A DNA stretch of 64,000 nt from a bacterium (GTDB taxonomy: Bacteria; 4484-113; JAFGCY01). Shown here in pieces: positions 1 to 64,000 of the stretch; within the stretch, counting starts at the first letter, position 1; the number at the start of each line of letters is the position of its first letter. Position numbers and translations under genes: made by a program. The stretch is from NCBI GenBank assembly GCA_020440645.1, contig JAGRNR010000014.1, positions 1,294-65,293 of the forward strand. Reading direction: 5' to 3'. The notes beneath the pieces were generated by a model. That model made no database searches and was not told the origin of the DNA. It saw nothing but the letters and a program-made list of their open reading frames with translations.

Positions 1-2231
1 ACCTCGCTGATGGACAGGCCGTAGCGCGCGATCGCGGCGCGGTCGATGTCGATGCGCAGCTGCGGCGTGCCGCTGATCTGGTCACTGCTGACATCTGCCG
101 CGCCGGGCACGGTGCGGATCACCTGCTCGACCTGCGTTGCCAGCTGCTTAAGCACCTCCGTGTCCTCACCGAATATCTTGATTGCCAGTTCGGCCTTCGT
201 GCCCGTTACGAGCTCATCAACGGCGACGGCGATCGGCTGGCTGAAGTTGAAGGTGATGCCCGGGAAGTCCTCGAACTCGTGGCTCATCATCTCGATCAGC
301 TCCTCGCTCGAGACCTGCCGTTTCCACTCCGCCGGATCACGCAGCTCAACGAACACCTCACTCGAGTTGACGCCATGTGCATGCGCGCCGACCTCGCCAC
401 TGCCGGTTCGGGTGACGACGCGTGAGACTTCCGGGAAGGCCTCCAGCAGCTGCTTTTCGAAGCGCAGCATCGCGTCGCTGCTGGTCTGCAGGCTGATGCT
501 CGGCGCCGCCGTGGCCTGCACGAGGATGTCACCTTCATTCAGACGCGGCACGAACTCACTGCCAAGCTGCGGGAAGGTCCAGGCGCCGATGGCCAGCATC
601 CCGATTGCCAGCAGCACCGCCAGCCAGCGCTGGCGCACGAACAGGCTGACCAGCGGCCGGTAGGGCAGCTGCAGAATCCTCACGATCCACAGCTCCGGCT
701 CCTCCTCGCCGGGCTTGCGCTCGACACGCTTCTTCGGGGCGCGCATCAGCAGGTAGCTGAACACAGGTGCGAGGATGATCGCGAACATCAGCGAGCCGCC
801 CATTGCCAGCGCCACCGTGTAGGCCAGCGGGCGGAAGGTCTTGCCCTCCACGCCCTGCAGCGCGAACAGCGGGATGAACACGATGATGATGATCGAGATC
901 GCGAACACGATCGGCTGGATTACCTCGCTGACGGCCTGCACCACCACGTGGAAGCGCGACTCGCCCGGCCGCGACTGTCGCAGCAGGCGATCCACGTTCT
1001 CCACGATCACGATAGTGCCATCCACCATCATGCCGATGGCGATCGCCAGCCCGCCGAGGCTCATCATGTTTGCGCTCATGCCGGTCAGCTTCATCACGAT
1101 GAAGGCGAAGCCGATCGAGAACGGGATTGACAATGCAACCACAGCGCTCGGGCGGAAGCCGCCCATGAACACCAGCAGCACCAGTGCCACGAGCGCGATG
1201 CCCTGCAGGAGCGCACTGGAGATCGTGTCCACGACCTCGCCCACGAGCGTGCCCTGGTCGTAGTAGGGCTTGACGATCACGCCTTCCGGCAGCACCTCGT
1301 TGATCTCGTCGAGCCGTGCCTTGACGTCGTCAATCACCTCGTTGGAGTTGGTGCCGATCAGCTTCAGCACCATGCCGACCACGGTCTCGGTCTCGCCATT
1401 GAGCGTGGCGGTGCCACGCCGCACCTCTGAGCCGGGCACGACCTCCGCCACCTGGCTGAGGTAGACCGGCGTGCCGTGCTCCACCTTGACGGCGATCTGC
1501 TCGAGGGCGGCGTTGCCATCGGCCAGGCCGACGCTGCGCACCACGAACTCCTCCTCGTTCTGCACGATGAACTGCGCGCCGATGTTGGCATTGTTCGCCT
1601 CGACGGCCTCGATGATGTCGTGCAGCGACAGGTCGTAACGCAGCAGCTCTCCCGGCTTGACGAGGATGTGGTACTGCCGCACGTCTCCGCCGATGCTCAG
1701 CACCTCGGTCACGCCCGGCACGGTCTGCAGGTTGTACTTGATGATCCAGTCGTTGATCTCCCGCAGCTCCTGCGGCGAGTAACTGCCGGTGGTGTCCTCG
1801 AGGTAGTAGAACAGGATCTGGCCCATGCCGGTGGTGGTCGGGCCCATCTCCGGTTCGCCGAAGCCCTCCGGGATCTGTTCGCGCGCGTGCCCGAGCCGTT
1901 CGCTGACGAGCTGGCGCGCGAAGTAGATGTCCATCCCGTCCTCGAAGTAGATGTTGACAACGCTCAGGCCGTAGATGCTCACCGAGCGGATCTCGACGAG
2001 CCGCGGCAGGCCGTTCATCGCCACCTCGATCGGGTAGGTGACGAACTTCTCGACCTCCTCTGGCGCCAGGCCTTCGGTGACGGCGAACACCTGTACCATC
2101 GAGGGTGTGACATCCGGGAAGGCGTCCACCTGCAGCCCGCGGTAGCTGTAGTAGCCAGCGCCGACCACGATCGCGCAGAGGATCACCATCAGCAGCCTGC
2201 TGCGCAGTATGAATTCCATGAAGTGGTTCAT
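1..2231 (-). CDS. czcA: Heavy-metal efflux RND permease (CzcA/CusA family), N-terminal ~743 aa; C-terminus lies beyond the window start
   Basis: Reverse-strand translation from ATG (complement of 2229-2231) reads MNHFMEFILRSRLLMVILCAIVVGAGYYSYRGLQVDAFPDVTPSMVQVFAV..., with typical AcrB/CzcA TM and periplasmic-loop motifs. It is in frame to position 1 with no stop, and follows the czcB stop by 9 nt. The ORF track missed it because it is open-ended. Confidence 0.85.
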   Translation of the reverse strand, partial: MNHFMEFILRSRLLMVILCAIVVGAGYYSYRGLQVDAFPDVTPSMVQVFAVTEGLAPEEVEKFVTYPIEVAMNGLPRLVEIRSVSIYGLSVVNIYFEDGMDIYFARQLVSERLGHAREQIPEGFGEPEMGPTTTGMGQILFYYLEDTTGSYSPQELREINDWIIKYNLQTVPGVTEVLSIGGDVRQYHILVKPGELLRYDLSLHDIIEAVEANNANIGAQFIVQNEEEFVVRSVGLADGNAALEQIAVKVEHGTPVYLSQVAEVVPGSEVRRGTATLNGETETVVGMVLKLIGTNSNEVIDDVKARLDEINEVLPEGVIVKPYYDQGTLVGEVVDTISSALLQGIALVALVLLVFMGGFRPSAVVALSIPFSIGFAFIVMKLTGMSANMMSLGGLAIAIGMMVDGTIVIVENVDRLLRQSRPGESRFHVVVQAVSEVIQPIVFAISIIIIVFIPLFALQGVEGKTFRPLAYTVALAMGGSLMFAIILAPVFSYLLMRAPKKRVERKPGEEEPELWIVRILQLPYRPLVSLFVRQRWLAVLLAIGMLAIGAWTFPQLGSEFVPRLNEGDILVQATAAPSISLQTSSDAMLRFEKQLLEAFPEVSRVVTRTGSGEVGAHAHGVNSSEVFVELRDPAEWKRQVSSEELIEMMSHEFEDFPGITFNFSQPIAVAVDELVTGTKAELAIKIFGEDTEVLKQLATQVEQVIRTVPGAADVSSDQISGTPQLRIDIDRAAIARYGLSISE

Positions 2232-2240
2232 CAGGCCCCC

Positions 2241-3605
2241 CTAGTGCGCATGTCCGGCGTGCGGGTCGAAGGTACCCTTGAGCAGTTCCGCCTTCAGCTG
2301 GAAGGCGCCCTCGACGACGATCTCCTCACCGGCGCTTAGCCCGTTGACGATCTCGGTCCCGCTGGCCGTGGTACGGCCGATGCTGACGACTCGCGGTTCG
2401 AATGACTCACCATGGCGCACGAATACCAGCTTGTCCTCATCGAGCTCGATCACGGCATCTCGCGGCACCACGATGTCAACGGTGTCACCGCCGATCTCGA
2501 CATGGCCGGTGACGAACAGGCCGGGGCGGAAGGCTTCGCTGGCCCGCTCCAGCACCACCCTGGCAACGGCGGTGCGGGTGGCCTCGCCGACGATCGGCTC
2601 GATGTAGTCAATGTATCCGGTTTCCGAGGGAATGCCGTGGCCCGGGTCAACCAGCACCTCGAGGCCCTTGCGCACGTCAGCCATGTCCTCCGGATAGACG
2701 TTGAGGTGCACCCACAGGCTGTTCAGGTTGCCAATGGTGAATACCGGCTCCTCGGTGCCAACCATTTCGCCGGCGGTGACATGCTTCTCGATGATCTCGC
2801 CGGAGGCCGGGGCATAGACAGTGAAGCCGGTCAGGCTGGCCTCCGGGTTGGCAATGATGCCCGCGATCTGCTCGTCACTGACTCCCAGCGCATGCAGGGT
2901 CTGCTCGATGCCACGCTTCTCGATGCGCTTCTCGTCAACGGCCTGCTTCGCCTCCAGGTAGTCCTGTTCCGCGCTGATGCCCTTCTCGACCAGCATCTGC
3001 TCACGCTTCGCAGTCTCCTCCAGCAGCTCCAGCTGGCTCAGCACGGCGAGATATGCACTCTTGTGCTCGGCCAGCTCAGTGCTGTCAAGCTCCAGCATCA
3101 CAGCCCCCTGGCGCACATTGTCACCGAGCACGTAATGCACCTTGCGCACGATGCCGTTCACGCGCGGGATCACATGCGTGACGCTGTCCTCGTTGATTCC
3201 GACCTCCCCGGTCAGCTCGAGGTCTCGGCCCAGGCTCCCCGCTCCGGCCGGCGCACTTGCTATCCCCAGCTCGCGGATCTGCTGGGCATCCAGCTCGATC
3301 ATCGCCGGGCCGTCTTCGTGGCCCGCATGGTCATCGTGGCCAGCATGCTCATCAGGTTGAGCGCCATCCTCAGCATGGGCTGCATGGTCGTGCTCATCCT
3401 CCGCGGGTGCAGCCTCGGCATGGGCCGCATGGTCGTGTTCATCCTCCACCGGCTCCGCCTCGGCGTGCGCGGCATGGTCGTGTTCGTCATGGCTGTCCAC
3501 CGCTGTGGCAGACTTGCCGCCCTGTCCGGCCGGACAGCCAGCCAGCGACAGCAGCGCAGCCAGTACGGTCAGCGCCAGTATGCAGTTCCTGTTATTCATT
3601 GTCAT
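2241..3605 (-). CDS. czcB: RND membrane-fusion (periplasmic adaptor) protein, HlyD/CzcB-like, with a His-rich N-terminal repeat region
   Basis: 464-aa ORF (2241..3635). Lipobox-like LSLAGC signal, then repeated HDEHDHAAHAEAEP units, then HlyD/biotin-lipoyl-like and beta-barrel adaptor motifs. An internal Met at 3605 or 3599 avoids the 44-nt overlap with czcC, so the start is uncertain. Confidence 0.85.
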   Translation of the reverse strand: MTMNNRNCILALTVLAALLSLAGCPAGQGGKSATAVDSHDEHDHAAHAEAEPVEDEHDHAAHAEAAPAEDEHDHAAHAEDGAQPDEHAGHDDHAGHEDGPAMIELDAQQIRELGIASAPAGAGSLGRDLELTGEVGINEDSVTHVIPRVNGIVRKVHYVLGDNVRQGAVMLELDSTELAEHKSAYLAVLSQLELLEETAKREQMLVEKGISAEQDYLEAKQAVDEKRIEKRGIEQTLHALGVSDEQIAGIIANPEASLTGFTVYAPASGEIIEKHVTAGEMVGTEEPVFTIGNLNSLWVHLNVYPEDMADVRKGLEVLVDPGHGIPSETGYIDYIEPIVGEATRTAVARVVLERASEAFRPGLFVTGHVEIGGDTVDIVVPRDAVIELDEDKLVFVRHGESFEPRVVSIGRTTASGTEIVNGLSAGEEIVVEGAFQLKAELLKGTFDPHAGHAH

Positions 3606-5073
3606 TTTCCTCTGTTGCCTGCGGCTCCGGCTCATCCCGGATCTCGATCAGCTGCACATCCCGATCCCCCGATGGGCCGGCCCAGTCGGCCATGCCCATG
3701 TCCAGCAGGGATTCGATCTCGGCCACCGCCAGGCGGTACTCCACCAGTGCGGCGGTCTGCTCGCTCTCCAGCTCCAGCACCGTGCGCTGGGCATCGAGCA
3801 CGTCCAGCAGGCCGAACTTGCCGTAGTGGTAGCCTTCCTCGGTCAGCGCCAGCGCTTCGTTGGCACTGGGCAGCAGGCTGCGGCCGTAGTCGCGGTAGTT
3901 GGCAAGCGCCAGCGTGGCCTGCGCATGCAGCTGGCTGAGCTGCATCCGGGTGTCGAGCCGTGCCGCGTCACGTGCATGCTGCACCTGCTCCCGGCGGTGG
4001 TAGGCAGCGTTGATCCCGCCCTCGTTCTTGTCATGCACGGGCAGCTCCCATGCCACGCCGACCTTGAACACCGTCTCCTGGATCTCATTGAGCCGGCTGA
4101 TCCCGCCGAACAGTTCGAGGTCCGAAACCGAATTGGCATTTTCCAGTGACAGCAGCGCATTGAGTGCGTCGTACTCCGCATCGAACCTGGCAACCGCCGG
4201 CAGGCCCTCGATCACCTGCTCCAGCTCGCTGAGCTCCAGCAGGTCCGGGCCGGCACCGTTTCCGGCATCGACAGAGTCGAAATCCGGTTCACTGATGCCC
4301 ATCGCCGTTGCCAGGCTGCGCAGGGACAGCTCGCTTGAGCGTTCGGCGGAGCCGATCTGCAGGTCGAGGCGTGCCAGCTCGATGTCCAGCCGCTCCAGTT
4401 CGAGCCGCGCACTGCGCCCGGCCTCAACACTGGCGGCCACCGTGTCATAGATGTGCTGCACCAGCTGGCGGTAACGGCCAAGCTGCTCCAGCTCATAGCG
4501 GGATGACTGCGCTTCGGCATAGGCCATGCGCACCGCCGAGCGTATCTCGTACTCCAGTTCGGCGATGTCCCATTGCACCAGTTCACCCTCCAGCCGCGCC
4601 GTGGCCTCGCGCAGGCTGCGCTTGCCGCCACGCTCGAGGGACTGGCTGTAGGTCAGGTGCGTTGCCAGCGCCTTCACGCCGGTGGCTTCCTGTGTGCCGC
4701 CGAACTCCTCGAGTTCAACCTCGACCGCCGGGTTGGGCTTGCGTCCCTGCTGGAAAGCCTCGCTCTGCATTGCCTGGTATTCGCGGCGCAGCGCGGCGAT
4801 GCCGGGATGGTCAGCGAGGGCACGGCGCAAGGCATCATCGAGGCTCAGCACATGCTGGCCGCTTGCCAGCTCAATCGCACGGGTCTCGAGCGCCTCGGCC
4901 CCGAACAGCGCCTCGACGACGCCCGGAACTTCCGGGGGAGGAGCCTGGGACTGTGTGTCCTGCAGGGTCACTTCAGTAACTGTGATCGTGTCGGCCAATG
5001 CCAGGGTCGGTAGTGCCGCCAGCAGCATCGTCAATATCAGCAATGCGCTGCATTGCCTGAAAGCAATTTGCAT
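3592..5073 (-). CDS. czcC: Outer-membrane efflux protein, TolC/CzcC family
   Basis: 493 aa with signal peptide MQIAFRQCSALLILTMLLAALPTLALA. Two long coiled-coil/beta repeat halves typical of OEP family. Sits immediately upstream of czcB-czcA in the canonical C-B-A order. Confidence 0.8.
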   Translation of the reverse strand: MQIAFRQCSALLILTMLLAALPTLALADTITVTEVTLQDTQSQAPPPEVPGVVEALFGAEALETRAIELASGQHVLSLDDALRRALADHPGIAALRREYQAMQSEAFQQGRKPNPAVEVELEEFGGTQEATGVKALATHLTYSQSLERGGKRSLREATARLEGELVQWDIAELEYEIRSAVRMAYAEAQSSRYELEQLGRYRQLVQHIYDTVAASVEAGRSARLELERLDIELARLDLQIGSAERSSELSLRSLATAMGISEPDFDSVDAGNGAGPDLLELSELEQVIEGLPAVARFDAEYDALNALLSLENANSVSDLELFGGISRLNEIQETVFKVGVAWELPVHDKNEGGINAAYHRREQVQHARDAARLDTRMQLSQLHAQATLALANYRDYGRSLLPSANEALALTEEGYHYGKFGLLDVLDAQRTVLELESEQTAALVEYRLAVAEIESLLDMGMADWAGPSGDRDVQLIEIRDEPEPQATEENDNE

Positions 5074-5136
5074 GGAATCTTCTCCGGGAATGTGGTGAGC
5101 AGAAGCGGGCCGGGCGGCCCAGCGGGAGAAGTCGGT

Positions 5137-5613
5137 CTAGATCAGCAGGCAGGTGGACTCGGAGAAGAGTTCAGCCGCAGTGGGCGGTGAACCATCCTGG
5201 TTGTCCACGAAGGCGGACATCGGGTTGCCGGTGCTTGCTGCCGGTGCAGCATCAAAGCTGTAAAGGCAGCCACCAAGCCAGTGGTGCACGGCGACGGTCT
5301 TGGCCTTGATCAGCCGGTTGACCGGGCTGGCATGCAGCACCTGGTCCTGGCAGGAAGCACAGTGGCGGTGGGAATAACTTTCCTGACCCGGTCCACCATG
5401 CTCGTGCATCTCCGCCTCACTGCATTCCAAGCAGGCTTCGCTTGAACTGGATATGCACTGGCCGTTGACGGCCTGCTCGAGGCGCGGCAGCTGGCCTGAT
5501 TCGTGGCAGAGCACGAACTGCATCGGGGCAGGGCTGGTCAGCACGAGCAGCACAAGGCAGATGCGCACCGTGTGGCGCGCAAATGCGGTGAATGCTGTCT
5601 GCCTGAATGCCAT
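5137..5613 (-). CDS. Small secreted Cys/His-rich protein, possibly metal-binding, upstream of the czc operon
   Basis: 158 aa with a signal-peptide-like N-terminus (RICLVLLVLTSPAP). Many Cys/His (CHESGQ, CLECSEAEMHEHGG, HRHCASC). Position is analogous to the small periplasmic czcI-type genes. No family was recognised. Confidence 0.45.
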   Translation of the reverse strand: MAFRQTAFTAFARHTVRICLVLLVLTSPAPMQFVLCHESGQLPRLEQAVNGQCISSSSEACLECSEAEMHEHGGPGQESYSHRHCASCQDQVLHASPVNRLIKAKTVAVHHWLGGCLYSFDAAPAASTGNPMSAFVDNQDGSPPTAAELFSESTCLLI

Positions 5614-5821
5614 GCCTTCCTGATCAGGGGTTGCCCCCAGGCGCGCAGATTACCACGCCATTCGCCGCAGTGTCAATTCACGGCAGCCCAGTGAGAATCA
5701 ACTATCAACAGTATTAGGACTATCCTGCCTTCTGGCATATACTGCGCATCAGCGGATGACCGGCAAGGTACAGATAGAGAGTCCATCAGGCGAGGATGGA
5801 AGCAGGTCGGAGCTGGAAGCA

Positions 5822-6847
5822 ATGCGGAAGCTGCTGCTCTGCGCGCTGCTTGTCGCTGCCTGCCTGCTGGCCAGCCTGCTCTTCCTCGCGGCATTTGTAA
5901 CCAAGGGGCTTGGACTCGGCGAGCTAGGCCGGCTGCCCGTGCTGCATCAGTGGTACCGCCAGCATGAATCGGACCCGCAGCCGGGCATCATTGTGCTGGG
6001 TGACAGCCTCGGACGATCGGCATTCAACGCCCGGCATGTGAATGAGTCTGCTGCCATCGGCCAGCCGACTGCATGGAACCTTGCCAGCTCCGCTCGCAGC
6101 TACCCCGAGATGCTGCTGGACATCGGCCAGCCGGCGCTGGCAGATTCCACCATCCTTCTTTTCGTGTCCCCGGTGACGAGCTTCAACCCCAGCAAGCTGG
6201 CCATCAACCCGCGCAAGGCCAATACATACGCCCTGCTCGGATTGCCTGAACGATTCAGTGACAACCGCGAAAGGTATGGCAGTGCCCTCGACGCACAGTC
6301 CATGGTGCTGCTGGACCGCCCACGCTGGCAACAAATGGCCTACGCCCGCTGGCGCCTGCCGGAATGGCTGAAGGACTCGCTGCAGGTCAGTTTCGGTGCC
6401 AACCGCGAGCGCCACAGATACCTGCTCGGTGAATACAACACAGACCTGTCCTACCCACGCTTCGGCCGCTCACTGGACGGTGATGGACTGGCCCGCGCGG
6501 TGGATGCCAGAATCGAACTGCTGCATGACCCCGGCTACTGCGGCATCAGCGAGGAGAGTTGCCAGCAGGCCCTGCGCGACATCGTCGACGGCCTGGCGAA
6601 CACCGGCAGCGAACTGGTGGTCGTGATGTACCCGCTGCACCCCGCCTATCGGGACTGGCTGGCGCGAGAGTATCCGCAGTACGGTGCGGACTGGCTGCAG
6701 GATGTGCTTGGCCCTGGGCGGCGGATCATCGACATCAGTGATTTCAGCGTGGACGGCCTGTTCCGTGACGACCTGCACATCAGTGACGAAGCCTCCATCA
6801 CACTGACGGAGCACCTGCTGCAGCTGCTGCGGGAGGACGGAAGCTAG
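5822..6847 (+). CDS. Membrane-anchored SGNH/GDSL-like protein (AlgJ/DltD/PatB-like acyl-transfer partner)
   Basis: ORF 5756..6847. Likely start is ATG 5822 (MRKLLLCALLVAACLLASLLFLAAF, a TM anchor, preceded by GGAGCTGGAAG). The GDS(L) block VLGDSLGRSAF fits. Its stop overlaps the GTG start of the downstream MBOAT gene. Confidence 0.6.
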   Translation: MRKLLLCALLVAACLLASLLFLAAFVTKGLGLGELGRLPVLHQWYRQHESDPQPGIIVLGDSLGRSAFNARHVNESAAIGQPTAWNLASSARSYPEMLLDIGQPALADSTILLFVSPVTSFNPSKLAINPRKANTYALLGLPERFSDNRERYGSALDAQSMVLLDRPRWQQMAYARWRLPEWLKDSLQVSFGANRERHRYLLGEYNTDLSYPRFGRSLDGDGLARAVDARIELLHDPGYCGISEESCQQALRDIVDGLANTGSELVVVMYPLHPAYRDWLAREYPQYGADWLQDVLGPGRRIIDISDFSVDGLFRDDLHISDEASITLTEHLLQLLREDGS

Positions 6848-8263
6848 GTGCTGTTCCCCAGCCTGCAGTTCGCCGGGTTCATGCTGCTGCTTCTGGCAAT
6901 CCTCGCGCTGCTGCGCGGCCAGCCGGCGCGCAAGCTGCTGCTGCTCGTTGCCAGCTACCTGTTCTACATGGCCTGGAACCCGGCCTTCATCATCCTGATC
7001 ATCTTCTCGAGCTTCGTCGACTGGTTCGTCGGCGCAGCACTTGAGCATGAGGAGCGCAGGCAGCGGCGCATGGGCCTGCTGCTCGTGAGCCTCGTTGCCA
7101 ATCTCGGGCTGCTGGCCTGGTTCAAGTATTCAGGCTTCCTGTCAGCGATGCTGCTCGGATTCTCGCGCGAGCTGGGGCTTGGCTGGCACTGGCAGTGGCC
7201 GGAGATCACCCTGCCCGTCGGCATCTCGTTCTACACCTTCCAGACCCTTTCCTACTCGATCGACATCTACGCCCGGCGCATCCGCCCGGCCCGCAGCCTG
7301 CTGGACTACGCGCTCTACGTGGCCTTCTTCCCGCAGCTGGTGGCCGGCCCGATCGTGCGCGCCCGTGAGTTCCTGCCGCAGCTCACGCAGGGCATCCGCC
7401 TGCGCCTGACACCGAAGGCCGTGTCCCTGATCAGCGGCGGGCTGGTGAAGAAGGTGGTGATCGCCGACAACCTCGCCCCCTATGTCGATGCCGTGTATGG
7501 CAACCCGGCGTCCTTCAGCGGCCCGGACATCCTGCTGGCTACGCTGTGCTTCAGTACGCAGATCTACTGCGACTTCTCCGGCTACTCCGACATGGCGATC
7601 GGGCTGGCCTCGATCTTCGGCCTCGAGCTGCCGCGCAACTTCAACTACCCCTACTTCGCCCAGGGCGCATCCGACTTCTGGCGCCGCTGGCACATCACCC
7701 TCTCGCGCTGGTTGCGGGACTACCTCTACATCCCGCTCGGCGGCAACCGCCACGGCACGGCCCGCACCTACCTCAACCTGATGCTGACCATGCTGCTCGG
7801 CGGCCTGTGGCACGGTGCCGGCTGGACCTTCATCCTGTGGGGTGCCTGGCATGGCCTGCTGCTGGTGCTGCAGCGGCTAAACCCGCTGGAGAGGGCACTC
7901 AGCCGCCCGGCCTGGCGCCTGCCCGTCAAGCTCAGCAGCTGGCTGCTGTTCCAGGCCTGTGTGCTGTTCGGCTGGATGCTCTTCAGGGCCGCCGACTGGT
8001 TCAGCCTGGGCGAACTTCTCGGTGGCCTGCAGCGCTTTGGCCATGGATGGCAGCTGCAGCGGCTGGATAACGTGGAACTGTTCACCGTGCTTGGGGTGCT
8101 GCTGATCTTCTGGTGCAGCCATATGCTGATGTACCAGCGCCAGCGGCGTATCCGTCGGGAGCCCAGCTGGCGCAGCGCGATGGCTACCCTGGCCGCCTCC
8201 ACGGTGCTCCTCTCACTGCTATGGCCGGCTGATTCGGCACCTTTTATATATTTCCAGTTCTAA
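6848..8263 (+). CDS. MBOAT-family membrane-bound O-acyltransferase (AlgI/DltB/PatA-like)
   Basis: 471 aa, polytopic. Conserved MBOAT blocks are present (FYTFQTLSYSIDIY, FFPQLVAGPIVRA, WRRWHITLSRWLRDYLYIPLGGNRHG, with the invariant His in WHG/WHI). GTG start overlaps the upstream stop (TAGGTG). Confidence 0.85.
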   Translation: MLFPSLQFAGFMLLLLAILALLRGQPARKLLLLVASYLFYMAWNPAFIILIIFSSFVDWFVGAALEHEERRQRRMGLLLVSLVANLGLLAWFKYSGFLSAMLLGFSRELGLGWHWQWPEITLPVGISFYTFQTLSYSIDIYARRIRPARSLLDYALYVAFFPQLVAGPIVRAREFLPQLTQGIRLRLTPKAVSLISGGLVKKVVIADNLAPYVDAVYGNPASFSGPDILLATLCFSTQIYCDFSGYSDMAIGLASIFGLELPRNFNYPYFAQGASDFWRRWHITLSRWLRDYLYIPLGGNRHGTARTYLNLMLTMLLGGLWHGAGWTFILWGAWHGLLLVLQRLNPLERALSRPAWRLPVKLSSWLLFQACVLFGWMLFRAADWFSLGELLGGLQRFGHGWQLQRLDNVELFTVLGVLLIFWCSHMLMYQRQRRIRREPSWRSAMATLAASTVLLSLLWPADSAPFIYFQF

Positions 8264-8407
8264 TTTTGTCGCATTTAACTCTCATTTAACCATTAATAAA
8301 GAAATTTTGCATGATTCACTTTCCATTCTCCTGCCATCCTGATAGAATCTGGCGTATAAGCGCATCGGACTTTGGGCCGATTGCTTTTTTCAAGAGCGGA
8401 GAGAAAG

Positions 8408-8674
8408 ATGGCAGATAGCAAGAATGTCAACACTGGCAAGCTGGAATCCTCGATTACCAGTTTTCTCAGTGATGACTCTCATATCCGTCAGATGTCCATG
8501 TCGATTGACCGCACGACGCAGATGGTTGCGAACCTGCGGGAACTCGACAGGATCTATGACGCTGAAATCACCATGGCGCATGGCCAGCGCAAGTACGCGC
8601 TGATGCATGAGAAGATGGTGAAGATGGAGCGCATTCGCAACGGCGAGCACGTTTCCTTCAACATCGGCCACTGA
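8408..8674 (+). CDS. Hypothetical small protein (88 aa) in an AT-rich intergenic patch
   Basis: ORF 8372..8674. ATG 8408 is preceded by a strong RBS (GAGCGGAGAGAAAG-ATG). The surrounding 8264-8400 is strikingly AT-rich for this window. No family was recognised. Confidence 0.4.
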   Translation: MADSKNVNTGKLESSITSFLSDDSHIRQMSMSIDRTTQMVANLRELDRIYDAEITMAHGQRKYALMHEKMVKMERIRNGEHVSFNIGH

Positions 8675-8753
8675 CACAACATTCCATGAATCTGGCCGAA
8701 CAGAGGCCAGGCAAGTTTGCGCATCATTTACCCTGAAATCCAGGCGAGCCGCT

Positions 8754-9935
8754 TCACTCGTCGACTGCCTTGTCCAGCTCCTTCATCCACTGCTCAGCCA
8801 GCTTGACCATGTCCTCCGGCACGCTGTGCCCCCCGTCAAACTCCTGCCAGCTGACATCATGTCCGGCCTCGATCAATGCATCCCGCAGGGCCTGTCCGCC
8901 GGCGAAATCCACCTGCGTATCCTTGCTGCCGTGCACGATGAACCAGCGCTGCTTGCCGGGATGATCGCGCAGCAGGCCATCCCCGATCAGGAAATCCCAC
9001 AGCGAGCCGCCGAAGATGATCGCCCCGTCCACCTGCAGTGGGTTGGACAGCGCTTCATAGACTGAGGTCATCGCCCCCTGGCTGAAGCCGAACAGGTAGA
9101 CCGAACTGATGTTGTGCGTGCGCTGCATCGTGCCGATCAGCTCGTCGAGGTAGGCCTGGGTGTCCGCGAAGCTCTCCGGCGGCAGGCCTCCGTTCATCGT
9201 CCAGCCGGCCCAGGAGTAGCCGACGGCATCGCCGAGCGGGAAGGCATAGGGTGCCTGCGGGCAGACCATGATGAAGTCGGGGTCAGCGAAACGCTCGCGG
9301 ATCCCCATGAAGCTCTCGGCATTGCTGCCGAAGCCGTGCAGTGCCACCAGCAGGCGGTAGGACTGGCGCGGGTCATAGTCATTCGGGTAGCTGACCCAGG
9401 CCGGCTGCCAGGTATGGGCCGGGATGAAGATCCGCTGCCCGGCTGCGGCCTGGCGCTTCTCGATCTGCTCCGCCATCCCAGCCACTTCCCATCTGAACAG
9501 CGGGTCATCCCGCACCAGTGTGAAGTCCGGGTCGTTCTGCAGGCCGTGCACGTCGCTGAAGCCGTTGTCAACGCTGAGCTGCAGGAAGCGTGCCGCCAGC
9601 TCGGCCCTGCCCAGCAGTCCGTAGCAGCAGGCCAGGTTGTACTGGGTCGTGTTGTCGCCCGCGCCCTGCTTCAGCGCGAGGATGTAGAAGGCTGCCGCCC
9701 GCTCGAAGTCACCTGAGGAATATGCCTGTCCGGCCAGCCTGCCGTAGTCCGGCTGCGTGCTGGACAATTCATCAGCCAGCGCGCTATCGTAGATGTCAAC
9801 GGAAGCCAGTTCGGCGGAGTAATCCGGCTCCGGACTGTCCTCGGCGGCGGCACTGATTCCGGCAAACAGGAAGGAAATGGCAACAAGGATCGCAAACCGG
9901 CTGGACAGCCCGGCATGGATGCTGGCAGGGAACAT
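8754..9935 (-). CDS. Secreted alpha/beta-hydrolase (phospholipase/carboxylesterase-like) with an N-terminal TPR-like region
   Basis: 393 aa with signal peptide. The TPR-like segment is AAFYILALKQG...YNLACCYGLLG. Esterase motifs are LHGFGSNAESF, the nucleophile elbow GFSQGAM, and a His near the C-terminus. Confidence 0.7.
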   Translation of the reverse strand: MFPASIHAGLSSRFAILVAISFLFAGISAAAEDSPEPDYSAELASVDIYDSALADELSSTQPDYGRLAGQAYSSGDFERAAAFYILALKQGAGDNTTQYNLACCYGLLGRAELAARFLQLSVDNGFSDVHGLQNDPDFTLVRDDPLFRWEVAGMAEQIEKRQAAAGQRIFIPAHTWQPAWVSYPNDYDPRQSYRLLVALHGFGSNAESFMGIRERFADPDFIMVCPQAPYAFPLGDAVGYSWAGWTMNGGLPPESFADTQAYLDELIGTMQRTHNISSVYLFGFSQGAMTSVYEALSNPLQVDGAIIFGGSLWDFLIGDGLLRDHPGKQRWFIVHGSKDTQVDFAGGQALRDALIEAGHDVSWQEFDGGHSVPEDMVKLAEQWMKELDKAVDE

Positions 9936-10011
9936 GTTGGCCTCCCGGTGGCGCGGTCACTGCGCCTGAGCACAGCATAGCCGCCGGGTGCGGCCGGGGC
10001 AATGCCCGCTG

Positions 10012-10224
10012 CTAGGTCAGCTGCGCACTGCCGCTGCAGGCTTCGATCTTCATTGCCTTGAGGATCAGGCTCATCGGACAGAATCCCGTGAAGCTGGACT
10101 GCAGCATGTTCACACCGACAAACGCGTCGAGGATCAGCCAGTATGGGCTGACGTAATACGCAAGAATCGCACCCAGCAGTATCAGGCTGCCGGCTATGCG
10201 AAAGATGATCCGTTCACGACACAT
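10012..10224 (-). CDS. DUF2892-family small inner-membrane protein (YgaP-like)
   Basis: 70 aa. The RIAGSLILLGAILAYYVSPYWLILDAFVGVNMLQSSFTGFCPMSLILKAM pattern matches the DUF2892 signature (…GvnllqsaftgfCP…). Confidence 0.6.
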   Translation of the reverse strand: MCRERIIFRIAGSLILLGAILAYYVSPYWLILDAFVGVNMLQSSFTGFCPMSLILKAMKIEACSGSAQLT

Positions 10225-10352
10225 GTCGCACCTCTGTCAGTGGTCTCCCCACTCAATACCCACATTTACGATAATTGTTTCGGAATCGGAATAATTCATA
10301 TCCTTATTAGACTACTTTCCCTGTTCAGGATTTCATGTCCTGGAGGCACGCC

Positions 10353-11642
10353 ATGAGCAACACTGGTATTTCGAAGTCCAAGGTGGGACTGGCAACGCTG
10401 GCAACGGCGTCAATGCTGGTAGTCCTGCTCCTTACATCCTGCAACAAGGCTGACAACGCAGCCGGACATGCAGCCATCCCCGAGGTGAATGCCCCGGTCA
10501 GCACCGTTGAGGCCGGCATCGTGCCGGGTTCGATCGAGCTGACGGGCACGGTCACCGGCCGCAGCAGCATCCCGCTGTCCAGCAAGCTGATGAGCGAGAT
10601 CACGATGCTCACGGTGGAGGAAGGCGACCGCGTCAGCGCCGGTGAGGTGCTGGTACGCCTCGATGACAGCGACATCCGCGCGATGCGCAGCGAGGCAGCC
10701 GCCTACCGCGCCGAGGCCCAGGCGGTGCTCAGCGAGGTCGCGGCGGTGAAGCAGCAGGCGACTGCCACCGTCAGCCAGTCCGAGGCCGCGATCGCCCAGG
10801 CGGAGGTTGCGCTGGAGGATGCGGAACGCGACCTCGGGCGCTTCCAGGCCCTTTATGAGAAGTCCGTGGTTTCTCGCGCCGAGCTGGACAAGGTGCAGCT
10901 CGGGGCCGATGTTGCCAGGCAGAACCTCAACCAGGCCCGCGCCGCCAAGGAACAGGCGCTGGCCGCCGTGGCCCAGGCCGAGAGCCGCAACCCGCAGGTC
11001 GAGGCCCGCGAGCAGCAGGCCGGAGCGCGTGACCTGCAGGCTGCCTCGATGCAGGCCTATGCCACGCTGAGCGCTCCCTTCGACGGCATCGTCAAGGCCA
11101 AGTACTTCGAGCAGGGACAGCTCAGCGTGCCCGGCCAGCCGATCATCGTGGTCGAGCAGATTGCCAACATGCGTGTCAGCCTTGCCATCCCGGACCATGC
11201 CGCGATGGAGCTGGCAACCGGTGACACGCTGCAGGTGGCGATAGACTCCGCCAACGGGCGTGAGCTGCGCGGCGGGCATATCGCCGTGCTGGCCGCCAGT
11301 GCCGACCCGGCCAGCCGCAGCGTGCTGGCGGAGGTCGAGCTGGATGACAGCAACGGCCTGCTCAGCGGGCAGTTCGTCAGGGTGCTCGTGCCCTCCGGCG
11401 AGCGCAATGTGATCCTCGCGCCTGAGTCGGCGGTGCTGCAGGATGCCGAGCTGTACTACGTCTGGCGGGTGTCCGGCGGCGGGCTGCTGACGCGCGCGAC
11501 CGTCGAGCCCGGCCTGCGGATGGATGGCAAGGTCGAGATCCTGCGCGGCCTCAGTGCCGGCGACCGGATTGTCAGCGAGCCCCGGCCGGGGCTGTTCGCC
11601 GGTGCCCGCGTAAGCGGCATGGCCAGCCCGGAGGGCCACTGA
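10353..11642 (+). CDS. Efflux RND periplasmic adaptor subunit (HlyD/AcrA family) lipoprotein
   Basis: ORF 10335..11642. GGAGG RBS sits before ATG 10353. Lipobox LLLTSC, coiled-coil hairpin (AEAQAVLSE…AQAEVALEDAERDL), and beta-barrel/MPD motifs are present. Its stop is 1 nt before the permease start. Confidence 0.85.
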   Translation: MSNTGISKSKVGLATLATASMLVVLLLTSCNKADNAAGHAAIPEVNAPVSTVEAGIVPGSIELTGTVTGRSSIPLSSKLMSEITMLTVEEGDRVSAGEVLVRLDDSDIRAMRSEAAAYRAEAQAVLSEVAAVKQQATATVSQSEAAIAQAEVALEDAERDLGRFQALYEKSVVSRAELDKVQLGADVARQNLNQARAAKEQALAAVAQAESRNPQVEAREQQAGARDLQAASMQAYATLSAPFDGIVKAKYFEQGQLSVPGQPIIVVEQIANMRVSLAIPDHAAMELATGDTLQVAIDSANGRELRGGHIAVLAASADPASRSVLAEVELDDSNGLLSGQFVRVLVPSGERNVILAPESAVLQDAELYYVWRVSGGGLLTRATVEPGLRMDGKVEILRGLSAGDRIVSEPRPGLFAGARVSGMASPEGH

Positions 11643-11643
11643 A

Positions 11644-14600
11644 ATGGAAAACAGGGAGCAGGATGGAGCCGCTAAACTCCCGCAGCAGACGGACCCGCTG
11701 GAGCCCAGTGCCAACCCGAAGCTGAACATCGGCGGCCTGATCGCCCAGACATTCATTGACAACAAGACCACCTTCCTCGTGATGGTGGCCGCCTTCATCT
11801 TCGGCCTGTTCGCGCTGTTCGTCACCCCGCGTGAGGAGAACCCGCAGATCAGCGTGCCGGCCGTCAACGTGATCATCCCCTTCCCCGGCGCCTCGCCGCA
11901 GGAGATCGAGAACCTCGTCACCTCACCGATGGAACGGCGGATCTGGAACATCAAGGGCATCGAGCACGTGTACTCGATCAGCTACCCCGATTTCGCCGTT
12001 GTCACCGCGCAGTTCCTCGTCGGCGAGGAGCAGGAGGACAGCGTCTTCAAGGTCTACAACCAGGTCTATTCCAACCTGGACAGCCTGCCCGCCGGGACGC
12101 AGCAGCCGATCGTCAAGCCGGTTGACATCAATGACGTGCCGATCGTCGCGATCACCCTGTTCAGCGCCGAACACGATACACATGCGCTGCGTACGGCGGC
12201 GGAACACCTCGAGCAGGGCCTGCGCGAGGTGCCCGGCACCAGCTCCAGCGTGATCGTCGGCGGCGACGGCCGCCAGATCACCATCGAGATGGACCCTGTC
12301 CGGAGCGCGGCCTTCGGCATCGACCCGCAGATGGTTGCCAATGCATTGCAGGGTGCCAACGTGCGCCTGCCCAGCGACCGCCTGGAGACCGGCGGGCAGC
12401 GCCTGATGGTGCGCAGCGGCCAGTTCCTGCGCAATGCCGAGGATGTCGGCAGCACCGTGCTGACGACGCGCGGCAGCGGCATCCCGGTCTACCTGCGTGA
12501 CATCGCGAGTGTGACGGACGGCCCGGCTGAGATCTCCAACGTCAGCCGGCTGAGCTTCGGCGCCGGCACCCAGCACGTCAGCGCGGAGGGCCATGGCCTG
12601 CGCGGTGGCTTCAGCGGGCAGGAATTCGAGACCAGCGGCCGCAGCTTCAACGCAGTCACAGTTGCCGTTGCCAAGCAGAAGAGCACCAATGCCGTGAAGA
12701 TCTCCGAGGCCGTGATCGAGCGCATGGACGAGCTCGGTCCGCTGGTGCTGCCTGACCGGACAGGCTGGCTGATCACGCGTGATGACGGTGAGGGTGCCAA
12801 CCATGCCGTCAACGAACTGATCACGCACCTGACCTGGGCAATCGTGATCGTGCTTGGCCTGCTGCTGCTGGCGCTCGGCTGGCGCGATGCCGCGGTGGTC
12901 GCTCTGGCGATCCCGCTCACGTTGCTGGTCACGCTCGGCATCGGCTTCCTCGCCGGCCAGACCATCAACCGCATCACCCTGTTCGCCCTGATCCTCAGCC
13001 TCGGCCTGCTGGTTGACGACGCGATCGTCGTCGTGGAGAACATCCACCGCCACCTGAAGATGAAGGCCGCCTGCGAGGGCAAGCTGCGCACCTGCGTTCT
13101 CGCTGTCAACGAAATCAGCAGCCCGACGATCTACGCCACCTTCACCGTCGTGCTGTCAATGATCCCGATGGCCTTCGTGACAGGCATGATGGGGCCATAC
13201 ATGGCACCGATCCCGTTCAATGTGCCGGTGGCGATGATCGTCAGCCTGATCGTGGCCTTCAAGGTCACGCCCTACCTCGCGGTGCGCTGGCTGAAGGCCG
13301 ACCACCATGCAGCTGATAATGGCAAGGACGCGAATGGCAAGGACTCCGCGAAAGGCACATCCGGCTCAACTGATAAGCCCGCTCCGGCGATTGACCTGAC
13401 GCATGGCGCTGACCCGAAGCTGCTGGCCTTCTACCGCCGGATGCTCGGCCCGCTGATTGACAGCAAACCGCGCCGTGCGGTGCTGTTCAGTGTGCTGGTG
13501 ATTGCGCTGCTCATCAGCTTCACCTTCCCGGTGCTGCAGTGGGTCAAGTTCCGCATGCTGCCCAAGGCCAACAAGAACACCTTCCTCGTGACGGTGGACA
13601 TGCCCGCCGGCAGCAGCCTGAATGCCACCGACAGCCTGGTGCGCGACATCGAGGAACGCCTGCTTGCGCATCCCGAGGTCAGCTCCCTTGTGACCACCGT
13701 CGGCACCGGCAGCGTGATCGACTTCAACGGCCTGCTGCGCGGCACTTCCTTCCGCAATGATGCGGCCCAGGCTGACATCCGTGTCAACCTGACGCCGAAG
13801 GAGGAGCGCAGCATCGCCAGCGAGCGGATCGTGCTGGACATCCGCCCCGAGCTGGCCGCGCTGGCCAGCGAGAAGCAGGCGATCCTCAAGCTGGTGGAGG
13901 ACCCGCCCGGGCCACCGGTGCGCGCCACCGTACTGGCCGAAATCTACGGCCCCTACGGCGAGGGCCAGCGCAGTGCCGTTGCCAATGTGCGCGGGATGTT
14001 CGCCTCCACTGACAGCGTGGTTGACATTGACGACTCGGTCAGCACAGCGGCCCGGGAGCTGCGCATCGAGGTGGACCGTGAGCGCGCCGAGCGCAGCGGC
14101 CTGCGGGCCTCTGACGTCGCCACCGCGCTGTATGCCGCACTGGCCGGTTACGAGATCACCGCGCTGCATGACCCGGCCGGGATGGTGCAGACCCCGGTGG
14201 TGCTGCGATTCCCGCAGCAGTTCCGCAGCCAGCTGGCGGACCTCGACAGCGTGGTGCTGCCTTCGCCCGCCGGCAACATCCCGCTGTCATCCATCACGCG
14301 CATGCGTGAGACCGATGCGCTCAGGCCGATCCACCACAAGGACCTGCGCCAGGTGAGCTATGTCTATGGCGAGATGGCCGGACGTTCCAGCGTGTACGCG
14401 ATCTTCGACATGATGGCGAAGTTGAAGCAGGACCCGCTGCCGCCGGCCTATGAACTGGTCTGGGAGGGCGAGTGGGACCTGACTCTCAAGGTGTTCCGTG
14501 ACCTCGGAATGGCAATGGGAGTGGCGATCCTCCTGATCTACCTGCTGATGGTCGGCCGCTTCCACAGCTTCAGCGACCCGCTGGTGATCCTCGGCGCGGT

Positions 14601-14991
14601 GCCGCTGACGATGCTTGGCGTGCTGCCCGGCTTCGCCCTGCTTGGCAACTTCGACATCTACTTCTCGGCGACCGGCATGATCGGCGTGATCGCGCTGGCC
14701 GGCATCGTGGTACGCAACTCGATCATCCTGATTGAGTTCATCCAGGATGCGCTCAATGAAGGCGTGCCGCTGCGCGAGGCTGTGATCCTCGCCGGTGCGA
14801 TCCGCACCCGCCCGATCGTGCTGACCGCGCTGGCAGCGATCGCCGGCATGCTGGTGGTGGTGGCGGACCCGGTCTGGAGCGGCCTGAGCTGGGCGCTCTT
14901 GTTCGGCATCCTCGCCAGCACCACCCTGTCACTGCTGGTGATCCCGCTGCTGTACTACATCGCCAAGGAAAAAACCGGAGGTCAGGCGTGA
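11644..14991 (+). CDS. RND efflux permease (AcrB/HAE1-like, 12 TM), 1115 aa
   Basis: Typical RND N-terminus (LIAQTFIDNKTTFLVMVAAFIFGLFALFVTPREENPQISVPAVNVIIPFPGASPQEIE) and two TM bundles. Contains a Lys/Asp-rich insert near residue 560. No OMF gene is adjacent. Confidence 0.9.
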   Translation: MENREQDGAAKLPQQTDPLEPSANPKLNIGGLIAQTFIDNKTTFLVMVAAFIFGLFALFVTPREENPQISVPAVNVIIPFPGASPQEIENLVTSPMERRIWNIKGIEHVYSISYPDFAVVTAQFLVGEEQEDSVFKVYNQVYSNLDSLPAGTQQPIVKPVDINDVPIVAITLFSAEHDTHALRTAAEHLEQGLREVPGTSSSVIVGGDGRQITIEMDPVRSAAFGIDPQMVANALQGANVRLPSDRLETGGQRLMVRSGQFLRNAEDVGSTVLTTRGSGIPVYLRDIASVTDGPAEISNVSRLSFGAGTQHVSAEGHGLRGGFSGQEFETSGRSFNAVTVAVAKQKSTNAVKISEAVIERMDELGPLVLPDRTGWLITRDDGEGANHAVNELITHLTWAIVIVLGLLLLALGWRDAAVVALAIPLTLLVTLGIGFLAGQTINRITLFALILSLGLLVDDAIVVVENIHRHLKMKAACEGKLRTCVLAVNEISSPTIYATFTVVLSMIPMAFVTGMMGPYMAPIPFNVPVAMIVSLIVAFKVTPYLAVRWLKADHHAADNGKDANGKDSAKGTSGSTDKPAPAIDLTHGADPKLLAFYRRMLGPLIDSKPRRAVLFSVLVIALLISFTFPVLQWVKFRMLPKANKNTFLVTVDMPAGSSLNATDSLVRDIEERLLAHPEVSSLVTTVGTGSVIDFNGLLRGTSFRNDAAQADIRVNLTPKEERSIASERIVLDIRPELAALASEKQAILKLVEDPPGPPVRATVLAEIYGPYGEGQRSAVANVRGMFASTDSVVDIDDSVSTAARELRIEVDRERAERSGLRASDVATALYAALAGYEITALHDPAGMVQTPVVLRFPQQFRSQLADLDSVVLPSPAGNIPLSSITRMRETDALRPIHHKDLRQVSYVYGEMAGRSSVYAIFDMMAKLKQDPLPPAYELVWEGEWDLTLKVFRDLGMAMGVAILLIYLLMVGRFHSFSDPLVILGAVPLTMLGVLPGFALLGNFDIYFSATGMIGVIALAGIVVRNSIILIEFIQDALNEGVPLREAVILAGAIRTRPIVLTALAAIAGMLVVVADPVWSGLSWALLFGILASTTLSLLVIPLLYYIAKEKTGGQA

Positions 14992-15200
14992 GCCTGACAA
15001 CGGAGGTCCGGCGCAAGCCGGGCGTGGAGGTCGAGCGCAAGCTCGGCAATGAGTTTGGTGCTTGGAGTGGGGGGTTTGGATGCAGCCGCATTGCGGAGGC
15101 CCGATGGACCTGCGGCGCAAGTCGCACAATGAGAGGGAGGTCAGCTGTAAAGCTGACAAGGTAGCGCACACAGACTCCAAAATAGAGTCCACGGAGTTTT
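14975..15200 (+). repeat. Array of about 5 short hairpins, each preceded by GGAGGTC and three capped by GNRA tetraloops
   Basis: GGAGGTC-AGGC-GTGA-GCCTGAC; GGAGGTC-CGGC-GCAA-GCCGG; GGAGGTC-GAGC-GCAA-GCTCG; …GCGGCGCAAGTCGC…; GGGAGGTC-AGC-TGTAAA-GCTGAC. It starts 14 nt after the RND permease stop. The 24-mer GGAGGTCCGGCGCAAGCCGGGCG recurs at 24001-24023. Confidence 0.6.
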
Positions 15201-15256
15201 CCATAATGGGAAGGGCTGATAGTGTTGCAATAAAACGGCGCGCATTTCCTGTCGGA

Positions 15257-15409
15257 CTATCTGTCACCCCCGCCTTCCATTATCATCGGTTCTCTTGCTT
15301 CCTTGAAATCAGCAAGGTAGTTCACCAACGCATACATTGCCACTGCGATAGCCGCAATGATCAGCAAGGGCAGAATGAACCTGAATGATTCTGATGTCCT
15401 AACTTGCAT
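15257..15409 (-). CDS. Hypothetical single-TM small protein (50 aa)
   Basis: A GGGAGGGA RBS sits 6 nt before ATG (complement 15407-15409), giving MQVRTSESFRFILPLLIIAAIAVAMYALVNYLADFKEAREPMIMEGGGDR. It lies in a low-GC patch downstream of the lipoprotein gene. Confidence 0.3.
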   Translation of the reverse strand: MQVRTSESFRFILPLLIIAAIAVAMYALVNYLADFKEAREPMIMEGGGDR

Positions 15410-15493
15410 GTCTGTCCCTCCCACGATTCTTCTGGATAATGAGAGCACTCATGCTGGAGTTTTGTTCCGGGAGAGTGTCTAAGCGTTTATTGC

Positions 15494-16801
15494 CTACTGC
15501 CCATCCTTAGCAACTTCCGCATCCGCTGCCAAGGGGTAGTCCGCTTCGATTGTCCGCCCCATCGGCTCAATGTCAACGAGGAAGAAGCCATCGCTTGACT
15601 GAACTAGCAATCCTTCCGGCAGTTCATTGATGCTGCCACCGTAGAAGTCTTCGGTTAGCAGCCTGGCAAGCAGTTGCAACCGCGGAACTCCTCCATCCAG
15701 CGGAATACCCTCATGAGGCAGCTCCAGGATGGAAACACTATCGCGATCGCCAGCCAGGATGTACATGCCATGCTCCCCGAAGCCGACATCATTCGTTTTC
15801 ATGATGTACTCATTGCCCATAAGATTGCTGATGCCCTGGTTCAGCTGCAGCGTATGCGCCTTGCCATCCCGGATGACAACCAGCATGTCCCGGTTGAAGT
15901 TATAGGCCAGGATATCGCCGCCCACATTGCCGATCCTGAAGCGTGTGTGCTCGTCATAGCCAATCCTGAACTCCTCCTCGCTGATCACAACCGGCACCGC
16001 AGGATCCGCCGGGTCATAACTGACATGGTTATAGACCACCGGGAACTCCTCAACCGGCCAATTCCCCGTGCTGCGCCTGCCATTGCTGATCAGTTCGTAA
16101 CCGATGACAAGTTCCTGCTCGTCAAACCATGTCATCAGTTTCCAATGCTTCGTCACATGGAAACTCGTTGCCATTTTCCACTCATCGGCACTGAATTCCT
16201 GCAGGTCTTCCAGCCTGAACAGGCAGCGCGGATCCATATCCAGCAGGTGGATGAAATCCTCTTCGCCGGTGTAGTCAAAGTTGATCTGCGGATTCTCCGG
16301 CGGATTGCTGATTATGTGATCAAGCAGCAGGCCAGCCAGCAAGCCGTTGTCAGCTTCAACTATCCGAAAATCGAATTGCCCGGTCCAGCTATCTTCCATT
16401 TTGACCCAGTCCTCATGGGTCCAGTCCCGGGTTTCCTCCGGACTTGGATCATCCATCTCATAGTGGCCCTGGACCTCCATAAGCTGACCGTCCACAAGAT
16501 TGATTGCGCCGGGATGAATGAAGTGCTTGCTTGGAATTGAACCGGGATCTCGGTAGATCCGGATCCTGCACAGCCCCTCCCCAAGCGGGACAATCCGGAC
16601 ACTCGGCAGCCCCGCCAGTTCGTCAGGCACAAATTCCTGCTCGGGGTTTTCATTCAGGTACGGCAGCAAGTCAGGTTCCTGTCTCGGCGGCATCTGCTGC
16701 ATGGCCTCGGCGTATTCCTCAGCCGGATCCGGTTCGTTGCATGCAGCCAGCGAAAGCGCAAGGCCGAGTATCACAATCAAACTGCTGGCAAGCCTGGACA
16801 T
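15494..16801 (-). CDS. Hypothetical lipoprotein (435 aa), acidic, lower GC than its surroundings
   Basis: Signal plus lipobox MSRLASSLIVILGLALSLAAC. No recognisable catalytic motifs. Visibly AT-richer codon usage, and located adjacent to tRNA-Val. Confidence 0.6.
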   Translation of the reverse strand: MSRLASSLIVILGLALSLAACNEPDPAEEYAEAMQQMPPRQEPDLLPYLNENPEQEFVPDELAGLPSVRIVPLGEGLCRIRIYRDPGSIPSKHFIHPGAINLVDGQLMEVQGHYEMDDPSPEETRDWTHEDWVKMEDSWTGQFDFRIVEADNGLLAGLLLDHIISNPPENPQINFDYTGEEDFIHLLDMDPRCLFRLEDLQEFSADEWKMATSFHVTKHWKLMTWFDEQELVIGYELISNGRRSTGNWPVEEFPVVYNHVSYDPADPAVPVVISEEEFRIGYDEHTRFRIGNVGGDILAYNFNRDMLVVIRDGKAHTLQLNQGISNLMGNEYIMKTNDVGFGEHGMYILAGDRDSVSILELPHEGIPLDGGVPRLQLLARLLTEDFYGGSINELPEGLLVQSSDGFFLVDIEPMGRTIEADYPLAADAEVAKDGQ

Positions 16802-16866
16802 CGGTTCAATTCACCTTAGCAGGAAATCGAAGCGGGACAGCCAGCCGGTAATAGCAAAATGGGAAA

Positions 16867-16943
16867 TGGTGGGCGCTACAGGATTCGAACCTGTGACCTC
16901 ATCGGTGTGAACGATGCGCTCTAGCCAACTGAGCTAAGCGCCC
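16867..16943 (-). tRNA. tRNA-Val (anticodon CAC)
   Basis: The reverse complement folds as a canonical cloverleaf: GGGCGCT-TA-GCTC AGTTGGCTA GAGC-G-CATCG TTCACAC CGATG-AGGTC-ACAGG TTCGAAT CCTGT-AGCGCCC-A-CCA. Confidence 0.85.
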
Positions 16944-17258
16944 CAGGTAATCCCGCCTATCTGACGGGGAGGGATATTATGCCAGAAAAACAGAGGAAAG
17001 GGAACAGATAGCAAACTACAAAGATCAGACCTCAGAAGCCAGACTTCAGATCAGTTTCCGCTGCAGCGAGTCAACTGTCTGAAGTCTGGAGTCTGACACC
17101 TGCTGCAGGCCGCAGGCCGCAGGCAGGTATACTCTTCTCGCGCACAGGGCGCACTCAGTCCGCGAGAAGGGAATGTCCCGCCTGACCAATCTGCCCGAGA
17201 TGCATTGTTACGACACTTCGGGACCGCCATGCGGACAGCGGCAATATCGGAGGTCGTA

Positions 17259-18836
17259 ATGACGATTGAACTACCCGCCGGCGCAAACCTCGAATTCGCG
17301 CGCAAACAAGCCAAGCTGCTGTTGAAACAGCTCAATGACTCGGAAGCCGCCGCCCTGGCCATCGCTGCCGAGTTGCACCCACAGGGCTCAAAACCTGACT
17401 GGCAGCTCAGCGATGCGCAGCTGATCATCGCGCGGCAGTACGGCCATGAATCCTGGCCGAAGCTGAAGGAAGCGATCGAGAACCAGCGCCCGCTCGCCGA
17501 GCAGGCCAAGGCCTTCATCGACAGCATGTTCGGCTGGCAGGATGCGCGCTTCAAACGCATCATCACTGAGCATCCGGCTGTCGCCTCATTCGACCTCGCC
17601 TGCCAGGTCAGCTGTGGCGACCATGCCGCGCTCGCCGAACTGCTCGCCGCAGACCCGGATGCCGCGAAACGCAAATACGCCCCGCTGGACCGCGAACTGA
17701 TCATCTACGCCAGCTACTCCCTGATGCACACTCTCGGCGAGCCCTACCGCTCTGGCCTGCTGCGCTGCGTCGAACTGCTGCTTTCGCATGGTGCGGACCC
17801 CAACGCTGCCTATGACGAGGGCGGCACATGGGCCGGCGCGATGCAGCCCTGCTTGTACGGTGCGACCGGGCATGGCAACTTTCCTGAGCTGGCCCGCCTG
17901 CTGCTGGAGGCCGGGGCCGACCCGAATGACGACGAATGCATGTGGCATGTGCCGCAGTTCATGTACGAGGAGTGCCTCGCGCTGCTGCTGGAGTTCGGTG
18001 GCAACCCGAACCGCAAGAGCGAGCACTGGAACAACACCCCGCTGTACTTCCTGCTCGGGCATCGCACGAATGACAAGGGCTATGACACCGCGATGCGCGG
18101 TGTGAACTGGCTGCTGGAGCATGGCGCGGAACCGAATGTGCCGAGCTATGACTGGCAGGAGAATGCGCTGCAGCTCGCAGTGCGCCTGCACCATCGCCCG
18201 GACGTGGTCGAGTCCCTGCTGAAGCACGGCGCGGACGGGAGCTATAGGCGGGCGGATGGCTGCGACAGCTGGCAACTCGCATTGCGCAGTGGCAACCGGG
18301 ATGCGATCGGCCTGCTGCGAGAACATGGCTTTGCGCATGACGAGGATGAACTGCTGGACAGCTACCTGCTGGCGGTGATGACTGCCGATGCGCAGTCCGC
18401 CGGGGAGATCATCGCCGCCAGTCCGCAGCTGCTGGAACAGCTTGGCAAGCATGGGCCGGACAGCTTCTGCGATGCAGCCGAGCGCGGCCAGCTTGAGGTG
18501 GTCCGGGTGATGCTTGACAACGGCTGGGATGTCGCAATGACCGATGAATGGGGCCGCCAGCCGCTGCACTGTGCCGCGCTGCGTGGCTTCGCGGACGTCG
18601 TCAGGCTGCTGCTGGCTGCCGGTGCCCCGCTGGACCACCATGACAAGCTGTACGACGGCGCACCGATCGGCTGGGCGCTGCACGGCGCGATCGAGATGCC
18701 GGCGGAGGATGGCGACTACCTTTCAGTGGTCGAACAGATCGTGGCCGCCGGCGGGCTGGACTTTGCCAACGACCGCAGCTGGGCCGAACGTGATGTGGCG
18801 AAGGTGCGTGAGAGGTATGGAGGATCTCGGAGCTAG
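17259..18836 (+). CDS. Ankyrin-repeat protein (about 10 ANK repeats)
   Basis: ORF 17205..18836. GGAGGT RBS sits before ATG 17259. Repeated ANK consensus is present (LLSHGADPNA, LLEAGADPND, LLEHGAEPNV, LLKHGADGS, TPLH/ QPLHCAALRGFADVVRLLLAAGAPLD). Confidence 0.8.
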   Translation: MTIELPAGANLEFARKQAKLLLKQLNDSEAAALAIAAELHPQGSKPDWQLSDAQLIIARQYGHESWPKLKEAIENQRPLAEQAKAFIDSMFGWQDARFKRIITEHPAVASFDLACQVSCGDHAALAELLAADPDAAKRKYAPLDRELIIYASYSLMHTLGEPYRSGLLRCVELLLSHGADPNAAYDEGGTWAGAMQPCLYGATGHGNFPELARLLLEAGADPNDDECMWHVPQFMYEECLALLLEFGGNPNRKSEHWNNTPLYFLLGHRTNDKGYDTAMRGVNWLLEHGAEPNVPSYDWQENALQLAVRLHHRPDVVESLLKHGADGSYRRADGCDSWQLALRSGNRDAIGLLREHGFAHDEDELLDSYLLAVMTADAQSAGEIIAASPQLLEQLGKHGPDSFCDAAERGQLEVVRVMLDNGWDVAMTDEWGRQPLHCAALRGFADVVRLLLAAGAPLDHHDKLYDGAPIGWALHGAIEMPAEDGDYLSVVEQIVAAGGLDFANDRSWAERDVAKVRERYGGSRS

Positions 18837-18939
18837 GTTGTCGGGTGTAGCGGATTTGTCGTGCTTCACGCGGAAAAGTAATTCAAGGTGACTCGCAGCG
18901 TCACGCCAACCCTACAACCCAGATCCCAGCTCCTATATC

Positions 18940-19428
18940 CTAGGCAGACAGGTCAGCTCCCGCCATGCTGGCACCCGACATGTCGCAGCCGTCCAGCTGC
19001 GCGCCCTGCAGTTTCGCGTTGTCAAGCACGGCGCTTTTCAGGCTGGCATTGCGCAGGTCGGCTCCGCGCAGGTCGGCTCCGCTGAGCACAGCTCCGCTCA
19101 GGTCCGCATTGCGCAGGTCGGCATTGCGCATATCGCGGCCGCTGAGGCTGGCACCACGCAGGCTGACCCCGCGCAGGTCGCGGCCATACATCTCCTCATG
19201 CATCTGCACCCGCCGGCAGGCCCCGCGCTGGCGCGGCAGGCCTTCGCGGGCGAGGCGCTCGATGCTTTCGCGGGAGATGCGGCGCTCATGGCGCACCACC
19301 TCCATGTCGCGGTACACCAGTTGCCCTTCGCTGCACAGCTGCTGCAGGCGCTGGCGCCGGAGCGGCCGGCCCGTCAGGTGGGCCAGCAGCTCCGTCGCCT
19401 CTGTTGTTGTCAGCCAGTCGCCGTTCAT
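18940..19428 (-). CDS. Pentapeptide-repeat protein (162 aa)
   Basis: C-terminal array of A(D/N)LxG/A(N/D)LS pentapeptides (RGVSLRGASLSGRDMRNADLRNADLSGAVLSGADLRGADLRNASL...). Confidence 0.75.
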   Translation of the reverse strand: MNGDWLTTTEATELLAHLTGRPLRRQRLQQLCSEGQLVYRDMEVVRHERRISRESIERLAREGLPRQRGACRRVQMHEEMYGRDLRGVSLRGASLSGRDMRNADLRNADLSGAVLSGADLRGADLRNASLKSAVLDNAKLQGAQLDGCDMSGASMAGADLSA

Positions 19429-19439
19429 TGCATTCCCGC

Positions 19440-20519
19440 CTATGACGCCAGGTAGGCCGGCAGCACGGTGCTGCCGTCCAGCTTCGCCAGTTCGAGCTGC
19501 TCACGCGTCAGGTTGAGTGCTCCGCTGAGGTCCACCCCGCGCAGGTTTGCATCCTTCAGCACAGCTCCGCTGAAGTCCGCGCCGTCGAGGATCGCGGAGC
19601 GCAGGTTGGCACCACTGAGGTCGGCCTTCTTCAGGCGCGCACCACTGAGGTTGGCGCTGCCGAGGTTGGCACCATTGAAGCTGGCCTTGCCGAGCCTGGC
19701 ACCACTCAGGTCCGCGCTGCCAAGGTTGCTGCCACTGAGGTCAGAGCCCTTTAGCCGCGCCTGCTGCATGTTGGCACTGCCGAGGTTGCTGCCGTTCAGG
19801 CGGCAGCCCGCCAGCCGTGCGCCGCCGAAGTCTGCCTTGGCCAGGTTGGCGCCGCTCAGGCTGCAGTTCTCCAGCTTCGCCCCGCTGAAGTCGGCCTTCG
19901 CCAGGTTGCAGCCCGTCAGGCGGCAGTCCGCCAGCTGGGCATTGCTGAAGCTGGCGGAGGCGAAGTTGCTGCCGGTCATGTCCACGCCCTGCATGCTGCG
20001 TCCGGCGAAGCTCGCCCGGACGGCATTCACGCCGCGCATGCTGCGCTTGTCAGTGCCGGGCGTGCTGCCCTTGCTGGACTGCTTGCCGGCTTCGGCCATG
20101 GCGCTGTCAATCGCCTGTTCGATCTGCTCGGCCAGCCGGCTGCCAAAGCCCTCGCCGAGGATCGACAGGTTGTCCAGCCTTTTCAGGCGCTGCAGCTTGT
20201 GGCGCATGCGGTTGAGCTTGGCCTGCTGTCTCTGTTCACGGTGCCTGCTGCGATCACCCGCGCTGCAGCCGATGCTGAACACGAATGCCTTGGATTTGGG
20301 GCCGGACTTCGGCCTGCCGTCGGCATCGCCGCTTTCGCTGCCGTCGCCCCATTCATCACCCGCATCGAATTCAGCATCTATGTCTGAACTGGTGCCGGGG
20401 GATTCATCGCCGATGACGGAGTCGAGCAGTTCCTCAATCCCCTCACCGTTCACCACCACCTTGACGGCGGGGTCTGCGTCATTGTGCGCGCCGGAGTGGC
20501 GCCCATGCTTCTTTACCAT
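19440..20519 (-). CDS. Pentapeptide-repeat protein (359 aa) with an acidic N-terminal region
   Basis: About 40 consecutive pentapeptide units (CRLTGCNLAKADFSGAKLENCSLSGANLAKADFGGARLAGCRLNGSNLGSANMQQARLKGSDLSGSNLGSADLSGARL...). Confidence 0.8.
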   Translation of the reverse strand: MVKKHGRHSGAHNDADPAVKVVVNGEGIEELLDSVIGDESPGTSSDIDAEFDAGDEWGDGSESGDADGRPKSGPKSKAFVFSIGCSAGDRSRHREQRQQAKLNRMRHKLQRLKRLDNLSILGEGFGSRLAEQIEQAIDSAMAEAGKQSSKGSTPGTDKRSMRGVNAVRASFAGRSMQGVDMTGSNFASASFSNAQLADCRLTGCNLAKADFSGAKLENCSLSGANLAKADFGGARLAGCRLNGSNLGSANMQQARLKGSDLSGSNLGSADLSGARLGKASFNGANLGSANLSGARLKKADLSGANLRSAILDGADFSGAVLKDANLRGVDLSGALNLTREQLELAKLDGSTVLPAYLAS

Positions 20520-20814
20520 GTTTTCCTCGCTTCGCTGCCTGCCCCTGGGGGGCTTCAGGCCTTACGCGTCACTGCTGCCTAACTATACGCCGGGGGATGG
20601 GGGATGGTTTCAGATGAGGATAGAGGATCCCGGAACTAGGGGCTGGCAGAATGGCTTGAAGTGACGGAAGATATGACTGTTTGCCCCGTGCTGTAATGAC
20701 ACATTGATCGGCAAAGCACCACGTCCCCGGTAAGACAAGCTGCTATTCACTGCTTTTGCAACACGTAAAACCTGATTCCCGACGCCTCGCCTGCCACACC
20801 CCACAACCCAGCTC

Positions 20815-21411
20815 CTACATCCCCGACATGTGCCAGATCCAGCCCAGCATCAGCAAGCTGACCGCCGCGATCCAGCTACCCGCCACCCGCACACCGATTC
20901 TCATCCATTCGGCATGCAGGCTGATGACCAACGCCGGCAGCAGGGTTGCCAGCAGGAACACAAGCGTGGCCGCGCCCCAGATCGCCAGCCCGTCCATGCC
21001 GGCCATTGTCAGCGCTGCCCCGTTCAGGTAGCCATGGAAGGCCGCCAGCAGGCAGGCCAGCGCGAGCAGCACCGCATGCGGCGGGCGGCGGTCCAGCAGC
21101 ACCAGCATGGCGACGAGGCCGAAGCTCAGCGTTGTCAGCATCGGGCTGTCCGCACTGCCGCCGGACTGCATCCCTGCCATCCCGGCCAGCAGCCAGTAGG
21201 CCGGCAGCAGCAGCAGCAGGGGCCGCGCAGTTTCCCGTCCTGCCTGGCCAGACAGCAGGCCCAGCGTGACCACGAGCAGGATGTCCGCCGGCGTCTGCAG
21301 CATGTGAACCATCCCGTCGTAGTAGCTGCCAAAGCCCGTGCTCACCAGATGCGCCCAGGCTAAGCCGGGCATCAGGCAGAACAGCATGAACACTGGCAGC
21401 AGGCGCTTCAC
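20815..21411 (-). CDS. HupE/UreJ-like membrane protein (third in the cluster)
   Basis: ORF 20815..21528. A GTG start at 21409-21411 overlaps the TGA of the upstream gene (GTGA coupling). The signal runs through …LAWAH, and there are multi-TM segments with an FHGY motif resembling FHGxAHG. Confidence 0.6.
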   Translation of the reverse strand: MKRLLPVFMLFCLMPGLAWAHLVSTGFGSYYDGMVHMLQTPADILLVVTLGLLSGQAGRETARPLLLLLPAYWLLAGMAGMQSGGSADSPMLTTLSFGLVAMLVLLDRRPPHAVLLALACLLAAFHGYLNGAALTMAGMDGLAIWGAATLVFLLATLLPALVISLHAEWMRIGVRVAGSWIAAVSLLMLGWIWHMSGM

Positions 21412-22013
21412 CCGAGCACGGCCCCCTTCAGGAAGAACAGCCCGCCAAGCAGCACGCAGGCCCCGGCTGCGCGTACCAGCAGTTCGCCGCGCTTCACATC
21501 GTTGAGCATCCCGAGCGCAATGCCGCACATGTGCAGCAGCCCAGTGCTGATCACGAAGCCGATGCTGTACAGCATGCCGTTGCCACCTTCCGGCAGCTCA
21601 GTGCCGTGCGCATGTCCGTGGAACACAGCGAAGACGGCCACCAGCAGCAGCGCCACCCACAGAGGCGGACTGAACTTGCCGAGCACCATGATGCCGAGCA
21701 CCACCGCGCTCAGTGCGATGCCGATCTCGATGCCCGGGATCGGCACGCCGATCAGCCCGAGAAAGCCACCGAAAGCCATCACCAGCGGGAAGGCCACCGG
21801 CAGCAGCCAGATCGCGGGCTTCTTCAGTTGCGCGCCCCACAGGCCGACGGCCACCATCGCAAGGATGTGGTCCCAGCCGCTGACCGGATGGTGCATGCCG
21901 GCCATGAATCCGACAGCCCCGCCCTCTTCCACATGCGCATGTGCCAGAATTGGCAACATGAGCGTCGCCAGGCCGAGCCAGTATGCGACTGGTCTGTACT
22001 GCATTGTGATCAC
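21408..22013 (-). CDS. HupE/UreJ family protein (Ni/Co-related secondary transporter family)
   Basis: 201 aa. Signal ends …LAHAHVEEGG. Conserved GWDHILAMVAVGLW and VFHGHAHGTE are the hallmark HupE/UreJ motifs. ATGA overlap with the upstream gene. Confidence 0.8.
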   Translation of the reverse strand: MITMQYRPVAYWLGLATLMLPILAHAHVEEGGAVGFMAGMHHPVSGWDHILAMVAVGLWGAQLKKPAIWLLPVAFPLVMAFGGFLGLIGVPIPGIEIGIALSAVVLGIMVLGKFSPPLWVALLLVAVFAVFHGHAHGTELPEGGNGMLYSIGFVISTGLLHMCGIALGMLNDVKRGELLVRAAGACVLLGGLFFLKGAVLG

Positions 22014-23020
22014 CTCCCGGCAAACATCATATATGAGCGCTGGATGAACCAGTAAGCGCCAGCCACCCCGACGGTGTAACCCGGCAGGCGGTGGGTCCAG
22101 CGCGGCCAGTGGAATTCCAGCACCTTGAAGGCACGTGCCAGCGCCAGCGCCAGCAGGACGAACAGCAGCTGGCCGAGTTCGACTCCGATATTGAATCCCA
22201 GCAGCGCCAGTGGGATCTCCCCGCGCGGCATGCCGGTCAGGCTCAGGCCACTGGCAAAGCCGAAGCCGTGCAGCAGCCCAAAGGCGAAGGCCACCACCCA
22301 GGGGTAGCGGATTGTCAGGCTGCTCTCGCCGCGCCAGACACGTACGATCTCCGGCCCGAGGAACAGGATGCTCAACGCGATCGCGGCATTCAGCGGGGCG
22401 ACCGGCACGCTGGCCAGGCCGAGGCTGGCCAGTGCGAGCGTGATGCTGTGGGCCAGCGTGAAGGCGGTGATGGTCTTCAGCAGGATCGGACGGTGGCCGA
22501 CGATCAGCAGCAGCCCGAGCACGAACAACAGGTGGTCCACACCGAGCAGGATGTGCTGGAAGCCAAGCGCGATGTATTCCAGCATCGATTCCCAGGCGCT
22601 ACGCTCCCCGCGCAGCTCGATCTGCGGATTCGTCGAGCGCACCACAGAGCTGTACGTGCTGCCGTCTAGGCGCGTGACCCGCACGAACACCTCAGTGACC
22701 ATGCCCTCCAGCCCCGGGAAACTGACAACGCTGCCATCCAGCGTGCCCGGCTCAATCGTGACACTGCGGATCTCCAGCTCACCGTCACTGAGGCTGCGGC
22801 GCTGCACCGGCGTGCTCTCCAGCCAGTCCGCCGGCAGCTGCAGGCCGACCGGGAAACCCTCCGGGCCTGTCGGCGGCGGCACCTTCCAGCTCACACGGAA
22901 CTGCGTCTCATCCAGCTGGGTGATGTTCAGCACGCAGGGCTTGCTTTCATGCGCCAGCGCCGGTCGGGCCGGGATTGCCAGAGCCGCGAGCAGCAGGATT
23001 GCCAGCCAGGCCCGCCTCAC
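22010..23020 (-). CDS. HupE/UreJ_2-like membrane protein with a ~130-aa N-terminal periplasmic domain
   Basis: 336 aa. Signal …ALAHESKP, then a soluble domain, then 6 TM with GVDHLLFVLGLLLIVGH and FTLAHSITLA motifs. ATGA overlap with the upstream PPIase gene. Confidence 0.55.
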   Translation of the reverse strand: MRRAWLAILLLAALAIPARPALAHESKPCVLNITQLDETQFRVSWKVPPPTGPEGFPVGLQLPADWLESTPVQRRSLSDGELEIRSVTIEPGTLDGSVVSFPGLEGMVTEVFVRVTRLDGSTYSSVVRSTNPQIELRGERSAWESMLEYIALGFQHILLGVDHLLFVLGLLLIVGHRPILLKTITAFTLAHSITLALASLGLASVPVAPLNAAIALSILFLGPEIVRVWRGESSLTIRYPWVVAFAFGLLHGFGFASGLSLTGMPRGEIPLALLGFNIGVELGQLLFVLLALALARAFKVLEFHWPRWTHRLPGYTVGVAGAYWFIQRSYMMFAGR

Positions 23021-23955
23021 TCGGCCGCCCCTTCATCCGGCACATCCTCGCTTGCCAGCTGCGCCATGTCGAAACTGTCAACGCTGATCTCGTACAGCTG
23101 CTTCACGCCCTCGAGCGCGGCATCGAGCTTCTCTCGCTGCTGTGCCTCGATCCAGTCCCGCTCGACATCCTCGCGGATCTCCCCCAGCTCCAGCGGCCGG
23201 CCCGCGCGCCGCTCCTCGATGAACACGAGGTGCACGCCGTAGCTGCTTTCCACCGGTCCGCTCCAGGCGCCGACGGGGAAGTCCCTGATTGCATCCGCGA
23301 ACAGCGGGTCGAACTGCCAGCCGATTTCACTGAGCGCCACCAGTGGCAGGCGCGGCGGCAGGCTGCCCGCATCGCTCAGCTCCTGCACCAGCCCAAGTTC
23401 CTCAGTGCCCGTCAGCTGCTGCTTCAGCAGTTCGGCATCCAGCAGCGGCTCCGCGCGCTGCAACGGGTCGAGATAGATCTGCATTAGGCTCAGCGAATCC
23501 TCCGTGCGGTAGCGCTCGGGGTGCTCCTCGAGGAACTGCTGCAGCTCTTCTTCCGTCGGCGTGGGCGGCTCGCTGCCATCATCCAGCAGCAGCTCGTACT
23601 TGCTGCGCAGGTGGTCACGGATCAACTGGTCGTCACGGTCCAGTCCCATGCCGCGCGCCTCGCGCACGCAGACTTCCGTGCGGATGTAGTCGTCAATCAG
23701 CTCCTGCAGCTCAGCCTGCGTCGGCTCACGGTCGAAGTCGCGCACGAAACCGTGGTACATCACCGCGATGCGCGGGCGGTCGACAGTGATCTCAAACTCG
23801 CTCTCATCCGCAGGCTGCTGGCGCAGGTTGCTCAGCAGGAACAGCAGGCCGCCGACCAGGATGAAGTGCACGATCGGCTCGCGCCATATCGAATGCGGCC
23901 GCGCTTCCGCACCGCCGCCATCGCCTGCCTGGTTAAGTTTCTGGTTATCTGCCAT
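23017..23955 (-). CDS. Membrane-anchored parvulin-type peptidyl-prolyl isomerase (PpiC domain)
   Basis: 312 aa. N-terminal TM is IVHFILVGGLLFLLSNL. The C-terminal PpiC signature GPVESSYGVHLVFIEERR fits S-x-(F/Y)G-x-H(L/I)(V/I). First gene of a 4-gene coupled operon. Confidence 0.65.
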   Translation of the reverse strand: MADNQKLNQAGDGGGAEARPHSIWREPIVHFILVGGLLFLLSNLRQQPADESEFEITVDRPRIAVMYHGFVRDFDREPTQAELQELIDDYIRTEVCVREARGMGLDRDDQLIRDHLRSKYELLLDDGSEPPTPTEEELQQFLEEHPERYRTEDSLSLMQIYLDPLQRAEPLLDAELLKQQLTGTEELGLVQELSDAGSLPPRLPLVALSEIGWQFDPLFADAIRDFPVGAWSGPVESSYGVHLVFIEERRAGRPLELGEIREDVERDWIEAQQREKLDAALEGVKQLYEISVDSFDMAQLASEDVPDEGAAE

Positions 23956-24103
23956 GTCTCCTGCCGGCCCTGACCGGATTGCAGATTATGGCGCATGACC
24001 GGAGGTCCGGCGCAAGCCGGGCGGAGTGTTGGTCTTAGACCAACAAGGCCCTGTAGCTCTAAGAGCTACACTCCGCTACCCCCTACAACCGAGTTCCTAT
24101 GTC

Positions 24104-24565
24104 CTACTTCATTTCCTCAATCATTGAGCGCATCTTCTCCGCGCTGACCCCGCTCGAGCGCCTCACCTCAATCACGCCGTCCGGCTTGCCATCCCCGTCC
24201 ATGTCCTGCCCGGCTGCCATGTCCTCCCCGAAGCCCAGCAGGATGTAGTCCTTCACCTCATAGCCGTCATGCACCGCGATGTAGCAGACGTTGCCAGCGG
24301 CCAGCTCGCCGGCGGTGAAGGCCACCGGATGCATCTCAGTGCGGTCGTATGGATTGATGAGCGCCATGTTCTGCCCGTCCTTCATAAGGTCGGCATTCAG
24401 CGTCTCCGGGTACAGCCCGCCGTTCTGGCGCGCCCAGTCCAGCAGGTTCTGCTCAATGGTTGCAATGTGCGCCTTGAGCTCCATGTCCGCCAGGCTGTCC
24501 GCCGCCGGCTGGTTACAGCCGGCCAGCAGGGCCAGCATTGCCATTGCAATCCAGAAAAGCTTCAT
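24104..24565 (-). CDS. Hypothetical lipoprotein (153 aa)
   Basis: Signal plus lipobox MKLFWIAMAMLALLAGC. Asp/Gly-rich C-terminus (DMDGDGKPDG). No family recognised. Confidence 0.55.
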   Translation of the reverse strand: MKLFWIAMAMLALLAGCNQPAADSLADMELKAHIATIEQNLLDWARQNGGLYPETLNADLMKDGQNMALINPYDRTEMHPVAFTAGELAAGNVCYIAVHDGYEVKDYILLGFGEDMAAGQDMDGDGKPDGVIEVRRSSGVSAEKMRSMIEEMK

Positions 24566-24750
24566 GTCATTCCCCCTTCGCCTGTCACCAGGCCCGGCAG
24601 CCTACCCGCTGCCTGATCCACTCTAGCACCACCTGTGCAGCAGGCCAATCCTGCGCCTCCAGGGGTAGCATTACCCAGCGATGCTAACATTGCAGCGCGC
24701 AACACCTGCCGGCGGACAGGCAACACCAGGCAGGATTGACCAGGAGCAAC

Positions 24751-25461
24751 ATGTCAACTCAGGAACCACAGACCCGCCGCACGGGCGGGGTGAAGCGGGT
24801 ACGCCTCGTGCTCGTGGAGCGCGAGCACCATTACGGTGACGTGCACACTTACCACTTCAGCGTGGACGAGCCGCTGCCATACAACGCAGGGCAGTACGTG
24901 CATGTCGCCCTCGAGCTGGCCGACCCTGATGCCAAGCGCGTGCGTGAGCTGTCTTTCTCTTCCGCACCGCATGAGGAGCATGTCAGCTTCACCATCGACG
25001 GCCGCTCGCGCTCGCCCTTCCAGTTGCATATGCTGGCAATGCAGCCCGGGGACAGCCTGCAGCTGTTCAAGTCCAAGATGCATATGCTGTGGCCGGTGAT
25101 CGAGGAATGCGTAGTGTTCATCGCAGGCGGCGTCGGCGTCACGCCCTTCCGTTCAATGGCGCTGGACAAAGAGCACAGCGGGGTGCGCATGCGCATGGAA
25201 CTGATCCACGCCGCCGGCAGCGAGCACCTGTTCGCCGATGCGCTCAGGCCGCTGATGGATGAGTACATCGCCACCGACCGCGCGGGCCTGGCGGGCGAGA
25301 TCACGGCCTGCATCGAGCGCCACCCGGATGCGCGCTACTACATCGCCGGCTCACCGGGCTTCGTGGAAGGCGTGATGCAGCAGCTTGAGGCGGGCGGCAT
25401 CAGCCAAAAGAAGATCGAAACGGACGAGTTCAAGGGCTATGTGGAAGAATGGCAGGAGTAG
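24751..25461 (+). CDS. FAD/NAD(P)-binding oxidoreductase (ferredoxin-NADP reductase-like fold)
   Basis: ORF 24736..25461. AGGAG RBS sits before ATG 24751. The FAD-binding R-x-(Y/F)S-type block is RELSFSS and the NAD-binding block is FIAGGVGVTPFRSM. Confidence 0.7.
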   Translation: MSTQEPQTRRTGGVKRVRLVLVEREHHYGDVHTYHFSVDEPLPYNAGQYVHVALELADPDAKRVRELSFSSAPHEEHVSFTIDGRSRSPFQLHMLAMQPGDSLQLFKSKMHMLWPVIEECVVFIAGGVGVTPFRSMALDKEHSGVRMRMELIHAAGSEHLFADALRPLMDEYIATDRAGLAGEITACIERHPDARYYIAGSPGFVEGVMQQLEAGGISQKKIETDEFKGYVEEWQE

Positions 25462-25574
25462 TTGTCAGACTACAGACACCAGACTTCAGAAATCAGACTT
25501 CCGAATTCAGATACCAGACGTCAGAACAACCTGAAATCCGGCGTCTGATGTCTGACCACTGACCACTGGAGTAA

Positions 25575-25651
<77 letters not shown>

Positions 25652-25656
25652 GGATA

Positions 25657-25730
25657 TGGAGGCGGCGGGCGGAATCGAACCGTCGATAAAGGATTTGCAG
25701 TCCTCTGCCTTACCACTTGGCTACGCCGCC
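25657..25730 (-). tRNA. tRNA-Cys (anticodon GCA)
   Basis: The reverse complement is GGCGGCG-TA-GCC AAGTGGTAA GGC-A-GAGGA CTGCAAA TCCTT-TATC-GACGG TTCGATT CCGCC-CGCCGCC-U-CCA. It has the 3-bp D-stem and U73 typical of tRNA-Cys. There is one A·C mismatch in the T-stem. Confidence 0.75.
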
Positions 25731-25835
25731 GGGTGCCCTTCCCACGGGACGGCCCGCAGGGGGGAAGAAGAATTATAACACTGCATCAGGGGCCGCAAGC
25801 CACCCAGTGATGAGAAAAGAGAGAAGAGCCTGAAT

Positions 25836-25933
25836 AGCAATGAGCAATGAAGAGTGAGCAATGATCCAATGGAGAAGCGGGGTCACCTCCCCCTGGTCAG
25901 GCTCATTGCTCATCACTCATTTCTCATTGCTCA
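25836..25933. repeat. Hairpin built from GAGCAATGA nonamer repeats (family B)
   Basis: AGCAATGAGCAATGAAGAGTGAGCAATGA … CTCATTGCTCATCACTCATTTCTCATTGCTCA, with a nested GGGGTCACCTCCCC loop. Confidence 0.7.
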
Positions 25934-26058
25934 GCCAGTCACGCTAAAGCGTGACAGGCTGAAAAAAAACTCCCCGGAGCTACTACCCTCCGAGGAGTCT
26001 TGTAAAGAGTTGGTGATTCGGGACCCGGGCATGCCCGGTCCAAAACTACTACCTTGGG

Positions 26059-28335
26059 TTACAGGCCGATCGGCGGAGCCGGATCGGTCGTGGTGCCGCC
26101 GTCATCGTCCACCGGGAAGCCGGGTTCGATGAAGATCGGGCCACCGCCACCGCCGCTGCCGCCGGGGGCGCCGATGGGCCACATCCAGAAGTCCATCTCC
26201 TTGTCGTACATGTCCGGCCAGATGCGGATGAAGATGTCCTCGTAGCCACCCTTCTGGATCAGCAGGTTGTACTCAACCTCAGCCAGCGTGGTGCTGTAGC
26301 GGCCGTTGGAATCGCTCAGCACGTGGCTGAAGTAGCCACCGCCGAGCTGCTCATCAGTCGGGGTGAACACCATGTCAGCGCCGGCGATCGTCGAGTCGTC
26401 AAAGCCGTCATAGACCGTGCCGCTCTTGTTGCCGGTGTTGACGTCCGGGGCCTCATAGGTCTCCAGCACGAGATTCACGTTGCTGGCCTGGCCGTCACGG
26501 ATCTCGACCATGATGCCCTGGGTCAGGTGGCCGTTGCGGTAACCGCTGACCAGCCACTCGCCGGTGGGCACGTTGTCAATCACGAACTCGCCGTTGGAGT
26601 TGGTATAGGTGAAGGGGTCGACGTTTGGCTGCGTGGCGTTCACCAGCGCATCCGGGATCGGGTTGCCATCCTCATCGGTGACACGTCCCTCGACGCTGCC
26701 CACCGGGACCTCCGGCAGGGTGATGGTCACCTCGTTGGCGGCCGCATCCTCCTCGACAGCCACGTCGGCGCTGTAGGAGATGTGGCGGTAGGCGCTGGCG
26801 AACACGTAGTACGGTCCGGCCGGCACGTCCTCGAAGCTGAACTCGCCGTTGTCATCCGCCCAGCCGCTGTAGTAACCGATGAAGTCCGGGGCCACCATCG
26901 AGCTTGAGCGTCCGTTGCGCTGCTCCCAGAGGAAGCGCTGCAGCATGTTGTTGTCAAACTCGCTGCTGTTCTGGCTGTTGCCGTCGCTGTTGGTGCTGCC
27001 CTCGGCGAAGTCCGCCGCGGGGGCCATGAAGCCGTCGTCACTGCCGCCGGTGCTGAAGTCCTCACCGCGGGTCTGCGGCGGGGCCGGTGCACCGAACTCA
27101 TTGAAGATCTCCACGCCGTCCTCGAACATCATGTCGAGGTCCACCGCGCCGGGCACGGCGATACCGCCGCCGAAGCCGCCGCCGAACACGTACTCGACGT
27201 AGGCACCCTTGATCGGGTTGCCATCGCCGTCAACCACCACACCGCTGATGTCGGTGTAGACGATCGGCTGGATCTCAATCTCGAGGTCCAGGTCGCTCGT
27301 GCGGTTGTAGATGTCCTCTGACAGGCTGGCGTTCAGGTAGCCGTCCTTGTAGACGCTGATCCAGGCGCTGTAGCCAGCCACGCCGTCGGGAAACTCGAAG
27401 TTGCCGTCGGCATCGGTGGTCACTTCCTGGTACTGCGGCTCGTAGCGCCAGTAATCCTCATACGGGGCGGAGGTCATCGCCTCACGGCCGTCGCTGCCGC
27501 CGCCGCCGAAGCCGGGCTCGCTCTGGCCGCTGTCCACCACGCCGGTGTCCACGTCATCCCACTTGATGTCGTCCTCGAAGGGCATCGGCATCGGCTCGGG
27601 GATTCCGAAATAACCGGTATCGACCATCATGCTGACGGTGGCATCCGCCACGCCGGCACCGGTCTTGCTGTCCACCACGCGGCCCGTGACGGTGATGCCC
27701 TCGCCGCTGCCGACCTGGCCTTTGCGGGTCAGCTCGATGTTGCGTACGCTGGTGTCACCCTCGGCGATGCGGACCATCGCCATGCCGGGGTAGTAATCTT
27801 CCGTGTTGGCCACGATGTTCCAGGTGCCGGCAGCGACGTTGGAGAAGCTGTAGACACCACCGCTGCTGTGCGTCGTCTGCACGCCGCCGGCCTCGGAGAA
27901 GATGGTCACTTCCACGCCATTGAGGCCCGCACCGGACTTGTCGTCGGTGACGGTACCGCCAAGGCTGCCCGTACCCTCATTCACGGTCGGGTCAAAGCGG
28001 ATCACCAGGTTCTGGTTGTCCAGCGGGACCACGCTGCGGCTGCCGATAACGACGCCGTTGGTGCCGAGCGAAATCTCGTTCTCCGCGTTCACGCCGCGCG
28101 GGAACTGGCCGCGCTGCAGGGTGAAGTTACCGTTCGCATCAGTGCTGATGCCGGTATCCACGCCCTCGACGCGCACCTGCATGTTGCTCAGCGGTGTGCC
28201 GTTGTTTCCGTAGGCGACTGCGGTCATGCGCTCGAAGCTGTCCGGCGGCGTTGCCGGGCCTCCTCCGCCTCCGCAGGATGAAAGTAGCGCGGCAATTGCG
28301 GCCAGCGCCACCCATACGATTTTCACTGTCTTCAT
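26059..28335 (-). CDS. Secreted lipoprotein with multiple CarboxypepD_reg/Cna-B-like beta-sandwich domains, Gly-rich ends
   Basis: 758 aa. GGGAGG RBS. Lipobox LLSSCGGGGG. Recurrent G-x-V-x-D-x-x-G-x-P/A…TDANGNFTL / TDADGNFEF / SNGEFVI / DSNGRYS motifs are typical of the carboxypeptidase-regulatory-like domain. Confidence 0.7.
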   Translation of the reverse strand: MKTVKIVWVALAAIAALLSSCGGGGGPATPPDSFERMTAVAYGNNGTPLSNMQVRVEGVDTGISTDANGNFTLQRGQFPRGVNAENEISLGTNGVVIGSRSVVPLDNQNLVIRFDPTVNEGTGSLGGTVTDDKSGAGLNGVEVTIFSEAGGVQTTHSSGGVYSFSNVAAGTWNIVANTEDYYPGMAMVRIAEGDTSVRNIELTRKGQVGSGEGITVTGRVVDSKTGAGVADATVSMMVDTGYFGIPEPMPMPFEDDIKWDDVDTGVVDSGQSEPGFGGGGSDGREAMTSAPYEDYWRYEPQYQEVTTDADGNFEFPDGVAGYSAWISVYKDGYLNASLSEDIYNRTSDLDLEIEIQPIVYTDISGVVVDGDGNPIKGAYVEYVFGGGFGGGIAVPGAVDLDMMFEDGVEIFNEFGAPAPPQTRGEDFSTGGSDDGFMAPAADFAEGSTNSDGNSQNSSEFDNNMLQRFLWEQRNGRSSSMVAPDFIGYYSGWADDNGEFSFEDVPAGPYYVFASAYRHISYSADVAVEEDAAANEVTITLPEVPVGSVEGRVTDEDGNPIPDALVNATQPNVDPFTYTNSNGEFVIDNVPTGEWLVSGYRNGHLTQGIMVEIRDGQASNVNLVLETYEAPDVNTGNKSGTVYDGFDDSTIAGADMVFTPTDEQLGGGYFSHVLSDSNGRYSTTLAEVEYNLLIQKGGYEDIFIRIWPDMYDKEMDFWMWPIGAPGGSGGGGGPIFIEPGFPVDDDGGTTTDPAPPIGL

Positions 28336-28500
28336 GTAGTACCTCCCGCAGTACTAAAAGAGCGATGCGTGCCATTGGGCACGGGATACAGTCTGCACTA
28401 CAGGCGTATTCTATCCGGTTACCACAGTTTGTGGGGTACCAGTTGGCCAGTTTTTGCGGGTAACCGGTCCAATCCAGTCTGGATCAGGCCTCAGGCCCCG

Positions 28501-29436
28501 TCAGACCCCCAGCCTGGTATCGACCGCTTCCTGCTGGACACCATTATGGCTGTTGAATTCCTCCGGATGCAGTTCCTGCTGGATCGAGGCCCCCATTTCC
28601 GCCCCGAACAGCACGATGCTCGATGAGAAGTAGATCCAGATCATCAGCACGATGAATCCCGCCATCGGGCCGTACAGCGTGGTGAACACTCCGCCGGCCA
28701 GCACCAGCCGGGTGAACAGGAACTTGCTGAGGTACCAGAAAAGCCCGACCGGCACCGCCACAGCGAGGGACACTTTCCAGGGCACGCGGCGTGTGGGCAG
28801 GTACTGGTAGATCAGGAACACGACGAAACAGGCCGCCAGCGCCGGCACGCTGTCCGTGATGAACAGCCACAGTCCGTCCAGCCGGAAGCCGAGGAAGGCC
28901 GGTACCAGGTTCTCCAGGTTGCGTAGTGCCGTGCCCAGCATGATGAACAGCCCGGTCAGCGCACCTGCGGCAATGAACAACACGATGGATACGAGCTTGC
29001 TGCGCAGGAAGGGCCGCACCTGGCTGCCGCCCCAGGCCCGGGTCAGCATCACCTGCAGGATCTCATAGAAGCGGATGCCGGCCCACAGGAAGGACAGGAT
29101 ACCGACACCGGCCCCTGCGATGTTCACGCCCTCGGCGCTGATCTTGCTCACGCGGTCGCGCAGCATCACGATCGCATCCGGCAGCAGGTAGGGCCTGAGC
29201 ACCGCTTCGAGGCTGTTGTAGACATCCACGCTCGGGCCGACGATCTGGGTCAGGATCACGAGTGCGAGGTAGGACAGCGGGATCACGGAGATCACCACGA
29301 AGAATGACAGCGCGGCCGACATGAACATGCAGCCATGCAGGTGGTAGGCGTCGATCGCACGCAGCAGGATCCTGCCGCTGGAGTGTTCCAGCATTTCACT
29401 TCGCAGCTTCTGTGGCAGTCCGAAAAGGCGTTGCAT
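28501..29436 (-). CDS. YihY/BrkB family membrane protein
   Basis: 311 aa, 6 TM. Conserved N-terminal LLRAIDAYHLHGCMFMSAALSFFVVISVIPL and the C-terminal YGPMAGFIVLMIWIYFSSSIVLFGAE are characteristic of YihY/BrkB. Confidence 0.75.
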   Translation of the reverse strand: MQRLFGLPQKLRSEMLEHSSGRILLRAIDAYHLHGCMFMSAALSFFVVISVIPLSYLALVILTQIVGPSVDVYNSLEAVLRPYLLPDAIVMLRDRVSKISAEGVNIAGAGVGILSFLWAGIRFYEILQVMLTRAWGGSQVRPFLRSKLVSIVLFIAAGALTGLFIMLGTALRNLENLVPAFLGFRLDGLWLFITDSVPALAACFVVFLIYQYLPTRRVPWKVSLAVAVPVGLFWYLSKFLFTRLVLAGGVFTTLYGPMAGFIVLMIWIYFSSSIVLFGAEMGASIQQELHPEEFNSHNGVQQEAVDTRLGV

Positions 29437-29471
29437 GCGTAGTCCCGCGACCCCGCAATTATCGCAGGCGG

Positions 29472-29891
29472 ATGTCTCAGGAGCTCCGTCCCGCGCTATC
29501 GTTATCAGCGATGTCAGTTGAAACCATGCTGCCCGTCCTGATCAGCCAGCTCGAAGGCGGGCGCTCGCTCAACATATATGGGCTGATGCACCATGACGCC
29601 GAGCAGTACGAGAACGGCGAGCTGTTCGGCAGCGGCCGCAAGGCGCTCCTGCAGCTGCACCGCGAATTCCGCGAGGGCGTGAAGGGCTACCGCGGCGTCG
29701 TGCTGGACAGCCGCATTGAGGGGGACATCGCCTACCTGCACGTGCGCTACGAATTCACCGAGTCCGACGGCCAGCAGTACAGCATCCCCGGCATCCATGA
29801 ACTGCACTGGCAGGGCAACATGGTCAAGCGTGAGGACTTCTGGGTGGAGAAGCATTACGCGAAGAAGCGCAAGCAACTGTTTCCCGGCTAG
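29472..29891 (+). CDS. Hypothetical NTF2/SnoaL-like small protein
   Basis: ORF 29412..29891. Internal ATGs at 29472 or 29511 avoid overlap with the divergent yihY start. The sequence pattern (…YLHVRYEFTESDGQQYSIPGIHELHWQGNMVKREDFW) suggests a cone-shaped alpha+beta barrel fold. Weak. Confidence 0.4.
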   Translation: MSQELRPALSLSAMSVETMLPVLISQLEGGRSLNIYGLMHHDAEQYENGELFGSGRKALLQLHREFREGVKGYRGVVLDSRIEGDIAYLHVRYEFTESDGQQYSIPGIHELHWQGNMVKREDFWVEKHYAKKRKQLFPG

Positions 29892-32839
29892 CCAGCCTGG
29901 ATCGCAGAACCCAGCAGCTGCCGTCCTAGCGCGTCCAAGGTAGAGTCCTGCGGCTCCGGTATCCGCTCCATGCCCTCGGCCAGTTCGTCAAGGTGCATCT
30001 GTTCCACACGGGCCAGCGTCGCACCCTTCGCCGTCCAGGCAGAGATCGCCGCCACGATCCGCTCAACCCCTGCATTGTCATCCTGCTCCCTTAAATACAG
30101 CCCGCAGACCAGCAGCGCCGTTGCCAGCAGGCGCTCGCCGCCGAGCTCCAGCGCATCCGCCAGCGCGGAGCTGAGCAGGGAATCCAGCGAATCGCGCCGG
30201 CCGAGCCTGAGGCTGGCGGCCGCAATGTCACACAGGCATGCAGCGATGCCGTAGCGGTCATCCAGCTCCCGCGAGATCGCCATGCTGCGTTCGGCGTACT
30301 CCAGTGCCTTTTCGAAGTCCCCGGTGACATAGCTCACCAGTCCCATGTTGCCAAGGCAGTGGGCCACGCCGCGCCGGTCTGCCAGGTCCTCACGGATCGC
30401 GCGGCTGCGCTCCAAAAGCTCCAGCGCGCGGGCGAAGTTGTCAATCCGGTACTCCGTTAGGCCCTGGTTGTTGAGCGAGCCGGCCAGGCTGTAGCGCTCG
30501 CCAAGTTCCTCCTGGATCGCGATCGCCTCATCCTGCATGCGCTGTGCATCACGGTACCGGCCCTCGGCACGGGCAATCAGCGCCAGCCCGGTCAGTGCCG
30601 CTGCGATGCCGTACTGGTTGCCGATCCCGCTGTCGGTGTCCAGCGCCTGCTGGTACAGCCGCCGCGCGTTGCCACGGTCACCGCTGCGCAGGTAGACGCT
30701 CGCCAGACTGATGCTGGCGGAGGCGTATGTCCACAGGTCGCCGCCGTCACAGGCATCGCTCATCGCACGCACGAAGTCCATCTTCGCGCCTACGTTGTCA
30801 CCGGCCGCGCGGTTGACGCAGCCTGACAGCCAGCAGGCCAGCGCGCGGCTTTCGAGGTCCTCGCTCTCCAGCAGCAGGCCGGCCAGCTCGCGCAGTACAC
30901 GGCGCGCCGCCGGCAGGTGCCCGTCACGTTCCAGCACGCGGGCCAGCCCGAGCAGCACCTGCACCTTCAGTTCATCACTGCCGCTGCGCTCGACATATTC
31001 ATGCAGGCGGCGGAACCACTGCAGCTGCTCCCGCTGGCGCGTTGCCATTTCCTGGAAGCGCGCCAGGTAGCGCACCAGCGGAGCCAGCAGCTCATTGTCA
31101 GAAAGGCGGATCGCGGTCTCGATCGCGAGGTAGAAGTTCTCCGTCTCCGGCCTGAGCCGCGCCAGGGCCTCGATCTGCCCGGCCCCCTTGAGCTGCTCAC
31201 CGAGCCGCGCGATCAGCCGGCTGTAGCTCGCCGCATGTGCCCTGAGCACCTCGTCCTGCCGGCCGCTGGCTTCCAGCTGCTCGTTGGCAAAGCGCCGCGA
31301 GGCGGCATCACGCATCATGAAGCGCGTCTGGGAGCCGCTCCTGCGGCTGACCAGCCAGCTGCGGTCCACCAGCGCGCTGAGCTGCATGCGGGTCACGCCG
31401 GGCAGCACCTCAGACAGCTGTTCATGGCTGAAGCCGCCGCGGAACACGCTCAGGCCCTGCAGCAGCTCCTGCTGCTGCGTTGTCAGGTGCCCGTAGCTCC
31501 ATTCGCAGGAGGCGCGCACGCTGGAGTGGCGCTGCGGCATGTCGCTGTGGCGCGACTGCAGGTCCAAAAGCCCGCCCAGTTCATCGCGCAGTTCCTCGAG
31601 GCTGAAGCTGTCCAGCCAGGCCGCCGCCAGCTCGATCGCCAGCGGCACCCCCTCCAGGCGGTGGCAGACCTGCTGGACCAGCAAGGCGTTGTCAGCATCT
31701 AGCTCGAAGTCCGGGTCGGCCTGCTGCGCGCGGTCCACGAACAGCGCGATCGCCTCACCCGGCTCATGCAGCATGTCCGCCGGCGGGATGCCGAGCGGCT
31801 CGATGCGCAGCAACTGCTCGCGGCGCAGGTGCAGCGGCACGATGCTCGTCACGAGGATGCTCACGCGCGGCGCTTCCCGCAGGATGCGGTCCACCAGCGG
31901 TGCGGCATCGGTGATGTGTTCGAAGTTGTCAAGGTAGAGCAGGAGCTCGCGCTGGGCAAGGAAGTCCACCAGCTGGTCCTCTGGGGCGCGGCTGCCGTGG
32001 AAGCTGAAGCCCAGTGCGTCCGCGATCGCCGAGACCACGCGGCTGGCGTCCCCGAGGCTGGACAGCAGCACCTCACAGGCACCGTGCTCGAAATGCTCCA
32101 GCAGCTCGGCGCAGCACTGCGCGGCCAGCCGGCTCTTGCCGTAGCCCGGCGGGCCGACGATGCTCACCAGCCGGCGCTCGCCATCCGTCAGCATCCGCCG
32201 CAGGCTGTCCAGTTCATCTCGCCGCCCGACGAAAGTGCCGGCCTGTTCCGACAGCCGCCCCTTCAGGCTGCCGACGGTCGGCAGCGGAGGGAACTCACTC
32301 TGGCCGAAGTCCGCATGCACGACCTGCACCAGCTCCTCCGGCTCACCGAGGTCCCGCAGGCGCTGCATGCCGAGGTTGATGCTGGCCAGCCCAAGCGGCA
32401 GGTCGCCGGACAGGCCGTCCAGCAGTTCGCGGGACACCAGCAGCTGGCCGGGATGGCAGCACTGGCAGATGCGCGCGGCCCGGTTCAGGGGTGGGCCGAA
32501 CCACTCGCCGCCGCTGGACAGCTGGCGCAGCCGGCCGCCATGCGCCACCACGCGCATCCTGAGTGGTGAATTATCCGGCAGCAGGCCCAGCCCCTCCACC
32601 GAGCGCTGCAGCTCGACGGCGCAGCGCAGGCAGGCATCGGCACTGGCGAACAGCAGCAGGTAGCCGTCTCCGAGGTTCTTGTGCAGCACCCCGCCCTGGG
32701 CCGCCACCTGTTCCTCGATCATGCGGTTGTGCGCATCCAGCAGGCGCGGGTAGTCGGACGGGAAGTCCTCCCACAGCCGTGAGGATGATGCGATGTCCGT
32801 GATCAGGATGTAGTGCTGCTGCAGCGATGCCGAATCCAC
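29888..32839 (-). CDS. Adenylate/guanylate cyclase (class III) - STAND/AAA ATPase - TPR multidomain signalling protein
   Basis: 983 aa. N-terminal cyclase homology domain (ILITDIASSSRLWEDF…NLGDGYLLLF…GPPLNRAARI). Walker A is VSIVGPPGYGKSRLA. The C-terminus carries repeated TPR-like helices (…ALEYAERSMAISRELDDRYGIAACL…). Confidence 0.8.
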   Translation of the reverse strand: MDSASLQQHYILITDIASSSRLWEDFPSDYPRLLDAHNRMIEEQVAAQGGVLHKNLGDGYLLLFASADACLRCAVELQRSVEGLGLLPDNSPLRMRVVAHGGRLRQLSSGGEWFGPPLNRAARICQCCHPGQLLVSRELLDGLSGDLPLGLASINLGMQRLRDLGEPEELVQVVHADFGQSEFPPLPTVGSLKGRLSEQAGTFVGRRDELDSLRRMLTDGERRLVSIVGPPGYGKSRLAAQCCAELLEHFEHGACEVLLSSLGDASRVVSAIADALGFSFHGSRAPEDQLVDFLAQRELLLYLDNFEHITDAAPLVDRILREAPRVSILVTSIVPLHLRREQLLRIEPLGIPPADMLHEPGEAIALFVDRAQQADPDFELDADNALLVQQVCHRLEGVPLAIELAAAWLDSFSLEELRDELGGLLDLQSRHSDMPQRHSSVRASCEWSYGHLTTQQQELLQGLSVFRGGFSHEQLSEVLPGVTRMQLSALVDRSWLVSRRSGSQTRFMMRDAASRRFANEQLEASGRQDEVLRAHAASYSRLIARLGEQLKGAGQIEALARLRPETENFYLAIETAIRLSDNELLAPLVRYLARFQEMATRQREQLQWFRRLHEYVERSGSDELKVQVLLGLARVLERDGHLPAARRVLRELAGLLLESEDLESRALACWLSGCVNRAAGDNVGAKMDFVRAMSDACDGGDLWTYASASISLASVYLRSGDRGNARRLYQQALDTDSGIGNQYGIAAALTGLALIARAEGRYRDAQRMQDEAIAIQEELGERYSLAGSLNNQGLTEYRIDNFARALELLERSRAIREDLADRRGVAHCLGNMGLVSYVTGDFEKALEYAERSMAISRELDDRYGIAACLCDIAAASLRLGRRDSLDSLLSSALADALELGGERLLATALLVCGLYLREQDDNAGVERIVAAISAWTAKGATLARVEQMHLDELAEGMERIPEPQDSTLDALGRQLLGSAIQAG

Positions 32840-32922
32840 TCAATTGGTCCATGGCCCAGGCCGGGCCGCCTGTAATTGTAGTACCGGCCCGTACCAGCCC
32901 ACCAGGTTTTGCAGTTTGGCAA

Positions 32923-33927
32923 TCAGCCTGCGGCGAAGATCCGCTTGCGGCGCTCCAGCACGTCGTTGCAGGCATCGAGCACGCCCTTGACGTTCAGGCC
33001 CGCGAGGTCCATCAGCTCATACGGGTCGCCGCTGGAGAGGTACATGTCGCGCACCGCCACCAGGCGCACCGGCACGAGGTTCTCGCCCTCCGCCATCACC
33101 GTCGCCACCGTGCTGCCCATGCTGCCGTAGTAGCTGACTTCCTCGGCCACCACGATGCCGCCGGTCTCGCCCGCCGCCGCTGCAATCGCTTCGCGGTCGA
33201 TCGGCTTGACGCTGCTCATGTTGAGCACTCGCGCGGAAATGCCCTGCTCTGCCAGCTGCTCAGCAGCCAGGATGCAGCGTGAGAGCATCAGGCCATGCCC
33301 GATGATCGTGATGTCAGTGCCCTCGAGCACCTTGGTGGCCTTGCCGAAGTTGAAGGGCGTACCCTCACTGGAGATCAGCGGCACCTTCTCGCGGCCGATG
33401 CGGCTGTACATCGGGCCGTACCACTCCGCCATGAACTTGGTGCACTTGAGCGTCTCCCAGTAGTCCGTGGGGTAGATCAGCGCGGTGTTCACCAGCGGCT
33501 GGATGCAGGAGCAGTCCTCGGAGGACTGGTGCGTCGGGCCGTCCTTGCCGACGGAGATGCCGCCGTGCGCGGCGGTGATCTTCACGTTGCAGTAGGAGTA
33601 GTCCACCGTGTTGCGGATCTGGTCCCAGGAACGGCCGGCGAGGAACATCGAGTAGCTCGCGAGGTAGGGGATGAAGCCCTGCTTGGCGAGGCCCGCCGCC
33701 GTGTTGATCATGTCGTTCTCGCTGATGCCGCACTCGAAGAAGCGGCCGGGATAGCGGTCGCGGAAGAACTTCGTGTAGGTGGACTCCGCGAGGTCGGCGT
33801 CGAGCACAACGACCTTCTCGTTCGTCTCGCCGAGCGCCAGCAGCGCATCACCGAAGCCCTCGCGCGTGAGCTTGTCCTCCCAGGCGGAGCTGGGCTTGTA
33901 ACCGTTCAGATAGTTGAGTTGTGCCAT
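32923..33927 (-). CDS. Transketolase C-terminal subunit (split transketolase, Pyr-binding plus C-terminal domains)
   Basis: 334 aa. MAQLNYLNGYKPSSAWEDKLTREGFGDALLALGE…GISENDMINTAAGLA…HGGISVGKDGPTHQSSEDCSCIQPL matches transketolase family C-terminal section genes. Confidence 0.85.
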   Translation of the reverse strand: MAQLNYLNGYKPSSAWEDKLTREGFGDALLALGETNEKVVVLDADLAESTYTKFFRDRYPGRFFECGISENDMINTAAGLAKQGFIPYLASYSMFLAGRSWDQIRNTVDYSYCNVKITAAHGGISVGKDGPTHQSSEDCSCIQPLVNTALIYPTDYWETLKCTKFMAEWYGPMYSRIGREKVPLISSEGTPFNFGKATKVLEGTDITIIGHGLMLSRCILAAEQLAEQGISARVLNMSSVKPIDREAIAAAAGETGGIVVAEEVSYYGSMGSTVATVMAEGENLVPVRLVAVRDMYLSSGDPYELMDLAGLNVKGVLDACNDVLERRKRIFAAG

Positions 33928-34039
33928 TGTCTTGTCCTGCCGTTCGCAGCGGCAGGAAGATTATATAAGGTGCGGTGGAGCTACCCGCTTCAGCGGTAGG
34001 AGGCCAGGCTGTTAGCCTGGCGGCGGGATGGGGGATGCC

Positions 34040-34136
34040 GAGCAATGAAGCATGAGTCCTGAGCAATGAGCCAATCCTGACTGAGCTAACTTCGATGCAA
34101 CATGGACTCATTGCTCAATCTTCATTGCTCATTGCT
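34040..34136. repeat. Family B hairpin (GAGCAATGA)n between the transketolase-C gene and the inserted hydrolase gene
   Basis: GAGCAATGAAGCATGAGTCCTGAGCAATGAGCC … GGACTCATTGCTCAATCTTCATTGCTCATTGCT. Confidence 0.7.
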
Positions 34137-34137
34137 T

Positions 34138-35130
34138 TCAGTCCTTCAGCCGTGACTCAAGCCAGGCGTAGGCATGCTCCCGCATCTCGGGAGTGAACAC
34201 ATGTCCGCCTTCGTAGATCTTCAGTTCCACATCCTGCGCAGGGTAACTGGCCCTGATGTAATCAGCGAGCGCTTGTGCACCAAAGCTGTACTTGTCCTGC
34301 GTCGTTGCCGAGATCAGCGTAGAGCAATTGTCAAACAGGCCGACCACATCCCCGATATCACCCCAGCTGGCAATCCCTGGAATGGCAAACTCCATCTGGA
34401 TACCAATGTCCTTCTCAAGTGATGCCGCATAGGAAACACAGCGGCAGTTGGACACCGTTGCCTTGATGCGATTGTCAAATGCCGGATACCAGAGCGCCAT
34501 CTGCCCGCCATAGGAATGGCCGATGAAACCGATTCTGCCAGCATCAACTTCAGGAAGCGTGCTTAAGTAATCAATAGCCGCAGAAATATCGTGAACCACC
34601 TTTGCATTCAATGAGGATCCCTGAACCAGCCGGGCGGTGAACTCCCTGTACGCTGTGCCGCCTGTATTGCTGGTGTCATTGCGCTCTTCAAAACCAATCG
34701 CATCCGGCGCAATGACAACATATCCCCGCTCGGCAAGCTCCTTTGCATAGCACTGATCCGGGTCCCCTGCCAGGCCGACCACCTCACTCTTGCCAAGCTC
34801 AAAATTGCCGGCATGCTGGTGATGGGCGAATACTGCTGGCAGCCTTCCTTCAAGCTTCGGCAGCAGCAGATAGGTAGGAATCCGTTCGCCATCTTCCGAA
34901 GAGTATTCAACTTTCCGCTCTATATATGAACCCTTGTCTTCCTCAGCCAGGACAACTGGCTCGAGTGCTGCCTTGCCAGGGAATTCGCCGAGGAGCTTCA
35001 GGAGTTCTTGCTTCTTCATGGCCTGATTGTAGCCCAGCCGCTCAGACCCGTCCCGTACTGGATGTCCGTCGGCGATTGAGGATCTCGGATCTTGGTTGTT
35101 GGGAGTAGCAGATAGTGGTTCGATCTCCAT
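34138..35130 (-). CDS. Alpha/beta hydrolase (dienelactone-hydrolase-like)
   Basis: 330 aa (the start may be the internal MKKQELLKLL). Nucleophile elbow is GHSYGG. HHQHAGNFELGKSE follows the DLH-like pattern. Lies between the split transketolase genes. Confidence 0.6.
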   Translation of the reverse strand: MEIEPLSATPNNQDPRSSIADGHPVRDGSERLGYNQAMKKQELLKLLGEFPGKAALEPVVLAEEDKGSYIERKVEYSSEDGERIPTYLLLPKLEGRLPAVFAHHQHAGNFELGKSEVVGLAGDPDQCYAKELAERGYVVIAPDAIGFEERNDTSNTGGTAYREFTARLVQGSSLNAKVVHDISAAIDYLSTLPEVDAGRIGFIGHSYGGQMALWYPAFDNRIKATVSNCRCVSYAASLEKDIGIQMEFAIPGIASWGDIGDVVGLFDNCSTLISATTQDKYSFGAQALADYIRASYPAQDVELKIYEGGHVFTPEMREHAYAWLESRLKD

Positions 35131-35168
35131 CCTATTCTGCTACACCCCAGGTCCCAGCTCCTATATCC

Positions 35169-36116
35169 TCACAGGCCGTATTGCCAGAAGGTCACCACAT
35201 TCCCCGCCGGGTCAGCCACGCTGAACCACTGCAGGTCTGCAGGCTCGCCCTGCAGCTCCTCCGGCTCAGCTCCGCTGGCAACGAGCCGTGCATGCTCGGC
35301 GGCGATGTCGAGGCATTCGAAGCACAGGCGCAGGGGTGCCGGATCACTGCCCTCCGGGTTGCCACCGCCCCACCAGCCGGCCCAGTCCATCAGGCCGACG
35401 AAGCGCCCCTCATCTGACAGCTTCAGGGCCTTGTAGACGCTGCCATGTTCCTGCACCACCCTGAATGCAAGGCGCTGCGTGTACCACTCCGTCGCCTCAT
35501 CAATGTTGCCAACGAACACCAGCGCTTCGCCCATGCCGTAGCGGCTGGATGCCGGAGCCTGTGCCGCATGCGCCTCCACGGCCTGCGTGGCAGCCACGTC
35601 ACTGCTGGCATCCTGCCAGATGATCAGTGGCTCGCCGTACTTATGCCTGATGCCGATGGTCTGCATCGACTCATCGCCCGTGATCTCCGTGCAGTCGTTG
35701 CCAAGTGCGATCAGCCGCGCGCGGTCCGTGGCCAGGTCCATGCTCTGGAAGCTCAGGTTGGCAGCCGGTGTCGGCCCGCCGGGTTCGAATCCCTCGGCCC
35801 ACTGTGCAGCGACGAGTGACATCTGGTAGGCATTGTCACAGCTGATGGATGCGTACTGGTCGCCGAATTCGAACATCACGGTCCAGCCCAGCCTGTCACG
35901 GTAAAAGTCCCGGCAGGCGGTCCAGTCCTCGGCGTAGCAAACCACCTCAGCGACCTGCAGGCGGTGGGCATCATTGCTCTTCTGTGCATCCATGGAAGCC
36001 TCCTGGGCGAAAGCGCATAGTGTAAATGACAACAGATAGCTGGCAGCGAAGGCCGTAAGGTATATGCAGGTCAGTCTATTCACAGCGGACTCCTGAATGC
36101 TCGATTGTTCCCCCAA
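35169..36116 (-). CDS. Secreted tandem VOC-family (glyoxalase/bleomycin-resistance/dioxygenase fold) protein
   Basis: 315 aa with signal peptide. Two repeats of the beta-alpha-beta-beta-beta VOC pattern (…CRDFYRDRLGWTVMFEFGDQYASIS… and …ATEWYTQRLAFRVVQEHGSVYKALKLSDE…). Confidence 0.55.
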   Translation of the reverse strand: MGEQSSIQESAVNRLTCIYLTAFAASYLLSFTLCAFAQEASMDAQKSNDAHRLQVAEVVCYAEDWTACRDFYRDRLGWTVMFEFGDQYASISCDNAYQMSLVAAQWAEGFEPGGPTPAANLSFQSMDLATDRARLIALGNDCTEITGDESMQTIGIRHKYGEPLIIWQDASSDVAATQAVEAHAAQAPASSRYGMGEALVFVGNIDEATEWYTQRLAFRVVQEHGSVYKALKLSDEGRFVGLMDWAGWWGGGNPEGSDPAPLRLCFECLDIAAEHARLVASGAEPEELQGEPADLQWFSVADPAGNVVTFWQYGL

Positions 36117-36552
36117 GTGTCACGAGCCATTCTAGCAATCATTCACAGGTATTCGCCAGCCGGCCTGTCCGACATCCCCAAACCAGGTTTCAGGGAACTG
36201 GGAGCAGGGATCAGAATGATTTGTCGCGCTTCGCGCGCCAGTCCCATTTCCTGACAGCAAAGCTGTCAGAATGTCCCGCAACCTGAAAGCTGCCACCAGC
36301 AAACTGGATCACCCCACCCGGAATGTCCGGCTGGCGCAAGGCAGACTGGAGTAAATGGACACAACATGGTTGCCAACAAGCTGCCTAAAGGGAACTCCGT
36401 GCTCTCTGTGCCCTCTGTGGTTAAATCCTTTGCGCACTCGTCGTGCAGCTAAGGCCGCAGCTTAACTACCGCTAAAGCGGGTAGCTCCGCCCCGAAACCT
36501 GCAACCAGCCACCTGCAACCAGCAACCTGATGTGCGACTAAAGTCGCACCTC

Positions 36553-37641
36553 CTACTCCACCGGTGACATTTCCCGGAAGTGGTCCGGCTTGACCGCGTC
36601 AGGGTGCAGGGTGTTGTGGCGCTTCTCGGTGATCGTCAGGTCCGCCGGGCCGCCCGGGCCCTCGCTGTCCATGTGCACCACGCGTGCCCAGGGGCTGGCC
36701 TGGATCTGCTGCACCACGCCGTCGTAGACCGGCGCGCCGTACTCCGCGCGTACCTCGTCGAGGTTCTCGAATTCATAGCCGAGCGCCTTCAGGCAGGCAG
36801 TGGCCTCCGCATCGGTGCAGGCCTTGCCGTGCCACTTGAAGATGTCCTCGTACTCCGGCACGCCCTTCATCATCGTGGTGTGGAAGATCAGCGCCTTCGG
36901 GCTGCCCTCCTGCTTGCGGGCCCAGCTCCAGGCCGCGTTGATCGCGTCCAGGTCATGCCCGTCCACGTTCTGCACCAGCCAGTGGCAGGCCTCCAGCTTC
37001 CTGTCCAGCGGGTCGAGGCGCTTCACGTCCTTCACGCGGCCGTCGATCTGGATATCGTTGTAGTCGCAGCTCATCACCAGGTTGTCCGTGCCACGGTGCC
37101 CTGCGTGCATGATCGCTTCCCAGATCTGCCCTTCCTGCATCTCGCCGTCGCCGACGTTGCAGTAGACGAACTGCTCGCCCTTGCCCTCGAGCTTCTTCCC
37201 AAGCGCCATGCCATGCGCGACGCTGAGGCCCTGCCCAAGCGAGCCGGTGCCGATCTCAATGCCCGGTAGCTTGATATGGTTCGGATGGCCCTGCAGGCGG
37301 CTCGGGGTGGAGCGGAAGGTCAGAAGGTAGCCCGGGCTGAAGAAGCCGCGGCGTGACAGCAGGCTGTACTGCAGCGCGCTGACGTGGCCGTTTGAGATCA
37401 CGAACTTGTCGCGGTCCGGCCAGTAGGGCTCATGGGGGCGGATGCGCATGTGGTTGAACAGCAGCGCCGCGGTGTAGTCGGCCATGCTGAACGGCCCGCC
37501 GGTATGGCCGCTGTTGGCGGCATTGGTCATCATCACCGCGTCCTTACGCAGCGTGCGCGCGACCTCCCTGAGCTCATCGTTGCCCAGATTGAGCGTGTCG
37601 GCCTTAAGGCTGCGTTCGCGGATTTCGGCGTGTGAAAGCAC
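36553..37641 (-). CDS. Transketolase N-terminal subunit (TPP-binding domain)
   Basis: 362 aa. NAANSGHTGGPFSMADYTAALLF…GSLGQGLSVAHGMAL…CNVGDGEMQEGQIWEAIMHAGH…LVMSCDYNDIQIDG are the TPP-binding transketolase motifs. It has a C-terminal extension of about 80 aa. Confidence 0.85.
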   Translation of the reverse strand: MLSHAEIRERSLKADTLNLGNDELREVARTLRKDAVMMTNAANSGHTGGPFSMADYTAALLFNHMRIRPHEPYWPDRDKFVISNGHVSALQYSLLSRRGFFSPGYLLTFRSTPSRLQGHPNHIKLPGIEIGTGSLGQGLSVAHGMALGKKLEGKGEQFVYCNVGDGEMQEGQIWEAIMHAGHRGTDNLVMSCDYNDIQIDGRVKDVKRLDPLDRKLEACHWLVQNVDGHDLDAINAAWSWARKQEGSPKALIFHTTMMKGVPEYEDIFKWHGKACTDAEATACLKALGYEFENLDEVRAEYGAPVYDGVVQQIQASPWARVVHMDSEGPGGPADLTITEKRHNTLHPDAVKPDHFREMSPVE

Positions 37642-37782
37642 GGGGTCACCCCAATGGTTTAGATGAGCCGATTATAGCGCTGGGAAACAGGCAGGGAGCT
37701 GAAAGCAGATAGCAGATATCAGAGCTGCCTGCCATCGCCTGCATTGGCACCATACAACTCCCTGTTCGCGAAATTCCCTTAT

Positions 37783-40668
37783 TCAGGGGCCGAAAAGTAG
37801 AAATGCCGACGATGTATCGCCCGCATATAGCTGTCCCAGGTCGTTGAGTGCCAGGCCATTGGCATAGGAGAACCCAAACCCGGTGTATTCCCAGAGCTTC
37901 GATCCAGCGGCACTGTAGGCATAAACCGTCTGGTCGTTGATCAGAAACAGCCTGTCTTGATTATCTATCAGGACAGTGCTGTAACCTCCACTTCCAAGAT
38001 CCTCTGACCACAGCAGGTTGCCCGCGGTATCAAGTGCTGTCAGGCTGCCGCCGAAGGGAGCGAAGTATGCGTTACCCGCGGAATCAAGGGATATCCTCAC
38101 ACTTGATGAGCTGGTCGTTCCTGTGTCATAACTCCAGTTGTCGAGTCCATCCGGCGAGATTCTATAGGCCACACCATCAATATCCGTAAAGAAAGTGTTT
38201 CCCGATCCATCGCAACTGACGCCGTTGCGCACCAAGCCGCTTCCAGCATCAAACATATCGACGAGGCTTCCATCCGCAGCAATGATATAGCGGATACCGA
38301 ATTGCGTCACGGCATGGATCCTAGCCGGACCAGTGGTCTCCTGCACCGCGCTGCTGCCATTGACAACATCGGAAAGCATGAAATCCCACCTGAAATCACC
38401 GGCAGGACTGATGCTGGTCAATACGCAATCGGCAGCCCCATTACGCAATACGTAGAGATTTCCGGCTGCATCCCTTGAAGGCGCACCCGTCAGGCGAGAA
38501 TTGAAGTTGTACTCCCAGACAAGTTCGCCTGCCGGATCATAACAAACCAGGCTATGCTCGGTGTTGAATGGGTTCTGCTCCAGCATGTGGACAATATCAC
38601 CATTGTCAAGAATCAGCGGGCTGCCCTTTGGCACGTACCCCGGCCAGTCCTTGCTCCAGCTCACGTTGCCAAAACGATCACAGGCCAGCACGACATCGTT
38701 CGTGGCTGTGTAGAAGCTGCTGTCAACGGCGAATGCTGGCGGGTTCCTGAAGTTTGCTGTCCTACCGATATCCCAGATTATCTCCCCGGCCTCATCCACA
38801 CGCTGCAGTCGATCCAGTCCCTGAGTGTAGAGGTTGTTGTTTTCATCGGTGGCCCCCCGGGCAGACATTACAACATCGGAATTGAGCCAGTTGCTGCCCA
38901 CAACATCCGGGATGGTACTCTTGATACCCTCAAAGGCACTGCTCCACCAAACTCTGCCGTTGTCCGCCACGAGAACCGGCACATGCACATCGCCTGGTGA
39001 TCCGAAACGCTGATGCAGACTACCGTCCTCACTGAATCCGACAACCACATCCCCCTCATCACCTGCAGTGCCAAACCAGATGTTGCCGTCTCCAGCTATT
39101 GTCAGTTTCGTATTCGGGAAGTCGTAGAACATTTGAGGAGGGAAATCATCCTTGTGTATCACGTTGGTCAGGTATGTCCAGTAGTCACTGCCATCACTGT
39201 GGAATGCGATGAGAAGCCAAGGGAAAGTCAGGTGATCTTCAGGCATGGACAAGACAATCGGCACATCATCCTTGCCATTCACCAGGCTGCCCGTGACCAT
39301 ACTGCTGATCCCGTCCACTATGCGGCGGCTCCACTGTTCAATGCCGGTGGAGTCAACTGCCACGAGGTCCATGTCATAAACTCCGCCACTTAAGGTCGTT
39401 TTGAGGAAATAGATGTTGCCGTTTCCGACAGTGGCACTGCTCACTACGCTGCTCTCTCCGCCACCTATTCTCCATTCTTCATTTCCAGACTCATCGATCA
39501 GCACCAATTCCCCGCTGCTGATGTCCAGCATGATGACATCATCCGCCATCGTGGCTTCAAAGTCCGCCAATTCAGCATCTACTGCCCTTTGCCAGAGGAC
39601 CTCGCCATTGCTGGAAATCCGGTAGAGCTGCCTTCCAGTCGTGTGCAGCACCATACTGTTGTCAGACAGCAAGGTAAACGAGGGCTCATGCAAAAGGCCG
39701 CCTGGGGATGAGTTTTTGCCATCCACCGCCGTACTCCACTGTATCTCTCCGTCCCTGCTAACACAGTTCACAAATCCATTGCTGCTTGTGCTGTAAAGTC
39801 TGCCATCACTACCCATCCCAAACTGGCCGAACTGGCTGAGCATCGAGCCGTGGAAAACAGCTTGCGGTGAATCTGGCGCAGCGATGTCGATCCGTGATCC
39901 GGCACTACCTCCTCCCCCGGGGCCGTTGAATTGCCCGGGACTGGGATCCGGTTCAATGGCAACAAGGTTCACGACATTGCTGTCAGCACCCAGATCACGT
40001 GCTGCACCGATGCCAGAAAACGGCTGAACCATGTAGTATCCGCTTGGCGCCTGCGGAATGTCGAGGGTGACCTCCTTCAGGCCTCCACCGGCGGGCGTGA
40101 CACCGGACGCAAATGAGATTTCCTGCAGTTCCGAAAAGTTAGCCTGATCAATCGCGTACTGCATTACATAGCCCGATATACTGTTGCCGAAATTGATTCC
40201 AATCGGCGTGATGTCGGCAATCGTAACCTGTCCATTGCCATCGCCGTCCGCCAGCCTGGCCTTTTCCCAGTCAGCATCGGAACTTGACTTGCCGAGGTGA
40301 ATGCCAACAGGCGTAATGTCAGCAACGTTCACTTCACCGTTCTGGTCATAGTCCCCATTGTTGCGCAGGCTCCATTTGAAGGTTGTGCCCGCCACGGACA
40401 AGTCGCTGACGGCTCCGGCTGCCCCGCCAGGCGCTGCGCTGACGTAACGAGTGATTCCCTGCTCATCCAGGACGCGCTGCAACTCCCGCAGCAGAAGCTC
40501 AGCGGTATCAGGGTCCATACCGGCCGGGGGACTGTACTCAGACAGCAACAAATGAGCAGTCGGTCCTACTGCAGGCAATGGTTCATTGATGGGATTGGAG
40601 CTGCGGTTGGAGCCGCAGGATGCCACCATAAGCAATGTAAGAACAAGCAATAATCCGAGACTGATCAT
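37783..40668 (-). CDS. Secreted lipoprotein: conserved N-terminal module, then a dockerin-type Ca-binding repeat pair, then a PQQ-like beta-propeller repeat region (paralog 1)
   Basis: ORF 37783..40818. Lipoprotein signal MISLGLLLVLTLLMVASCG starts at 40668, so the upstream 50 codons are probably non-coding because the hairpin repeat at 40761-40859 lies there. The dockerin pair is DYDQNGEVNVADITPVGI … DGDGNGQVTIADITPIGINFG. There are more than 10 repeats of the G-x-hydrophobic-W-x-x type (GEVLWQRAVD, GNEEWRIGGG, GIEQWSRRIV, GELVWEYNFN, NLLWSEDLGS, SKLWEYTGFG). Confidence 0.75.
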   Translation of the reverse strand: MISLGLLLVLTLLMVASCGSNRSSNPINEPLPAVGPTAHLLLSEYSPPAGMDPDTAELLLRELQRVLDEQGITRYVSAAPGGAAGAVSDLSVAGTTFKWSLRNNGDYDQNGEVNVADITPVGIHLGKSSSDADWEKARLADGDGNGQVTIADITPIGINFGNSISGYVMQYAIDQANFSELQEISFASGVTPAGGGLKEVTLDIPQAPSGYYMVQPFSGIGAARDLGADSNVVNLVAIEPDPSPGQFNGPGGGGSAGSRIDIAAPDSPQAVFHGSMLSQFGQFGMGSDGRLYSTSSNGFVNCVSRDGEIQWSTAVDGKNSSPGGLLHEPSFTLLSDNSMVLHTTGRQLYRISSNGEVLWQRAVDAELADFEATMADDVIMLDISSGELVLIDESGNEEWRIGGGESSVVSSATVGNGNIYFLKTTLSGGVYDMDLVAVDSTGIEQWSRRIVDGISSMVTGSLVNGKDDVPIVLSMPEDHLTFPWLLIAFHSDGSDYWTYLTNVIHKDDFPPQMFYDFPNTKLTIAGDGNIWFGTAGDEGDVVVGFSEDGSLHQRFGSPGDVHVPVLVADNGRVWWSSAFEGIKSTIPDVVGSNWLNSDVVMSARGATDENNNLYTQGLDRLQRVDEAGEIIWDIGRTANFRNPPAFAVDSSFYTATNDVVLACDRFGNVSWSKDWPGYVPKGSPLILDNGDIVHMLEQNPFNTEHSLVCYDPAGELVWEYNFNSRLTGAPSRDAAGNLYVLRNGAADCVLTSISPAGDFRWDFMLSDVVNGSSAVQETTGPARIHAVTQFGIRYIIAADGSLVDMFDAGSGLVRNGVSCDGSGNTFFTDIDGVAYRISPDGLDNWSYDTGTTSSSSVRISLDSAGNAYFAPFGGSLTALDTAGNLLWSEDLGSGGYSTVLIDNQDRLFLINDQTVYAYSAAGSKLWEYTGFGFSYANGLALNDLGQLYAGDTSSAFLLFGP

Positions 40669-40760
40669 AACAAATCCAGTCAGCAGTAGCTGTCGCAATG
40701 ATTGGATGCGAAGCAGTATTCTAGCCTTATACGCAAATCCCGTGGGAATGAAAGAGTATA

Positions 40761-40859
40761 GCTGAAAGCAGATAGCAGGGATCAGACTCGGCACTTCGAT
40801 CCTTCTGCGGCAGTTCACCTGTCCGAGTCTGCTCCCTGCTCGCTGCTTTCTGTTCTCTG
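40761..40859. repeat. Imperfect long hairpin built from (A)GCAGA oligomer repeats (family A)
   Basis: Left arm is GCTGAAAGCAGATAGCAGGGATCAGACTCGGC. Right arm is GTCCGAGTCTGCTCCCTGCTCGCTGCTTTCTGTTCTCTG, its reverse complement. The loop is about 30 nt. Confidence 0.7.
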
Positions 40860-42632
40860 TTACGGTGCATACACGGCCCAGACCAGCTTGGTCTGGGTCC
40901 GGACTTCCTCGCCATTGCCGGCTGACAGGCTGAACAGCTGCGCAAGGGCCGGTTGGCCATCAAGCAGCATGAAGCTGGTCAGGCCCGCCGGATAATCCGG
41001 CAGCACGCCATCGATCTGCCAGTCCGCAGGGTCATTGCCAGGCATTGCGCTGCTCCAGTGGCTCAGCACCATTAGCTGGCCATCGAGCGCAGTGGATGCC
41101 TGCGGACTGCCATGCAGGAAGTGCAGCTCAGCCCCGCTGCCCGCCAGGCCCAGCAGCGGGTCCTGCCCCAGCCCGAGCATGTCGTAACTGCTGTATTTCC
41201 AGGACTCGAACAGCTGCGGATCGCCATCGAGGAATTCAGCCGTCCAGAAGCGCAGGCTGCCATCCTGCGCCGGATGCCCGTCCACGCAAGCCAGCAGCGG
41301 ATGCCCGTTCAGTTCAGCGGTGTACATCGCCGAGTCCCGCCCTTCGCCGAGCGTCAGGTGGACCCAGTCGTCCGAGGTACTCGGGAATGACGAGATGCTG
41401 CTGGCAACGCGGAACTCCCGCAGGTCGTTGCCGAGATCAACGCAGTAGCCGAAGGCCGGGCCGCCATTGATGCTGATCGGCGGCGTCGTCCCGGATGTGC
41501 CGGGGATGTCCGGCAGGTCCAGGTAGACGTCGCACACTGCCCAGGACAGGTCATCGGGACTTGATTTGAATGCATACAGCAGGGTGTGGAAGTTGTCACT
41601 GGGAGAGCTGCTGACCTGCATTGTGATTGCCGGCCCGCTGTCCAGCCGGCCCAGCCGGGGGTTGACAAGCCTGGGTGCGCCCATGAAAGCCTCGTTGCTG
41701 AAGGTTTCGTGCGGGTCACCGGCATAGTGCCAGACGAGTGTGGGCACTGCTGGGTTGCCAAAGGGCACGACATTGATGATACCGAAGCCACCGTCGAAGT
41801 CCGCCATGTCCAGGCCCTCCGCACCGAAGAACTGCCCCTCAAGCGAAAGCAGCTCCCAGTCCGGCAGGGCGGCGCCGTTGGCAGTGTTGCTGATTGCCAG
41901 CCGCACGCTTTCAGCCCCGGCGGCATCCCGTGTGGCAAACACGATCGCCGGCCGGCCGCCTATGATGCGCGCCTGCAGCGCCAGTGCGCCGTCAAAGGCG
42001 CTGCCGACATCACTTGCCGATTCCAGCTCCACGAAGCGCCAGCCGCTGGCGGGCCGGGTTGCCAGCTCGAAGTGGTCAAGCACCGGCTGTCCGCCACCCG
42101 TCGCCACGATGAAGGCCAGCAGCACATTCCCTGCGGGAGTTGTATAGCTTGCGCTGTCCGGCCATTCCAGCGCATCCTGCGGATTATCCGCAGCGCGCCA
42201 TTCCCAGCGATTGTCAGCCGGAAGGCCGATGCCAATAAAGCAGGACCCGGCCGCCGGTGTTATGCCCCAGTCCATCACCAGCTCAAGCGGTCCGCTGTCA
42301 GCCAGCGGCACGCGGTACACGGCCCACGCGAAATGCTGCGGAGCTGCTTCGCCGGAAGCTGGCGGCAGGAATCGGATGCCCTCGCCGTCCGTTGCCAGGT
42401 TGCCCTGTGGCAGCTCCATGCCCAGCCGCGCCCCCGCGATGAAGCCCAGGCTGTCGGATGCCACGCGCTCGATCAGCACGCCGGGGGCCGGGAGGTCGGC
42501 CGGTGTACCCGGAGCGCTGGGAAGATCCGTTGGCAGCGATGCTGACTGCGCGCTCACGCGGCTGCAGGAACAGTTCACTGCACAGGCCAGCCAGCCTGCC
42601 AGCAGCAGGCACGAAAGGGAAAACGGACGCAT
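40860..42632 (-). CDS. Hypothetical secreted protein (~590 aa) located between the two dockerin-propeller paralogs
   Basis: ORF 40860..42692. GAGGA RBS sits before ATG at 42632 (MRPFSLSCLLLAGWLACAVNC signal). No motif recognised. Pro/Gly/Ala-rich, predicted beta-rich. Confidence 0.5.
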   Translation of the reverse strand: MRPFSLSCLLLAGWLACAVNCSCSRVSAQSASLPTDLPSAPGTPADLPAPGVLIERVASDSLGFIAGARLGMELPQGNLATDGEGIRFLPPASGEAAPQHFAWAVYRVPLADSGPLELVMDWGITPAAGSCFIGIGLPADNRWEWRAADNPQDALEWPDSASYTTPAGNVLLAFIVATGGGQPVLDHFELATRPASGWRFVELESASDVGSAFDGALALQARIIGGRPAIVFATRDAAGAESVRLAISNTANGAALPDWELLSLEGQFFGAEGLDMADFDGGFGIINVVPFGNPAVPTLVWHYAGDPHETFSNEAFMGAPRLVNPRLGRLDSGPAITMQVSSSPSDNFHTLLYAFKSSPDDLSWAVCDVYLDLPDIPGTSGTTPPISINGGPAFGYCVDLGNDLREFRVASSISSFPSTSDDWVHLTLGEGRDSAMYTAELNGHPLLACVDGHPAQDGSLRFWTAEFLDGDPQLFESWKYSSYDMLGLGQDPLLGLAGSGAELHFLHGSPQASTALDGQLMVLSHWSSAMPGNDPADWQIDGVLPDYPAGLTSFMLLDGQPALAQLFSLSAGNGEEVRTQTKLVWAVYAP

Positions 42633-42743
42633 GTTCGAATCCTCAATCGCAGAGTAAGAAATACTACGTCCTGCAACTCGCAAAGCAGGCATTGTGAAGA
42701 TTGATCATGCGAAATGGCTTTCCGATCACGGACTGCCTGCCCA

Positions 42744-45590
42744 CTACTGGATGTAGATCAGCGTGCCTTCCTTCTGCATCACGAACACCCGGCCATCCGG
42801 GTCAATTGCCGGGCGGCACTGCCAGGCCATGTCATTCGGCCAGCTCCACAGCTCATTGCCGGCACTGTCCAGGCATAAGGTGCGCCCGTTGCCGACCTCA
42901 CCCGCCGTCACCACCAGCGGGTCATTCGCATTGCCGAAGTAGATCCGCCCGGCGCTGTCCACGCAGACCGCCGAGAAGATCGGGGAGGGGTAGCTGAGCG
43001 CCCAGCGCTGCGAGCCGTCGTCATTCAGCGAGTACAGCTTCTTGTCCGTGCAGCCGAACACCACCCCGCCGTCCGCGCCGACCGCCAGTTCGCCGAATCC
43101 GAGCGATCCGGCCAGCGGGAAGCTCCATTTCAGGTTGCCATCCGGCTTCACCACCGTGATGTTACCCGCGTAGTCATCGAACACCGCGCTGCCGTCCGGC
43201 TGCACAGAGACCCCTGAGGTATCCAGGCTGAGCAGCGGGTCGGCCACGGCATAGCTCCACAGCAGGCTGCCCATGTCATCCAGCGCCACCAGACGGTCCC
43301 GCAGGCGGGCGTACAGCAGCGGCGGGTCGCTGCCAGTCCAGACAGCCATGTGCGTCGGGCCGGCGAAGGTGTAGAAGCGCGCCGGCAGGGCTGCCGTGGT
43401 CCACAGTTCCGTACCGTCGCCGCCGATGCAGCTGATGTAGTCGTCGAAGCCGTCACTCCAGCCGTAGTAGAGCAGGCCGTTGCCCATTGCCAGCTGCGTG
43501 CTGAACCGGCCCAGCGGGCGGCGGTACCACAGCAGCGTACCGTTGTCAGTGCAGCACAGCAGCGCCGGCCGGCCCTCATGCGTGCCGATGAAGGCGATGC
43601 GGTTGTCCGGCAGGATCCACGGGGTGGCGCTGTTGCTGGCGAAGGCCGGGTACACCGTGCCGAAGCTGCTGCCAACCGGCAGCACGGACAGCCCGCCGAA
43701 GCCGCTGACAACACGCCCGTCATCCGTGAAGCAGGGACTGCCGCTGGGCAGGCCGCTGCCGCCCGCGCCCCAGCGGAAGCTGCCATCTGGCGCAATGCTG
43801 AGCAGGCTGCCGTTGTAGTAGCCGTAGAAGTTGCCAAGCTGGTCAACTGCGGCCTCGAACAGGTTTCCGATGCCTGCGTATTCCCAGTCAGCCACAGCAG
43901 GCGGGACGAGGGAATGGATCACGGCGTCGCCGGTCTGCCAGGCCAGCCGTCCGTCGGCCCCGAGCGCAGTGCTGCCCTGTACCTGGTTGCCCTCCGCGGA
44001 GAATAGTTCCAGCCCGTTGCCATCGAACAGCCGCACATGGTCCGGGCTGTCGCCGAAGGTGCCGTAGCTGGCCTGGCCGAGGGCATTAACCTTGACCGTG
44101 CCGTTCAGGCTCTCCACCGGTCCTTCCCATGCCACGCCGCCAGCGGAGTTGAGCGCCACCAGCCTGTCCGCGCTCACGAGCAGCCGGCCGGCGCTGTCTG
44201 CGTTGAGGTAGCTGCTCACGTAGTAGTCATTAATGTCAATCGATGCCACGCCGGGGACCGTGTAGCTCCACAGGAAGCTGCCCGCGTCGTCAACCGCACT
44301 GACCCGCACATCGCTCGGCACCGGCAGCTGGTTGAGATAGGGCTGGCCGGTATAGCTCAGCACGCAGAATGCGCCGGGGATCGCGAAGCACAGGCCGAAG
44401 TCCCGCCCCGGCTCACTGTAGTTCCACAGCTCGCTGCCGGAGCTGTCCAGCCTGCGCAGCGTGGCCCCACCGCCTTCCACATACAGCGCGCCACCACCCG
44501 GCACCGGGCGGATGTCCCGCACCCTGGTCCCCAGGTTCAGGCGCCAGTCCTCGCTGCCACCCGTGATCTGCATGATGTCGCCGTTGCGCATGGCGGCCAG
44601 CACGGTGTTGTCAGCCCCCAGCCGGTGGATCGCCGGCCAGTCGCCGGTGTCGATCCCCCAGATGTGGATCAGGTCCGGCGTGAAGCATTCCGCCAGCCCG
44701 TCCATCCCGAGCGTGTAGATGTTGCCATCGCTGCCGACAAGCGGTGCGCTGAAGCGGTCGGTGAATGTCATCCCGCTCTGGTTCGTGAACACAGCCGGGC
44801 CGGCCACCGGGCTGTAGCCGGTGTTGCCGGAATCCGCCCCGCTGCCATTCCAGTTGCCGGGACTGATCGGCCCGCCGCTCGGCACCAGTTCATACACGTT
44901 TCCGGGAATGCCCAGTTCCCGGCTGCTGCCGTCCTGCTGGTAGGGCACGGCGCGGTAGAAGCCGGATGGTGCACCGGGCTGCTCTAGTTCGAAGTACTTC
45001 CGTCCGCCACCGGCCGGCAGCAGCGCCGCGGCAATCGGCAGCTCACTGCGCAGGCTCCAGCCCGCGCTGCCATCGCTGCTGTACTGCAGCTCATAACCGT
45101 CCACCCGGTTGCCGAAGTTGACACCGAGCGGGGTGATGTCCGCCAGCGTGATGAACTCGTTGCCATCGCCGTCCGCCAGCAGCGCCCGGAACCAGTCCGA
45201 ATCACTCGGGGTACGGTTGAGGAAGATCCCGATCGGGGTGATGTCGGAAACATTCACCTCGCCGTTCTGGTCATAGTCCGCCGGGTTGTTGAAGGTCCAG
45301 CGGAAGGTATTGCCATCGAGCGCGAGGTCATGCACCGCTGCATTGGAGGTCTGCGGTGGCGCACTGGCCATCCGTGTGATGCCCTGCTCCGCCAGCACCC
45401 GTGAAAGTTCCTTGAGCAGCTCATCCGCCAGCTGCGCATCGATCCCCGCAGGTGCCACATACTGCGACAGCAGCTGCTCCACCGGCACGGACTGCCCAGC
45501 CTGCGGTTCAGGCGACTGTCCGCGGCCACCGCAGCCGCCCAATAGTGCGGCCAGCAGGGCCGCTCCCCAAAGCTTCACGCTCCACTTCAT
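42744..45590 (-). CDS. Secreted lipoprotein: conserved N-terminal module, dockerin-type repeat pair, PQQ-like beta-propeller repeats (paralog 2)
   Basis: ORF 42744..45614. GAGGTG RBS sits before ATG 45590 (MKWSVKLWGAALLAALLGGCGG lipobox). The N-terminal module LLSQYVAPAGIDAQLADELLKELSRVLAEQGITR is shared with paralog 1. The dockerin pair is DYDQNGEVNVSDITPIGI … DGDGNEFITLADITPLGVNFG. PQQ-like W repeats include SELWNYSEPG, SFLWSYTVPG, GTLLWYRRPL, TELWTTAALP, SLLWSYAVAD, GNLKWSFPLA, SQRWALSYPS and NELWSWPNDM. Confidence 0.75.
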   Translation of the reverse strand: MKWSVKLWGAALLAALLGGCGGRGQSPEPQAGQSVPVEQLLSQYVAPAGIDAQLADELLKELSRVLAEQGITRMASAPPQTSNAAVHDLALDGNTFRWTFNNPADYDQNGEVNVSDITPIGIFLNRTPSDSDWFRALLADGDGNEFITLADITPLGVNFGNRVDGYELQYSSDGSAGWSLRSELPIAAALLPAGGGRKYFELEQPGAPSGFYRAVPYQQDGSSRELGIPGNVYELVPSGGPISPGNWNGSGADSGNTGYSPVAGPAVFTNQSGMTFTDRFSAPLVGSDGNIYTLGMDGLAECFTPDLIHIWGIDTGDWPAIHRLGADNTVLAAMRNGDIMQITGGSEDWRLNLGTRVRDIRPVPGGGALYVEGGGATLRRLDSSGSELWNYSEPGRDFGLCFAIPGAFCVLSYTGQPYLNQLPVPSDVRVSAVDDAGSFLWSYTVPGVASIDINDYYVSSYLNADSAGRLLVSADRLVALNSAGGVAWEGPVESLNGTVKVNALGQASYGTFGDSPDHVRLFDGNGLELFSAEGNQVQGSTALGADGRLAWQTGDAVIHSLVPPAVADWEYAGIGNLFEAAVDQLGNFYGYYNGSLLSIAPDGSFRWGAGGSGLPSGSPCFTDDGRVVSGFGGLSVLPVGSSFGTVYPAFASNSATPWILPDNRIAFIGTHEGRPALLCCTDNGTLLWYRRPLGRFSTQLAMGNGLLYYGWSDGFDDYISCIGGDGTELWTTAALPARFYTFAGPTHMAVWTGSDPPLLYARLRDRLVALDDMGSLLWSYAVADPLLSLDTSGVSVQPDGSAVFDDYAGNITVVKPDGNLKWSFPLAGSLGFGELAVGADGGVVFGCTDKKLYSLNDDGSQRWALSYPSPIFSAVCVDSAGRIYFGNANDPLVVTAGEVGNGRTLCLDSAGNELWSWPNDMAWQCRPAIDPDGRVFVMQKEGTLIYIQ

Positions 45591-45695
45591 CTGCACACCT
45601 CGTTGTGGCTGCACATGGGCTCACCGCAGCCGGGAAACCTTCATATATATTAAGGTGAGTCGCCCCAGTGCGGCGGGATCGGGAGGAAATGGAAG

Positions 45696-46718
45696 ATGGC
45701 GACGATCAGCAGACTCGGATTGCTGCCCTGGCTCAGGCACCTGCGCGGTGAAAGCAGCCAGTACATCCTCGTGTTCAGCGGCGGGCGGCTGACGAGAAGC
45801 GGCCCCGGCCTGGCATTCTGGTTCAACCCGCTGTCAACAGCAGTGGCCCAGGTGCCGCGCGAGGACATTGAGACCACCTTCATGCTGCGCGAGCGCAGCT
45901 CGGACTTCCAGGAGATCAGCGTGCAGGTGACCATCACCTACCGCGTGCTGGACCATGCGATGGCCGCCGAGCGCCTCAACTTCTCCGTTTCGCTCGTGAA
46001 CGGCGCCTGGCTGGAGCAGCCGCTGGACCGGCTGGCCAGCTTCTGGATGCAGCGTTCGCTGAAGAGCGCGCGCGACTACATCTCCTCCAATACGGTGCAG
46101 CAGAGCGTGACCGCCGGACCGGGGGCGATAGCCACTGCGATCACCAGCGCGCTGAACGAGGACCCGGAGCTGGAGGCGATGGGGCTTGGGCTGGTCGGCG
46201 TGCAGGTCAACAGCGTGTTGCCATCCGCCGACGTGGAGAAGGCGCTGCAGACCCCGACCCGTGAGGCGATCCAGCAGAAGGCGGATGAGGCGATGTTCGA
46301 GCGCCGCGCGATCGCCGTCGAGAAGGAACGCGCCATCAAGCAGAATGAGCTGGACACCGAGATCGAGCTCGAGAAGAAGAATGAATCCCTGATCCGCAAG
46401 AAGGGTGAGAACCGCCGTCTGGAGATCGAGGCCGAGAACGAGGCCGGCCGCCTGACCGCCGAGGGCGACGCCCAGCAGGTGCGCATCCGCGCCGAGGGCC
46501 AGGCCGAGAGCAAGCGCATCACCGCCCAGGCCGAGAACGAGGCCGAGGCCGCCCGTGTCGCGCTCTACCGCGATGCCCCGGCCAGTGTGGCCACCGGCAT
46601 GGCGCTGATGCAGTTCGCCTCCAAGGTGCGCGACATCCAGCACCTGAACGTCACCCCGGACCTGCTCGGCAGCAACCTGCGCCAGTTCCTCACAGACCAG
46701 GGCGACACGGCGGAGTAG
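45696..46718 (+). CDS. SPFH/band-7 (flotillin/stomatin-like) domain protein
   Basis: 340 aa. Strong RBS GGGAGGAAATGGAAG-ATG. SPFH core is followed by a long Ala/Glu-rich coiled coil (EKERAIKQNELDTEIELEKKNESLIRKKGENRRLEIEAENEAGRLTAEGDAQQVRIRAEGQAESKRITAQAENEAEAARV). Confidence 0.8.
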   Translation: MATISRLGLLPWLRHLRGESSQYILVFSGGRLTRSGPGLAFWFNPLSTAVAQVPREDIETTFMLRERSSDFQEISVQVTITYRVLDHAMAAERLNFSVSLVNGAWLEQPLDRLASFWMQRSLKSARDYISSNTVQQSVTAGPGAIATAITSALNEDPELEAMGLGLVGVQVNSVLPSADVEKALQTPTREAIQQKADEAMFERRAIAVEKERAIKQNELDTEIELEKKNESLIRKKGENRRLEIEAENEAGRLTAEGDAQQVRIRAEGQAESKRITAQAENEAEAARVALYRDAPASVATGMALMQFASKVRDIQHLNVTPDLLGSNLRQFLTDQGDTAE

Positions 46719-46721
46719 CGC

Positions 46722-47666
46722 GTGGAGGGCCACGGCCAGCAGAAACAGCATTCATCCAGCCCGCGCGTGGTGGTTGTCACCCGTCCGACGCGGCTGGAGG
46801 TCCTGCTTGAGCGGCAGGGCACGCTGGGCCAGGCGGCCTTCTACCAGCGCTCCCGCGGGCAGTCGATCGAACCGCTGCAGGCCGAGCATGAGCGCATGCA
46901 GTCCAGCCTGGACTTCGTGCTCGGGCAGCTGCCCGCCGAGCAGCGCCGCACGCATGTGGACCGCAGTGAGCTGGACCGCTTCCTGTTCGCCCCGGATGAC
47001 ATCGTGCTGGTGGTCGGCCAGGATGGCCTCGTTGCCAATACCGCGAAGTACCTCAGCGGCCAGCTTGTGGCCGGCATCAACCCGGACTTCGAGCTGTTCG
47101 AGGGCGTGCTCTGCCCGCACCACCCGGAGGTTGTCACCGAACTGCTCGCCTGGTGCGGCGGATCCGGCGAGGCGCAGTTCCGTATGGAACACCGCTCGAT
47201 GGCCCAGGCCCGGCGCGAGGATGGCCAGCAGCTGCTGGCGCTCAATGACATCTTCGTTGGGCACAGTTCGCACCAGTCCGCGCGCTACCGCCTGACGAGC
47301 GAGGGCCGCGAGGAACGCCAGAGCTCCTCCGGCATCATCTGCTCCACCGGCACCGGGGCCACCGGCTGGGCCCGCAGCATCGTGCTGCAGCGCGGCATCG
47401 AATCCCAGATGCCCGGACCACAGGAGCGCCTGCTGGCCTGGTTCGTGCGCGAGCCCTGGCCCTCCGTCTCAACCGGGGCCGAGCTGAACTTCGGTTTCTG
47501 CCTGGACGGCTATCCGCTGAAGGTAGTCAGTGAAATGGGCAGTGGCGGCGTGGTGTTCGCCGACGGCATCGAGACCGACCGGCTGGAATTCCTCGAAGGG
47601 CAGACTGTGGAGATCAGCCCGGCTGAGCATACGCTGAACCTCGTCCTGCCTGCAGCGGAGCACTGA
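46722..47666 (+). CDS. NAD-kinase / diacylglycerol-kinase-fold protein with degenerate catalytic motifs
   Basis: 314 aa, 4 nt after the SPFH gene. GQDG (instead of GGDG) is in VLVVGQDGLVANTAKYL, NE/D is in LNDIFVGH, and the C-terminal block is SSGIICSTGTGATGWARS (compare the DG…TptGSTAY block of NadK). Confidence 0.55.
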   Translation: MEGHGQQKQHSSSPRVVVVTRPTRLEVLLERQGTLGQAAFYQRSRGQSIEPLQAEHERMQSSLDFVLGQLPAEQRRTHVDRSELDRFLFAPDDIVLVVGQDGLVANTAKYLSGQLVAGINPDFELFEGVLCPHHPEVVTELLAWCGGSGEAQFRMEHRSMAQARREDGQQLLALNDIFVGHSSHQSARYRLTSEGREERQSSSGIICSTGTGATGWARSIVLQRGIESQMPGPQERLLAWFVREPWPSVSTGAELNFGFCLDGYPLKVVSEMGSGGVVFADGIETDRLEFLEGQTVEISPAEHTLNLVLPAAEH

Positions 47667-47835
47667 TCCAGTCAGGCTTCCCGCTGAAATCAGCCCCGGC
47701 TGGCCTCCCGGCGGGCGATCTGAGCCCCAGTTTTCCGTTTTACGTATTCCGCAGCATCGGTTGGATTTAAGTTAAATGCCGGGTACAACCAACGGTTGCA
47801 GCTGCCTCCAGGCCCTGCGATCGAGGAGCCAAATA

Positions 47836-50800
47836 ATGCGTTTCAATCGGACCAAGATCTACCTTCTGATGTTGTTGCTGATGCCGGCTGTGCTGGCCTC
47901 CTGTGGCGCAGGTGGCGGTAGCGCGGTTTCATCCCTTGATGCAGCTTCCCAGCCGTCGGTTCCACTGCAGGGTAATGCCCCGCTGGCAGATGGCCTGCCA
48001 GCCCTGGACCAGCTGCCCGAGCCATCGCGCAGTGCGATGCTCAGCGGCCCGGGATACTTCCCGGTGCCGATCCTCGAGCAGGGCGTGATGCTGCAGCGCA
48101 GTGGTTCGGTCGTCTCCGGCCCGCAGGGCATCGAGCTGGATGGCAGCGCAGGTGAGGCCTGGGTGCTGTTCGGGGTCTATGGCTTCGACGGTGACAGCCA
48201 GCCGAACGCCGTAATGGCGGAGGCCACCGATGTGCAGGGCAGTTTCCATATCGGCGTCACGCACTACGCCAGCGGACGCTGGGAGTGGAGCGCGCCCTTC
48301 ACCGGCGATGAGGAGCATGAGTACGAGCACGTGGCCCAGTACACCGTGGCCGACCAGTATGTCAGCGAGCGTGGCTTCCACTACATCGCCGTGCTGGCGC
48401 CGGAGGGCTCGAGCCTGCTGCTCAGCGGCCTGCAGCTCGGGGTGGACGGCGGTGACAACGCACCCGTCGCGCCGGACTACTTCGAGATCAGCAATGGTGA
48501 CGCCGGCTTCCACTTCTGGTGGTACCCTAGCCCGGACCATGACGACCCGGACTTCGCCGGCTACACCATGCAGCGCGCCCTGTGGCCCGGCACCGACTTC
48601 CAGGACCTCGGCCCGCTCTCACACGAGACCTTCTACCATGACGCTGCAGCCGACCCGGCCCTGCTCTACCGCTACCGTGTACGCGTGGCGGATGTAAGTG
48701 GCAACTCCAGCTGGGGTTATTCCAACACCCCGGTCAGCGTCAGTGGCGACAACTACCCGGTGCCGGCGCTGGAGATGCCGGCCGGGCCGCTCTACGGCGG
48801 GCAGATGGTGACATTCGACCTCAGCGGCAGCTATGACCCCGACGGCGAACCGCTCACGGAATACACGGTCCAGTTTGACAACACGAACGGCATGGGCGGC
48901 GTCGGCCCGCTCACCAGCACCGACCCGCAGATCAGCGTGCTGCTGCAGCCCGGCTGCTACGTGGTGCAGGCCGCGGCCAAGTCCACCGTCTACTGCCAGC
49001 CGATCGTTGACACGCTGAAGATCTACCCGGCCTGGCAGCCTGAGCCGCAGCTGGTGGCCGAGCCCGGCAGCGGGCAGTGGCGCATGCAGTCCAGCCGCAG
49101 CATCTACTGGCCACAGGGCGACGCAATCGTCACATTCTTCAATGACTACCTCGGCCCCGGCCTCGGCGCGCTCGTGCAGCATGCCGACGGCAGCCGGGAG
49201 GTCCTGCAGCTGCCCTACTACCTGTACGACATCGACTGGATCTCCGAGCCGGTGGTCTGGCAGGGCCAGCCCTATGTCGGCGTCGTGTCTGACAACGTGA
49301 TGCTACTGGCGACCATCGGGGCGGACGGCCTGCAGTGGATTGAAGGCGGCCTCGGCTACACCGGCTTTGTGAACATCGATCTCGTGGTGGACGGCGAGGA
49401 CCAGCTGCGGGTCTGCACCCTGAATGAATACAACCCCGGGGACTTCGAGGTGCTCGCGATCAATGCCGGCAACCCGCTCGACATCTACACCCTCGAGTTC
49501 ATGTCCAATTCCGACGGTCCGTTTGACGTGGAGTGGAACCCGGAATACGGCGGCTTCGAGCTGATTTACACCACGGTCGGCAGCATCCACTGGAACCGCA
49601 CCGATGAGGAGGGTGGCCTGGTTGTCGACGACTTCGTCGGCGCGGGCATCTTCGATTCACTGGACATGGAACTCCATGCGGACGGCAGCCCCGGCGTGAT
49701 GGGCCGCTCCGGTGGGTCCTTCGTCTACTTCTCCTTTGACGAGGGCACCGCCAGCTGGTCAGCACCCGAAGTGATCGAGCCGATTGGCCTGAACGGCAAG
49801 TCCGGCGACCTGCTGTTCGATGGCAACGACATGGCAGCCTTCTTCGGCCTGGCGGTGGGCCAGTCATCGCTATACCGCCGCAACGGCGGCAGCTGGGACC
49901 CGCAGACCGTCAACTGGGCGCTGCTTTCCGGCCAGCACTGCGCCATCGCCCAGTGGCCCGACGGCCGCGTGAACATCATCGACGGCACGGTGGGCGGCGC
50001 GATCTTCATCTCCGACTTCAATGAGGATGGCAGCCACCCCGCCCCGATTGAGGTTCCCTCCGTTTCCTGGGACGGCATTGACTTGAATGCCGTCGCCGGG
50101 GCTGACGGCATCCACGCCGTCTGGCGTGGTGACAACGGTGCGATCCATTACATCGCCGACGACGACGGCACCAATTGGAACGCCTCCACCGGCTTCGTCA
50201 GCAGCGATGCACTTGAGCTGATGGCGGACGAGAACGGCAAGGTGTTCGTCGGCAACACCCACGGTGCGACCGCCGACCTGTTCAGCTGGTTCGGCGGCGC
50301 CTGGCTGATCGAGGGCAGCTCCAACCGCTGGGGCAGCAGCCTGCCTTACCTCGCCGCCCAGCGTGATGCCCCCGGCGGACAGTTCATCGTGCAGGATGAC
50401 CTGCCAGTGCCGCCAGCGCTCAGGCACATGCATGACGACGGCGGCGGCTTCCTCGTGTTTGACAGCTACGATTTCGACACGATCCGGATTGACGAGGGGG
50501 TGTCCCTCTTCACGGGCGCCGGGCTGATCAGCTTCGTGCGCGGCGATGAGATCCTCGGTTCCAGTGGGCTGGTCGGCTTCATCTCCGCTGACGACCACAG
50601 CTATGCCCACCAGATACACGACTACCTTTACACCAGCAGCGTTGACCTGACGCGCGGCCGCCGGATGGATGCCTGCAACTACCTGACAGGCCCGTCAAAC
50701 TCGCACAGCGCATTCTGGGTCAGCGGACTCGAGGGCGGCGCTCCCGGCGTGACGCGCTTCCAGGGCAAGGCCTACAACGGCAAGTACAACGTCGACAGCA

Positions 50801-51087
50801 ACACTGCCCTGGCGGACCCGGTCGGCATCGGGGCCGGGCAGATGCAGCACACGCTGTCCGCGGCCCAGGCCTGGGGCCTGACTGCCGTGGCGATCTCCGA
50901 CCAGTTCGGCGGCGAGCAGGGCTGGCTGGAATGGAGCAACTTCGGTGAGTTCGAAAGCCTCGCACTGCCACCGATCGACATGGAATACACGATGATGCAC
51001 GAACTGGTTGTCGGTGCGGATGGCCGCTGGCACATCCTCTACCGTGACAAGCGCGACGGGGCGATCTATGAGATCAGCACCACATGA
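47836..51087 (+). CDS. Giant secreted lipoprotein, tandem paralog 1 (N-terminal domain, FN3-like, PKD-like, then BNR/Asp-box beta-propeller-like C-terminal region)
   Basis: ORF 47776..51087. GAGGAG RBS sits before ATG 47836 (MRFNRTKIYLLMLLLMPAVLASC lipobox). FN3-like motif is YRYRVRVADVSGNSS. PKD motif is FDLSGSYDPDGEPLTEY. Asp-box motifs are RRNGGSWD and ADDDGTNW. The conserved C-terminus is WHILYRDKRDGAIYEISTT. Confidence 0.75.
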   Translation: MRFNRTKIYLLMLLLMPAVLASCGAGGGSAVSSLDAASQPSVPLQGNAPLADGLPALDQLPEPSRSAMLSGPGYFPVPILEQGVMLQRSGSVVSGPQGIELDGSAGEAWVLFGVYGFDGDSQPNAVMAEATDVQGSFHIGVTHYASGRWEWSAPFTGDEEHEYEHVAQYTVADQYVSERGFHYIAVLAPEGSSLLLSGLQLGVDGGDNAPVAPDYFEISNGDAGFHFWWYPSPDHDDPDFAGYTMQRALWPGTDFQDLGPLSHETFYHDAAADPALLYRYRVRVADVSGNSSWGYSNTPVSVSGDNYPVPALEMPAGPLYGGQMVTFDLSGSYDPDGEPLTEYTVQFDNTNGMGGVGPLTSTDPQISVLLQPGCYVVQAAAKSTVYCQPIVDTLKIYPAWQPEPQLVAEPGSGQWRMQSSRSIYWPQGDAIVTFFNDYLGPGLGALVQHADGSREVLQLPYYLYDIDWISEPVVWQGQPYVGVVSDNVMLLATIGADGLQWIEGGLGYTGFVNIDLVVDGEDQLRVCTLNEYNPGDFEVLAINAGNPLDIYTLEFMSNSDGPFDVEWNPEYGGFELIYTTVGSIHWNRTDEEGGLVVDDFVGAGIFDSLDMELHADGSPGVMGRSGGSFVYFSFDEGTASWSAPEVIEPIGLNGKSGDLLFDGNDMAAFFGLAVGQSSLYRRNGGSWDPQTVNWALLSGQHCAIAQWPDGRVNIIDGTVGGAIFISDFNEDGSHPAPIEVPSVSWDGIDLNAVAGADGIHAVWRGDNGAIHYIADDDGTNWNASTGFVSSDALELMADENGKVFVGNTHGATADLFSWFGGAWLIEGSSNRWGSSLPYLAAQRDAPGGQFIVQDDLPVPPALRHMHDDGGGFLVFDSYDFDTIRIDEGVSLFTGAGLISFVRGDEILGSSGLVGFISADDHSYAHQIHDYLYTSSVDLTRGRRMDACNYLTGPSNSHSAFWVSGLEGGAPGVTRFQGKAYNGKYNVDSNTALADPVGIGAGQMQHTLSAAQAWGLTAVAISDQFGGEQGWLEWSNFGEFESLALPPIDMEYTMMHELVVGADGRWHILYRDKRDGAIYEISTT

Positions 51088-51136
51088 TGTAACCTTCGCG
51101 TTTCACATCCCGGCATGCCGGGTATCAGGACAGGTT

Positions 51137-51165
51137 GCCCCTCCGGGGCTCCTGCATTTTCTGTC
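51137..51165 (+). terminator. Putative rho-independent terminator after lipoprotein paralog 1
   Basis: GCCCCTCCGGGGC stem-loop followed by TCCTGCATTTTCTG. It is preceded by a second perfect palindrome, CCCGGCATGCCGGG (51108-51121). Confidence 0.5.
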
Positions 51166-51177
51166 CAGGAGTATTGA

Positions 51178-54100
51178 GTTGAATACCTATAGATACAGGT
51201 GGGCGCTGGGCGCCCTTGCATTGTTCACATGCATGGCCATGCTTGGATCCTGCGGTTCCGGCGGCGGCATGCAGCTTGAGCCTGTTTCCAGCACGGATGC
51301 AGCCGGGCAGGAGTCCTTCAACGGACTGCTGCCTGCCATTGATGAACTTCCCGAGGCTACGCATGAAGTCAGCATGCTCGGCCCCGGCTGGTACCCGGTG
51401 GACGTCACCGAGCAGGGTGTGCTGCGCCAGCGCAGTGCATCCGGCAGCGTCATGGTGCAGCCTGACGGCGTGCACATCACGGCGGATTCAGCCCCGGCCT
51501 GGGCGCTGTTCGCGGTCTACGGCTTCGACCACGACGCCTTCCCGAGCTCGGTGCGCGTCGAGACCGATGCCGATCCCGCCAGCTACTACGTCGGTGAGAC
51601 CAGCTACCAGGATGGCCGCTGGAACTTCGCCGGACCGTTCGGTGGCAACGCTGAATTCGAGTATCCCGAGGCCGGGACGGAGTACGACCCCGATAACCAC
51701 GTCAATCCGATGGGCACGCACTATGTTGCCATCGTGGCCCAGCCCGGCGTTGAGATGGTGCTCAGCGGGATCGAGCTCGGCGTGCACGGCGGCGAGAATG
51801 CCCCGATGGCCAACCTGCTGCTCGGGATTGACTCCGATTCCGGTGACCAGGGGATCGTGATCTCATGGCCGGATGCAGCAGGGTCCGACATTCCGGACTA
51901 CCTCGGGGCCTTCGTGGAACGCTCATTGTGGCCCTCCTTTGACTTCGAGACCATCGCTGGACCAGTGCTTGACAACCATTTCCTCGATTCGACGGTGGAG
52001 CTTGGCACAAAGTACCGCTACCGCGTCCGCTACGAGGACGTCAGTGGCAATGCAGGCCTGAGCCAGTCCATCTCGAGCGTTGCCACTGCTGGCGACCTGC
52101 CCCCCATCGCCGTGCTGGACATCCCGCATGGCCCGCTGTTCGGCCGCCAGACCGTCAACTTTGACATGTCCGGCTCCTTCGACCCGGATGGCGACGCGAT
52201 CACCGAATACCGCGTCGAGTTCGGCATCGGCAGCTTCAACACAGGCATCCAGCCCGTGTTCGGCCCGGCCAGCGACTTTGACATCGAGCTGCAGCCCGGC
52301 ACTTACTGGATCATGGCTGAGGTCACGGCGAACGGCAAGACCGGAGGCACGCTTGCCAAGCTGAAGGTCTACCCGGCCTGGCAGCAGACCGCGAGCATCG
52401 TCTCCCCCGGCCAGAAGGGCGAATGGCAGATGCAGCGCAACCGCGCGATCCACTTCCCGCCGGCCAACGAGATGCTGGTGTTCCACGATGCCCCGCTGCT
52501 GCCCGGTGTCGGCCTGCACATCACCGCGGCCGATGGCAGTATGCGCACGCTTGGCATCCCCTACATGCGCACCGGCGTGCAGTGGATCTCCGAACCGGTG
52601 ATCCACGATGGCAGGGCATGGATCGCCGTGCGTGATGACAACACCTTCTTCCTCGCTTCCTACGACGGCAACGAGTTCCGCTGGGCCGACAACTTCACGA
52701 TCGGTGTCGGTGGCGGCTATGAGCAGTGCGACCTGGTGGTGGACGGCGATGGCCGGCTGCGCATGTGCTACCTCTGGGAATTCAACCCCGGCGACTGGCG
52801 CATCGATGCCGTGGACGTGTTCGACTACGACGTCATCCCGGTCAGCCCGACAGCCAACACCAGCGGCTGGTTCGACGTGGAGTGGAACCCGGTGCACGGC
52901 ACATTCGACGTGATCTACCCGATGGTCGGCATCAGCATGTTCCAGCGCCTCGACCCGATCGGCGGCCCGGTTGACAACGAGATGGTGATCGCCATCGCGC
53001 CGAGCTTCGCCGACCTGGAGGTCGACCCGGCCAGCGGCCAGGCCTCCGTGCTTGAGCGCATCGGAACCCTGCAGCTGTACATCCCCTACGATGACGGCGC
53101 TGGCATGTTCGGCCCGCCGGAGATCATTGACAACGCAGCTGACAACACCGAGTTCGCTGACCTGGCCTTCATTGATTCCGACCCGACCGTGTTCTTCGGG
53201 CTCAACGCGCTGCCCTCGAACCTGTACCGCCGCAATGGCGGCAGCTGGGACCCCATCAAGGCCACCTGGGCACCCTCTTCCGGCCAGCACTGCGCCATCG
53301 CCGCCTGGCCTGACGAGACCGTGCAGATCGTGGACGGTACCAACAACGGCGGGATCTTCCTCGCCTCCGTCGATGCCTCTGACAACACCGAGGAGCTGGA
53401 CTACATCGAGGGCAGTGTCTACCAGGGCAACAGCCTGCACGCCGTGGCCGGTAGTGACGGGCTGCATGCCTACTGGATCATCGGCAACGAAGGCGTGCAC
53501 GTGATCGGCAGTGCCGACGGCAAGAACTGGGTGCCTGCGGCTGACAACGGCCCGTCATTCGGTGCCGACCTGATGGCCGACCGGGACGGCGAGGTGTTCC
53601 TCTCCACTTCCTGGGGGGCCAACCACGAACTGCACAGCTGGACCGGCGCGGCCTGGTTGTTCGAGAGCAGCTCGGACACCTTCAACGCATCCCAGGCCTG
53701 GTTCTGTGCGCAGGACAATGTGTTCGGCGGGCAGTGGTGGGCGCATGACCACAGTGTCGCCCCGGCCCGCATCCGCCGCATGCATGATGACGACGGCATG
53801 GCCCTGCTGCCGGACTCCTACGAGTTCGACATCACGAACGTGTTCGAGGGCACCGGGCTGCTGACACTGGGTGGCTACACCTCCTTCGTGCTGACCGGCA
53901 ACGGCTCCGAGCAGGACGGCAGCGTCGGCTTCCTTGACAACGACACCGCGAGCTACAGTGAGATCATCAAGGGCTTCACCGTCAGTGATGAAATCAGCTG
54001 GACCAATGGCCGCCAGCTGGACGCCTGCAACTACATCGGCGATCCCGGCCTGCCGAAGGAGGCCTACTGGGCCAGCTTCAAGTCATTCGACCTCGGGGCC

Positions 54101-54439
54101 ACCCGGATTGAGGGCCTCAACTTCGTTGGCGACATGTCCATTGAGCATGTCGAGGGCTTCGACAGCCTGCTGGACACCCAGACCTTCTCCGGCGCCCTGA
54201 CCACCGTCAGCGCGGCCCAGGCCAGGAGCAACACCGCCGTGGCCGTGCTGGACCAGTTCTTCGGTGACTGGCACCGCATGGAGTGGAGCAACTTCGGTGA
54301 CTTCGAGGAGATCCCCTCGCCGGGCATCGACTGGTCCATGACCAGCATGCACGAGCTGGTGGTCGGCGAGGACGGCCAGTGGCACCTGCTGTACCGCGAC
54401 ATGCGCGACGGCTACATCTACGTGATCAGCACTACATAG
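51178..54439 (+). CDS. Giant secreted lipoprotein, tandem paralog 2 (same architecture)
   Basis: ORF 51008..54439. AGGAG sits 8 nt before TTG 51178 (…NTYRYRWALGALALFTCMAMLGSC lipobox). YRYRVRYEDVSGNAG, FDMSGSFDPDGDAITEY, RRNGGSWD and SADGKNW are present. The C-terminus is WHLLYRDMRDGYIYVISTT. Confidence 0.7.
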
Positions 54440-54545
54440 GTAGCAGAAAGCAGAGAGCAGGGAGCAGACTCGACGTGCGAACAGCGTGGTCTGCTTTCTG
54501 CTTTCTGCTCTCTGCTTTCTGCTCTCTGCCCCCTGCTCCCAGCAA
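54440..54545. repeat. Family A hairpin (AGCAGAAAGCAGAGAGCAGGGAGCAGACTCG … GTCTGCTTTCTGCTTTCTGCTCTCTGC) directly after the paralog-2 stop
   Basis: Arms of tandem GCAGA/TCTGC pentamer-hexamers, complementary in several registers. Begins 1 nt after TAG 54437-54439. Confidence 0.7.
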
Positions 54546-54633
54546 CCTGCAACCTGATCCCTGTATACTCAACACAGGGAACTGCAGTAGATGCAGCGGC
54601 TGGCAGGAGGCCATGCCCCCGTCGGAGTTCTGC

Positions 54634-57600
54634 ATGAGACTTGTGGGATCCGGCACCGCATGGTCGGTCGCCGTACTGATCGTCCTGGCAGCCTGCTGCC
54701 TGCTTCCGTCCTGCTCTGGTCGGCAGCCGGACATGTCCGCGCCAGCCCAGCAAGTGGACCTGACCCCCGGCCCGGAGCCGGCGGCTCCTGTGGCGGATGG
54801 CCTGCCTCAGCTGGCCTCCCTGCCGGATGCACAGCATTCCGCAAGCTACCTCGGCCAGGGTTGGTTCCCCGTCCCGATTCTCGAGCAGGGAGTGCTCATT
54901 GCAGCCAGTCCCGGCGTAAGCTCTGCAGCGCAGGGTGTTGTGATCAATGCTGCGGGCGGCCAGTCCGCCTGGGCAGTGTTCGGCATTTACGGCTTTGATG
55001 GCGACAGCTTTCCCGCTGCCCTGGCCTGCGAGCTGACAACCCTCAGTGGCGACTACGCACTGGCTGCCAGCCGCTACCTGGACGGCCGCTGGGAGGTGGC
55101 CGGACCATTCACGGATGACGCGCAGTTCGAATATGCTTATGCAGGTGGGGGCGCAGATCCGCGCAATCTCCTCTCCGGCCGCGGCTGCCACTACGTGGCG
55201 GTGATTGCCAGTCCCGGCAGCTCGCTTGAGCTCAGTGGCCTGCAGCTTGCGGTGGACGGCGGGCAGGACGGGCCCGCAGCTGTTTCGTTCCCGCAGGGCA
55301 TCCGCAGCAGCCTTGGGGTACAGCTGGTCTGGCAGGCATCAGCGGACGGCCGCAACCCGGACTTCGAGGGTTACATCGTGGAGCGGGCCGACTGGCCCGG
55401 CACCACCTTCGCCGCCGTGAGCGAACCCCTGCATGGACTGGACTGGCTCGACACGGATCTGCAGGAAGACCGGCATTACCGCTACCGCATCCGCAGCTTT
55501 GATGTGGCGGGAAACTCCTCCAGCGGCCCATACTCAACCGTCCTGGGTAGTTTTGACAACCTTCCGCCGGTCTGCGTCATGGACATCCCCACCGGCCCGT
55601 TGTACGGCGCACAGCAGGTGACGATTGACCTTTCCCGCTCCTTCGACCGCGACAATGACAGCTTCACCGACTACACCCTGCTCTTTGGCAACGACCCGTT
55701 TGACATCGGAGTCGGGCCGCTCTCGAACACTGATGGCGCTTTCAGCGTACTGCTGCAGCCCGGCTGCTACCATGTCATCGGAGTTGTCACCGCCGGAGCC
55801 AACATCGGCACCTGTGTCTCTGAGCTGAAGATCTATCCGCAGTGGGAGAATGAGGCCCAGCTGATCGCATCTGCTCCGCCGGTTGCCCCGGTGCTGGGAT
55901 CGCCTTCCGGCACATACCTGCCGGCAATCAACGGCGTTGCCACTTTCGGGCTGGAGCCGGTACTGCCCGGCCTTGGCCTGCTGCTGCAGCCCGCGGACAG
56001 CCCGGCCCGGCTGCTGCGCATCGTGCCACCGCGCTTCGGCATCGACGGCATCTCAGAGGCCACTCAATGGAACGGCCTGGCTATCTGTGCCGCCGTTGAC
56101 GGATCGAACGCCTACATCGCCTATACGGACGGGGAAAACTTCGATTGGCTGGAAGTCGGGCGCGGCTTTGTGAAGGGCAGCCGCCTCGACCTGGTGGTGC
56201 CTGCCTCAAGCCCACCTTACCTGTGCTTCATCGAGGAGAATTTCATGCCTTCCTCGCGCCTGCTGGCATACGCGAGCATCGGCAGCAGCACTCCCCTCGA
56301 GCTGGTGCCCGTGTTTGAAGGCGACTATCCCTTCGACGTGGAATGGAATGCAGCGCAACAGGGCTTTGACATCCTCTATGGCCAGCCCGGCGCGACAAGG
56401 CTGCGGCGCTGCGATGCCAGTGGCAACATGCTGCTGGAACGCACGATCGCCTTCACCACACCGCAGAAGCTGGAGCTTGAGATTGATCCGGCAACGGGGA
56501 ATCCCGTCATCCTCTGGCGCAGCAGCGGTGGCACGGCGATCTACACGCAGTATGACAACGATTCCGACAGCTTCCTGCCGGGAGAGCCGGTTGACCCGCT
56601 GCTGCTGGCCTCTCTGGGCGAGCAACTGGCGCTTGCCGGTGGCCTGCCGGTTGTGTTCATGGGCAGTCCGGGCCAGCCCGCCGGGCTGTACCACCGCACG
56701 GGCGGCAGCTGGCAGCGGATGGCGGCGGACTGGTCCCCGCTCTCGGGCACGGACGGTTCACTGGCTGCCCGGCCGGACGGAACGCTGCGCGTGCTGGACA
56801 GTGATGACGCGATGACCAGCTGGCTCGTTGACATCATGCCCGGTGCAACGCAGTCGGTGGTTGACAGCCTGCCCCCGACGGGCCGGCAGGGGATGGACCT
56901 GAATGCGGTGGCTGGCAGCGACGGGCTGCATGCCATCTGGTGTGCGGATGGCGAGAGCCGCCACTACCGCAATCCGGAGGATGGCAGTGGCTGGCAACCC
57001 GTCAACCTGCTTGATGCCTGCCAGTCGCAGGACCTGATGGCGGACCAAAGCGGATCCGTGCTGCTATCCACCCGAGTTGACAACGCATCCTTCCTGCTGA
57101 AGTGGAACGGGGCGGACTGGGACGCGATCTGGTTCACGCTCAGCAACCTTGACCAGTCCAATCCCTGGATGTGCATGCAGTCCAATTCACCCGCCCCGCA
57201 GTGGCTCTACCTTGAGGATGACCTGCCGGATGACCGGTTGCACTACGTGACGGACTATGGCACCGGCCTGCAGGAATCCACAAGCTCAATCTATCCGGAT
57301 CAGGTGATGGAAGGGGCCGGTGTATACAGCGGCAACTTCATGGTGTCAATCGTGGCGCTTGGCAACGGCAGCTACAGGGACGGACGCATCGGCGTGCTCA
57401 ACAAGCCCCACAACTCGGTGGATGTGCTGCTCAATGCTTCCGCCAACATTCCGGATGAGGCCAGCGGACTGCAGGGCCGCCAGCTTGATGCCTGCATGGG
57501 CAAGCACAGCAGCGGCAATGTGCAGACGGTGTTCTACAGTTCAGTTTCCGCATTCCAGCAGGATGCCACCAGGCTGTGCGGCTTCAGCTACAACGGGGAC

Positions 57601-57903
57601 TTCAGCCTGCAGGAGCAGGCGCAGTTCCGCTTCGCCTTCGGCAACCGAGACTGGCAACGCCTGCGCACAGTCAGTGCCGTCCAGGCCTGGGGCCTGACCT
57701 GCGTCGGGCTGATCGACCAGGCCTTCGCAGATGGAGCGAAGCTGGAGTGGGACGACTTCGGCGACTGGGAGCAGCTGTCGCTGCCCCCGGTAGACTTCGC
57801 CCGCAGCAACATGCATGAGCTGGTGGTTGGCAACGACGGCCGCTGGCACATGCTGTTCCACGACCTGCAGGACGGCGGGATCTACGTGATCAGCACTACG
57901 TAG
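54634..57903 (+). CDS. Giant secreted lipoprotein, tandem paralog 3 (same architecture)
   Basis: ORF 54379..57903. The likely start is ATG 54634 (MRLVGSGTAWSVAVLIVLAACCLLPSCSG lipobox), because the upstream 85 codons overlap the hairpin repeat 54440-54545. YRYRIRSFDVAGNSS, IDLSRSFDRDNDSFTDY, HRTGGSWQ and PEDGSGW are present. The C-terminus is WHMLFHDLQDGGIYVISTT. Confidence 0.7.
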   Translation: MRLVGSGTAWSVAVLIVLAACCLLPSCSGRQPDMSAPAQQVDLTPGPEPAAPVADGLPQLASLPDAQHSASYLGQGWFPVPILEQGVLIAASPGVSSAAQGVVINAAGGQSAWAVFGIYGFDGDSFPAALACELTTLSGDYALAASRYLDGRWEVAGPFTDDAQFEYAYAGGGADPRNLLSGRGCHYVAVIASPGSSLELSGLQLAVDGGQDGPAAVSFPQGIRSSLGVQLVWQASADGRNPDFEGYIVERADWPGTTFAAVSEPLHGLDWLDTDLQEDRHYRYRIRSFDVAGNSSSGPYSTVLGSFDNLPPVCVMDIPTGPLYGAQQVTIDLSRSFDRDNDSFTDYTLLFGNDPFDIGVGPLSNTDGAFSVLLQPGCYHVIGVVTAGANIGTCVSELKIYPQWENEAQLIASAPPVAPVLGSPSGTYLPAINGVATFGLEPVLPGLGLLLQPADSPARLLRIVPPRFGIDGISEATQWNGLAICAAVDGSNAYIAYTDGENFDWLEVGRGFVKGSRLDLVVPASSPPYLCFIEENFMPSSRLLAYASIGSSTPLELVPVFEGDYPFDVEWNAAQQGFDILYGQPGATRLRRCDASGNMLLERTIAFTTPQKLELEIDPATGNPVILWRSSGGTAIYTQYDNDSDSFLPGEPVDPLLLASLGEQLALAGGLPVVFMGSPGQPAGLYHRTGGSWQRMAADWSPLSGTDGSLAARPDGTLRVLDSDDAMTSWLVDIMPGATQSVVDSLPPTGRQGMDLNAVAGSDGLHAIWCADGESRHYRNPEDGSGWQPVNLLDACQSQDLMADQSGSVLLSTRVDNASFLLKWNGADWDAIWFTLSNLDQSNPWMCMQSNSPAPQWLYLEDDLPDDRLHYVTDYGTGLQESTSSIYPDQVMEGAGVYSGNFMVSIVALGNGSYRDGRIGVLNKPHNSVDVLLNASANIPDEASGLQGRQLDACMGKHSSGNVQTVFYSSVSAFQQDATRLCGFSYNGDFSLQEQAQFRFAFGNRDWQRLRTVSAVQAWGLTCVGLIDQAFADGAKLEWDDFGDWEQLSLPPVDFARSNMHELVVGNDGRWHMLFHDLQDGGIYVISTT

Positions 57904-58005
57904 TTGGCAGAGATCAGAAAGCAGGGGGCAGACTCGACGTATGAACATGTGAGTCTGCTCCCTGCTTTCTGCTATCTGCTCTCTGCTTTCCGCTTTCTGC
58001 TCTCC
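57904..58005. repeat. Family A hairpin directly after the paralog-3 stop
   Basis: GCAGAGATCAGAAAGCAGGGGGCAGACTCGACG … GAGTCTGCTCCCTGCTTTCTGCTATCTGCTCTCTGCTTTCCGCTTTCTGCTCTCC. Confidence 0.7.
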
Positions 58006-58089
58006 TTTAGCCGCCGGACATCCAGGGCGGGGATCACGCAGTGATCCACGGGCGGGGATGTCGAACCGGCCGGCGGCTAAAATGTAGAG

Positions 58090-59151
58090 ATGAGCAACAT
58101 CCCCGCACTTGACAACTACCGCCTGCTGGGCAACAGCGGCCTGGCCGTTTCCCCGCTCTGCCTCGGCACGATGACCTTCGGCACCGAATGGGGCTTCGGC
58201 GGCGACCGCGAGAATTCCCGCAAGCTGTTCGAGCTCTACACCGGGGCCGGTGGCAACTTCCTCGACACCGCGATCAACTACAACAAGGGCACCAGCGAGG
58301 AGTACCTCGGCGAGTTCGTCAAGGGCAGCCGCGAACGCTACGTGATCGCCACCAAGTTCACCTTCGGCACCCGCGAAGGCGACCCCAACAGCGGTGGCAA
58401 CCACAGGAAGAACATCATCCAGAGCGTGGACGAGAGCCTGAAACGCCTCGGCCTGGAATACATCGACCTCTACTGGCTGCATGTCTGGGAGTACCGCACG
58501 CCGGTCGAGGAGCTGATGCGCGCGATTGACGACCTCGTGCGCATGGGCAAGATCCTCTACTTCGGCTTCAGCGACACCCCGGCCTGGGTGGTCTCGCGTG
58601 CCAATGCCGTCGCCGAACTGCGCGGCTGGACACCGGCCGTGGCCGTGCAGATGGAGCACAGCCTGATCGAACGCACCTACGAAGCCGAGATACTGACGAT
58701 GGCCCGCCACCTGAACATCGCCGTCACACCCTGGAGCCCGCTCGGGGCCGGCGTGCTGACAGGCAAGTACCTTGGCAACGAAGCAGGTGAAGGCGAAGGT
58801 ACCCGCAGTGGTGCCGTCAACCGTAGCGGCAAGCTCAATGATCGCAATACCGCCATTGTGCAGGCCGTGGTGGACATGGCGCAGCAGTGCGGCAGGTCAC
58901 CGGCGCAGGTGGCGCTCAACTGGCTGCTGTGCCAGCCGGGTGTGACAGCTCCGATCATCGGCGCACGCACACCGGAGCAGCTGGCTGACAACCTCGGAGC
59001 CTGCGGCTGGCGCCTGGACGACGAGCAGCTGGCGAAACTGAACGAAGTCAGCAACGTCGACCGGCCCTTCCCGCACAGCTTCATCCACAACCCGCGCGTG
59101 CAGGCCGCAATCAGCGCCCAGACGAATGTGGAGAGCCGGCTGCCTGAATAG
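58090..59151 (+). CDS. Aldo/keto reductase family oxidoreductase
   Basis: 353 aa. LGNSGLAVSPLCLGTMTFG…GGNFLDTAINYNKGTSEEYLGEF…RERYVIATKF…IDLYWLHVWEY is the classic AKR signature. Confidence 0.85.
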   Translation: MSNIPALDNYRLLGNSGLAVSPLCLGTMTFGTEWGFGGDRENSRKLFELYTGAGGNFLDTAINYNKGTSEEYLGEFVKGSRERYVIATKFTFGTREGDPNSGGNHRKNIIQSVDESLKRLGLEYIDLYWLHVWEYRTPVEELMRAIDDLVRMGKILYFGFSDTPAWVVSRANAVAELRGWTPAVAVQMEHSLIERTYEAEILTMARHLNIAVTPWSPLGAGVLTGKYLGNEAGEGEGTRSGAVNRSGKLNDRNTAIVQAVVDMAQQCGRSPAQVALNWLLCQPGVTAPIIGARTPEQLADNLGACGWRLDDEQLAKLNEVSNVDRPFPHSFIHNPRVQAAISAQTNVESRLPE

Positions 59152-59305
59152 TGGTCAGTGGTCAGTTGTCAGTGGTCAGGAGCTGTTGGCAGAATGAGAA
59201 ACAGAATCAGCAGAATACAGGTGTCGAATCCTCGGACCTCCTCCTGTTTGTCATTCTGATTCTGCAATCTGCTTCTTCCTGACCACAGACCACTGACTAC
59301 TGATT
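59151..59305. repeat. Composite palindromic element between convergent genes
   Basis: Order is (GTGGTCA)x4 heptamers, then a CAGAAT-repeat hairpin (GCAGAATGAGAAACAGAATCAGCAGAATACAGG … CCTGTTTGTCATTCTGATTCTGCAATCTGC), then inverted (TGACCAC)-like heptamers. The whole 155 nt is self-complementary. Confidence 0.65.
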
Positions 59306-59972
59306 ACTTCCTTCTTATGAAACACAGTCCGTCGAAGTTCTTGCGGCCGACGGTCTGGATCACCGTGGCCTCCAGCCTGTCATCCTCCGCCGCCAGCCTG
59401 AGCGCGGCGCGGGTGCCCGCCACCGAGGGGTCCTCATCGCTGCCGGTCGCCACCTGTCCGCCGCGCACCACGTTGTCAATCACGATCAGCGCCCCGCTGC
59501 GGCTGTGCTCGGTGGCCCATTTCAGGTAGTTGACATTGTTTACCTTGTCAGCATCGATGAAGGCCATGTCGAAGGGCTCACAGCCCTGTGCCGCCAGCTG
59601 CTCCAGTGAATCCACGGCTGCTCCTCTGATCAGCTGCACCCTGTCCGCCAGTCCGGCACGCTCGAAGTTGGCCTGCGCCACATCGGCATGTTTGTCGTCA
59701 ATTTCAAGGGTGACCAACCTGCCGTCCGTAGGCAGCGCGCGTGCCAGGTGGATCCCACTGTAACCGGCCAGGGTGCCGACCTCTAGGATGCGCCGTGCGC
59801 CGATCGCCCCGGCCAGCACCTGCATCAGCCGCGCCTGCAGCGGCGAGAGGCTGATCTGTGGCAGCCCGGCCTCGTCGGCACTGCGCTGCACGGCCTCCAG
59901 CACGGGGTCGGCGGGGGCCATCAGGGCCTCCATGAAGTCTGTGGATTCGCTCCAGAGATGTGTGTCTGACAT
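59304..59972 (-). CDS. Class I SAM-dependent O-methyltransferase (caffeoyl-CoA OMT / family 3 type)
   Basis: 222 aa. SAM motif I is ILEVGTLAGYSGIHLA. Metal-binding DADK is in MAFIDADKVNNVNYL. Confidence 0.8.
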   Translation of the reverse strand: MSDTHLWSESTDFMEALMAPADPVLEAVQRSADEAGLPQISLSPLQARLMQVLAGAIGARRILEVGTLAGYSGIHLARALPTDGRLVTLEIDDKHADVAQANFERAGLADRVQLIRGAAVDSLEQLAAQGCEPFDMAFIDADKVNNVNYLKWATEHSRSGALIVIDNVVRGGQVATGSDEDPSVAGTRAALRLAAEDDRLEATVIQTVGRKNFDGLCFIRRK

Positions 59973-60077
59973 GCGCCCTATGATAGCGGAGGCCAGGCAG
60001 GTTGCCTGGCCTCCGGGCCCGTTCCCAACTATCCGGGGCGGGTAGCCGCCTGTGGGCCCCCGGCCCCTGTTCCCGGA

Positions 60078-62708
60078 CTAGAATCCGCCGAGGTTGTAGG
60101 CCTCATCCTGCACCGTCACAGTATTGCCATCCGTGTCAAATGTGAGCCCGTGCCAGCGCTGGTTGGCATTGGCAAGGCCGCCTTCCATTGCGTAGGTACC
60201 ACCGGCAGGTCCGGCAATAGTTATCTGAGTCACACGGATCACGTTCATGGACAGTACAGGTGCGTCCATCATGATGTGGTAAACGCCGGGGTGCACGACC
60301 GCCACGGTGACGACGATGCTTCCGGTGTGGGATTCATCATCGCCGTTGTACTGCGTACGGTCCTCCCACAGCGCAAACGGTTCAGCAGCCAGGCTGCCCG
60401 GGCTGTTGCGGCTGACCCAGGTCGTGCCCTGGTCCGTCGTCATTGCCAGGTAGGGCTTGTACTCGTAGCTGCGCGGGACCATGTTGCTCGCGAATCGTCC
60501 TTCCCACTCGATGGTGAAGCGCAGCTGGCCCTCGGGCAGCGGCTCCTCGCCCTGCAGCAGCCAGAAGGTGCCGGGCTCCTCCAGGTTGTTGGCAACCCAG
60601 ATCTGGACCTCCCGGTGGGTGTAGGGATGGTACTGCAGCGAGCGCGCCAGCACGACGAACTCGTTGGCCCCCTCCCGGAGCGGAACCGTCAGGCTGAAGT
60701 CGCCGCTCAGCGGCAGCTTGCCGCCCACCATCTCACGCCCCGGCAGGCGTGTGTTCCAGAAGTACAGCTCGTCAACCAGGTAGTAGCTGCTGTCAACATG
60801 CCCGCTGAGCGTGACCTGCTGCTCCTCCACCCGCTGCCCGGCGCTGAAGCCGTCAATGTTGACACTGGCCGTCTCATAGCCGCCGAAGGGTGGCTCAGCC
60901 GTGGCATCCAGCAGGATGTTCTCGAAGTCCTCCAGCATCGGGATCGAGCCGTCACCCATCAGGCGCAGGTGCTGCTCGTCCGTGCCGAAGTAGTAGTTGC
61001 GTGTGGTCTGCGGGTTCGCCGGGTCAAGCATCATCACGGTGTTGCCACTGTATGCATAGGCCAGGCAGAGGGTCGATGGCCCGGCGGCTGGTTTCAGCAG
61101 GCAGAGCACCGGCCCGCCGCTGCGGCGCATTGCCAGCTTCAGCTCCTCGAAGGCCCGCTGGTCGTCGCGGTCCGCATCACTGAGCGACCAGTTGTTGCCA
61201 AGCAGGTAGGAGGTGGTGGCGCGGGCGATGATCTTCTGCTGCACCTGCGGGTCCGGGAAGCGGCTGCCCAGCGGCCCCATGCTTTCCCGGTAGCTGTTGA
61301 AGTACCAGGCCTCAAAGGCCAGCCGGCCGATGGCCTCGACTTCCATCCAGGCGCAGTTGGGTGGCACGCTGAATGCATCCTGCAGCTGGCTGAAGCCTGT
61401 GCTGTAGCGCACCCGCTCGTTGGACCAGCGGTCGTTGGCATTTTCCTGCGCCAGCCAGACGATGCATTGCAGTGTGCCGCTGGGCTGCCAGTCCGGGGCG
61501 GCCGACGCCGTATGTACGTCGCTGCCGGGATAGGTCGCATACATCTCGAATTCAATCCAGCCGGCGGCATAGTCCGCCGCCGTCACGTTCAGCGGCACCA
61601 TCTGCCCATCCAGCCTTGCCAGCATCGGCTGCACCGCCACCTTGTCCTGCGCGTCGAACCAGGCGCGCACCGTGATTGGCAGTGCCAGGTTGACCGCCTC
61701 GGCACTGGAGATGTAGTAGAGGTCCCCGCCTAGATCCTCGCCATCGAGCTGAACATTGCCACTGGCGCTGCCCACGCTGAATTCCATCGCCGTTTCCAGA
61801 GCCCCTGCCGGGATGCTGATGGACAGCGGGCCAAAGCCCTTGTCCGGCCCGTTGATGCTGCCGCCGCCCGGCCCGATGATGATGGTCTCCGTGGCCGTGG
61901 TGCCACTGTGCTGCAGGATGGCCGGCCCGCAGTTCAGCATGCAGTCAGCAGCCAGACCCTCGCTTTCAGTGCGGTCAAACGGCCGCACCTGGTACCAGGC
62001 ATGTTCGCGGGTCTGCAGCTCGTACTGCAGTCGCTCTGTCAGCTGCACCGCCGGCAGCTCAAGCTCGCCGACCAGCTCCCAGGGCCCGGCTTCCCCCTGC
62101 GAGCCGTAGATCCGGTAGCCGGCCACCGTCGTGCCGTAGTTGATGCCGATCGGTGTCACGTCGGCGATGTTCACCTCGCCGTTTCCATCCCCATCCGCCC
62201 GGCAGGCCTGCAGCCAGCCTGGGTCGCCATACCGGTGCTGGTAGTGCAGCCCGATCGGGGTCAGGTCGGCGATGTTGACCTCGCTGTTGAGGTCATAGTC
62301 GCCACAGCTCAGGTAGCTCCAGCTCAGGAGCCAGCCTTCGCTGTCAGACCCGCTGAGCAGCAGGTCGTGGATCTCATTGCTGCTGCCCAGCGGGGCGCGC
62401 AGGGCACTGCGCCCTGCCAGCACGCGCAGCAATTCGCCGCGCAGTTCCTCAAACACCGCGTTGTCAACGCCTGCCGGAAGCGGGGCGGCCTCGATCTCCG
62501 CCTGGACGGAGGCGTCCGCCGGCACAGCCGGGGTGGTGCCTGCCGTTGTGCCCCCGGCGCAGGCCGCGAGCAGCATTGCCAGCAGGATCAATGTCAGTAA
62601 TGAAAGGGCTGGCGGGACAGGGGTCCCGCCATCACAGGGGCCGTCCGGCAGGGAAGCGGCATGCAGCCTTACCCTGTCCGGTGCAGTGCGGAAGTGTTGC
62701 ACAGACAT
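60078..62708 (-). CDS. Large secreted protein with a dockerin-type repeat pair (paralog 3 of the N-terminal module; different, non-PQQ C-terminal region)
   Basis: 876 aa. GGGAGG RBS sits before ATG 62708. The hydrophobic signal is LSLLTLILLAMLLAACAGG. The dockerin pair is DYDLNSEVNIADLTPIGLHY … DGDGNGEVNIADVTPIGINYG, preceded by the (L)R(G)ELLRVLAGR module. The C-terminal 600 aa are unassigned. Confidence 0.7.
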   Translation of the reverse strand: MSVQHFRTAPDRVRLHAASLPDGPCDGGTPVPPALSLLTLILLAMLLAACAGGTTAGTTPAVPADASVQAEIEAAPLPAGVDNAVFEELRGELLRVLAGRSALRAPLGSSNEIHDLLLSGSDSEGWLLSWSYLSCGDYDLNSEVNIADLTPIGLHYQHRYGDPGWLQACRADGDGNGEVNIADVTPIGINYGTTVAGYRIYGSQGEAGPWELVGELELPAVQLTERLQYELQTREHAWYQVRPFDRTESEGLAADCMLNCGPAILQHSGTTATETIIIGPGGGSINGPDKGFGPLSISIPAGALETAMEFSVGSASGNVQLDGEDLGGDLYYISSAEAVNLALPITVRAWFDAQDKVAVQPMLARLDGQMVPLNVTAADYAAGWIEFEMYATYPGSDVHTASAAPDWQPSGTLQCIVWLAQENANDRWSNERVRYSTGFSQLQDAFSVPPNCAWMEVEAIGRLAFEAWYFNSYRESMGPLGSRFPDPQVQQKIIARATTSYLLGNNWSLSDADRDDQRAFEELKLAMRRSGGPVLCLLKPAAGPSTLCLAYAYSGNTVMMLDPANPQTTRNYYFGTDEQHLRLMGDGSIPMLEDFENILLDATAEPPFGGYETASVNIDGFSAGQRVEEQQVTLSGHVDSSYYLVDELYFWNTRLPGREMVGGKLPLSGDFSLTVPLREGANEFVVLARSLQYHPYTHREVQIWVANNLEEPGTFWLLQGEEPLPEGQLRFTIEWEGRFASNMVPRSYEYKPYLAMTTDQGTTWVSRNSPGSLAAEPFALWEDRTQYNGDDESHTGSIVVTVAVVHPGVYHIMMDAPVLSMNVIRVTQITIAGPAGGTYAMEGGLANANQRWHGLTFDTDGNTVTVQDEAYNLGGF

Positions 62709-62868
62709 GGTCTTCCTCCCAGTGAGACGGATCTCATATTATCGTGAATGTATTCACGATATACCAGATGATACCGCCATTTAGCGGGAAGTGTGCTGGC
62801 CGCGTGGAAAATCAATTCACTTGTCTGGCTCATTGCTCACTCTTCATTGCTCATTGCTACGCTTCTCC

Positions 62869-63717
62869 ATGCCCCTTCGTTACAATCTGTACATGGACAG
62901 TACGGGGGAAAGGGACTATAAGGACATCGCGCAGGACTGGGCAGGCCTGCGCAGGCGGCCGCTGCTGTGGGGCTGGATCCTGCAGGGCAGCGGCCTGCTT
63001 TCATCGACGCTGGTTATGTACCTCCTCAGCCTCGCATACAAGCATGCCGGTGCCAACAAGGAACTTGTCAGCCGGATCTCAAGCTTCCACATGGAATTCA
63101 ATGTGGTGCTGTGGTACCTGCTCAATGGCCTGGTGATCTGGCTGGCACTGGACCGCATCCGCTACTTCAGCAACGTCATTGAACCTGGCAACCCAGGCGG
63201 CAGCCTGCTGCAACGCTACCGCACGGAATTCAATTCCGCCATCCACCTGATTGCCCTGTTCATCCTGCCTGCCAGCGTGCTGATGGGCCTGGTCTTCCTG
63301 CCGGTCGGCATCCGCGAGAGCGTGGCCTGGATGGGCATCGGCAACACCATCGGGAGCTACCTGCTGAGCATTGCCATTACGCTGGCCGGCTTCGTACTGA
63401 TGGCAGTGGTGATCGTCGGCCTGTCCGTGCTGGCCAGCCGGCTGGCCCTGATCCAGCAGGCATCCATCGGAGTGCTGGCAATGCTGCTGGAAAGCAGGCT
63501 GGAGGGCTTCCTGTCAACCAAGGCAAAGGACCTGATGGCAATCAGCCAGGGCGAACCAACCCCCGTCGGTTATTCCCTGCCCGATATGGGATATCTCTAC
63601 CTGTCCAGTGTCGTGAGGCTGCTCGTGGCGATCATCGTGATCGGCTGGCTGTGCTGGCTGCTTGGCAGGCGGGAGGCCGGAACCGCGGTCTGGCAGCCGC
63701 GAACAGTGCGAGGATGA
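62869..63717 (+). CDS. Hypothetical polytopic membrane protein
   Basis: ORF 62791..63717. The N-terminal 26 codons read through the (CTCATTGCT)n repeat, so the start is more likely ATG 62869 (MPLRYNLYMDSTGERDY) or 62893. About 6 predicted TM helices. Confidence 0.45.
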   Translation: MPLRYNLYMDSTGERDYKDIAQDWAGLRRRPLLWGWILQGSGLLSSTLVMYLLSLAYKHAGANKELVSRISSFHMEFNVVLWYLLNGLVIWLALDRIRYFSNVIEPGNPGGSLLQRYRTEFNSAIHLIALFILPASVLMGLVFLPVGIRESVAWMGIGNTIGSYLLSIAITLAGFVLMAVVIVGLSVLASRLALIQQASIGVLAMLLESRLEGFLSTKAKDLMAISQGEPTPVGYSLPDMGYLYLSSVVRLLVAIIVIGWLCWLLGRREAGTAVWQPRTVRG

Positions 63718-63850
63718 AGGAGCTCAGGCCCACGGCCTGACAGGAGGCCAATCCCACGGATTGGCAACTGCCTTTTGCCTTTTGCCACCTGCCTACTGCC
63801 TTGTGCCTACTAAAGCGGTCCTTGGGACCGCATACCTGTCAGGCCATGGG

Positions 63851-63919
63851 CCTGACCTCCACTGACTACAGACCACTGACCACTGACCACTGACCACTGA
63901 CCACTGACCACTGATTGCC
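63851..63919. repeat. Tandem heptamer array (TGACCAC)x~9
   Basis: CCTGACCTCCACTGACTACAGACCACTGACCACTGACCACTGACCACTGACCACTGACCACTGATTGCC. The same heptamer is also at 25551-25571 and inverted at 59151-59180. Confidence 0.75.
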
Positions 63920-63943
63920 AGACTTCCGTCTGAGCTGCGCGCG

Positions 63944-64000
63944 CTACACCGAACGCAGCAGGTCGCGCACATGGGCCAGGATCGTCACCCGCGTGCGCTG
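63944..64000 (-). CDS. C-terminal end of an unidentified minus-strand CDS that continues beyond the window
   Basis: The open frame on the reverse strand ends …AHVRDLLRSV-TAG at 63944-63946. Too short to classify. Confidence 0.25.
   Translation of the reverse strand, partial: QRTRVTILAHVRDLLRSV

Follow-up and report, generated by a model that had tools for sequence, protein, structure and literature searches.

A probable REP/BIME-like family of GGAG-tagged hairpin repeats downstream of genes in an uncultured bacterial lineage

In the 64-kb window, which denotes the whole stretch of DNA that was analyzed (64,000 nucleotides), the 3′ end of an RND permease gene runs into an array of short hairpins, each with a GNRA tetraloop and most preceded by a GGAG tag. 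We favor, with moderate confidence, the reading that this locus is one site of a family of REP/BIME-type interspersed repeats confined to a single lineage and that it probably acts as a 3′-UTR hairpin barrier. The host lineage (UBP7) is uncultured and almost nothing is known about it, and the literature on UBP7 repeats and on REPs in combination with GNRA loops or Shine-Dalgarno (SD) sequences yielded no description of a GGAG-GNRA repeat family. Strict rules on strand, a tag resembling an SD sequence, and stems shared across diverged genomes form an unusually clean picture, which makes the choice between selfish DNA and functional RNA a testable one.

The array at the end of the RND permease gene and a second site

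The RND (AcrB-family) permease gene occupies positions 11644–14991 of the + strand, as defined by the ORF list and a match to PF00873 (E = 1.9e-157). Sequence reading and a hairpin scan identified five + strand hairpins at its end, at 14977–15157, four with a 7-bp stem and one with a 6-bp stem. The original prediction had described at least five consecutive hairpins directly after the RND stop codon, each introduced by GGAGGTC or an alternative leader and three of them closed by GNRA loops. The hairpins themselves were recovered, but their placement had to be corrected: the TGA stop (14989–14991) forms loop positions 2–4 of hairpin 1, within its GTGA loop, and the final 15 nt (five codons) of the gene together with the stop are the sequence of repeat unit 1. 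The run is interrupted by 58 nt at 15048–15105; GGAGGTC introduces four of the hairpins (at 14977, 15002, 15026, and 15136), but the fourth in order has the degenerate leader GGAC; and GNRA loops close all five hairpins rather than three.

Unit 1 (14977–14998, hairpin 14981–14998) consists of GGAG followed by the stem arms GTCAGGC and GCCTGAC around a GTGA loop, and its stem subtype is also present in the AC1.30 loci L085 and L110. Unit 2 (15002–15023, hairpin 15006–15023; GGAG, then GTCCGGC and GCCGGGC around GCAA, with a U·G wobble at pair 2) is the top covariance-model match within the window, at 41.2 bits, and represents the commonest subtype of the repeat family, found in four genomes. 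Together with unit 3 (15026–15047, hairpin 15030–15047; GGAG, then GTCGAGC and GCTCGGC around GCAA), it forms a block that was found again in L104, L009, L108, L102, and L092 at 93–98% identity. The 58-nt interruption that follows on the same strand is GGA-rich, non-unit sequence; similarity to L003 and L069 suggests that part of it, GGATGCAGCC, derives from a different hairpin module found in this lineage. Unit 4 (15106–15127, hairpin 15111–15126) is decayed, with the stem (C)TGCGGC and GTCGCA(C) around GCAA and a weak covariance-model match of 8.6 bits; it has diverged from the GTGCGGC...GTCGCAC subtype, of which intact relatives lie at L108 353 and L102 4451. Unit 5 (15136–15157, hairpin 15140–15157; GGAG, then GTCAGCT and AGCTGAC around GTAA; 36 bits) belongs to a subtype common to AC1.30, UBA03, and UBP7_A-1. 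All five units lie on the + strand, as does a weak hairpin noted by sequence reading at 15173–15202 (GACTC, 7 nt, GAGTC, followed by ACGGAGTTTTCC), which was not called by the terminator scan and which may, with some uncertainty, mark the end of the RND transcript.

The GGAGGTC motif occurs 23 times in the window, compared with 9.7 ± 3.3 times in shuffled sequences, and none of 100 shuffles reached 23; four of the copies fall inside 181 nt, for which about 0.03 were expected. Folding of the + strand across the array region likewise beats that of shuffles (z = −3.3). A coding origin of the array was rejected, as the period of 24–25 nt is no fixed multiple of 3, and a 58-aa ORF at 14988–15164 is repeat-derived. 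Arrays of this kind are expected to mislead gene callers, as the RND gene illustrates with its repeat-derived final codons and stop, and also sRNA and terminator predictors.

It had further been claimed that one unit recurs verbatim at 24001–24023 beside a three-hairpin junction, and both observations proved accurate. The 23-nt sequence GGAGGTCCGGCGCAAGCCGGGCG is identical at 15002–15024 and 24001–24023. This singleton unit (24001–24022, +; 37.5 bits with the covariance model) is the same as unit 2 and is antisense to both neighboring genes, which lie on the minus strand. The junction at 24021–24076 (+) is Y-shaped, two hairpins being enclosed by the helix GCGGAG/CTCCGC. This element is itself a second repeated module, here called module B, which accompanies GGAG units in relatives (five times in L049, and in L068 and L078) and shows compensatory changes in 6 of its 20 predicted pairs.

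The repeat family in related genomes

The unit consensus comprises GGAG, a 7-bp stem (GYC....GRC), a G-Y-R-A loop that is mostly GNRA, and a linker of 2–3 nt (AAN or GCG). Each unit measures 22 nt plus the linker, and the units are all arranged head-to-tail in arrays of one to more than eight, at times mixed with other repeated hairpin modules; at L049 4150–5850 the units form a mosaic with module B and a GGAGCTACCCGC hairpin. The GGAG tag is single-stranded and usually reads N-GGAGG, an SD look-alike. When GNRA hairpins were chosen blind to the leader, 90 of 107 had GGAG and one had GTAG. With the relaxed pattern GGAG + N7 + GNRA + N7, the number of Watson-Crick pairs was bimodal, 97 of the 170 sites having 6–7 pairs.

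Covariation, which the original prediction had named as its check, was found among copies in related genomes: double changes occur at five of the seven stem pairs, and the score of 0.70 exceeds those of shuffles (0.23) and of slid controls (at most 0.11). The stems fall into 45 discrete complementary subtypes. The hairpins are kept on one strand only. In tests that are partly conditioned on GNRA-strand pairing, the non-Watson-Crick stem pairs on the GNRA strand numbered 58 G·U and 5 A·C, and the GNRA strand was the better-folding one in all 32 multi-unit arrays, by a mean of 8.8 kcal/mol. Compensatory changes in the stems and a wobble bias confined to one strand speak against a DNA-duplex binding site (iteron), which was rejected.

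A pattern scan with two leaders covered 185,579 species genomes and gave a list of at least 115 stretches. Among the matches listed, true tandem arrays occur only in four related MAGs (AC1.30, HK-STAS-UBP7_A-1, UBP7 HKST-UBA03, and Ww346), and most of the other stretches, from Actinomycetota and others, are chance matches or 12-nt coding repeats. A metagenome scan with a two-unit pattern resulted in 33 stretches with one true member, L143; nearly all of the remainder are 12-nt-period GGAGGCCGGCGG coding or purine-rich repeats. At least about 125 units were counted in the four related MAGs and one metagenome contig, across 236 kb made up of the window and the related loci. As the related loci were picked for holding arrays, copy densities read from them are biased; the 64-kb window, which is unbiased, holds six units, distributed over two sites, in addition to variant units. 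Coding DNA of the window is 72–78% identical to that of AC1.30, and the same discrete stem sequences are common to genomes that are only 72–86% identical in coding DNA.

Comparison of corresponding gene ends indicates that the arrays gain and lose units fast. In L092 and L102, which are 94% identical, matching gene ends have 3 versus 6 units and 2 versus 7 units, and L003 and L069 share their first unit exactly with a six-unit difference otherwise. A gene that is followed by eight or more units in L110 has an ortholog in the window (47776–51087) without an array. The arrays are also useful as markers for lineage binning and strain typing.

For the position of arrays relative to genes, genes were called by a strict caller using a simple GC3 rule, with looser calls as a cross-check. 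The strict caller places 34 of 41 clusters in sense orientation relative to the gene before them, and four more (L049, L085, L092, and L102) are sense by the looser calls. Every multi-unit array has the sense orientation. Convergent genes flank 22 clusters and unidirectional genes flank 9, with none between divergent genes; in convergent pairs, as in L102, each gene has its own sense array. A sense array follows within 160 nt in 31 genes; its first unit lies −1 to +3 nt from the stop codon in 14 of them and at most 30 nt away in 22. The stop codon is TAG in 24 of 31 array-bearing genes versus 50 of 113 genes without arrays (p = 0.001, odds ratio 4.3). A target rule of insertion 3′ of TAG was rejected: of 57 starts of arrays or segments, 13 have a TAG before them, which in nearly every case is the stop codon, and of 68 internal units only 1 does. 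The upstream genes, about 30 in number, are unrelated housekeeping genes (dnaA, dnaX, ksgA, and those for pyruvate kinase and peroxiredoxin, among others), and no functional theme was found among the array-bearing genes. One array (L078 3474–3567) is located downstream of a classical terminator.

Explanations for the arrays

The arrays are likely either a transcribed 3′-UTR hairpin barrier or a selfish repeat. Under the explanation that we favor, they would form the 3′ UTR in transcripts of the gene upstream, where their GNRA-capped hairpins would mainly block 3′-to-5′ exonucleases or form transcript-end structures, as in E. coli REPs. Where the first hairpin lies 3–5 nt past the stop codon, the terminating ribosome would have to melt it, and termination could therefore be modulated. 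Units would spread and be homogenized through duplication of single units or blocks and recombination, or alternatively through a hypothetical single-strand transposase that reads the tag plus the hairpin. The original prediction had offered a structured RNA or a REP/BIME-like family; the latter fits, and a discrete dedicated small RNA does not, given the unrelated genes and varying unit numbers. Several observations weigh against the favored explanation. A pure hairpin-barrier role leaves the near-invariant GGAG and the stem sequences common to diverged genomes unexplained, the copy at 24001 is antisense to its neighbors, and the L078 array lies beyond a terminator. Against the REP assignment in particular stands the absence of GTAG/CGTC tags and of the usual inverted (HH/TT) pairing.

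The alternative that survives best, although we regard it as doubtful, is that the units are selfish DNA, namely miniature elements moved by an HUH/Y1 (RAYT-like) single-strand transposase that would recognize the GGAG tag and its hairpin in ssDNA. Insertion rules and tolerance, rather than RNA function, would then explain why arrays lie at gene ends, how they are oriented, and why wobble pairs are asymmetric. The layout of tag plus hairpin is like that of GTAG REPs, which are cleaved by RAYT (PMC3733652), blocks of several units recur without change between unrelated loci and between genomes, and orthologous genes differ in whether they have an array. When the 236 kb was searched by tblastn with E. 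coli RayT and the L078 protein, RAYT-like genes were found within 3 kb of arrays at 2 of 22 loci. The gene in L078 (386–913) matches NCBIfam REP_Tyr_transpos with E = 1.6e-15, its protein scoring 57 bits against a cutoff of 80 and having no Pfam match; the gene in L022 was detected by tblastn with E = 5e-18. As in REPtrons, each of these genes is flanked by palindromes. These flanking palindromes, however, are other sequences (GTAGGGCAGCAC... and GGACCGGCGCCGCC...) that occur nowhere else in the examined DNA and hence are not dispersed in the 236 kb, where no RAYT flanked by GGAG-GNRA units was found. In addition, a replication-strand insertion bias cannot account for sense arrays on both genes of a convergent pair, and TAG does not generally precede array starts that are distant from stop codons.

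A translation-linked 3′ element appears quite unlikely. In such an element the single-stranded AAGGAGGU/ACGGAGGU linkers would be functional SD mimics right after UAG stops, capturing post-termination 30S subunits or ribosomes or, with the first hairpin, tuning termination or rescue. The nearly invariant and unpaired GGAG would suit this role, as would the TAG enrichment and the array starts at −1 to +3 nt from the stop described above, and the lineage uses canonical SD sequences, with the core found ahead of the first ATG in 37% of genes versus 8.8% in the background. Liang, Rudd and Deutscher reportedly found in 2015 that ribosomes stall at E. coli REPs located no more than about 15 nt from a stop codon, and that this sets off trans-translation. 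About one-third of the arrays, however, begin more than 30 nt from the stop, some of them past terminators, the inner units of long arrays are distant from any stop codon, and GGAG is equally explicable as a transposase tag, like GTAG in REPs.

It is similarly improbable that the arrays constitute a previously undescribed class of 3′-UTR RNA element, rather than mere REP-like filler, in which GNRA hairpins and SD mimics after mostly UAG stops would act on the ribosome or bind a lineage-specific RNA-binding protein that reads the stem sequences. Action on the ribosome would here mean post-termination 30S capture or recycling, or modulated termination and rescue.

We consider it very unlikely that 14977–15200 is a transcript of its own, a discrete small RNA or CsrB/RsmZ-like sponge titrating a CsrA-type protein through GGA motifs. 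Nine such motifs do occur in about 225 nt of this region, between and around stable hairpins, and the + strand folds better than shuffles. However, a promoter and terminator scan of 14500–15700 revealed no + strand promoter-like site and no terminator at the array, and the GGA motifs are located in linkers, the loops being GYRA. No Rfam family matched at either site: Rfam 15 at gathering level returned only three tRNAs over the whole window, and a search at E ≤ 10 in 14900–15300 and 23940–24120 gave nothing meaningful, only noise. Units of this type are found after some 30 unrelated genes, in variable number, which does not fit a dedicated sRNA gene.

That the units are ordinary intrinsic terminators stacked for efficiency is likewise highly improbable, in agreement with the earlier view that they are not simple terminators: they are stable, G+C-rich hairpins right after genes, often between convergent ones, but no terminator-like site was called at the units, which lack a T-tract (AAN or GCG and then GGAG follow), classical terminators, with a hairpin and a T-run, do exist in this lineage (L049 ~4916; L078 2974–3002) and in L078 one of them even comes before an array, nine arrays lie between co-directional genes, one of them 56 nt from the next gene, and a conserved GGAG tag with shared stem alleles is atypical of terminators.

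Comparison with known repeat systems

A CRISPR array was rejected, as the units adjoin through 2–3 nt linkers, have differing stems, and are not separated by spacers. CsrB/RsmZ sponges resemble the array in their high density of GGA interleaved with hairpins; their GGA motifs, however, lie in hairpin loops, and each such RNA is encoded by a dedicated gene that has a promoter and a terminator of its own, whereas in the arrays GGA lies in linkers appended to many mRNAs. Mycobacterial MIRU and pneumococcal BOX elements are modular tandem intergenic repeats, oriented with the flanking genes and varying in copy number between strains. MIRUs overlap the upstream stop codon and have units of 40–100 bp with short ORFs and no tagged hairpins; BOX elements have fixed A-B-C modules. 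Both are thus like the GGAG arrays in being direct, tandem, intergenic, and variable in copy number, and MIRU also in its location at the stop codon, but neither is known to carry a GGAG tag or GNRA hairpins.

E. coli REPs are reportedly stabilizers of mRNA 3′ ends, as described by Newbury and colleagues in 1987. Those in 3′ UTRs likewise form stable hairpins near the upstream stop codon, whereas the GGAG units have an SD-like single-stranded tag and longer direct arrays.

REPs consist of a tag plus a palindrome, with complementary stem sub-families and G·T pairs, and most are found no more than 20 bp from an ORF 3′ end, in gaps flanked by convergent or unidirectional ORFs (PMC3733652). REP and BIME units are short (20–40 nt), form mosaics with other motifs, and vary in copy number between relatives (PMC3733652, PMC2817692). 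The GGAG units correspond in most of these respects, being short, extragenic palindromes in many dispersed copies with a conserved tetranucleotide at one end, complementary stem sub-families, and G·U pairs. They are likewise found downstream of convergent or unidirectional ORFs and cluster with other motifs into mosaics whose copy number differs between relatives. No cognate RAYT was found for them in the 236 kb, and GNRA-type tetraloops take the place of the short TY/CMA loops of REPs. Their arrangement differs as well: REPs are mostly inverted (HH/TT), with HT rare or absent, and BIMEs have regularly spaced REPs that alternate, whereas the GGAG units are all head-to-tail with a fixed period of 24–25 nt, and the multi-unit arrays, unlike REPs, are strictly sense to the upstream gene. 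REP tags are GTAG or CGTC at one end, and GGAG is not present in that description (PMC3733652). GGAG would represent a third type of tag among REP-like repeats, combined with a head-to-tail, sense-oriented, and stop-abutting layout.

The array at the end of the RND permease gene

Reading of the 14700–15500 region, together with a GNRA hairpin scan, identified five plus-strand hairpins: GTCAGGC[GTGA]GCCTGAC (14981–14998), GTCCGGC[GCAA]GCCGGGC (15006–15023), GTCGAGC[GCAA]GCTCGGC (15030–15047), TGCGGC[GCAA]GTCGCA (15111–15126), and GTCAGCT[GTAA]AGCTGAC (15140–15157). The original prediction had placed at least five hairpins right after the RND permease stop codon; five are present, but the TGA of the permease ORF (11644–14991, Pfam ACR_tran) sits within the GTGA loop of the first, so that the array takes in the end of the gene instead of lying downstream of it. 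The leader GGAGGTC, which with one alternative sequence was thought to introduce each hairpin, does so for four of the five (at 14977, 15002, 15026, and 15136), that of the fourth hairpin being decayed, and GNRA loops, claimed for three hairpins, close all five. GGAGGTC occurs 23 times in the window, compared with 9.7 ± 3.3 in shuffled sequences, with four copies within 181 nt. One 23-nt unit is repeated exactly at 24001–24023, as had been noticed, and the three-hairpin junction described beside it (24021–24076) is a repeated Y-shaped module, found also in three array-bearing loci from related genomes (L049, L068, and L078) and showing compensatory changes at 6 of 20 pairs.

An Rfam search of the whole window returned three tRNAs and nothing else, and at E ≤ 10 neither the array nor the 24001 site had a match, so that neither corresponds to a known RNA. 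No promoter-like or terminator-like site was found coinciding with the array, in line with the earlier view that a repeat or structured family fits better than a simple terminator; a dedicated sRNA is an unlikely identity for it. Classical hairpin-plus-T terminators are present in the lineage, and one array is situated beyond such a terminator. A small minus-strand ORF (15257–15448) with a strong Shine-Dalgarno (SD) sequence (GGGAGGG) and a hydrophobic core converges on the window array; in the public annotation it is trimmed to 50 amino acids (locus L116, 6614–6766), and its product has no Pfam match.

Distribution and structure of the hairpin units

A scan across 185,579 species, each represented by one genome, looked for a pair of leaders with a GNRA-spaced unit between them. 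Among the matches listed, which include many chance matches, genuine hairpin arrays were found only in four related MAGs: JAWLAZ01 ('bacterium AC1.30', 72–78% identical to the window in common genes), CP060262.1 ('HK-STAS-UBP7_A-1'), JAGRNT01 ('UBP7 HKST-UBA03'), and JAHEFU01 ('Planctomycetales Ww346'). The window itself belongs to a scaffold from an activated-sludge metagenome (ERZ28655359, scaffold_6, 232.8 kb). A stricter scan of JGI metagenome contigs, requiring two units, yielded one more true member (L143), the remaining matches being 12-nt coding or purine-rich repeats outside the family. As these are the sole true matches among those listed, the family is rare and lineage-restricted.

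When only GGAG-N7-GNRA-N7 was demanded, the Watson-Crick pair count was bimodal (0–4 at chance sites, 5–7 in the family). Exact GGAG preceded 90 of 107 perfect 7-bp G...C GNRA hairpins chosen blind to the leader, and in this set AAN or GCG forms the 3' linker to the next GGAG. Loop positions G1 and A4 are nearly invariant, with loops ranking GCAA > GTAA > GCGA > GTGA > GAAA and GCCA and GTCA as variants. The covariation check proposed earlier was run on further copies: among 112 distinct units, both sides changed at 5 of 7 stem pairs, and the covariation score was 0.70, compared with 0.23 for shuffles and ≤0.11 with partners slid; because the units had been chosen to have 6 or more pairs, their percentage paired carries no independent weight. 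Non-Watson-Crick stem pairs comprise 58 G·U and 5 A·C, and the GNRA strand folds more stably than its complement in 32 of 32 multi-unit arrays. From the covariation, the G·U to A·C ratio, and the fold stability, the hairpin is kept in the single-stranded form of one particular strand. The GGAG-hairpin family is a real, non-random, well-structured repeat family, and its arrays in related genomes and stem covariation support the REP/BIME-like assignment originally suggested.

Gene-end placement, turnover, and companion modules

With a simple GC3-based gene call, all multi-unit arrays lie on the sense strand of the upstream gene; apparent exceptions (L049, L085, L092, L102, and L104) were resolved with looser gene calls, L104 by ORF reading. 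Placement is between convergent genes in 22 cases, co-directional in 9, and divergent in none. Convergent pairs can carry one array per gene, each sense to its own gene (L102), which rules out replication strand as the explanation of orientation. Thirty-one genes have a sense array no more than 160 nt away; in 14 of them the first GGAG lies at −1 to +3 nt relative to the stop, and in 22 it is at most 30 nt from it, typical junctions being TAGGAGGTC..., TAGGGAGG..., and TAGCGGAGG.... TAG serves as the stop in 24 of these 31, compared with 50 of 113 genes that lack an array (Fisher p = 0.0011); where an array starts elsewhere than at a stop codon, TAG does not generally precede it. Housekeeping genes with no relation to one another lie upstream (dnaA, dnaX, ksgA, pyruvate kinase, peroxiredoxin, MoxR, CorC, a PLP enzyme, DUF1501 and DUF1800 proteins, PPIase, and RND permeases). 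Across called genes of the window and related loci, TAG is the commonest stop (74/144) in a lineage of 59–63% G+C; TGA usually dominates in G+C-rich bacteria, and TAG-dominance is unusual.

Loci L092 and L102 (94% identical) carry three and six units at the same gene end, a three-unit block being duplicated, and two and seven at a second. L003 and L069 (83–86% identical) have an identical first unit (TAGGAGGTCATCCGTAAGGATGAC), followed by six additional units in L003, and a gene with at least eight units in L110 has none at its window ortholog (47776–51087). The block of window units 2 and 3 (15002–15047) has 93–98% identical copies at unrelated loci of AC1.30, UBA03, and UBP7_A-1. Thirteen stem subtypes are common to at least two genomes, and their conservation, exceeding that of coding DNA, implies that the units are still being copied, evolve in concert, or are recognised by sequence.

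Arrays are interspersed with other repeated hairpin modules, among them the Y-shaped one of 24021–24076; such modules form an 850-nt mosaic in L049. At its far end (4590–4880, + of the locus) lies a gene for a glycine-rich RRM-type RNA-binding protein with a classical terminator, probably by coincidence. The module GGAGCTACCCGCTTCAGCGGTAG adjoins GGAG units in several genomes (window ~33975–33998 and ~36490–36512; L003 ~3533–3555; L111), and a tandem heptamer, CAGTGGT, adjoins hairpin units in 6–10 copies (window ~63865–63910, −; L022 4720–4790, −). A AGCAATGAG-rich, MITE-like family of long inverted repeats is common to the window (25835–25931, 34041–34136, and 62826–62867) and related genomes (L078 3002–3099 and 3320–3410; L069 3680–3930); CAATGAG after window units 3 and 4 resembles its edge. 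Variant units with a GGAG leader and 5-nt or non-GNRA loops occur at 33995–34025 (+), 36528–36557 (−), 63834–63864 (−), and 59984–60014; the second adjoins the TAG that ends minus-strand gene 36553–37641 (TAGGAGGTGCGACTTTAGTCGCAC), and the last is a perfect palindrome pairing GGAGG with CCTCC.

Possible roles and relation to REP elements

The hairpin is maintained on one strand, arrays lie in sense next to stop codons, after genes of no particular kind, and units turn over rapidly. Arrays would be transcribed as 3' UTRs of the upstream genes, where the hairpins may serve, like E. coli REPs, as exonuclease barriers or transcript-end structures. Since the first stem begins 3–5 nt 3' of the stop, a terminating ribosome would have to melt it. 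The GGAGG tag is a canonical SD mimic kept single-stranded, in a lineage where 37% of first ATGs have an SD core before them, compared with a background of 8.8%; TAG stops are enriched at arrays. The arrays may have a ribosome-linked role or be a protein-binding platform, or GGAG may be a transposase tag.

Two genes resembling RAYTs (REP-associated tyrosine transposases) were found in the 236 kb of window plus related loci; they belong to two different genomes and each lies within ~3 kb of GGAG arrays. One (L078 386–913, −; 50% G+C, compared with 59% for the locus) matches NCBIfam REP_Tyr_transpos below cutoff (E = 1.6e-15) and has no Pfam match; the other (L022 ~3796–4285, −) encodes a product 32% identical to that of the first. 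Both have REPtron-like flanks with palindromes of their own, GTAGGGCAGCAC...GTGCTGCCC in L078 (361–388, 977–987) and, in L022 (3689–3770, 4333–4720), GGACCGGCGCCGCCCCGCGGCGATTGGGAGG in tandem or inverted copies. These palindromes differ from the GGAG units, so that neither gene ties the family to the RAYT-mobilised REPs.

REPs are 20–40 bp palindromes, tagged at one end with GTAG or CGTC, that have complementary stem sub-families and frequent G·T pairs. They occur close to the 3' ends of ORFs, where the neighbouring ORFs are convergent or unidirectional; most form inverted pairs, HT dimers are rare, and RAYT transposases are associated with the GTAG type (PMC3733652, PMC2817692). The GGAG family likewise combines a short end-tagged palindrome, complementary stem sub-families, G·T pairs, and an ORF 3'-end location. 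In contrast, its tag is GGAG, its loops are GNRA-type, and its units are exclusively head-to-tail and sense rather than mostly in inverted pairs. The nearest known kind is REP/BIME.

Follow-up and report, generated by a model that had tools for sequence, protein, structure and literature searches.

A G-rich sequence of about 30 nt lies against the stop codons of four minus-strand genes within the 64,000-nt stretch of DNA analysed here (the window), which stems from an uncultured bacterium of the UBP7 lineage. What is this sequence, and why does it sit exactly where coding sequences end? A preliminary description had regarded it as a conserved element at fixed distance from stop codons that may act at the RNA level. 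Our analysis found that the motif is real, yet that it is not free-standing: it forms one arm of a hairpin whose start coincides with the stop codon.

Results

The motif is an array of four heptamers

The motif occurs against the stops of all four minus-strand genes as originally noted, either touching or overlapping them. Its recurrence holds well for two near-identical copies, 18910-18939 (site 1) and 35137-35168 (site 4), while the other two copies, 24073-24103 (site 3) and 20791-20822 (site 2), have diverged. At site 1, CTACAACCCAGATCCCAGCTCCTATATCC has its last base at 18939, next to the TAG stop (CTA at 18940-18942) of the pentapeptide gene (18940..19428, minus strand); at site 4, CTACACCCCAGGTCCCAGCTCCTATATCC ends with base 35168, next to the TGA stop (TCA at 35169-35171) of the VOC gene on the same strand. 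The site 3 sequence, CTACAACCGAGTTCCTATGTCC with last base 24103, adjoins the TAG stop of a 153-aa gene, and at site 2 CCACAACCCAGCTCCTACATCC (20801-20822) encloses the TAG stop (20815-20817) of the third HupE-like gene. In all four window copies, the array is 0 nt away from the stop or overlaps it, and the G-rich strand is the sense strand.

The motif is made up of four degenerate, heterogeneous and colinear heptamers with the unit GGNNNTN and the slot consensus GGAYATA GGAGCTG GGTTGTN GGGKGTA. Within these units, G1 and G2 are present in 52 of 52 cases and T6 in 51 of 52. A 22-nt core with up to 3 mismatches matched twice in the window versus 0.00 expected matches in 100 shuffles, and repeat-family grouping placed the four sites together at identities of 100, 93, 80 and 73%. 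The lag-7 identity 3' of the stop at GGNNNTN sites amounts to 0.46-0.57 and reaches or exceeds the 99th percentile of coding windows; because the units are less than 70% alike, this flavour is not called as a tandem repeat by TRF. The 7-nt periodicity had been overlooked in the preliminary description, as had two partner arms at 18820-18852 and 35078-35111.

Long inverted repeats begin at the stop codons

A long imperfect inverted repeat lies at each of sites 1 and 4, with the motif as its 5' arm and the stop codon paired at the base of the stem. The 5' arm of site 1 (18910..18942, minus strand) reads TAG GATATAG GAGCTGG GATCTGG GTTGTAG GG, the TAG stop being the first triplet of the array. 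It is followed by a hairpin interior of about 57 nt (18853..18909, minus strand) with a small stem of its own (GTGAC/GTCAC) and by the partner arm (18820..18852), which on the plus strand reads GAGGATCTC GGAGCTA GGTTGTC GGGTGTA GCG. This partner arm extends over the final codons of the convergent ankyrin gene (17259..18836, plus strand) and supplies its TAG stop at 18834-18836. Site 4 has its 5' arm at 35137..35171 on the minus strand (TGA GGATATA GGAGCTG GGACCTG GGGTGTA GC), a loop at 35112..35136 containing a spurious ATG (35128-35130) and a 3' arm at 35078..35111 that is C-rich in the sense of the VOC gene. Here, UGAGGAU pairs with AUCCUCA, which places the stop codon inside the stem.

Upon folding, the sense RNA reached -51.2 kcal/mol at site 1 (z = -3.7) and -41.5 kcal/mol at site 4 (z = -4.5). 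Hairpins of other flavours, described below, had z-scores of -3.6 to -6.3, and none of 200 shuffles folded as well as the real hairpins. The arms pair imperfectly (about 65 to 80%). Folding gave no internal hairpin within the 30-nt arm; its only pairing is that with the distant partner. At sites 1, 2 and 4, the sense RNA folds better than the antisense RNA.

The diverged copies are less complete. The single arm of site 3 (24073..24106, minus strand; TAG GACATAG GAACTCG GTTGTAG GGGGTAG CGG) begins at the ancestral TAG stop of the 153-aa gene, and a complementary heptamer arm is not present at this site. Beside it lies a 57-nt module of two hairpins closed by GGCGGAGTG/CACTCCGCC (24020..24078, minus strand), of which the relative L008 has two copies, in opposite orientation relative to the G-rich array, and L003 has half. 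The site 2 arm (20791..20822, minus strand) reads GGATGTA GGAGCTG GGTTGTG GGGTGTG GCAG. About 140 nt downstream, CTGCCAGCCCCTAGTTCCGGGATCCTCTATCCTC (minus sense; 20616..20649, minus strand) is a possible degenerate partner arm with a weak profile match (E = 4.4), and the minimum free energy is -79.4 kcal/mol for the sense versus -61.1 kcal/mol for the antisense strand. This weakly suggests that the site 2 motif, too, is the 5' arm of an inverted repeat.

A class of 7-nt-periodic hairpins at gene ends

The motif is not an autonomous 30-nt signal; the GGNNNTN array is one of several flavours within a class of 7-nt-periodic hairpins that occurs across the lineage. The window holds about 20 period-7 stretches of several sequence flavours. 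Self-identity at lag 7 reached the threshold at 325 window positions, compared to 190 for its multiple, lag 14, and at most 50 for other lags; TRF called more than 20 period-7 arrays. Arrays start directly 3' of the stop at 11-13 of 40 gene ends, as compared with 2 of 41 gene starts. Likewise, 13 of 40 genes surpassed the 99th percentile of coding windows within the first 35 nt after the stop, versus 2/41 upstream of starts and 31/1540 coding windows (Fisher P = 0.0015 and 6e-12).

In its typical layout, a purine-rich (NNNN-YRG)n arm extends from the stop, usually in register with a TAG stop, and is followed by a loop of about 20 to 60 nt and a complementary arm. One example is the (AGCAGNN)4 arm directly 3' of a TAG stop, which is followed by a loop and a (TCTGCTT)n arm (54440..54569, plus strand; minimum free energy -63 kcal/mol, z = -6.3). 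Between two convergent genes (59152..59303), (TGGTCAG)4 starts at the stop of 58090..59151 (plus strand) and its complement at the stop of 59304..59972 (minus strand). An AGCAG-type hairpin (40751..40859, minus strand), with an orthologous hairpin in L010, extends from the stop of 40860..42632 (minus strand), and an AGCAATG-type hairpin (34031..34137, minus strand) from that of a hydrolase gene (34138..35019, minus strand). Arrays also occur in divergent start-to-start regions (17003-17132 and 62825-62858 in the window, 217-257 in L005).

The arms are strongly biased with respect to strand: 18 stop-adjacent arms had ratios of 45:10 for CAG:CTG, 12:1 for TAG:CTA and 20:2 for TGG:CCA. The YRG slot was in phase with the stop in 10 of these arms (binomial P = 5e-5). 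Sense RNA was more stable than antisense in 9 of 12 co-directional cases, whereas antisense folds better at 40740-40862 and 63718-63930. TAG stops were not significantly enriched among array-bearing genes (8/13 vs 12/27, P = 0.5). We also considered that the stop might merely be the first in-frame stop offered by an array. This was rejected as a general explanation since the lag-7 identity in the last 35 nt of the ORFs equals background (0.24 vs 0.29); an array reaching into the ORF does apply to site 2 and the ankyrin gene.

Scans for known signals gave no match to these elements. No T run, as in the U tract of intrinsic terminators, followed the stem-loops at the sites inspected. Between 17001 and 37000, a consensus terminator scan found 7 sites compared to 9.5 expected, none of them at array-bearing gene ends, and a promoter consensus scan showed neither enrichment nor any site at these gene ends. 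Rfam at the gathering threshold returned three tRNAs for the whole window and no family for the motif.

Arrays differ between related genomes

Stop-adjacent period-7 arrays are also present in related UBP7-lineage MAGs, but not in two unrelated control genomes. A profile of the motif copies retrieved non-seed copies in L005, L007 and L008 (E = 1e-5 to 5e-3); in the two unrelated genomes, it gave weak, non-significant matches (E = 0.13 and 1.3) at chance pattern matches. A 25-nt pattern, which is strict and misses diverged copies, had a single match in CP060262.1 (a complete genome of 4.1 Mb), two in each of two further MAGs and none in a metagenome scan. The fixed spacing to stops that had been claimed holds for the four window sites, but about half of the independent copies in relatives deviate from it, being C-rich in the sense of the upstream gene or clustered away from stops.

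Conservation and replacement occur side by side. Between the window and L004, identity is 99% for the site 4 element, compared with 87% for the flanking coding sequence, and the GGNNNTN family retains the same order of its four units across species with only 76% protein identity. At the orthologous stop of site 3, in turn, the GGNNNTN array of the window corresponds to GGAACAG/AAGGCAA in L003. The VOC gene is followed by the G-arm, (GGCAGAA)6, (TGGTCAG)5 or nothing (compared among the window, L010, L011 and L012). L010 and L012 have orthologues of the site 4 3' arm behind the VOC gene, with (GGCAGAA)6 or (TGGTCAG)5 in place of the 5' arm, and the C-terminus of the VOC protein is remodelled where the 5' arm arrived (...WQYGL* vs ...WQYGASGQ*). 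By this comparison, the 3' arm of site 4 is the older part and the 5' arm is new. The array after the methyltransferase gene has about 4 units per arm in the window versus about 12 in L005. Several of the same gene ends carry no array in L011 and L012, which makes the arrays dispensable in these genomes. Array density is low in L011 and high in L003, L005 and the lineage of the window. The AGCAATG hairpin has kept its place upstream of the transketolase gene in L010, although an inserted gene now separates it from the hydrolase stop.

No compensatory changes were detected between orthologous elements (window versus L003 and L004), which differ by too few changes, or between paralogues. We found no target-site duplication flanking sites 1 or 4, and a comparison of the window with L003 and L010-L012 revealed no clean empty site: sequences have been exchanged for others rather than simply inserted.

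Discussion

A probable role at the mRNA 3' end

Taken as a whole, the data are probably best explained by a heptamer hairpin in the 3' UTR that begins at the stop, works in cis as a stem-loop lacking a U tract, and turns over by copying of its units. Its most likely role, judged from anatomy and folding, would be to define or protect the 3' end of the mRNA. Once transcribed, the hairpin may itself terminate transcription, albeit without a U tract, or it may block 3'-5' exonucleases where termination occurs at a point beyond it; a single hairpin between convergent genes could serve both transcripts. The arrays themselves would arise and turn over through slippage and copying of 7-nt units and would spread until checked by the constraint on coding sequence. 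This would account for the lack of any gap (0 nt) between array and stop as well as for the different flavours at orthologous sites. Rho-independent and Rho-dependent termination alike yield transcripts whose 3' ends are marked by stem-loops (PMC13613805), and Xanthomonas transcripts start or stop at comparable repeats more often than at controls (PMC4692102). Among the RNA-level functions suggested at the outset, that of a 3' stabiliser fits a stable stem-loop that starts at the stop and folds better in the sense strand, whereas the ribosome-binding and sRNA readings do not stand.

In weighing the 3'-end role, we counted in its favour that canonical U-tract terminators are lacking at these gene ends and that the sense strand is usually the more stable one. 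Counted against it were the imperfect pairing, the lack of compensatory changes, the unpaired site 3, the arrays in some divergent regions, the transketolase hairpin of L010, the antisense-favoured sites and the dispensability of arrays in L011 and L012. A function of the hairpin alone leaves the 7-nt period unaccounted for.

Alternative explanations

The arrays might instead be neutral or selfish heptamer simple sequence repeats that expand by polymerase slippage and are tolerated only in 3' intergenic space. The hairpins would then be a by-product, e.g. of inverted duplication via template switching, and the position at stops would mirror purifying selection elsewhere, in coding sequence and promoters. 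Flavour and unit number indeed vary at orthologous stops (site 3, VOC, methyltransferase), the same gene ends lack arrays in L011, compensatory changes were not seen, and an excess of bacterial heptamer repeats has been ascribed to polymerase slippage (PMC4692102). However, most arrays are paired with an inverted, complementary array of like flavour (fold z-scores from -3.6 to -6.3), the strand asymmetry relative to the upstream gene is strong, and the spacing to the stop is exactly 0 nt and in register. Furthermore, the site 4 element is better conserved than the adjoining coding sequence (99% vs 87%), and the GGNNNTN family, whose unit order is fixed across species at only 76% protein identity and which TRF does not call a tandem repeat, is unlike a freely slipping repeat. 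We therefore consider this account possible, if rather unlikely.

Could the G-rich strand form a G-quadruplex, as DNA or RNA, that is the active structure instead of the hairpin? Quadruplexes have been proposed for the GGGAATC repeats of Xanthomonas and the GGGGA(C/T)T repeats of Nostoc. Each arm has four units with conserved G1, G2 and T6, and Xanthomonas likewise prefers four units and conserves positions 1-4 and 6; as in that study, the G-rich strand is the sense strand directly after the stop (PMC4692102). All four window copies satisfy a two-tetrad pattern. None of the four, however, contains four runs of at least three G (they have 1 to 3 such runs), so that no canonical three-tetrad quadruplex can form, and a hairpin is favoured by the presence of a complementary arm in the transcript itself. 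Most other window flavours (AGCAGAA, TGGTCAG, AGCAATG, NNCAGAC) lack any G tract, so that a quadruplex cannot be the common principle of an architecture that they share; as the active structure, it appears improbable.

Similarly small is the chance we give to a non-autonomous mobile element, REP/REPIN- or MITE-like, that is copied by a transposase encoded elsewhere and prefers the 3' side of TAG. Between sites 1 and 4, the 5' arms share 93% identity, but each is only about 70 to 75% complementary to its own partner, which suggests recent copying between loci. An old 3' arm common to L010 and L012 and a new 5' arm at site 4, whose arrival coincides with the remodelled VOC C-terminus, agree with this, as does the exact start of the elements after the ancestral TAG stops at sites 1 and 3. 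The arms act like inverted terminal repeats (AGGATMTMGGA... / ...TCCGAGATCCT), and the motif contains GTAGGAGC, which may resemble the REP heads of Pseudomonas and was counted in favour of mobility. On the other hand, neither a target-site duplication nor a clean empty site was found, a Pfam scan of the proteins of 41 gene calls in the window revealed no transposase or RAYT domain, and the copy number is very low (one match to the 25-nt pattern in CP060262.1 and two in each of two MAGs). The unit is also not palindromic, as REPs must be (PMC3116915). An identity as REP/RAYT was rejected on the grounds of the non-palindromic unit, the low copy number and the missing transposase in the window. 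The many unrelated flavours with the same architecture point to a generic process rather than to one family of elements.

A further idea, for which we see little prospect, is that the arrays constitute a genome-wide cis code, (YRG-N4)n with the stop codon as its first element, that is read by a lineage-specific factor at about a third of the gene ends in the UBP7 lineage. An oligomeric RNA-binding protein akin to HutP or TRAP could be this factor, as could a copying enzyme directed to the sequence just 3' of TAG. If this were true, the factor would set termination, read-through or mRNA decay, and the code might account for the heptamer repeats of Xanthomonas and cyanobacteria as well.

The narrower proposal that the (YRG-N4)n arrays are binding sites of an oligomeric RNA-binding protein, like those of HutP on (NAG-N4)3 or TRAP on (G/U)AG, which would compete with the hairpin and control termination or mRNA fate, is highly improbable. 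YRG does recur at a strict 7-nt period on the sense strand from the stop, while the four spacer positions vary by flavour, and most stop-adjacent arms thus display the YRG every 7 nt expected of HutP/TRAP-type sites. Period and triplet presumably match HutP sites, which was counted in favour, and a protein partner, as yet unidentified, has been suggested for the heptamer repeats of Nostoc (bioRxiv 10.1101/2022.06.06.494920). Yet no candidate protein was identified, the AGCAATG flavour and the GTGAAGC flavour of L005 do not fit YRG, the GGNNNTN family also occurs with the C-rich strand as sense, and the YRG pattern could simply descend from units that contain TAG.

Finally, the motif as an SD or re-initiation signal for the next gene, or as a target or seed of an sRNA, can be dismissed: the motif does contain AGGAG followed by an ATG at 35128-35130, but this ATG, which the preliminary description had read as the next start codon, is spurious and sits in the hairpin loop, the hydrolase start at 35019 (MKKQELLKLLG) is conserved in the L010 and L004 orthologues and agrees with the codon model, the upstream frame of the hydrolase contains a stop in L010, the next gene is convergent at site 1 and the next starts are 271 nt (site 2) and 117 nt (site 3) away, nothing supports an sRNA seed, and no Rfam family matches. 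ORFs and start codons within such elements should hence be annotated with caution since they are spurious, as in the 330-aa reading of the hydrolase.

Relationship to known repeats

The motif belongs to a known class of heptamer repeats, and its closest relatives are those of Xanthomonas, with GGGAATC or heterogeneous (GGGANTN)n units, and of Nostoc and Calothrix, with GGGGA(C/T)T in Nostoc PCC 7120 (Rehm et al. 2015, PMC4692102). Common to these and the window arrays are a heterogeneous 7-nt unit with leading G and T at position 6, a preference for four units, an intergenic position near the stop of the 5' ORF on the coding strand (by a criterion of within 50 nt), sometimes overlapping the stop, and convergent inverted pairs able to form stem-loops (PMC4692102). 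Further shared traits are variation in length and sequence at the same intergenic site between related species, no known tie to mobile elements or a gene class, and a function that is unexplained (PMC4692102). The window arrays thus have the period, stop position, inverted pairs and site variation of the Xanthomonas/Nostoc type, but not its four GGG runs: their G tracts are mostly GG instead of GGG as in Xanthomonas, and a canonical quadruplex is not possible. In contrast to the Xanthomonas and Nostoc repeats, the four units differ from one another and follow the same order in different species, so that the array behaves as a conserved 30-nt sequence rather than a simple repeat, and it occurs alongside several flavours that have this architecture but are not G-rich. 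An exact register with the stop, as seen here, is not described in the Xanthomonas study (PMC4692102).

The short tandemly repeated repetitive (STRR) heptamers are known from heterocystous cyanobacteria such as Calothrix PCC 7601 (cited in PMC4692102). As there, several intergenic heptamer families share one genome in our case, although the host belongs to another phylum and differs in GC content. Mazel et al. reportedly described the STRR units CCCCAGT, TTGGTCA and CAACAGT in 1990. Three window flavours, CCCAGNT, TGGTCAG/CTGACCA and CTGCAAC/CAGCAAC, may resemble these three units. To our knowledge, stop adjacency and hairpin pairing are not defining features of STRR.

Stem-loops at transcript 3' ends that lack a U tract include 'I-shaped' terminators. 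With the hairpins at Rho-dependent 3' ends, the window elements have in common a stable, GC-rich stem-loop directly downstream of the ORF, the missing U tract and clade-specific properties (PMC13613805); a make-up of 7-nt repeats and a stop codon inside the stem are, however, not known from those hairpins. REP, BIME and REPIN sequences are likewise short and extragenic, often lie just after stops and occur as inverted pairs that form long hairpins, and they have been proposed as mRNA 3' stabilisers and terminators (PMC3116915, PMC2817692, PMC8266576). Evidence of copying between loci is also common to both, but the window arrays differ from REPs in their non-palindromic unit, 7-nt period, very low copy number (as opposed to tens to hundreds of REPs per genome) and in that no RAYT was seen. 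The TAACTGA direct repeats of Beggiatoaceae, Cyanobacteria and Bacteroidetes (MacGregor 2015, PMC4679880) are abundant intergenic heptamers as well, with a suspected post-transcriptional role and protein partner; unlike the window arrays, they lie just upstream of starts, repeat one perfect unit and are almost never inverted (PMC4679880).

Stop-adjacent heptamers have been catalogued for years in Xanthomonas and cyanobacteria, with no accepted function. The UBP7-lineage arrays share with them a length of four units, conservation of G1, G2 and T6, inverted pairing and a place at the stop on the sense strand. Two observations made here sharpen the question: the arrays start exactly at the stop and in register with it, and several unrelated flavours realise a single hairpin architecture. 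As most of these flavours are unable to form a G-quadruplex, an explanation by the hairpin or the periodicity is favoured over one by quadruplexes. The occurrence of the same architecture in an unrelated, uncultured lineage argues for a general mechanism and not for a quirk of two bacterial groups.

Heptamer units at four stop codons

The preliminary description had placed a conserved element of about 30 nt at the stop codons of four minus-strand genes, and direct reading of all four sites confirmed this. At site 1 (18910-18939), the plus strand reads CTACAACCCAGATCCCAGCTCCTATATCC and is followed by CTA, the TAG stop of a pentapeptide gene (18940..19428, minus strand); at site 4 it reads CTACACCCCAGGTCCCAGCTCCTATATCC up to 35168, followed by TCA, the TGA stop of the VOC gene. 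Site 3 is a diverged copy that ends at 24103, next to the TAG stop of a gene encoding 153 aa, and the site 2 copy (20791-20822) contains, at 20815-20817, the TAG stop of the third HupE-like gene. Gene identities were checked by Pfam, and the gene ends agree with the stored calls of the source contig and with the genes that a codon model maps in the window. A repeat search of the window placed the four sites in a single family (identities of 100, 93, 80 and 73%), and a 22-nt core, allowing up to three mismatches, matched twice where no match was expected. The likeness of the copies is not due to chance.

Read in gene sense, the site 1 motif consists of four 7-nt units (TAG GATATAG GAGCTGG GATCTGG GTTGTAG GG). 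Across 13 colinear copies from five genomes (52 units), every unit has G1 and G2 and 51 have T6, which defines the unit as GGNNNTN; the slot consensus is GGAYATA GGAGCTG GGTTGTN GGGKGTA. Inverted second copies are located at 18820-18852 (site 1) and 35078-35111 (site 4), and the sense RNA of both sites is predicted to form a single extended, imperfectly paired hairpin (site 1, -51.2 kcal/mol, z = -3.7; site 4, -41.5 kcal/mol, z = -4.5) whose stability was matched by none of 200 shuffles. In the predicted folds, the base of the stem includes the stop codon, with UGAGGAU pairing to AUCCUCA at site 4. The site 1 element lies between convergent genes, and its partner arm overlaps the final codons of the ankyrin-repeat gene 17259..18836(+), the TAG stop of which is part of that arm. 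At site 2 the sole candidate for a partner arm is weak. Site 3 lacks a partner arm and is instead adjoined by a 57-nt module of two small hairpins (TAGCTC..GAGCTA and TTGGTC..GACCAA), closed by GGCGGAGTG/CACTCCGCC. Copies of this module occur in the window (24020-24078) and in the comparison loci L008 (6228-6295 and 6588-6655) and L003 (4130-4164, one of the two hairpins retained), and it adjoins G-rich heptamer arrays in either relative orientation.

Period-7 arrays are enriched behind stop codons

Lag-7 self-identity was scored over 28 nt with a threshold of at least 18/28. This threshold was reached at 325 window positions for lag 7 and 190 for lag 14, with at most 50 for each other lag; TRF independently reported more than 20 period-7 arrays. 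The arrays occur in several flavours (AGCAGNN, TGGTCAG, NNCAGAC, AGCAATG, CTGCAAC and the GGNNNTN family), usually as two complementary arms that flank a 20- to 60-nt loop, with hairpin fold z-scores of -3.6 to -6.3 across flavours. In 13 of 40 genes, two of which resemble false positives, lag-7 identity in the 35 nt behind the stop was above the 99th percentile for coding windows; the same was true of only 2/41 pre-start stretches (Fisher P = 0.0015) and 31/1540 coding windows (P = 6e-12). The 7-nt periodicity does not carry over into the ORFs.

The stop-proximal arm is always the purine-rich strand, bearing YRG triplets at 7-nt spacing (CAG:CTG 45:10, TAG:CTA 12:1 and TGG:CCA 20:2 in 18 stop-adjacent arms). 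Ten of these arms carry the YRG slot in register with the stop codon (binomial P = 5e-5); since nine of the ten stops are TAG, the array in effect begins with the stop as its first triplet. The array-bearing genes come from unrelated functional classes, and the window proteins scanned against Pfam included no transposase. REP/REPIN membership was rejected because the unit does not form a palindrome, has few copies, and no RAYT appeared among these proteins.

The 40 complete genes of the window end in TAG (20), TGA (15) or TAA (5). The TAG share seems unusually high for DNA of 63% G+C, since TGA is normally the dominant stop at such high G+C. No Pfam family matches the three tandem paralogues at 47836-57903 (1083, 1068 and 1049 aa); an AGCAG-type heptamer hairpin lies at the end of both the second and the third gene, which suggests that the hairpin was duplicated along with the gene. 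Another heptamer hairpin (25462-25574) separates the stop of gene 24808..25461(+) from the 3' end of a minus-strand tRNA-Val(gac) and folds at -52.2 kcal/mol in the tRNA sense versus -34.4 kcal/mol in the mRNA sense. Exceptions to the post-stop rule are a lone AGCAATG array (62825-62858) directly upstream of the start of gene 62869..63717(+) and, at the orthologous place in L005 (217-257), an array that belongs to the GGNNNTN family instead.

Arrays in related genomes

For the tested gene, the window is identical to the ENA metagenome scaffold WANG18-1 (232 kb). When genomes, one per species, were searched with a 25-nt pattern, the motif was found in three MAGs labelled UBP7 or related (CP060262.1 'Planctomycetales bacterium HK-STAS-UBP7_A-1', UBP7 HKST-UBA03 and AC1.30), along with two chance matches; the JGI metagenome collection gave no match to the pattern. 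Related loci display a lag-7 excess like that of the window, and the two chance-match genomes do not. Further independent stop-abutting cases were found in L005, a convergent array pair with about 12 units per arm, and in L007, where a GGNNNTN array begins at the TAG stop of an unrelated gene and a second arm lies 25 nt past the stop of the convergent gene.

At orthologous positions, the window and L003 (CP060262.1) share 96% identity at site 1, and the window and L004 share 99% at site 4, with flanking genes only 87% identical. At site 3, L003 carries another array (GGAACAG/AAGGCAA) directly 3' of the same ancestral TAG, and L011 and L012 carry no array. Behind the VOC gene, the C-rich 3' arm is common to the window, L004, L010 and L012, and the stop-adjacent slot holds the G-rich arm in the window and L004, (GGCAGAA)6 in L010 and (TGGTCAG)5 in L012, and is empty in L011. 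The VOC protein of the window is three residues shorter (...WQYGL* vs ...WQYGASGQ*), an early end indicating that the incoming arm remodelled the terminus of the gene; sites 1 and 3 retain ancestral stops. Between sites 1 and 4, the 5' arms share 93% identity, whereas complementarity to their own partner arms reaches only about 70 to 75%, which points to copying between loci. Neither a target duplication nor a clean empty site was seen at the orthologous sites compared.

The window contains three HupE/UreJ-like genes in series (20611-22157; compared with L003 2026-2186); CP060262.1 lacks a stretch holding two of them and the site 2 element, and the homology boundary falls at the site 2 candidate partner arm. 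Transketolase is encoded by two genes, one N-terminal and one pyrimidine-binding/C-terminal (32923-33927 and 36553-37641), between which the window carries the VOC and hydrolase genes; L010, L011 and L012 have the same split and order.

Two other small repeats were observed. Hairpin modules, often in tandem series, consist of GGAGG(T), a perfect 5-7 bp stem varying in sequence by module, a 3-4 nt loop (GCAA, GTAA or TTTA) and (G)CAAYG. They occur in the window (14977-15165, 24001-24025, 33999-34025, 36533-36553, 59988-60014 and 63719-63860), L010 (8856-9700), L012 (9430-9695) and L007 (5287-5400), and likewise tend to sit 3' of stop codons; the window contains 24 instances of GGAG[GC] followed by one of these hairpins, versus about 8.6 in block shuffles. 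The second, a dispersed conserved repeat about 31 nt long (TTTAACCACAGAGGGCACAGRGAGCACAGAG), has a 7-nt period of its own (CACAG). It is shared by the window (36395-36428, on the reverse strand), L010 (8856-9700, six copies), L011 (~4985-5015) and L012 (~9525-9555), genomes of only ~76% protein identity.

Discussion

Position, strand asymmetry, sense-RNA stability and the terminator scan together suggest a cis-acting 3'-UTR stem-loop as the best reading of the arrays. In 9 of 12 co-directional cases the sense RNA folds more stably than its antisense, with two clear exceptions. In a consensus scan of 17001-37000, canonical U-tract terminators were not enriched and none occurred at the array-bearing gene ends; one clear case lies 3' of gene 26059..28227. 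The stem-loop may end transcription without a U tract, or it may block exonucleases after termination downstream; in bacteria generally, 3' ends of either kind are associated with stem-loops (PMC13613805). This reading leaves the 7-nt period unexplained, and it is weakened by imperfect pairing and missing compensatory changes, by arrays in the divergent regions 17003-17132 and 62825-62858, and by the array-free L011 at the same gene ends. A neutral origin by slippage, bounded by selection on coding sequence, is a serious rival and probably part of the truth. A G-quadruplex role as common principle is unlikely, as no window copy has four GGG runs and most flavours lack G tracts. The preliminary description finds partial support for its interpretation: an RNA-level role at the 3' end, one of its options, fits position, strand and fold, and its Shine-Dalgarno reading is refuted, since the hydrolase downstream of the VOC gene starts at 35019, matching L010 and L004, and not at the ATG in the hairpin loop.

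We take the flavours of the window to resemble cyanobacterial STRR units, and its arrays presumably also resemble HutP-type (NAG-N4)n sites. The closest described system is the G-rich heptamers of Xanthomonas (GGGAATC or heterogeneous (GGGANTN)n) and Nostoc (GGGGA(C/T)T), in which positions 1-4 and 6 are conserved and four units preferred (PMC4692102). These form 70 to 75 convergent inverted pairs per genome, lie at a mean distance of 28 nt from the 5' neighbouring ORF, are enriched within 50 nt of coding-strand stops, stop overlap included, vary between related species and have no accepted function (PMC4692102). The window family shares these features except G4 capacity, and we therefore assign it to the same kind of repeat in a new lineage. 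The class appears ordinary yet is mechanistically unexplained, and its interest lies in the exact stop-codon register and in the many flavours built on one architecture.

Follow-up and report, generated by a model that had tools for sequence, protein, structure and literature searches.

The four closely packed minus-strand open reading frames that fill positions 20815-23955 of the window (the whole analyzed stretch of bacterial DNA, 64,000 nucleotides in length) might represent a periplasm-facing module for the capture and transport of a transition metal, built from four co-translated inner-membrane proteins, a reading to which we assign a probability of roughly 0.5. Open reading frames and Pfam assignments bear out the predicted minus-strand operon of a parvulin protein and three differing HupE-type proteins (genes g1-g4, Table 1), and metal handling, already proposed in the original prediction, remains the best reading. 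For this module, which is widespread and essentially unstudied, we could establish which domains the proteins carry, how they are predicted to fold, that motifs and gene order are conserved, and that junctions overlap; literature searches for DUF3604, for HupE in combination with an isomerase and for HupE in combination with Zur yielded no description of it.

Table 1. Features of the operon and of its upstream region (positions of the window).
Feature	Position	Strand	Description
g1	23017-23955	minus	312 aa; SurA/PrsA-like chaperone facing the periplasm, anchored in the membrane; one parvulin domain (Rotamase_2)
g2	22010-23020	minus	336 aa; HupE_UreJ_2 protein carrying an additional domain in the periplasm
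g2, signal peptide	22952-23020	minus	residues 1-23, ending ALA/HE; hydropathy 4-22
g2, periplasmic beta-sandwich	22601-22951	minus	~120 aa, begins at invariant His24; putative "anglerase-like" metal-capture domain
g2, membrane domain	22010-22600	minus	~6 TM helices; HupE_UreJ_2
g3	21408-22004	minus	198 aa; canonical HupE/UreJ permease
g4	20815-21411	minus	198 aa from GTG start; degenerate HupE paralogue
Leader/promoter-proximal segment	23956-24002	minus	CATGCGCCATAATCTG..., -10-like CATAAT, small CCGG...CCGG hairpin, GGAG ahead of ATG
Composite REP-like palindrome	24021-24076	minus	outer stem GCGGAGTGT/ACACTCCGC around two 8-bp hairpins

The genes had been described as overlapping by ATGA, ATGA, and GTGA. 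Overlaps are indeed present at g1/g2 and g3/g4, the letters, however, read GTGA, a 5-nt spacer, and GTGA. At g1/g2 it is the GTG start of g2 that overlaps the stop of g1, and the GTG start of g4 overlaps the stop of g3 in the same manner. The sequence at g2/g3 can be read either as a GTGA overlap or as a 5-nt spacer followed by an ATG, with the likely ribosome-binding site GGGAGG (22013-22018) ahead of it; the ATG appears to be the more likely start, and the related locus L007 starts g3 at the corresponding ATG. A scan of the operon interior found neither a sigma-70-like promoter nor an intrinsic terminator. Start codons giving a 4-nt overlap are available in 34 of 66 (g1/g2), 40 of 61 (g2/g3), and 37 of 55 (g3/g4) species loci. 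Since such starts are this common (52-67%), the tight packing goes beyond chance. The proposed translational coupling holds.

Of the three permeases, g2 shows the most elaborate architecture. HupE_UreJ_2 (PF13795; E 1.4e-41, 142.2 bits vs. 24.5) covers residues 149-297 only, while the ~145 N-terminal residues are without Pfam match. Alignment of the family showed A23, H24, and E25 to be conserved, with H24 invariant in 40 relatives, and the signal peptide is predicted to be cleaved directly before this residue, which would make it His1 of the mature protein. The AlphaFold2 (AF2) model contains strands between residues 29 and 135 (block pLDDT 80-92) and is unreliable around His24 itself (pLDDT <50 at residues 19-25). 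The best PDB match of the extra domain in Foldseek is the zinc-binding protein ZrgA (8ezw/8f1b; E 2.7e-4, TM 0.58); a profile search of the PDB found no solved structure for the g2 family by sequence. Domains of this type are carried by 1072 cluster representatives (clustering at 50% identity gives ~1,000 clusters). In four of five representatives that were read, the domain runs into the same HupE_UreJ_2 membrane domain, the fifth being frameshift-scrambled past the domain. The membrane domain of g2 retains HX5DH (H156...D162-H163), has LLHGFGFA as second motif, and is 45% identical to that of the published Ang-1–HupE/UreJ-2 proteins.

The canonical permease g3 matches HupE_UreJ (PF04955) over profile positions 2-178 of 179 (E 1.2e-54, 184.9 bits vs. 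a cutoff of 23), and its signal peptide, ending in AHA/H, is followed by HX5DH (HPVSGWDH) and FHGHAHGTE, both at least 95% conserved among 65 family members. Both HX5DH, which lies in the first helix, and FHGX[AV]HGXE are reportedly essential in Rhizobium HupE. For g4, the match to PF04955 is weaker (E 4.1e-8, 33.4 bits vs. a cutoff of 23). Here the signal peptide ends in AWA/H and the motifs are cut down: H36-x6-D43-I lacks the second His of HX5DH, and in FHGYLNGAA the second His of FHGX[AV]HGXE is replaced by Asn and the Glu by Ala. Profile comparison of the g3 and g4 families by hhalign yielded a probability of 98.5% (E 2e-15) at a BLASTP identity of 26.6%. Judged from these alignments, g4 is a true HupE paralogue, degenerate in its motifs yet under conservation. 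The original prediction thus proved right in assigning all three permeases to HupE/UreJ families, as the Pfam models PF13145 (g1), PF13795, and PF04955 were assigned with the first and third permeases included. According to the family alignments, the A-x-A/H end of the signal peptide is conserved in all three. Neither this invariant His at the predicted N-terminus of the mature proteins nor the anglerase precedent for g2 had been part of the original prediction.

With a mutual identity of only 24-28% and different sets of motifs, the three permeases could also be independent of each other and merely co-transcribed, each serving a different metal or affinity without forming a complex, and with g1 as a general foldase. 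In line with this, g1-g2 occur without g3-g4 in ~12 loci, the closest complete genome included, and AlphaFold3 (AF3) predictions on Ang–HupE/UreJ-2 proteins gave homo-multimers of low predicted likelihood (PMC12537917). Nevertheless, we regard such independence as quite unlikely, given that g4 is conserved although its HX5DH is without the second His and its FHGxxHGxE largely lost, that it almost never occurs without g3 (both are present in 58 of 73 species loci, just one of them in 3), and that the overlapping junctions are conserved across phyla. It also speaks against independence that the membrane domain of g2 is exchanged and co-inherited together with g3-g4, recombination having broken the locus where the two domains of g2 meet. 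The hetero-oligomer suggested in the original prediction is supported indirectly, by the joint gain and loss of g3 and g4, by the conserved though degenerate g4, and by this one pattern of recombination.

The first gene, g1, matches Rotamase_2 (PF13145; E 5.7e-13, 50.2 bits vs. a cutoff of 27). Hydropathy places a single TM helix at about residues 23-45, preceded by a REP..HF motif that is conserved in the family alignment; in the AF2 model (pLDDT 87.4) the helix spans residues 27-45. Foldseek matched this model to PEB4/Cj1289, SurA, PrsA, LIC12922, and YacD (E 1e-5 to 8.5e-9), with a probability of 1.00 for the full-length matches (PEB4/Cj1289, SurA, PrsA, and LIC12922) and a TM of 0.55-0.72 for the parvulin domain, which is flanked by an N- and a C-terminal helical chaperone module. 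As judged by the predicted structure, g1 is a chaperone of the SurA/PrsA/PEB4 type. When the family alignment was matched to Pin1 by eye, H242 (the second conserved His), the GP motif, and S237 turned out to be invariant, while the first conserved parvulin His is replaced by Gln in the g1 of the window and in most relatives. Because of this replacement, the PPIase activity of g1 is uncertain. Members of the g1 family are only 30-40% identical, compared to ~60% for the relatives of g2.

In the metal-capture module favored here, cleavage of the g2 signal peptide would let the beta-sandwich begin with the invariant His, which would bind the metal as a "mono-histidine brace" and pass the ion on to the attached HupE/UreJ-2 channel with its HX5DH. 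Next to this membrane domain, g3 (carrying both nickel-permease motifs) and g4 would act as a pair, and g1, tethered to the membrane, would help either the periplasmic portions of the proteins or a secreted client to fold there. The metal would most likely be Ni/Co or Cu. What we infer here is the cleavage of the signal peptides, the binding and the identity of the metal, the direction of its transport, a physical association of the proteins, and the client served by g1.

The combination of three HupE copies with a foldase, initially considered unusual, turned out to be widespread, with at least 440 species-level matches in GTDB representatives; the 80 best loci, taken from GTDB species-representative genomes, already span more than 10 phyla. 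Gene order is kept elsewhere: g1 adjoins g2 in 71 of 77 species loci, and Desulfosediminicola and Krumholzibacteria show the same order with overlapping or near-abutting junctions. The original prediction had named failing HMM assignments of the first and third permeases and an arrangement restricted to this genome as its refutation, and neither is the case. As originally stated for the surroundings of the operon, neither hydrogenase nor urease genes were found in the 64-kb window, and the same applies to a B12 context. The usual partner elsewhere is not a hydrogenase or urease either, but a secreted DUF3604 protein, which is encoded within 10 kb of the module in 46 of 58 species loci, most often immediately ahead of g1. 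Apart from this, the recurrent neighbors obtained by all-against-all clustering were limited to overlapping ORFs that are spurious, response regulators of a generic kind, a 275-aa secreted protein in eight loci, and RND pumps in ~10 loci.

DUF3604 proteins possess a signal-peptide-like N-terminus, an invariant FGD-H-x-H-T..S.D motif, and further invariant His/Asp residues. A single paper of the literature searched mentions them, and no solved structure was found by sequence. The motif FGDTHLHT..S.DA suggests a PHP-like fold; searches of Pfam, NCBIfam, and the PDB gave no support for this fold beyond DUF3604 itself. This enzyme is probably either the user or the source of the module's metal. 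The periplasmic location of both DUF3604 and g1 fits periplasmic metal delivery as well as uptake.

This partnership allows for a different view, in which the module would serve the maturation of a periplasmic metallo-enzyme instead of uptake. It would load metal into the Sec-exported DUF3604 protein and fold it, with the His1 domain of g2 as metallochaperone, the HupE-type channels releasing or buffering metal on the outer side of the membrane, and g1 holding the unfolded client. Besides the frequent proximity of DUF3604 and its sequence features, this is supported by the class of g1, as SurA/PrsA-type chaperones act on exported proteins, and by the observation that DUF3604-g1-g2 is the most constant trio, found for instance in five alphaproteobacterial loci without g3/g4. 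However, no DUF3604 gene is present in the 64-kb window and none within 10 kb in 12 of the 58 loci, and the PHP-like fold is a motif-level suggestion. Furthermore, characterized HupE proteins import metal. Overall, maturation instead of uptake appears to be a rather unlikely explanation. Quite doubtful, too, is a combined scheme in which g1-g4, with DUF3604 where present, act as an assembly line dedicated to a periplasmic metallo-enzyme. In it, the g2 membrane domain, g3, and g4 would join into a hetero-oligomeric channel of the HupE type that carries a specific transition metal through the inner membrane, the His1 domain of g2 would pass the metal on, and g1, the tethered SurA-like chaperone, would offer the DUF3604 protein, Sec-exported and still unfolded, for metal insertion. 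If true, the bacterial periplasm would possess a metallation machine specific to this compartment, a type that has not been described there so far.

The efflux operon of the window, previously labeled czc-type, cannot be demonstrated to be of that type: multidrug models outscore the CusA/CzcA model and all scores stay below the cutoff, so that the label was rejected in favor of a generic RND system. HupE-type proteins are described as diffusion facilitators, so that their direction is not fixed, and RND pumps lie beside the module in four loci (L015, L037, L052, and L082) and ~6 kb away in the window, which would fit a function in metal tolerance or on the efflux side. Alternatively, the proteins might have a non-metal role, e.g., as membrane scaffold for an envelope enzyme. 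Yet the RND association is weak, with a permease ORF within ~20 kb in ~10 loci, a number that includes duplicates from one genome and the window itself, and with only the four mentioned loci being close. The pump of the window is generic, as described above, and the invariant His/Asp/Glu residues in the membrane helices argue for metal coordination, as do the His1 domains. Since, in addition, the sole biochemistry on relatives is metal binding (PMC12537917), we consider a tolerance, efflux-side, or non-metal function very improbable.

Upstream of g1, the segment 23956-24002 is the sole intergenic portion common to the window and the relatives L007 and L008. It may hold promoter function; a consensus promoter scan of this segment found nothing. 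The hairpins of the predicted "multi-hairpin 5′UTR" do exist (fold z-score of -2.9 for 24021-24076), their interpretation as regulatory element, in contrast, was not upheld. L007 and L008 have different palindromes at this position, similar palindromes recur at 33981 and 36466, short ones of the same loop type are present at more intergenic sites of the window, and Rfam gave no match in 23800-24300 at E up to 10. A riboswitch or structured 5′UTR was therefore rejected; the hairpins are REP-like and lie outside the functional module. Neither the Ni/Co riboswitch nor the NikR operator suspected upstream of g1 was found, and simple consensus scans of 22 related upstream regions from proteobacterial and other loci for Zur, Fur, PhoB, NikR, and CueR sites revealed nothing credible. 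Rfam searches of the conserved Acidobacteriaceae g1-g2 spacer and of the alphaproteobacterial leader returned noise only.

HupE/UreJ proteins are usually treated as single accessory Ni/Co permeases of which neither structure nor stoichiometry is known, and a search by sequence found no solved HupE structure. The present analysis defines a widespread module of four to five genes, in which a chaperone is combined with a permease bearing the His1 domain, with a pair of one complete and one degenerate HupE, and with a secreted DUF3604 enzyme. It points to hetero-oligomers as one way in which HupE-type channels may function, with a foldase dedicated to them. For two large "unknown" families, DUF3604 and the His1 domain of the g2 type, it offers a context that can be tested. 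As cultured carriers exist (Ensifer sp. B1-9, Desulfosediminicola flagellatus), genetics is feasible. Moreover, the newly proposed "anglerase" idea of metal fishing gains a third type of domain and now covers numerous additional phyla.

Among the closest known systems are the Anglerase (Ang-1/Ang-2)–HupE/UreJ-2 permeases (Nat Commun 2025, PMC12537917), for which the crystal structure of RbAng-1a (9GCE) is available. Through His1, the crystallized Ang-1 domain binds Cu with a Kd of 74 nM and Ni with one of 220 nM, and its reported nearest structural neighbor is ZrgA (PMC12537917), as it is for the g2 domain. Like these proteins, g2 combines a signal peptide with predicted cleavage, an invariant His, a non-cytoplasmic beta-sandwich (in the AF2 model), and a C-terminal PF13795 domain, and its N-terminus AHE.(K/R/Q)P resembles AHEVRP of Ang-1. 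The g2 domain is, however, shorter (~120 vs. ~170 aa) and without the helical insert. A profile of the g2 family missed 9GCE at E up to 10 although this entry was present in the PDB library searched, hhalign aligned only the first 24 residues to Ang-1 (probability 10.8%), and 9GCE was absent from the 50 best Foldseek matches of the domain. Membership in the Ang-1 family proper was thus rejected, as the profile search and hhalign detected no sequence homology. Ang-1 is reported from Pseudomonadota and Ang-2 from Actinomycetota, next to DUF4198, IndA-like, and PfkB genes, with Rotamase_2 appearing only three times in the neighbor counts (PMC12537917), whereas the g2 type spans many phyla in a different gene neighborhood.

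ZrgA (DUF2796) is the periplasmic zinc-binding protein of the Zur-regulated ABC importer ZrgABCDE. It likewise relies on a flexible N-terminal His segment, which forms the main site together with an acidic residue on the sandwich. The g2 domain shares its fold at 12% identity; unlike g2, ZrgA is not fused to a HupE channel but acts as a separate protein in an ABC transport system, and no Zur box was found for the g2 operon in the consensus scans. At E up to 1, Pfam matched g2 with two HupE models on the membrane domain only and not with DUF2796, so that membership in this family was rejected by sequence and the likeness is one of fold.

Similar to the HupE/UreJ permeases of hydrogenase and urease clusters, such as HupE of Rhizobium leguminosarum, g3 matches PF04955 from end to end and carries HX5DH and FHGHAHGTE, g4 being a remote paralogue. 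In contrast to these permeases, the module of the window has no hydrogenase, urease, or B12 context; the module contains three paralogues instead of one, with one of them degenerate, and includes a chaperone as well as, in the majority of genomes, DUF3604 as coupled partners. With SurA, PrsA, PEB4, and PpiD, g1 has in common the arrangement of helical chaperone parts around one parvulin domain, and with PpiD also the N-terminal TM helix as tether. It differs from all four in forming a family of its own that is dedicated to this operon, with REP..HF..G as conserved anchor motif and, in most members, Gln at the position of the first conserved parvulin His.

The four open reading frames of 20815-23955, all on the minus strand, were confirmed by Pfam as an operon encoding a parvulin-type protein (g1) and three HupE-type proteins (g2, g3 and g4), with small corrections to the original prediction; the family assignments, to which NCBIfam added nothing specific for any of the four, are listed in the table. 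Since the Pfam match on g2 covers only part of the protein, about 145 N-terminal residues are left without a family. Of the overlaps initially proposed (ATGA, ATGA and GTGA), only the GTGA between g3 and g4 was found as such, whereas the g1/g2 overlap reads GTGA and the g2 stop codon is followed by a 5-nt spacer and the ATG of g3, with GGGAGG located 8 nt upstream of this ATG. A GTG overlapping g2 is an alternative start of g3; the close relative L007 uses the ATG. A consensus scan within the operon revealed neither promoter-like nor terminator-like sites.

Coordinates of features in the window and in related loci (window positions unless a locus is named)
Feature	Position	Strand	Description
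g1	23017-23955	-	312 aa; Rotamase_2 (PF13145), E 5.7e-13
g2	22010-23020	-	336 aa; HupE_UreJ_2 (PF13795), E 1.4e-41, residues 149-297 only
g3	ATG at 22004	-	198 aa; HupE_UreJ (PF04955), E 1.2e-54
g4	20815-21411	-	198 aa, GTG start; PF04955, 33.4 bits (cutoff 23)
Mosaic region compared	20611-22680		breakpoint ~22580-22680
Upstream hairpins	24021-76		z = -2.9
Intergenic palindromes	15140, 25938, 33981, 34003, 36251, 36466, 36532		stems 7-8 bp; loops e.g. CTAAAG, GTTAG
RND pump	10335-14991		~6 kb from the module
Three tRNA genes	16867-16943 and 25575-25730		Val-CAC, Val-GAC, Cys-GCA
Very large ORFs	47776-51087, 54379-57903, 60078-62708, 40860-42692		610-1174 aa; no Pfam match at E ≤ 1e-5
Secreted protein beside DUF3604	L005 2043-2870; also L006, L011, L031, L037, L058, L062, L066		~275 aa; no Pfam family
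RND adaptor and permease genes directly beside the module	L015 12775-17159, L037 11774-16646, L052 50-4570, L082 15159-20927		several unrelated genomes
AT-rich g1-g2 spacer, Acidobacteriaceae	e.g. L015 9803-9917; also L013, L016, L017, L021, L024, L026, L027, L054, L061		~110 nt, conserved
Promoter-like block before DUF3604, Alphaproteobacteria	e.g. L069 6400-6700; also L064, L070, L074, L077		TTGAAG-16 nt-GATAAT, ~150-300 nt upstream

A search with g2 yielded at least 7,999 proteins at E ≤ 1e-5, the best 120 of which are nearly all full-length matches with 59-65% identity, their source-named entries spanning several phyla. Gene calls were made around three g2 relatives; Desulfosediminicola flagellatus and a Krumholzibacteria MAG both keep the order Rotamase_2, 335-aa HupE_UreJ_2 and two HupE genes of ~200 aa, with junctions formed by a 4-nt overlap, a 1-nt overlap or a 2-nt gap and with one or two genes for DUF3604 (PF12228) nearby. 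When each GTDB species was represented by one genome, the scan gave at least 440 confirmed loci; for the best 80 of these, six-frame ORFs were annotated by jackhmmer, with DUF3604 and g1-g4 of the window as seeds, and counts were restricted to loci with enough flanking DNA. Among these best 80, g1 adjoins g2 in 71 of 77 loci, 58 of 73 contain both g3 and g4 (only three have just one of the two), and DUF3604 lies within 10 kb of the module in 46 of 58. Depending on which of the three junctions is considered, 52-67% of the species loci offer a start codon suited for a 4-nt overlap. The phyla and classes represented include Acidobacteriota, Desulfobacterota, Gemmatimonadota, Verrucomicrobiota, Planctomycetota, Alpha-, Beta- and Gammaproteobacteria, Bacteroidota/Ignavibacteria, Hydrogenedentota, Krumholzibacteria and Myxococcota. 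The gene neighbourhood is thus conserved in distant lineages. All-against-all clustering of the locus ORFs revealed no other strongly recurrent neighbour; a 275-aa secreted protein recurs in 8 loci, and ~10 have RND pumps.

According to family alignments, the signal-peptide-like N-terminus of all three permeases ends in A-x-A and a conserved His (H24 in g2, H24 in g3, H21 in g4). In g3 both HX5DH (HPVSGWDH) and FHGHAHGTE are intact, and motifs of this type are reportedly essential in Rhizobium HupE. g2 retains HX5DH (H156...D162-H163), has LLHGFGFA as second motif and shows further invariant polar residues in its membrane region (H191, E224, N277, E281, Q284). In g4, which is homologous to g3 (hhalign probability 98.5%, identity 26.6%), the motifs are reduced to H36...D43 and FHGYLNG; g4 is nevertheless conserved. 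No solved structure of a HupE relative was found. That the operon simply holds three independent permeases is rather improbable next to the joint occurrence of g3 and g4.

A comparison with the two closest relatives, L007 and L008 (CP060262.1), revealed a mosaic. L008, which lacks g3-g4 altogether, is 96% identical to the window upstream of the operon and 99% identical just downstream of it; in between, g1 and the periplasmic domain of g2 share ~89-97% identity with L008, and the membrane domain of g2 shares 72-75%. With L007 the pattern is inverted: g1 shows 66-87% identity, and 86-95% is reached by the membrane domain of g2 and by the greater part of g3 and g4, save for one 100-nt stretch at the g3 start, where the value falls to ~70-80%. 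As the breakpoint lies at the border between the two domains of g2, the membrane domain has travelled together with g3-g4, which fits a co-adapted unit, as judged from one event only.

For g1, an AlphaFold2 model (pLDDT 87.4) predicts an N-terminal helix at residues 27-45, a transmembrane segment by hydropathy too, behind which a helical module surrounds a single parvulin domain. Foldseek returned full-length matches to PEB4/Cj1289, SurA, PrsA, LIC12922 and YacD. The GP...S...G-H motif of the parvulin domain is invariant in the g1 family, and the position of the first conserved parvulin His is occupied by Gln in most members. This makes PPIase activity of g1 uncertain, so that a role as chaperone is the safer assumption.

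The hairpins upstream of g1, originally described as a multi-hairpin 5'UTR, do fold well, but match no Rfam family and differ between relatives: L007 and L008 have other palindromes at the same place, one of which, CTACCGCTAAAGCGGGTAG, recurs in the window at 33981 and 36466. Several other intergenic regions of the window hold short palindromes with similar loops, some types being common to L007 and L008, so that all of these are probably REP-like elements of this genome, and a riboswitch reading was rejected. Conservation upstream is confined to the 47 nt directly preceding the ATG (CATGCGCCATAATCTG...). The suggested Ni/Co riboswitch or NikR operator was not found, no credible site of Zur, Fur, PhoB, NikR or CueR was seen in consensus scans of 22 related upstream regions, and Rfam was negative for two conserved non-coding stretches of other lineages; the metal can therefore not be read from regulation. 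In the Acidobacteriaceae g1-g2 spacer, which lacks an Rfam match, a hairpin (GTAAG..CTTAC) is accompanied by a TAGAAT box and ATTGAAAATAAAC; the spacer possibly serves as an internal promoter or operator. The tRNA genes for Val-GAC and Cys-GCA lie ~1.6 kb upstream of the operon.

As had been stated before, no hydrogenase or urease was found among the larger ORFs of the window, and no other obvious Ni/Co enzyme was seen there either. The 'czc-type' label given to the RND pump is not supported, as multidrug models outscore CusA/CzcA and all scores are below cutoff; the pump is of a generic type and not CzcA-like. An efflux or non-metal role of the module, beside which RND genes lie in several genomes, is considered very unlikely.

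Seventeen DUF3604 members align over ~640 residues and share a signal-peptide-like start, the invariant motif FGD-H-x-H-T..S.D and further invariant His/Asp positions (DH, HRN, HNGN, D.H). The motif seems to resemble the PHP phosphoesterase signature; Pfam, NCBIfam and PDB sequence searches gave no match supporting this assignment, and the family is mentioned by a single paper of the literature searched. The conserved alphaproteobacterial promoter-like block is accompanied by a structured leader of variable length, with neither an Rfam match nor a known operator consensus. The window itself has no DUF3604. A periplasmic maturation line for DUF3604 is an unlikely, if conceivable, purpose of the module.

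The best-supported reading, to which we assign a probability of about one half, is a periplasm-facing module for metal capture and transport, and the interpretation originally offered is partly supported. His1 of g2, exposed by putative signal-peptide cleavage, would capture an ion and hand it to the protein's own HX5DH channel, with the g3/g4 pair as partner channel or part of one in a putative complex. g1 would fold periplasmic parts or a secreted client, and DUF3604, where present, would be a likely metal user.

The extra periplasmic domain of g2 was borne out by an AlphaFold2 model from a 40-sequence alignment (pLDDT 82.8; unreliable at residues 19-25), which predicts a signal helix, a beta-sandwich (residues 29-135) and about six membrane helices. 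The top Foldseek match in the PDB is the zinc-binding ZrgA of Vibrio cholerae (8ezw/8f1b; E 2.7e-4, TM 0.58 on target), with those below being generic Ig-like or noise. Eight stretches of the giant protein P0282 (2072 aa) match positions 67-100 of the periplasmic-domain profile; they may represent repeats of a related beta-sandwich unit or else be spurious.

In its architecture of signal peptide, His1, beta-sandwich and PF13795 membrane domain, g2 fits the permeases carrying the "anglerase" domain Ang-1 (PMC12537917; crystal structure 9GCE). Between the membrane domains of g2 and of these permeases, identity amounts to 45%, and HESKP, the predicted mature N-terminus of g2 (HESQP in the family consensus and HES-R-P in more remote members), is similar to HEVRP of Ang-1, whereas the periplasmic domain of g2 is ~50 residues shorter. 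The g2 family profile misses 9GCE, present in the library, at E ≤ 10; 9GCE is absent from the 50 best Foldseek matches, and in profile-profile comparison only the first 24 residues align (11% probability). The neighbourhood analysis of that paper, as far as available, names DUF4198, IndA-like and PfkB genes and Rotamase_2 only 3 times, and the accessible supplementary text mentions neither DUF3604 nor PF04955, so that the module lies outside its coverage (PMC12537917). A HupE/UreJ permease with an anglerase-type domain is thus placed in a conserved module absent from the searched literature. The g2 domain was found in 1,072 cluster representatives by an exhaustive HMM search, and four of five sequences read carry the same HupE_UreJ_2 membrane domain after it, the fifth being frameshift-scrambled beyond the domain. 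Given this distribution and the undetected homology to Ang-1, the g2 domain is treated as a third, broadly distributed anglerase-like type.
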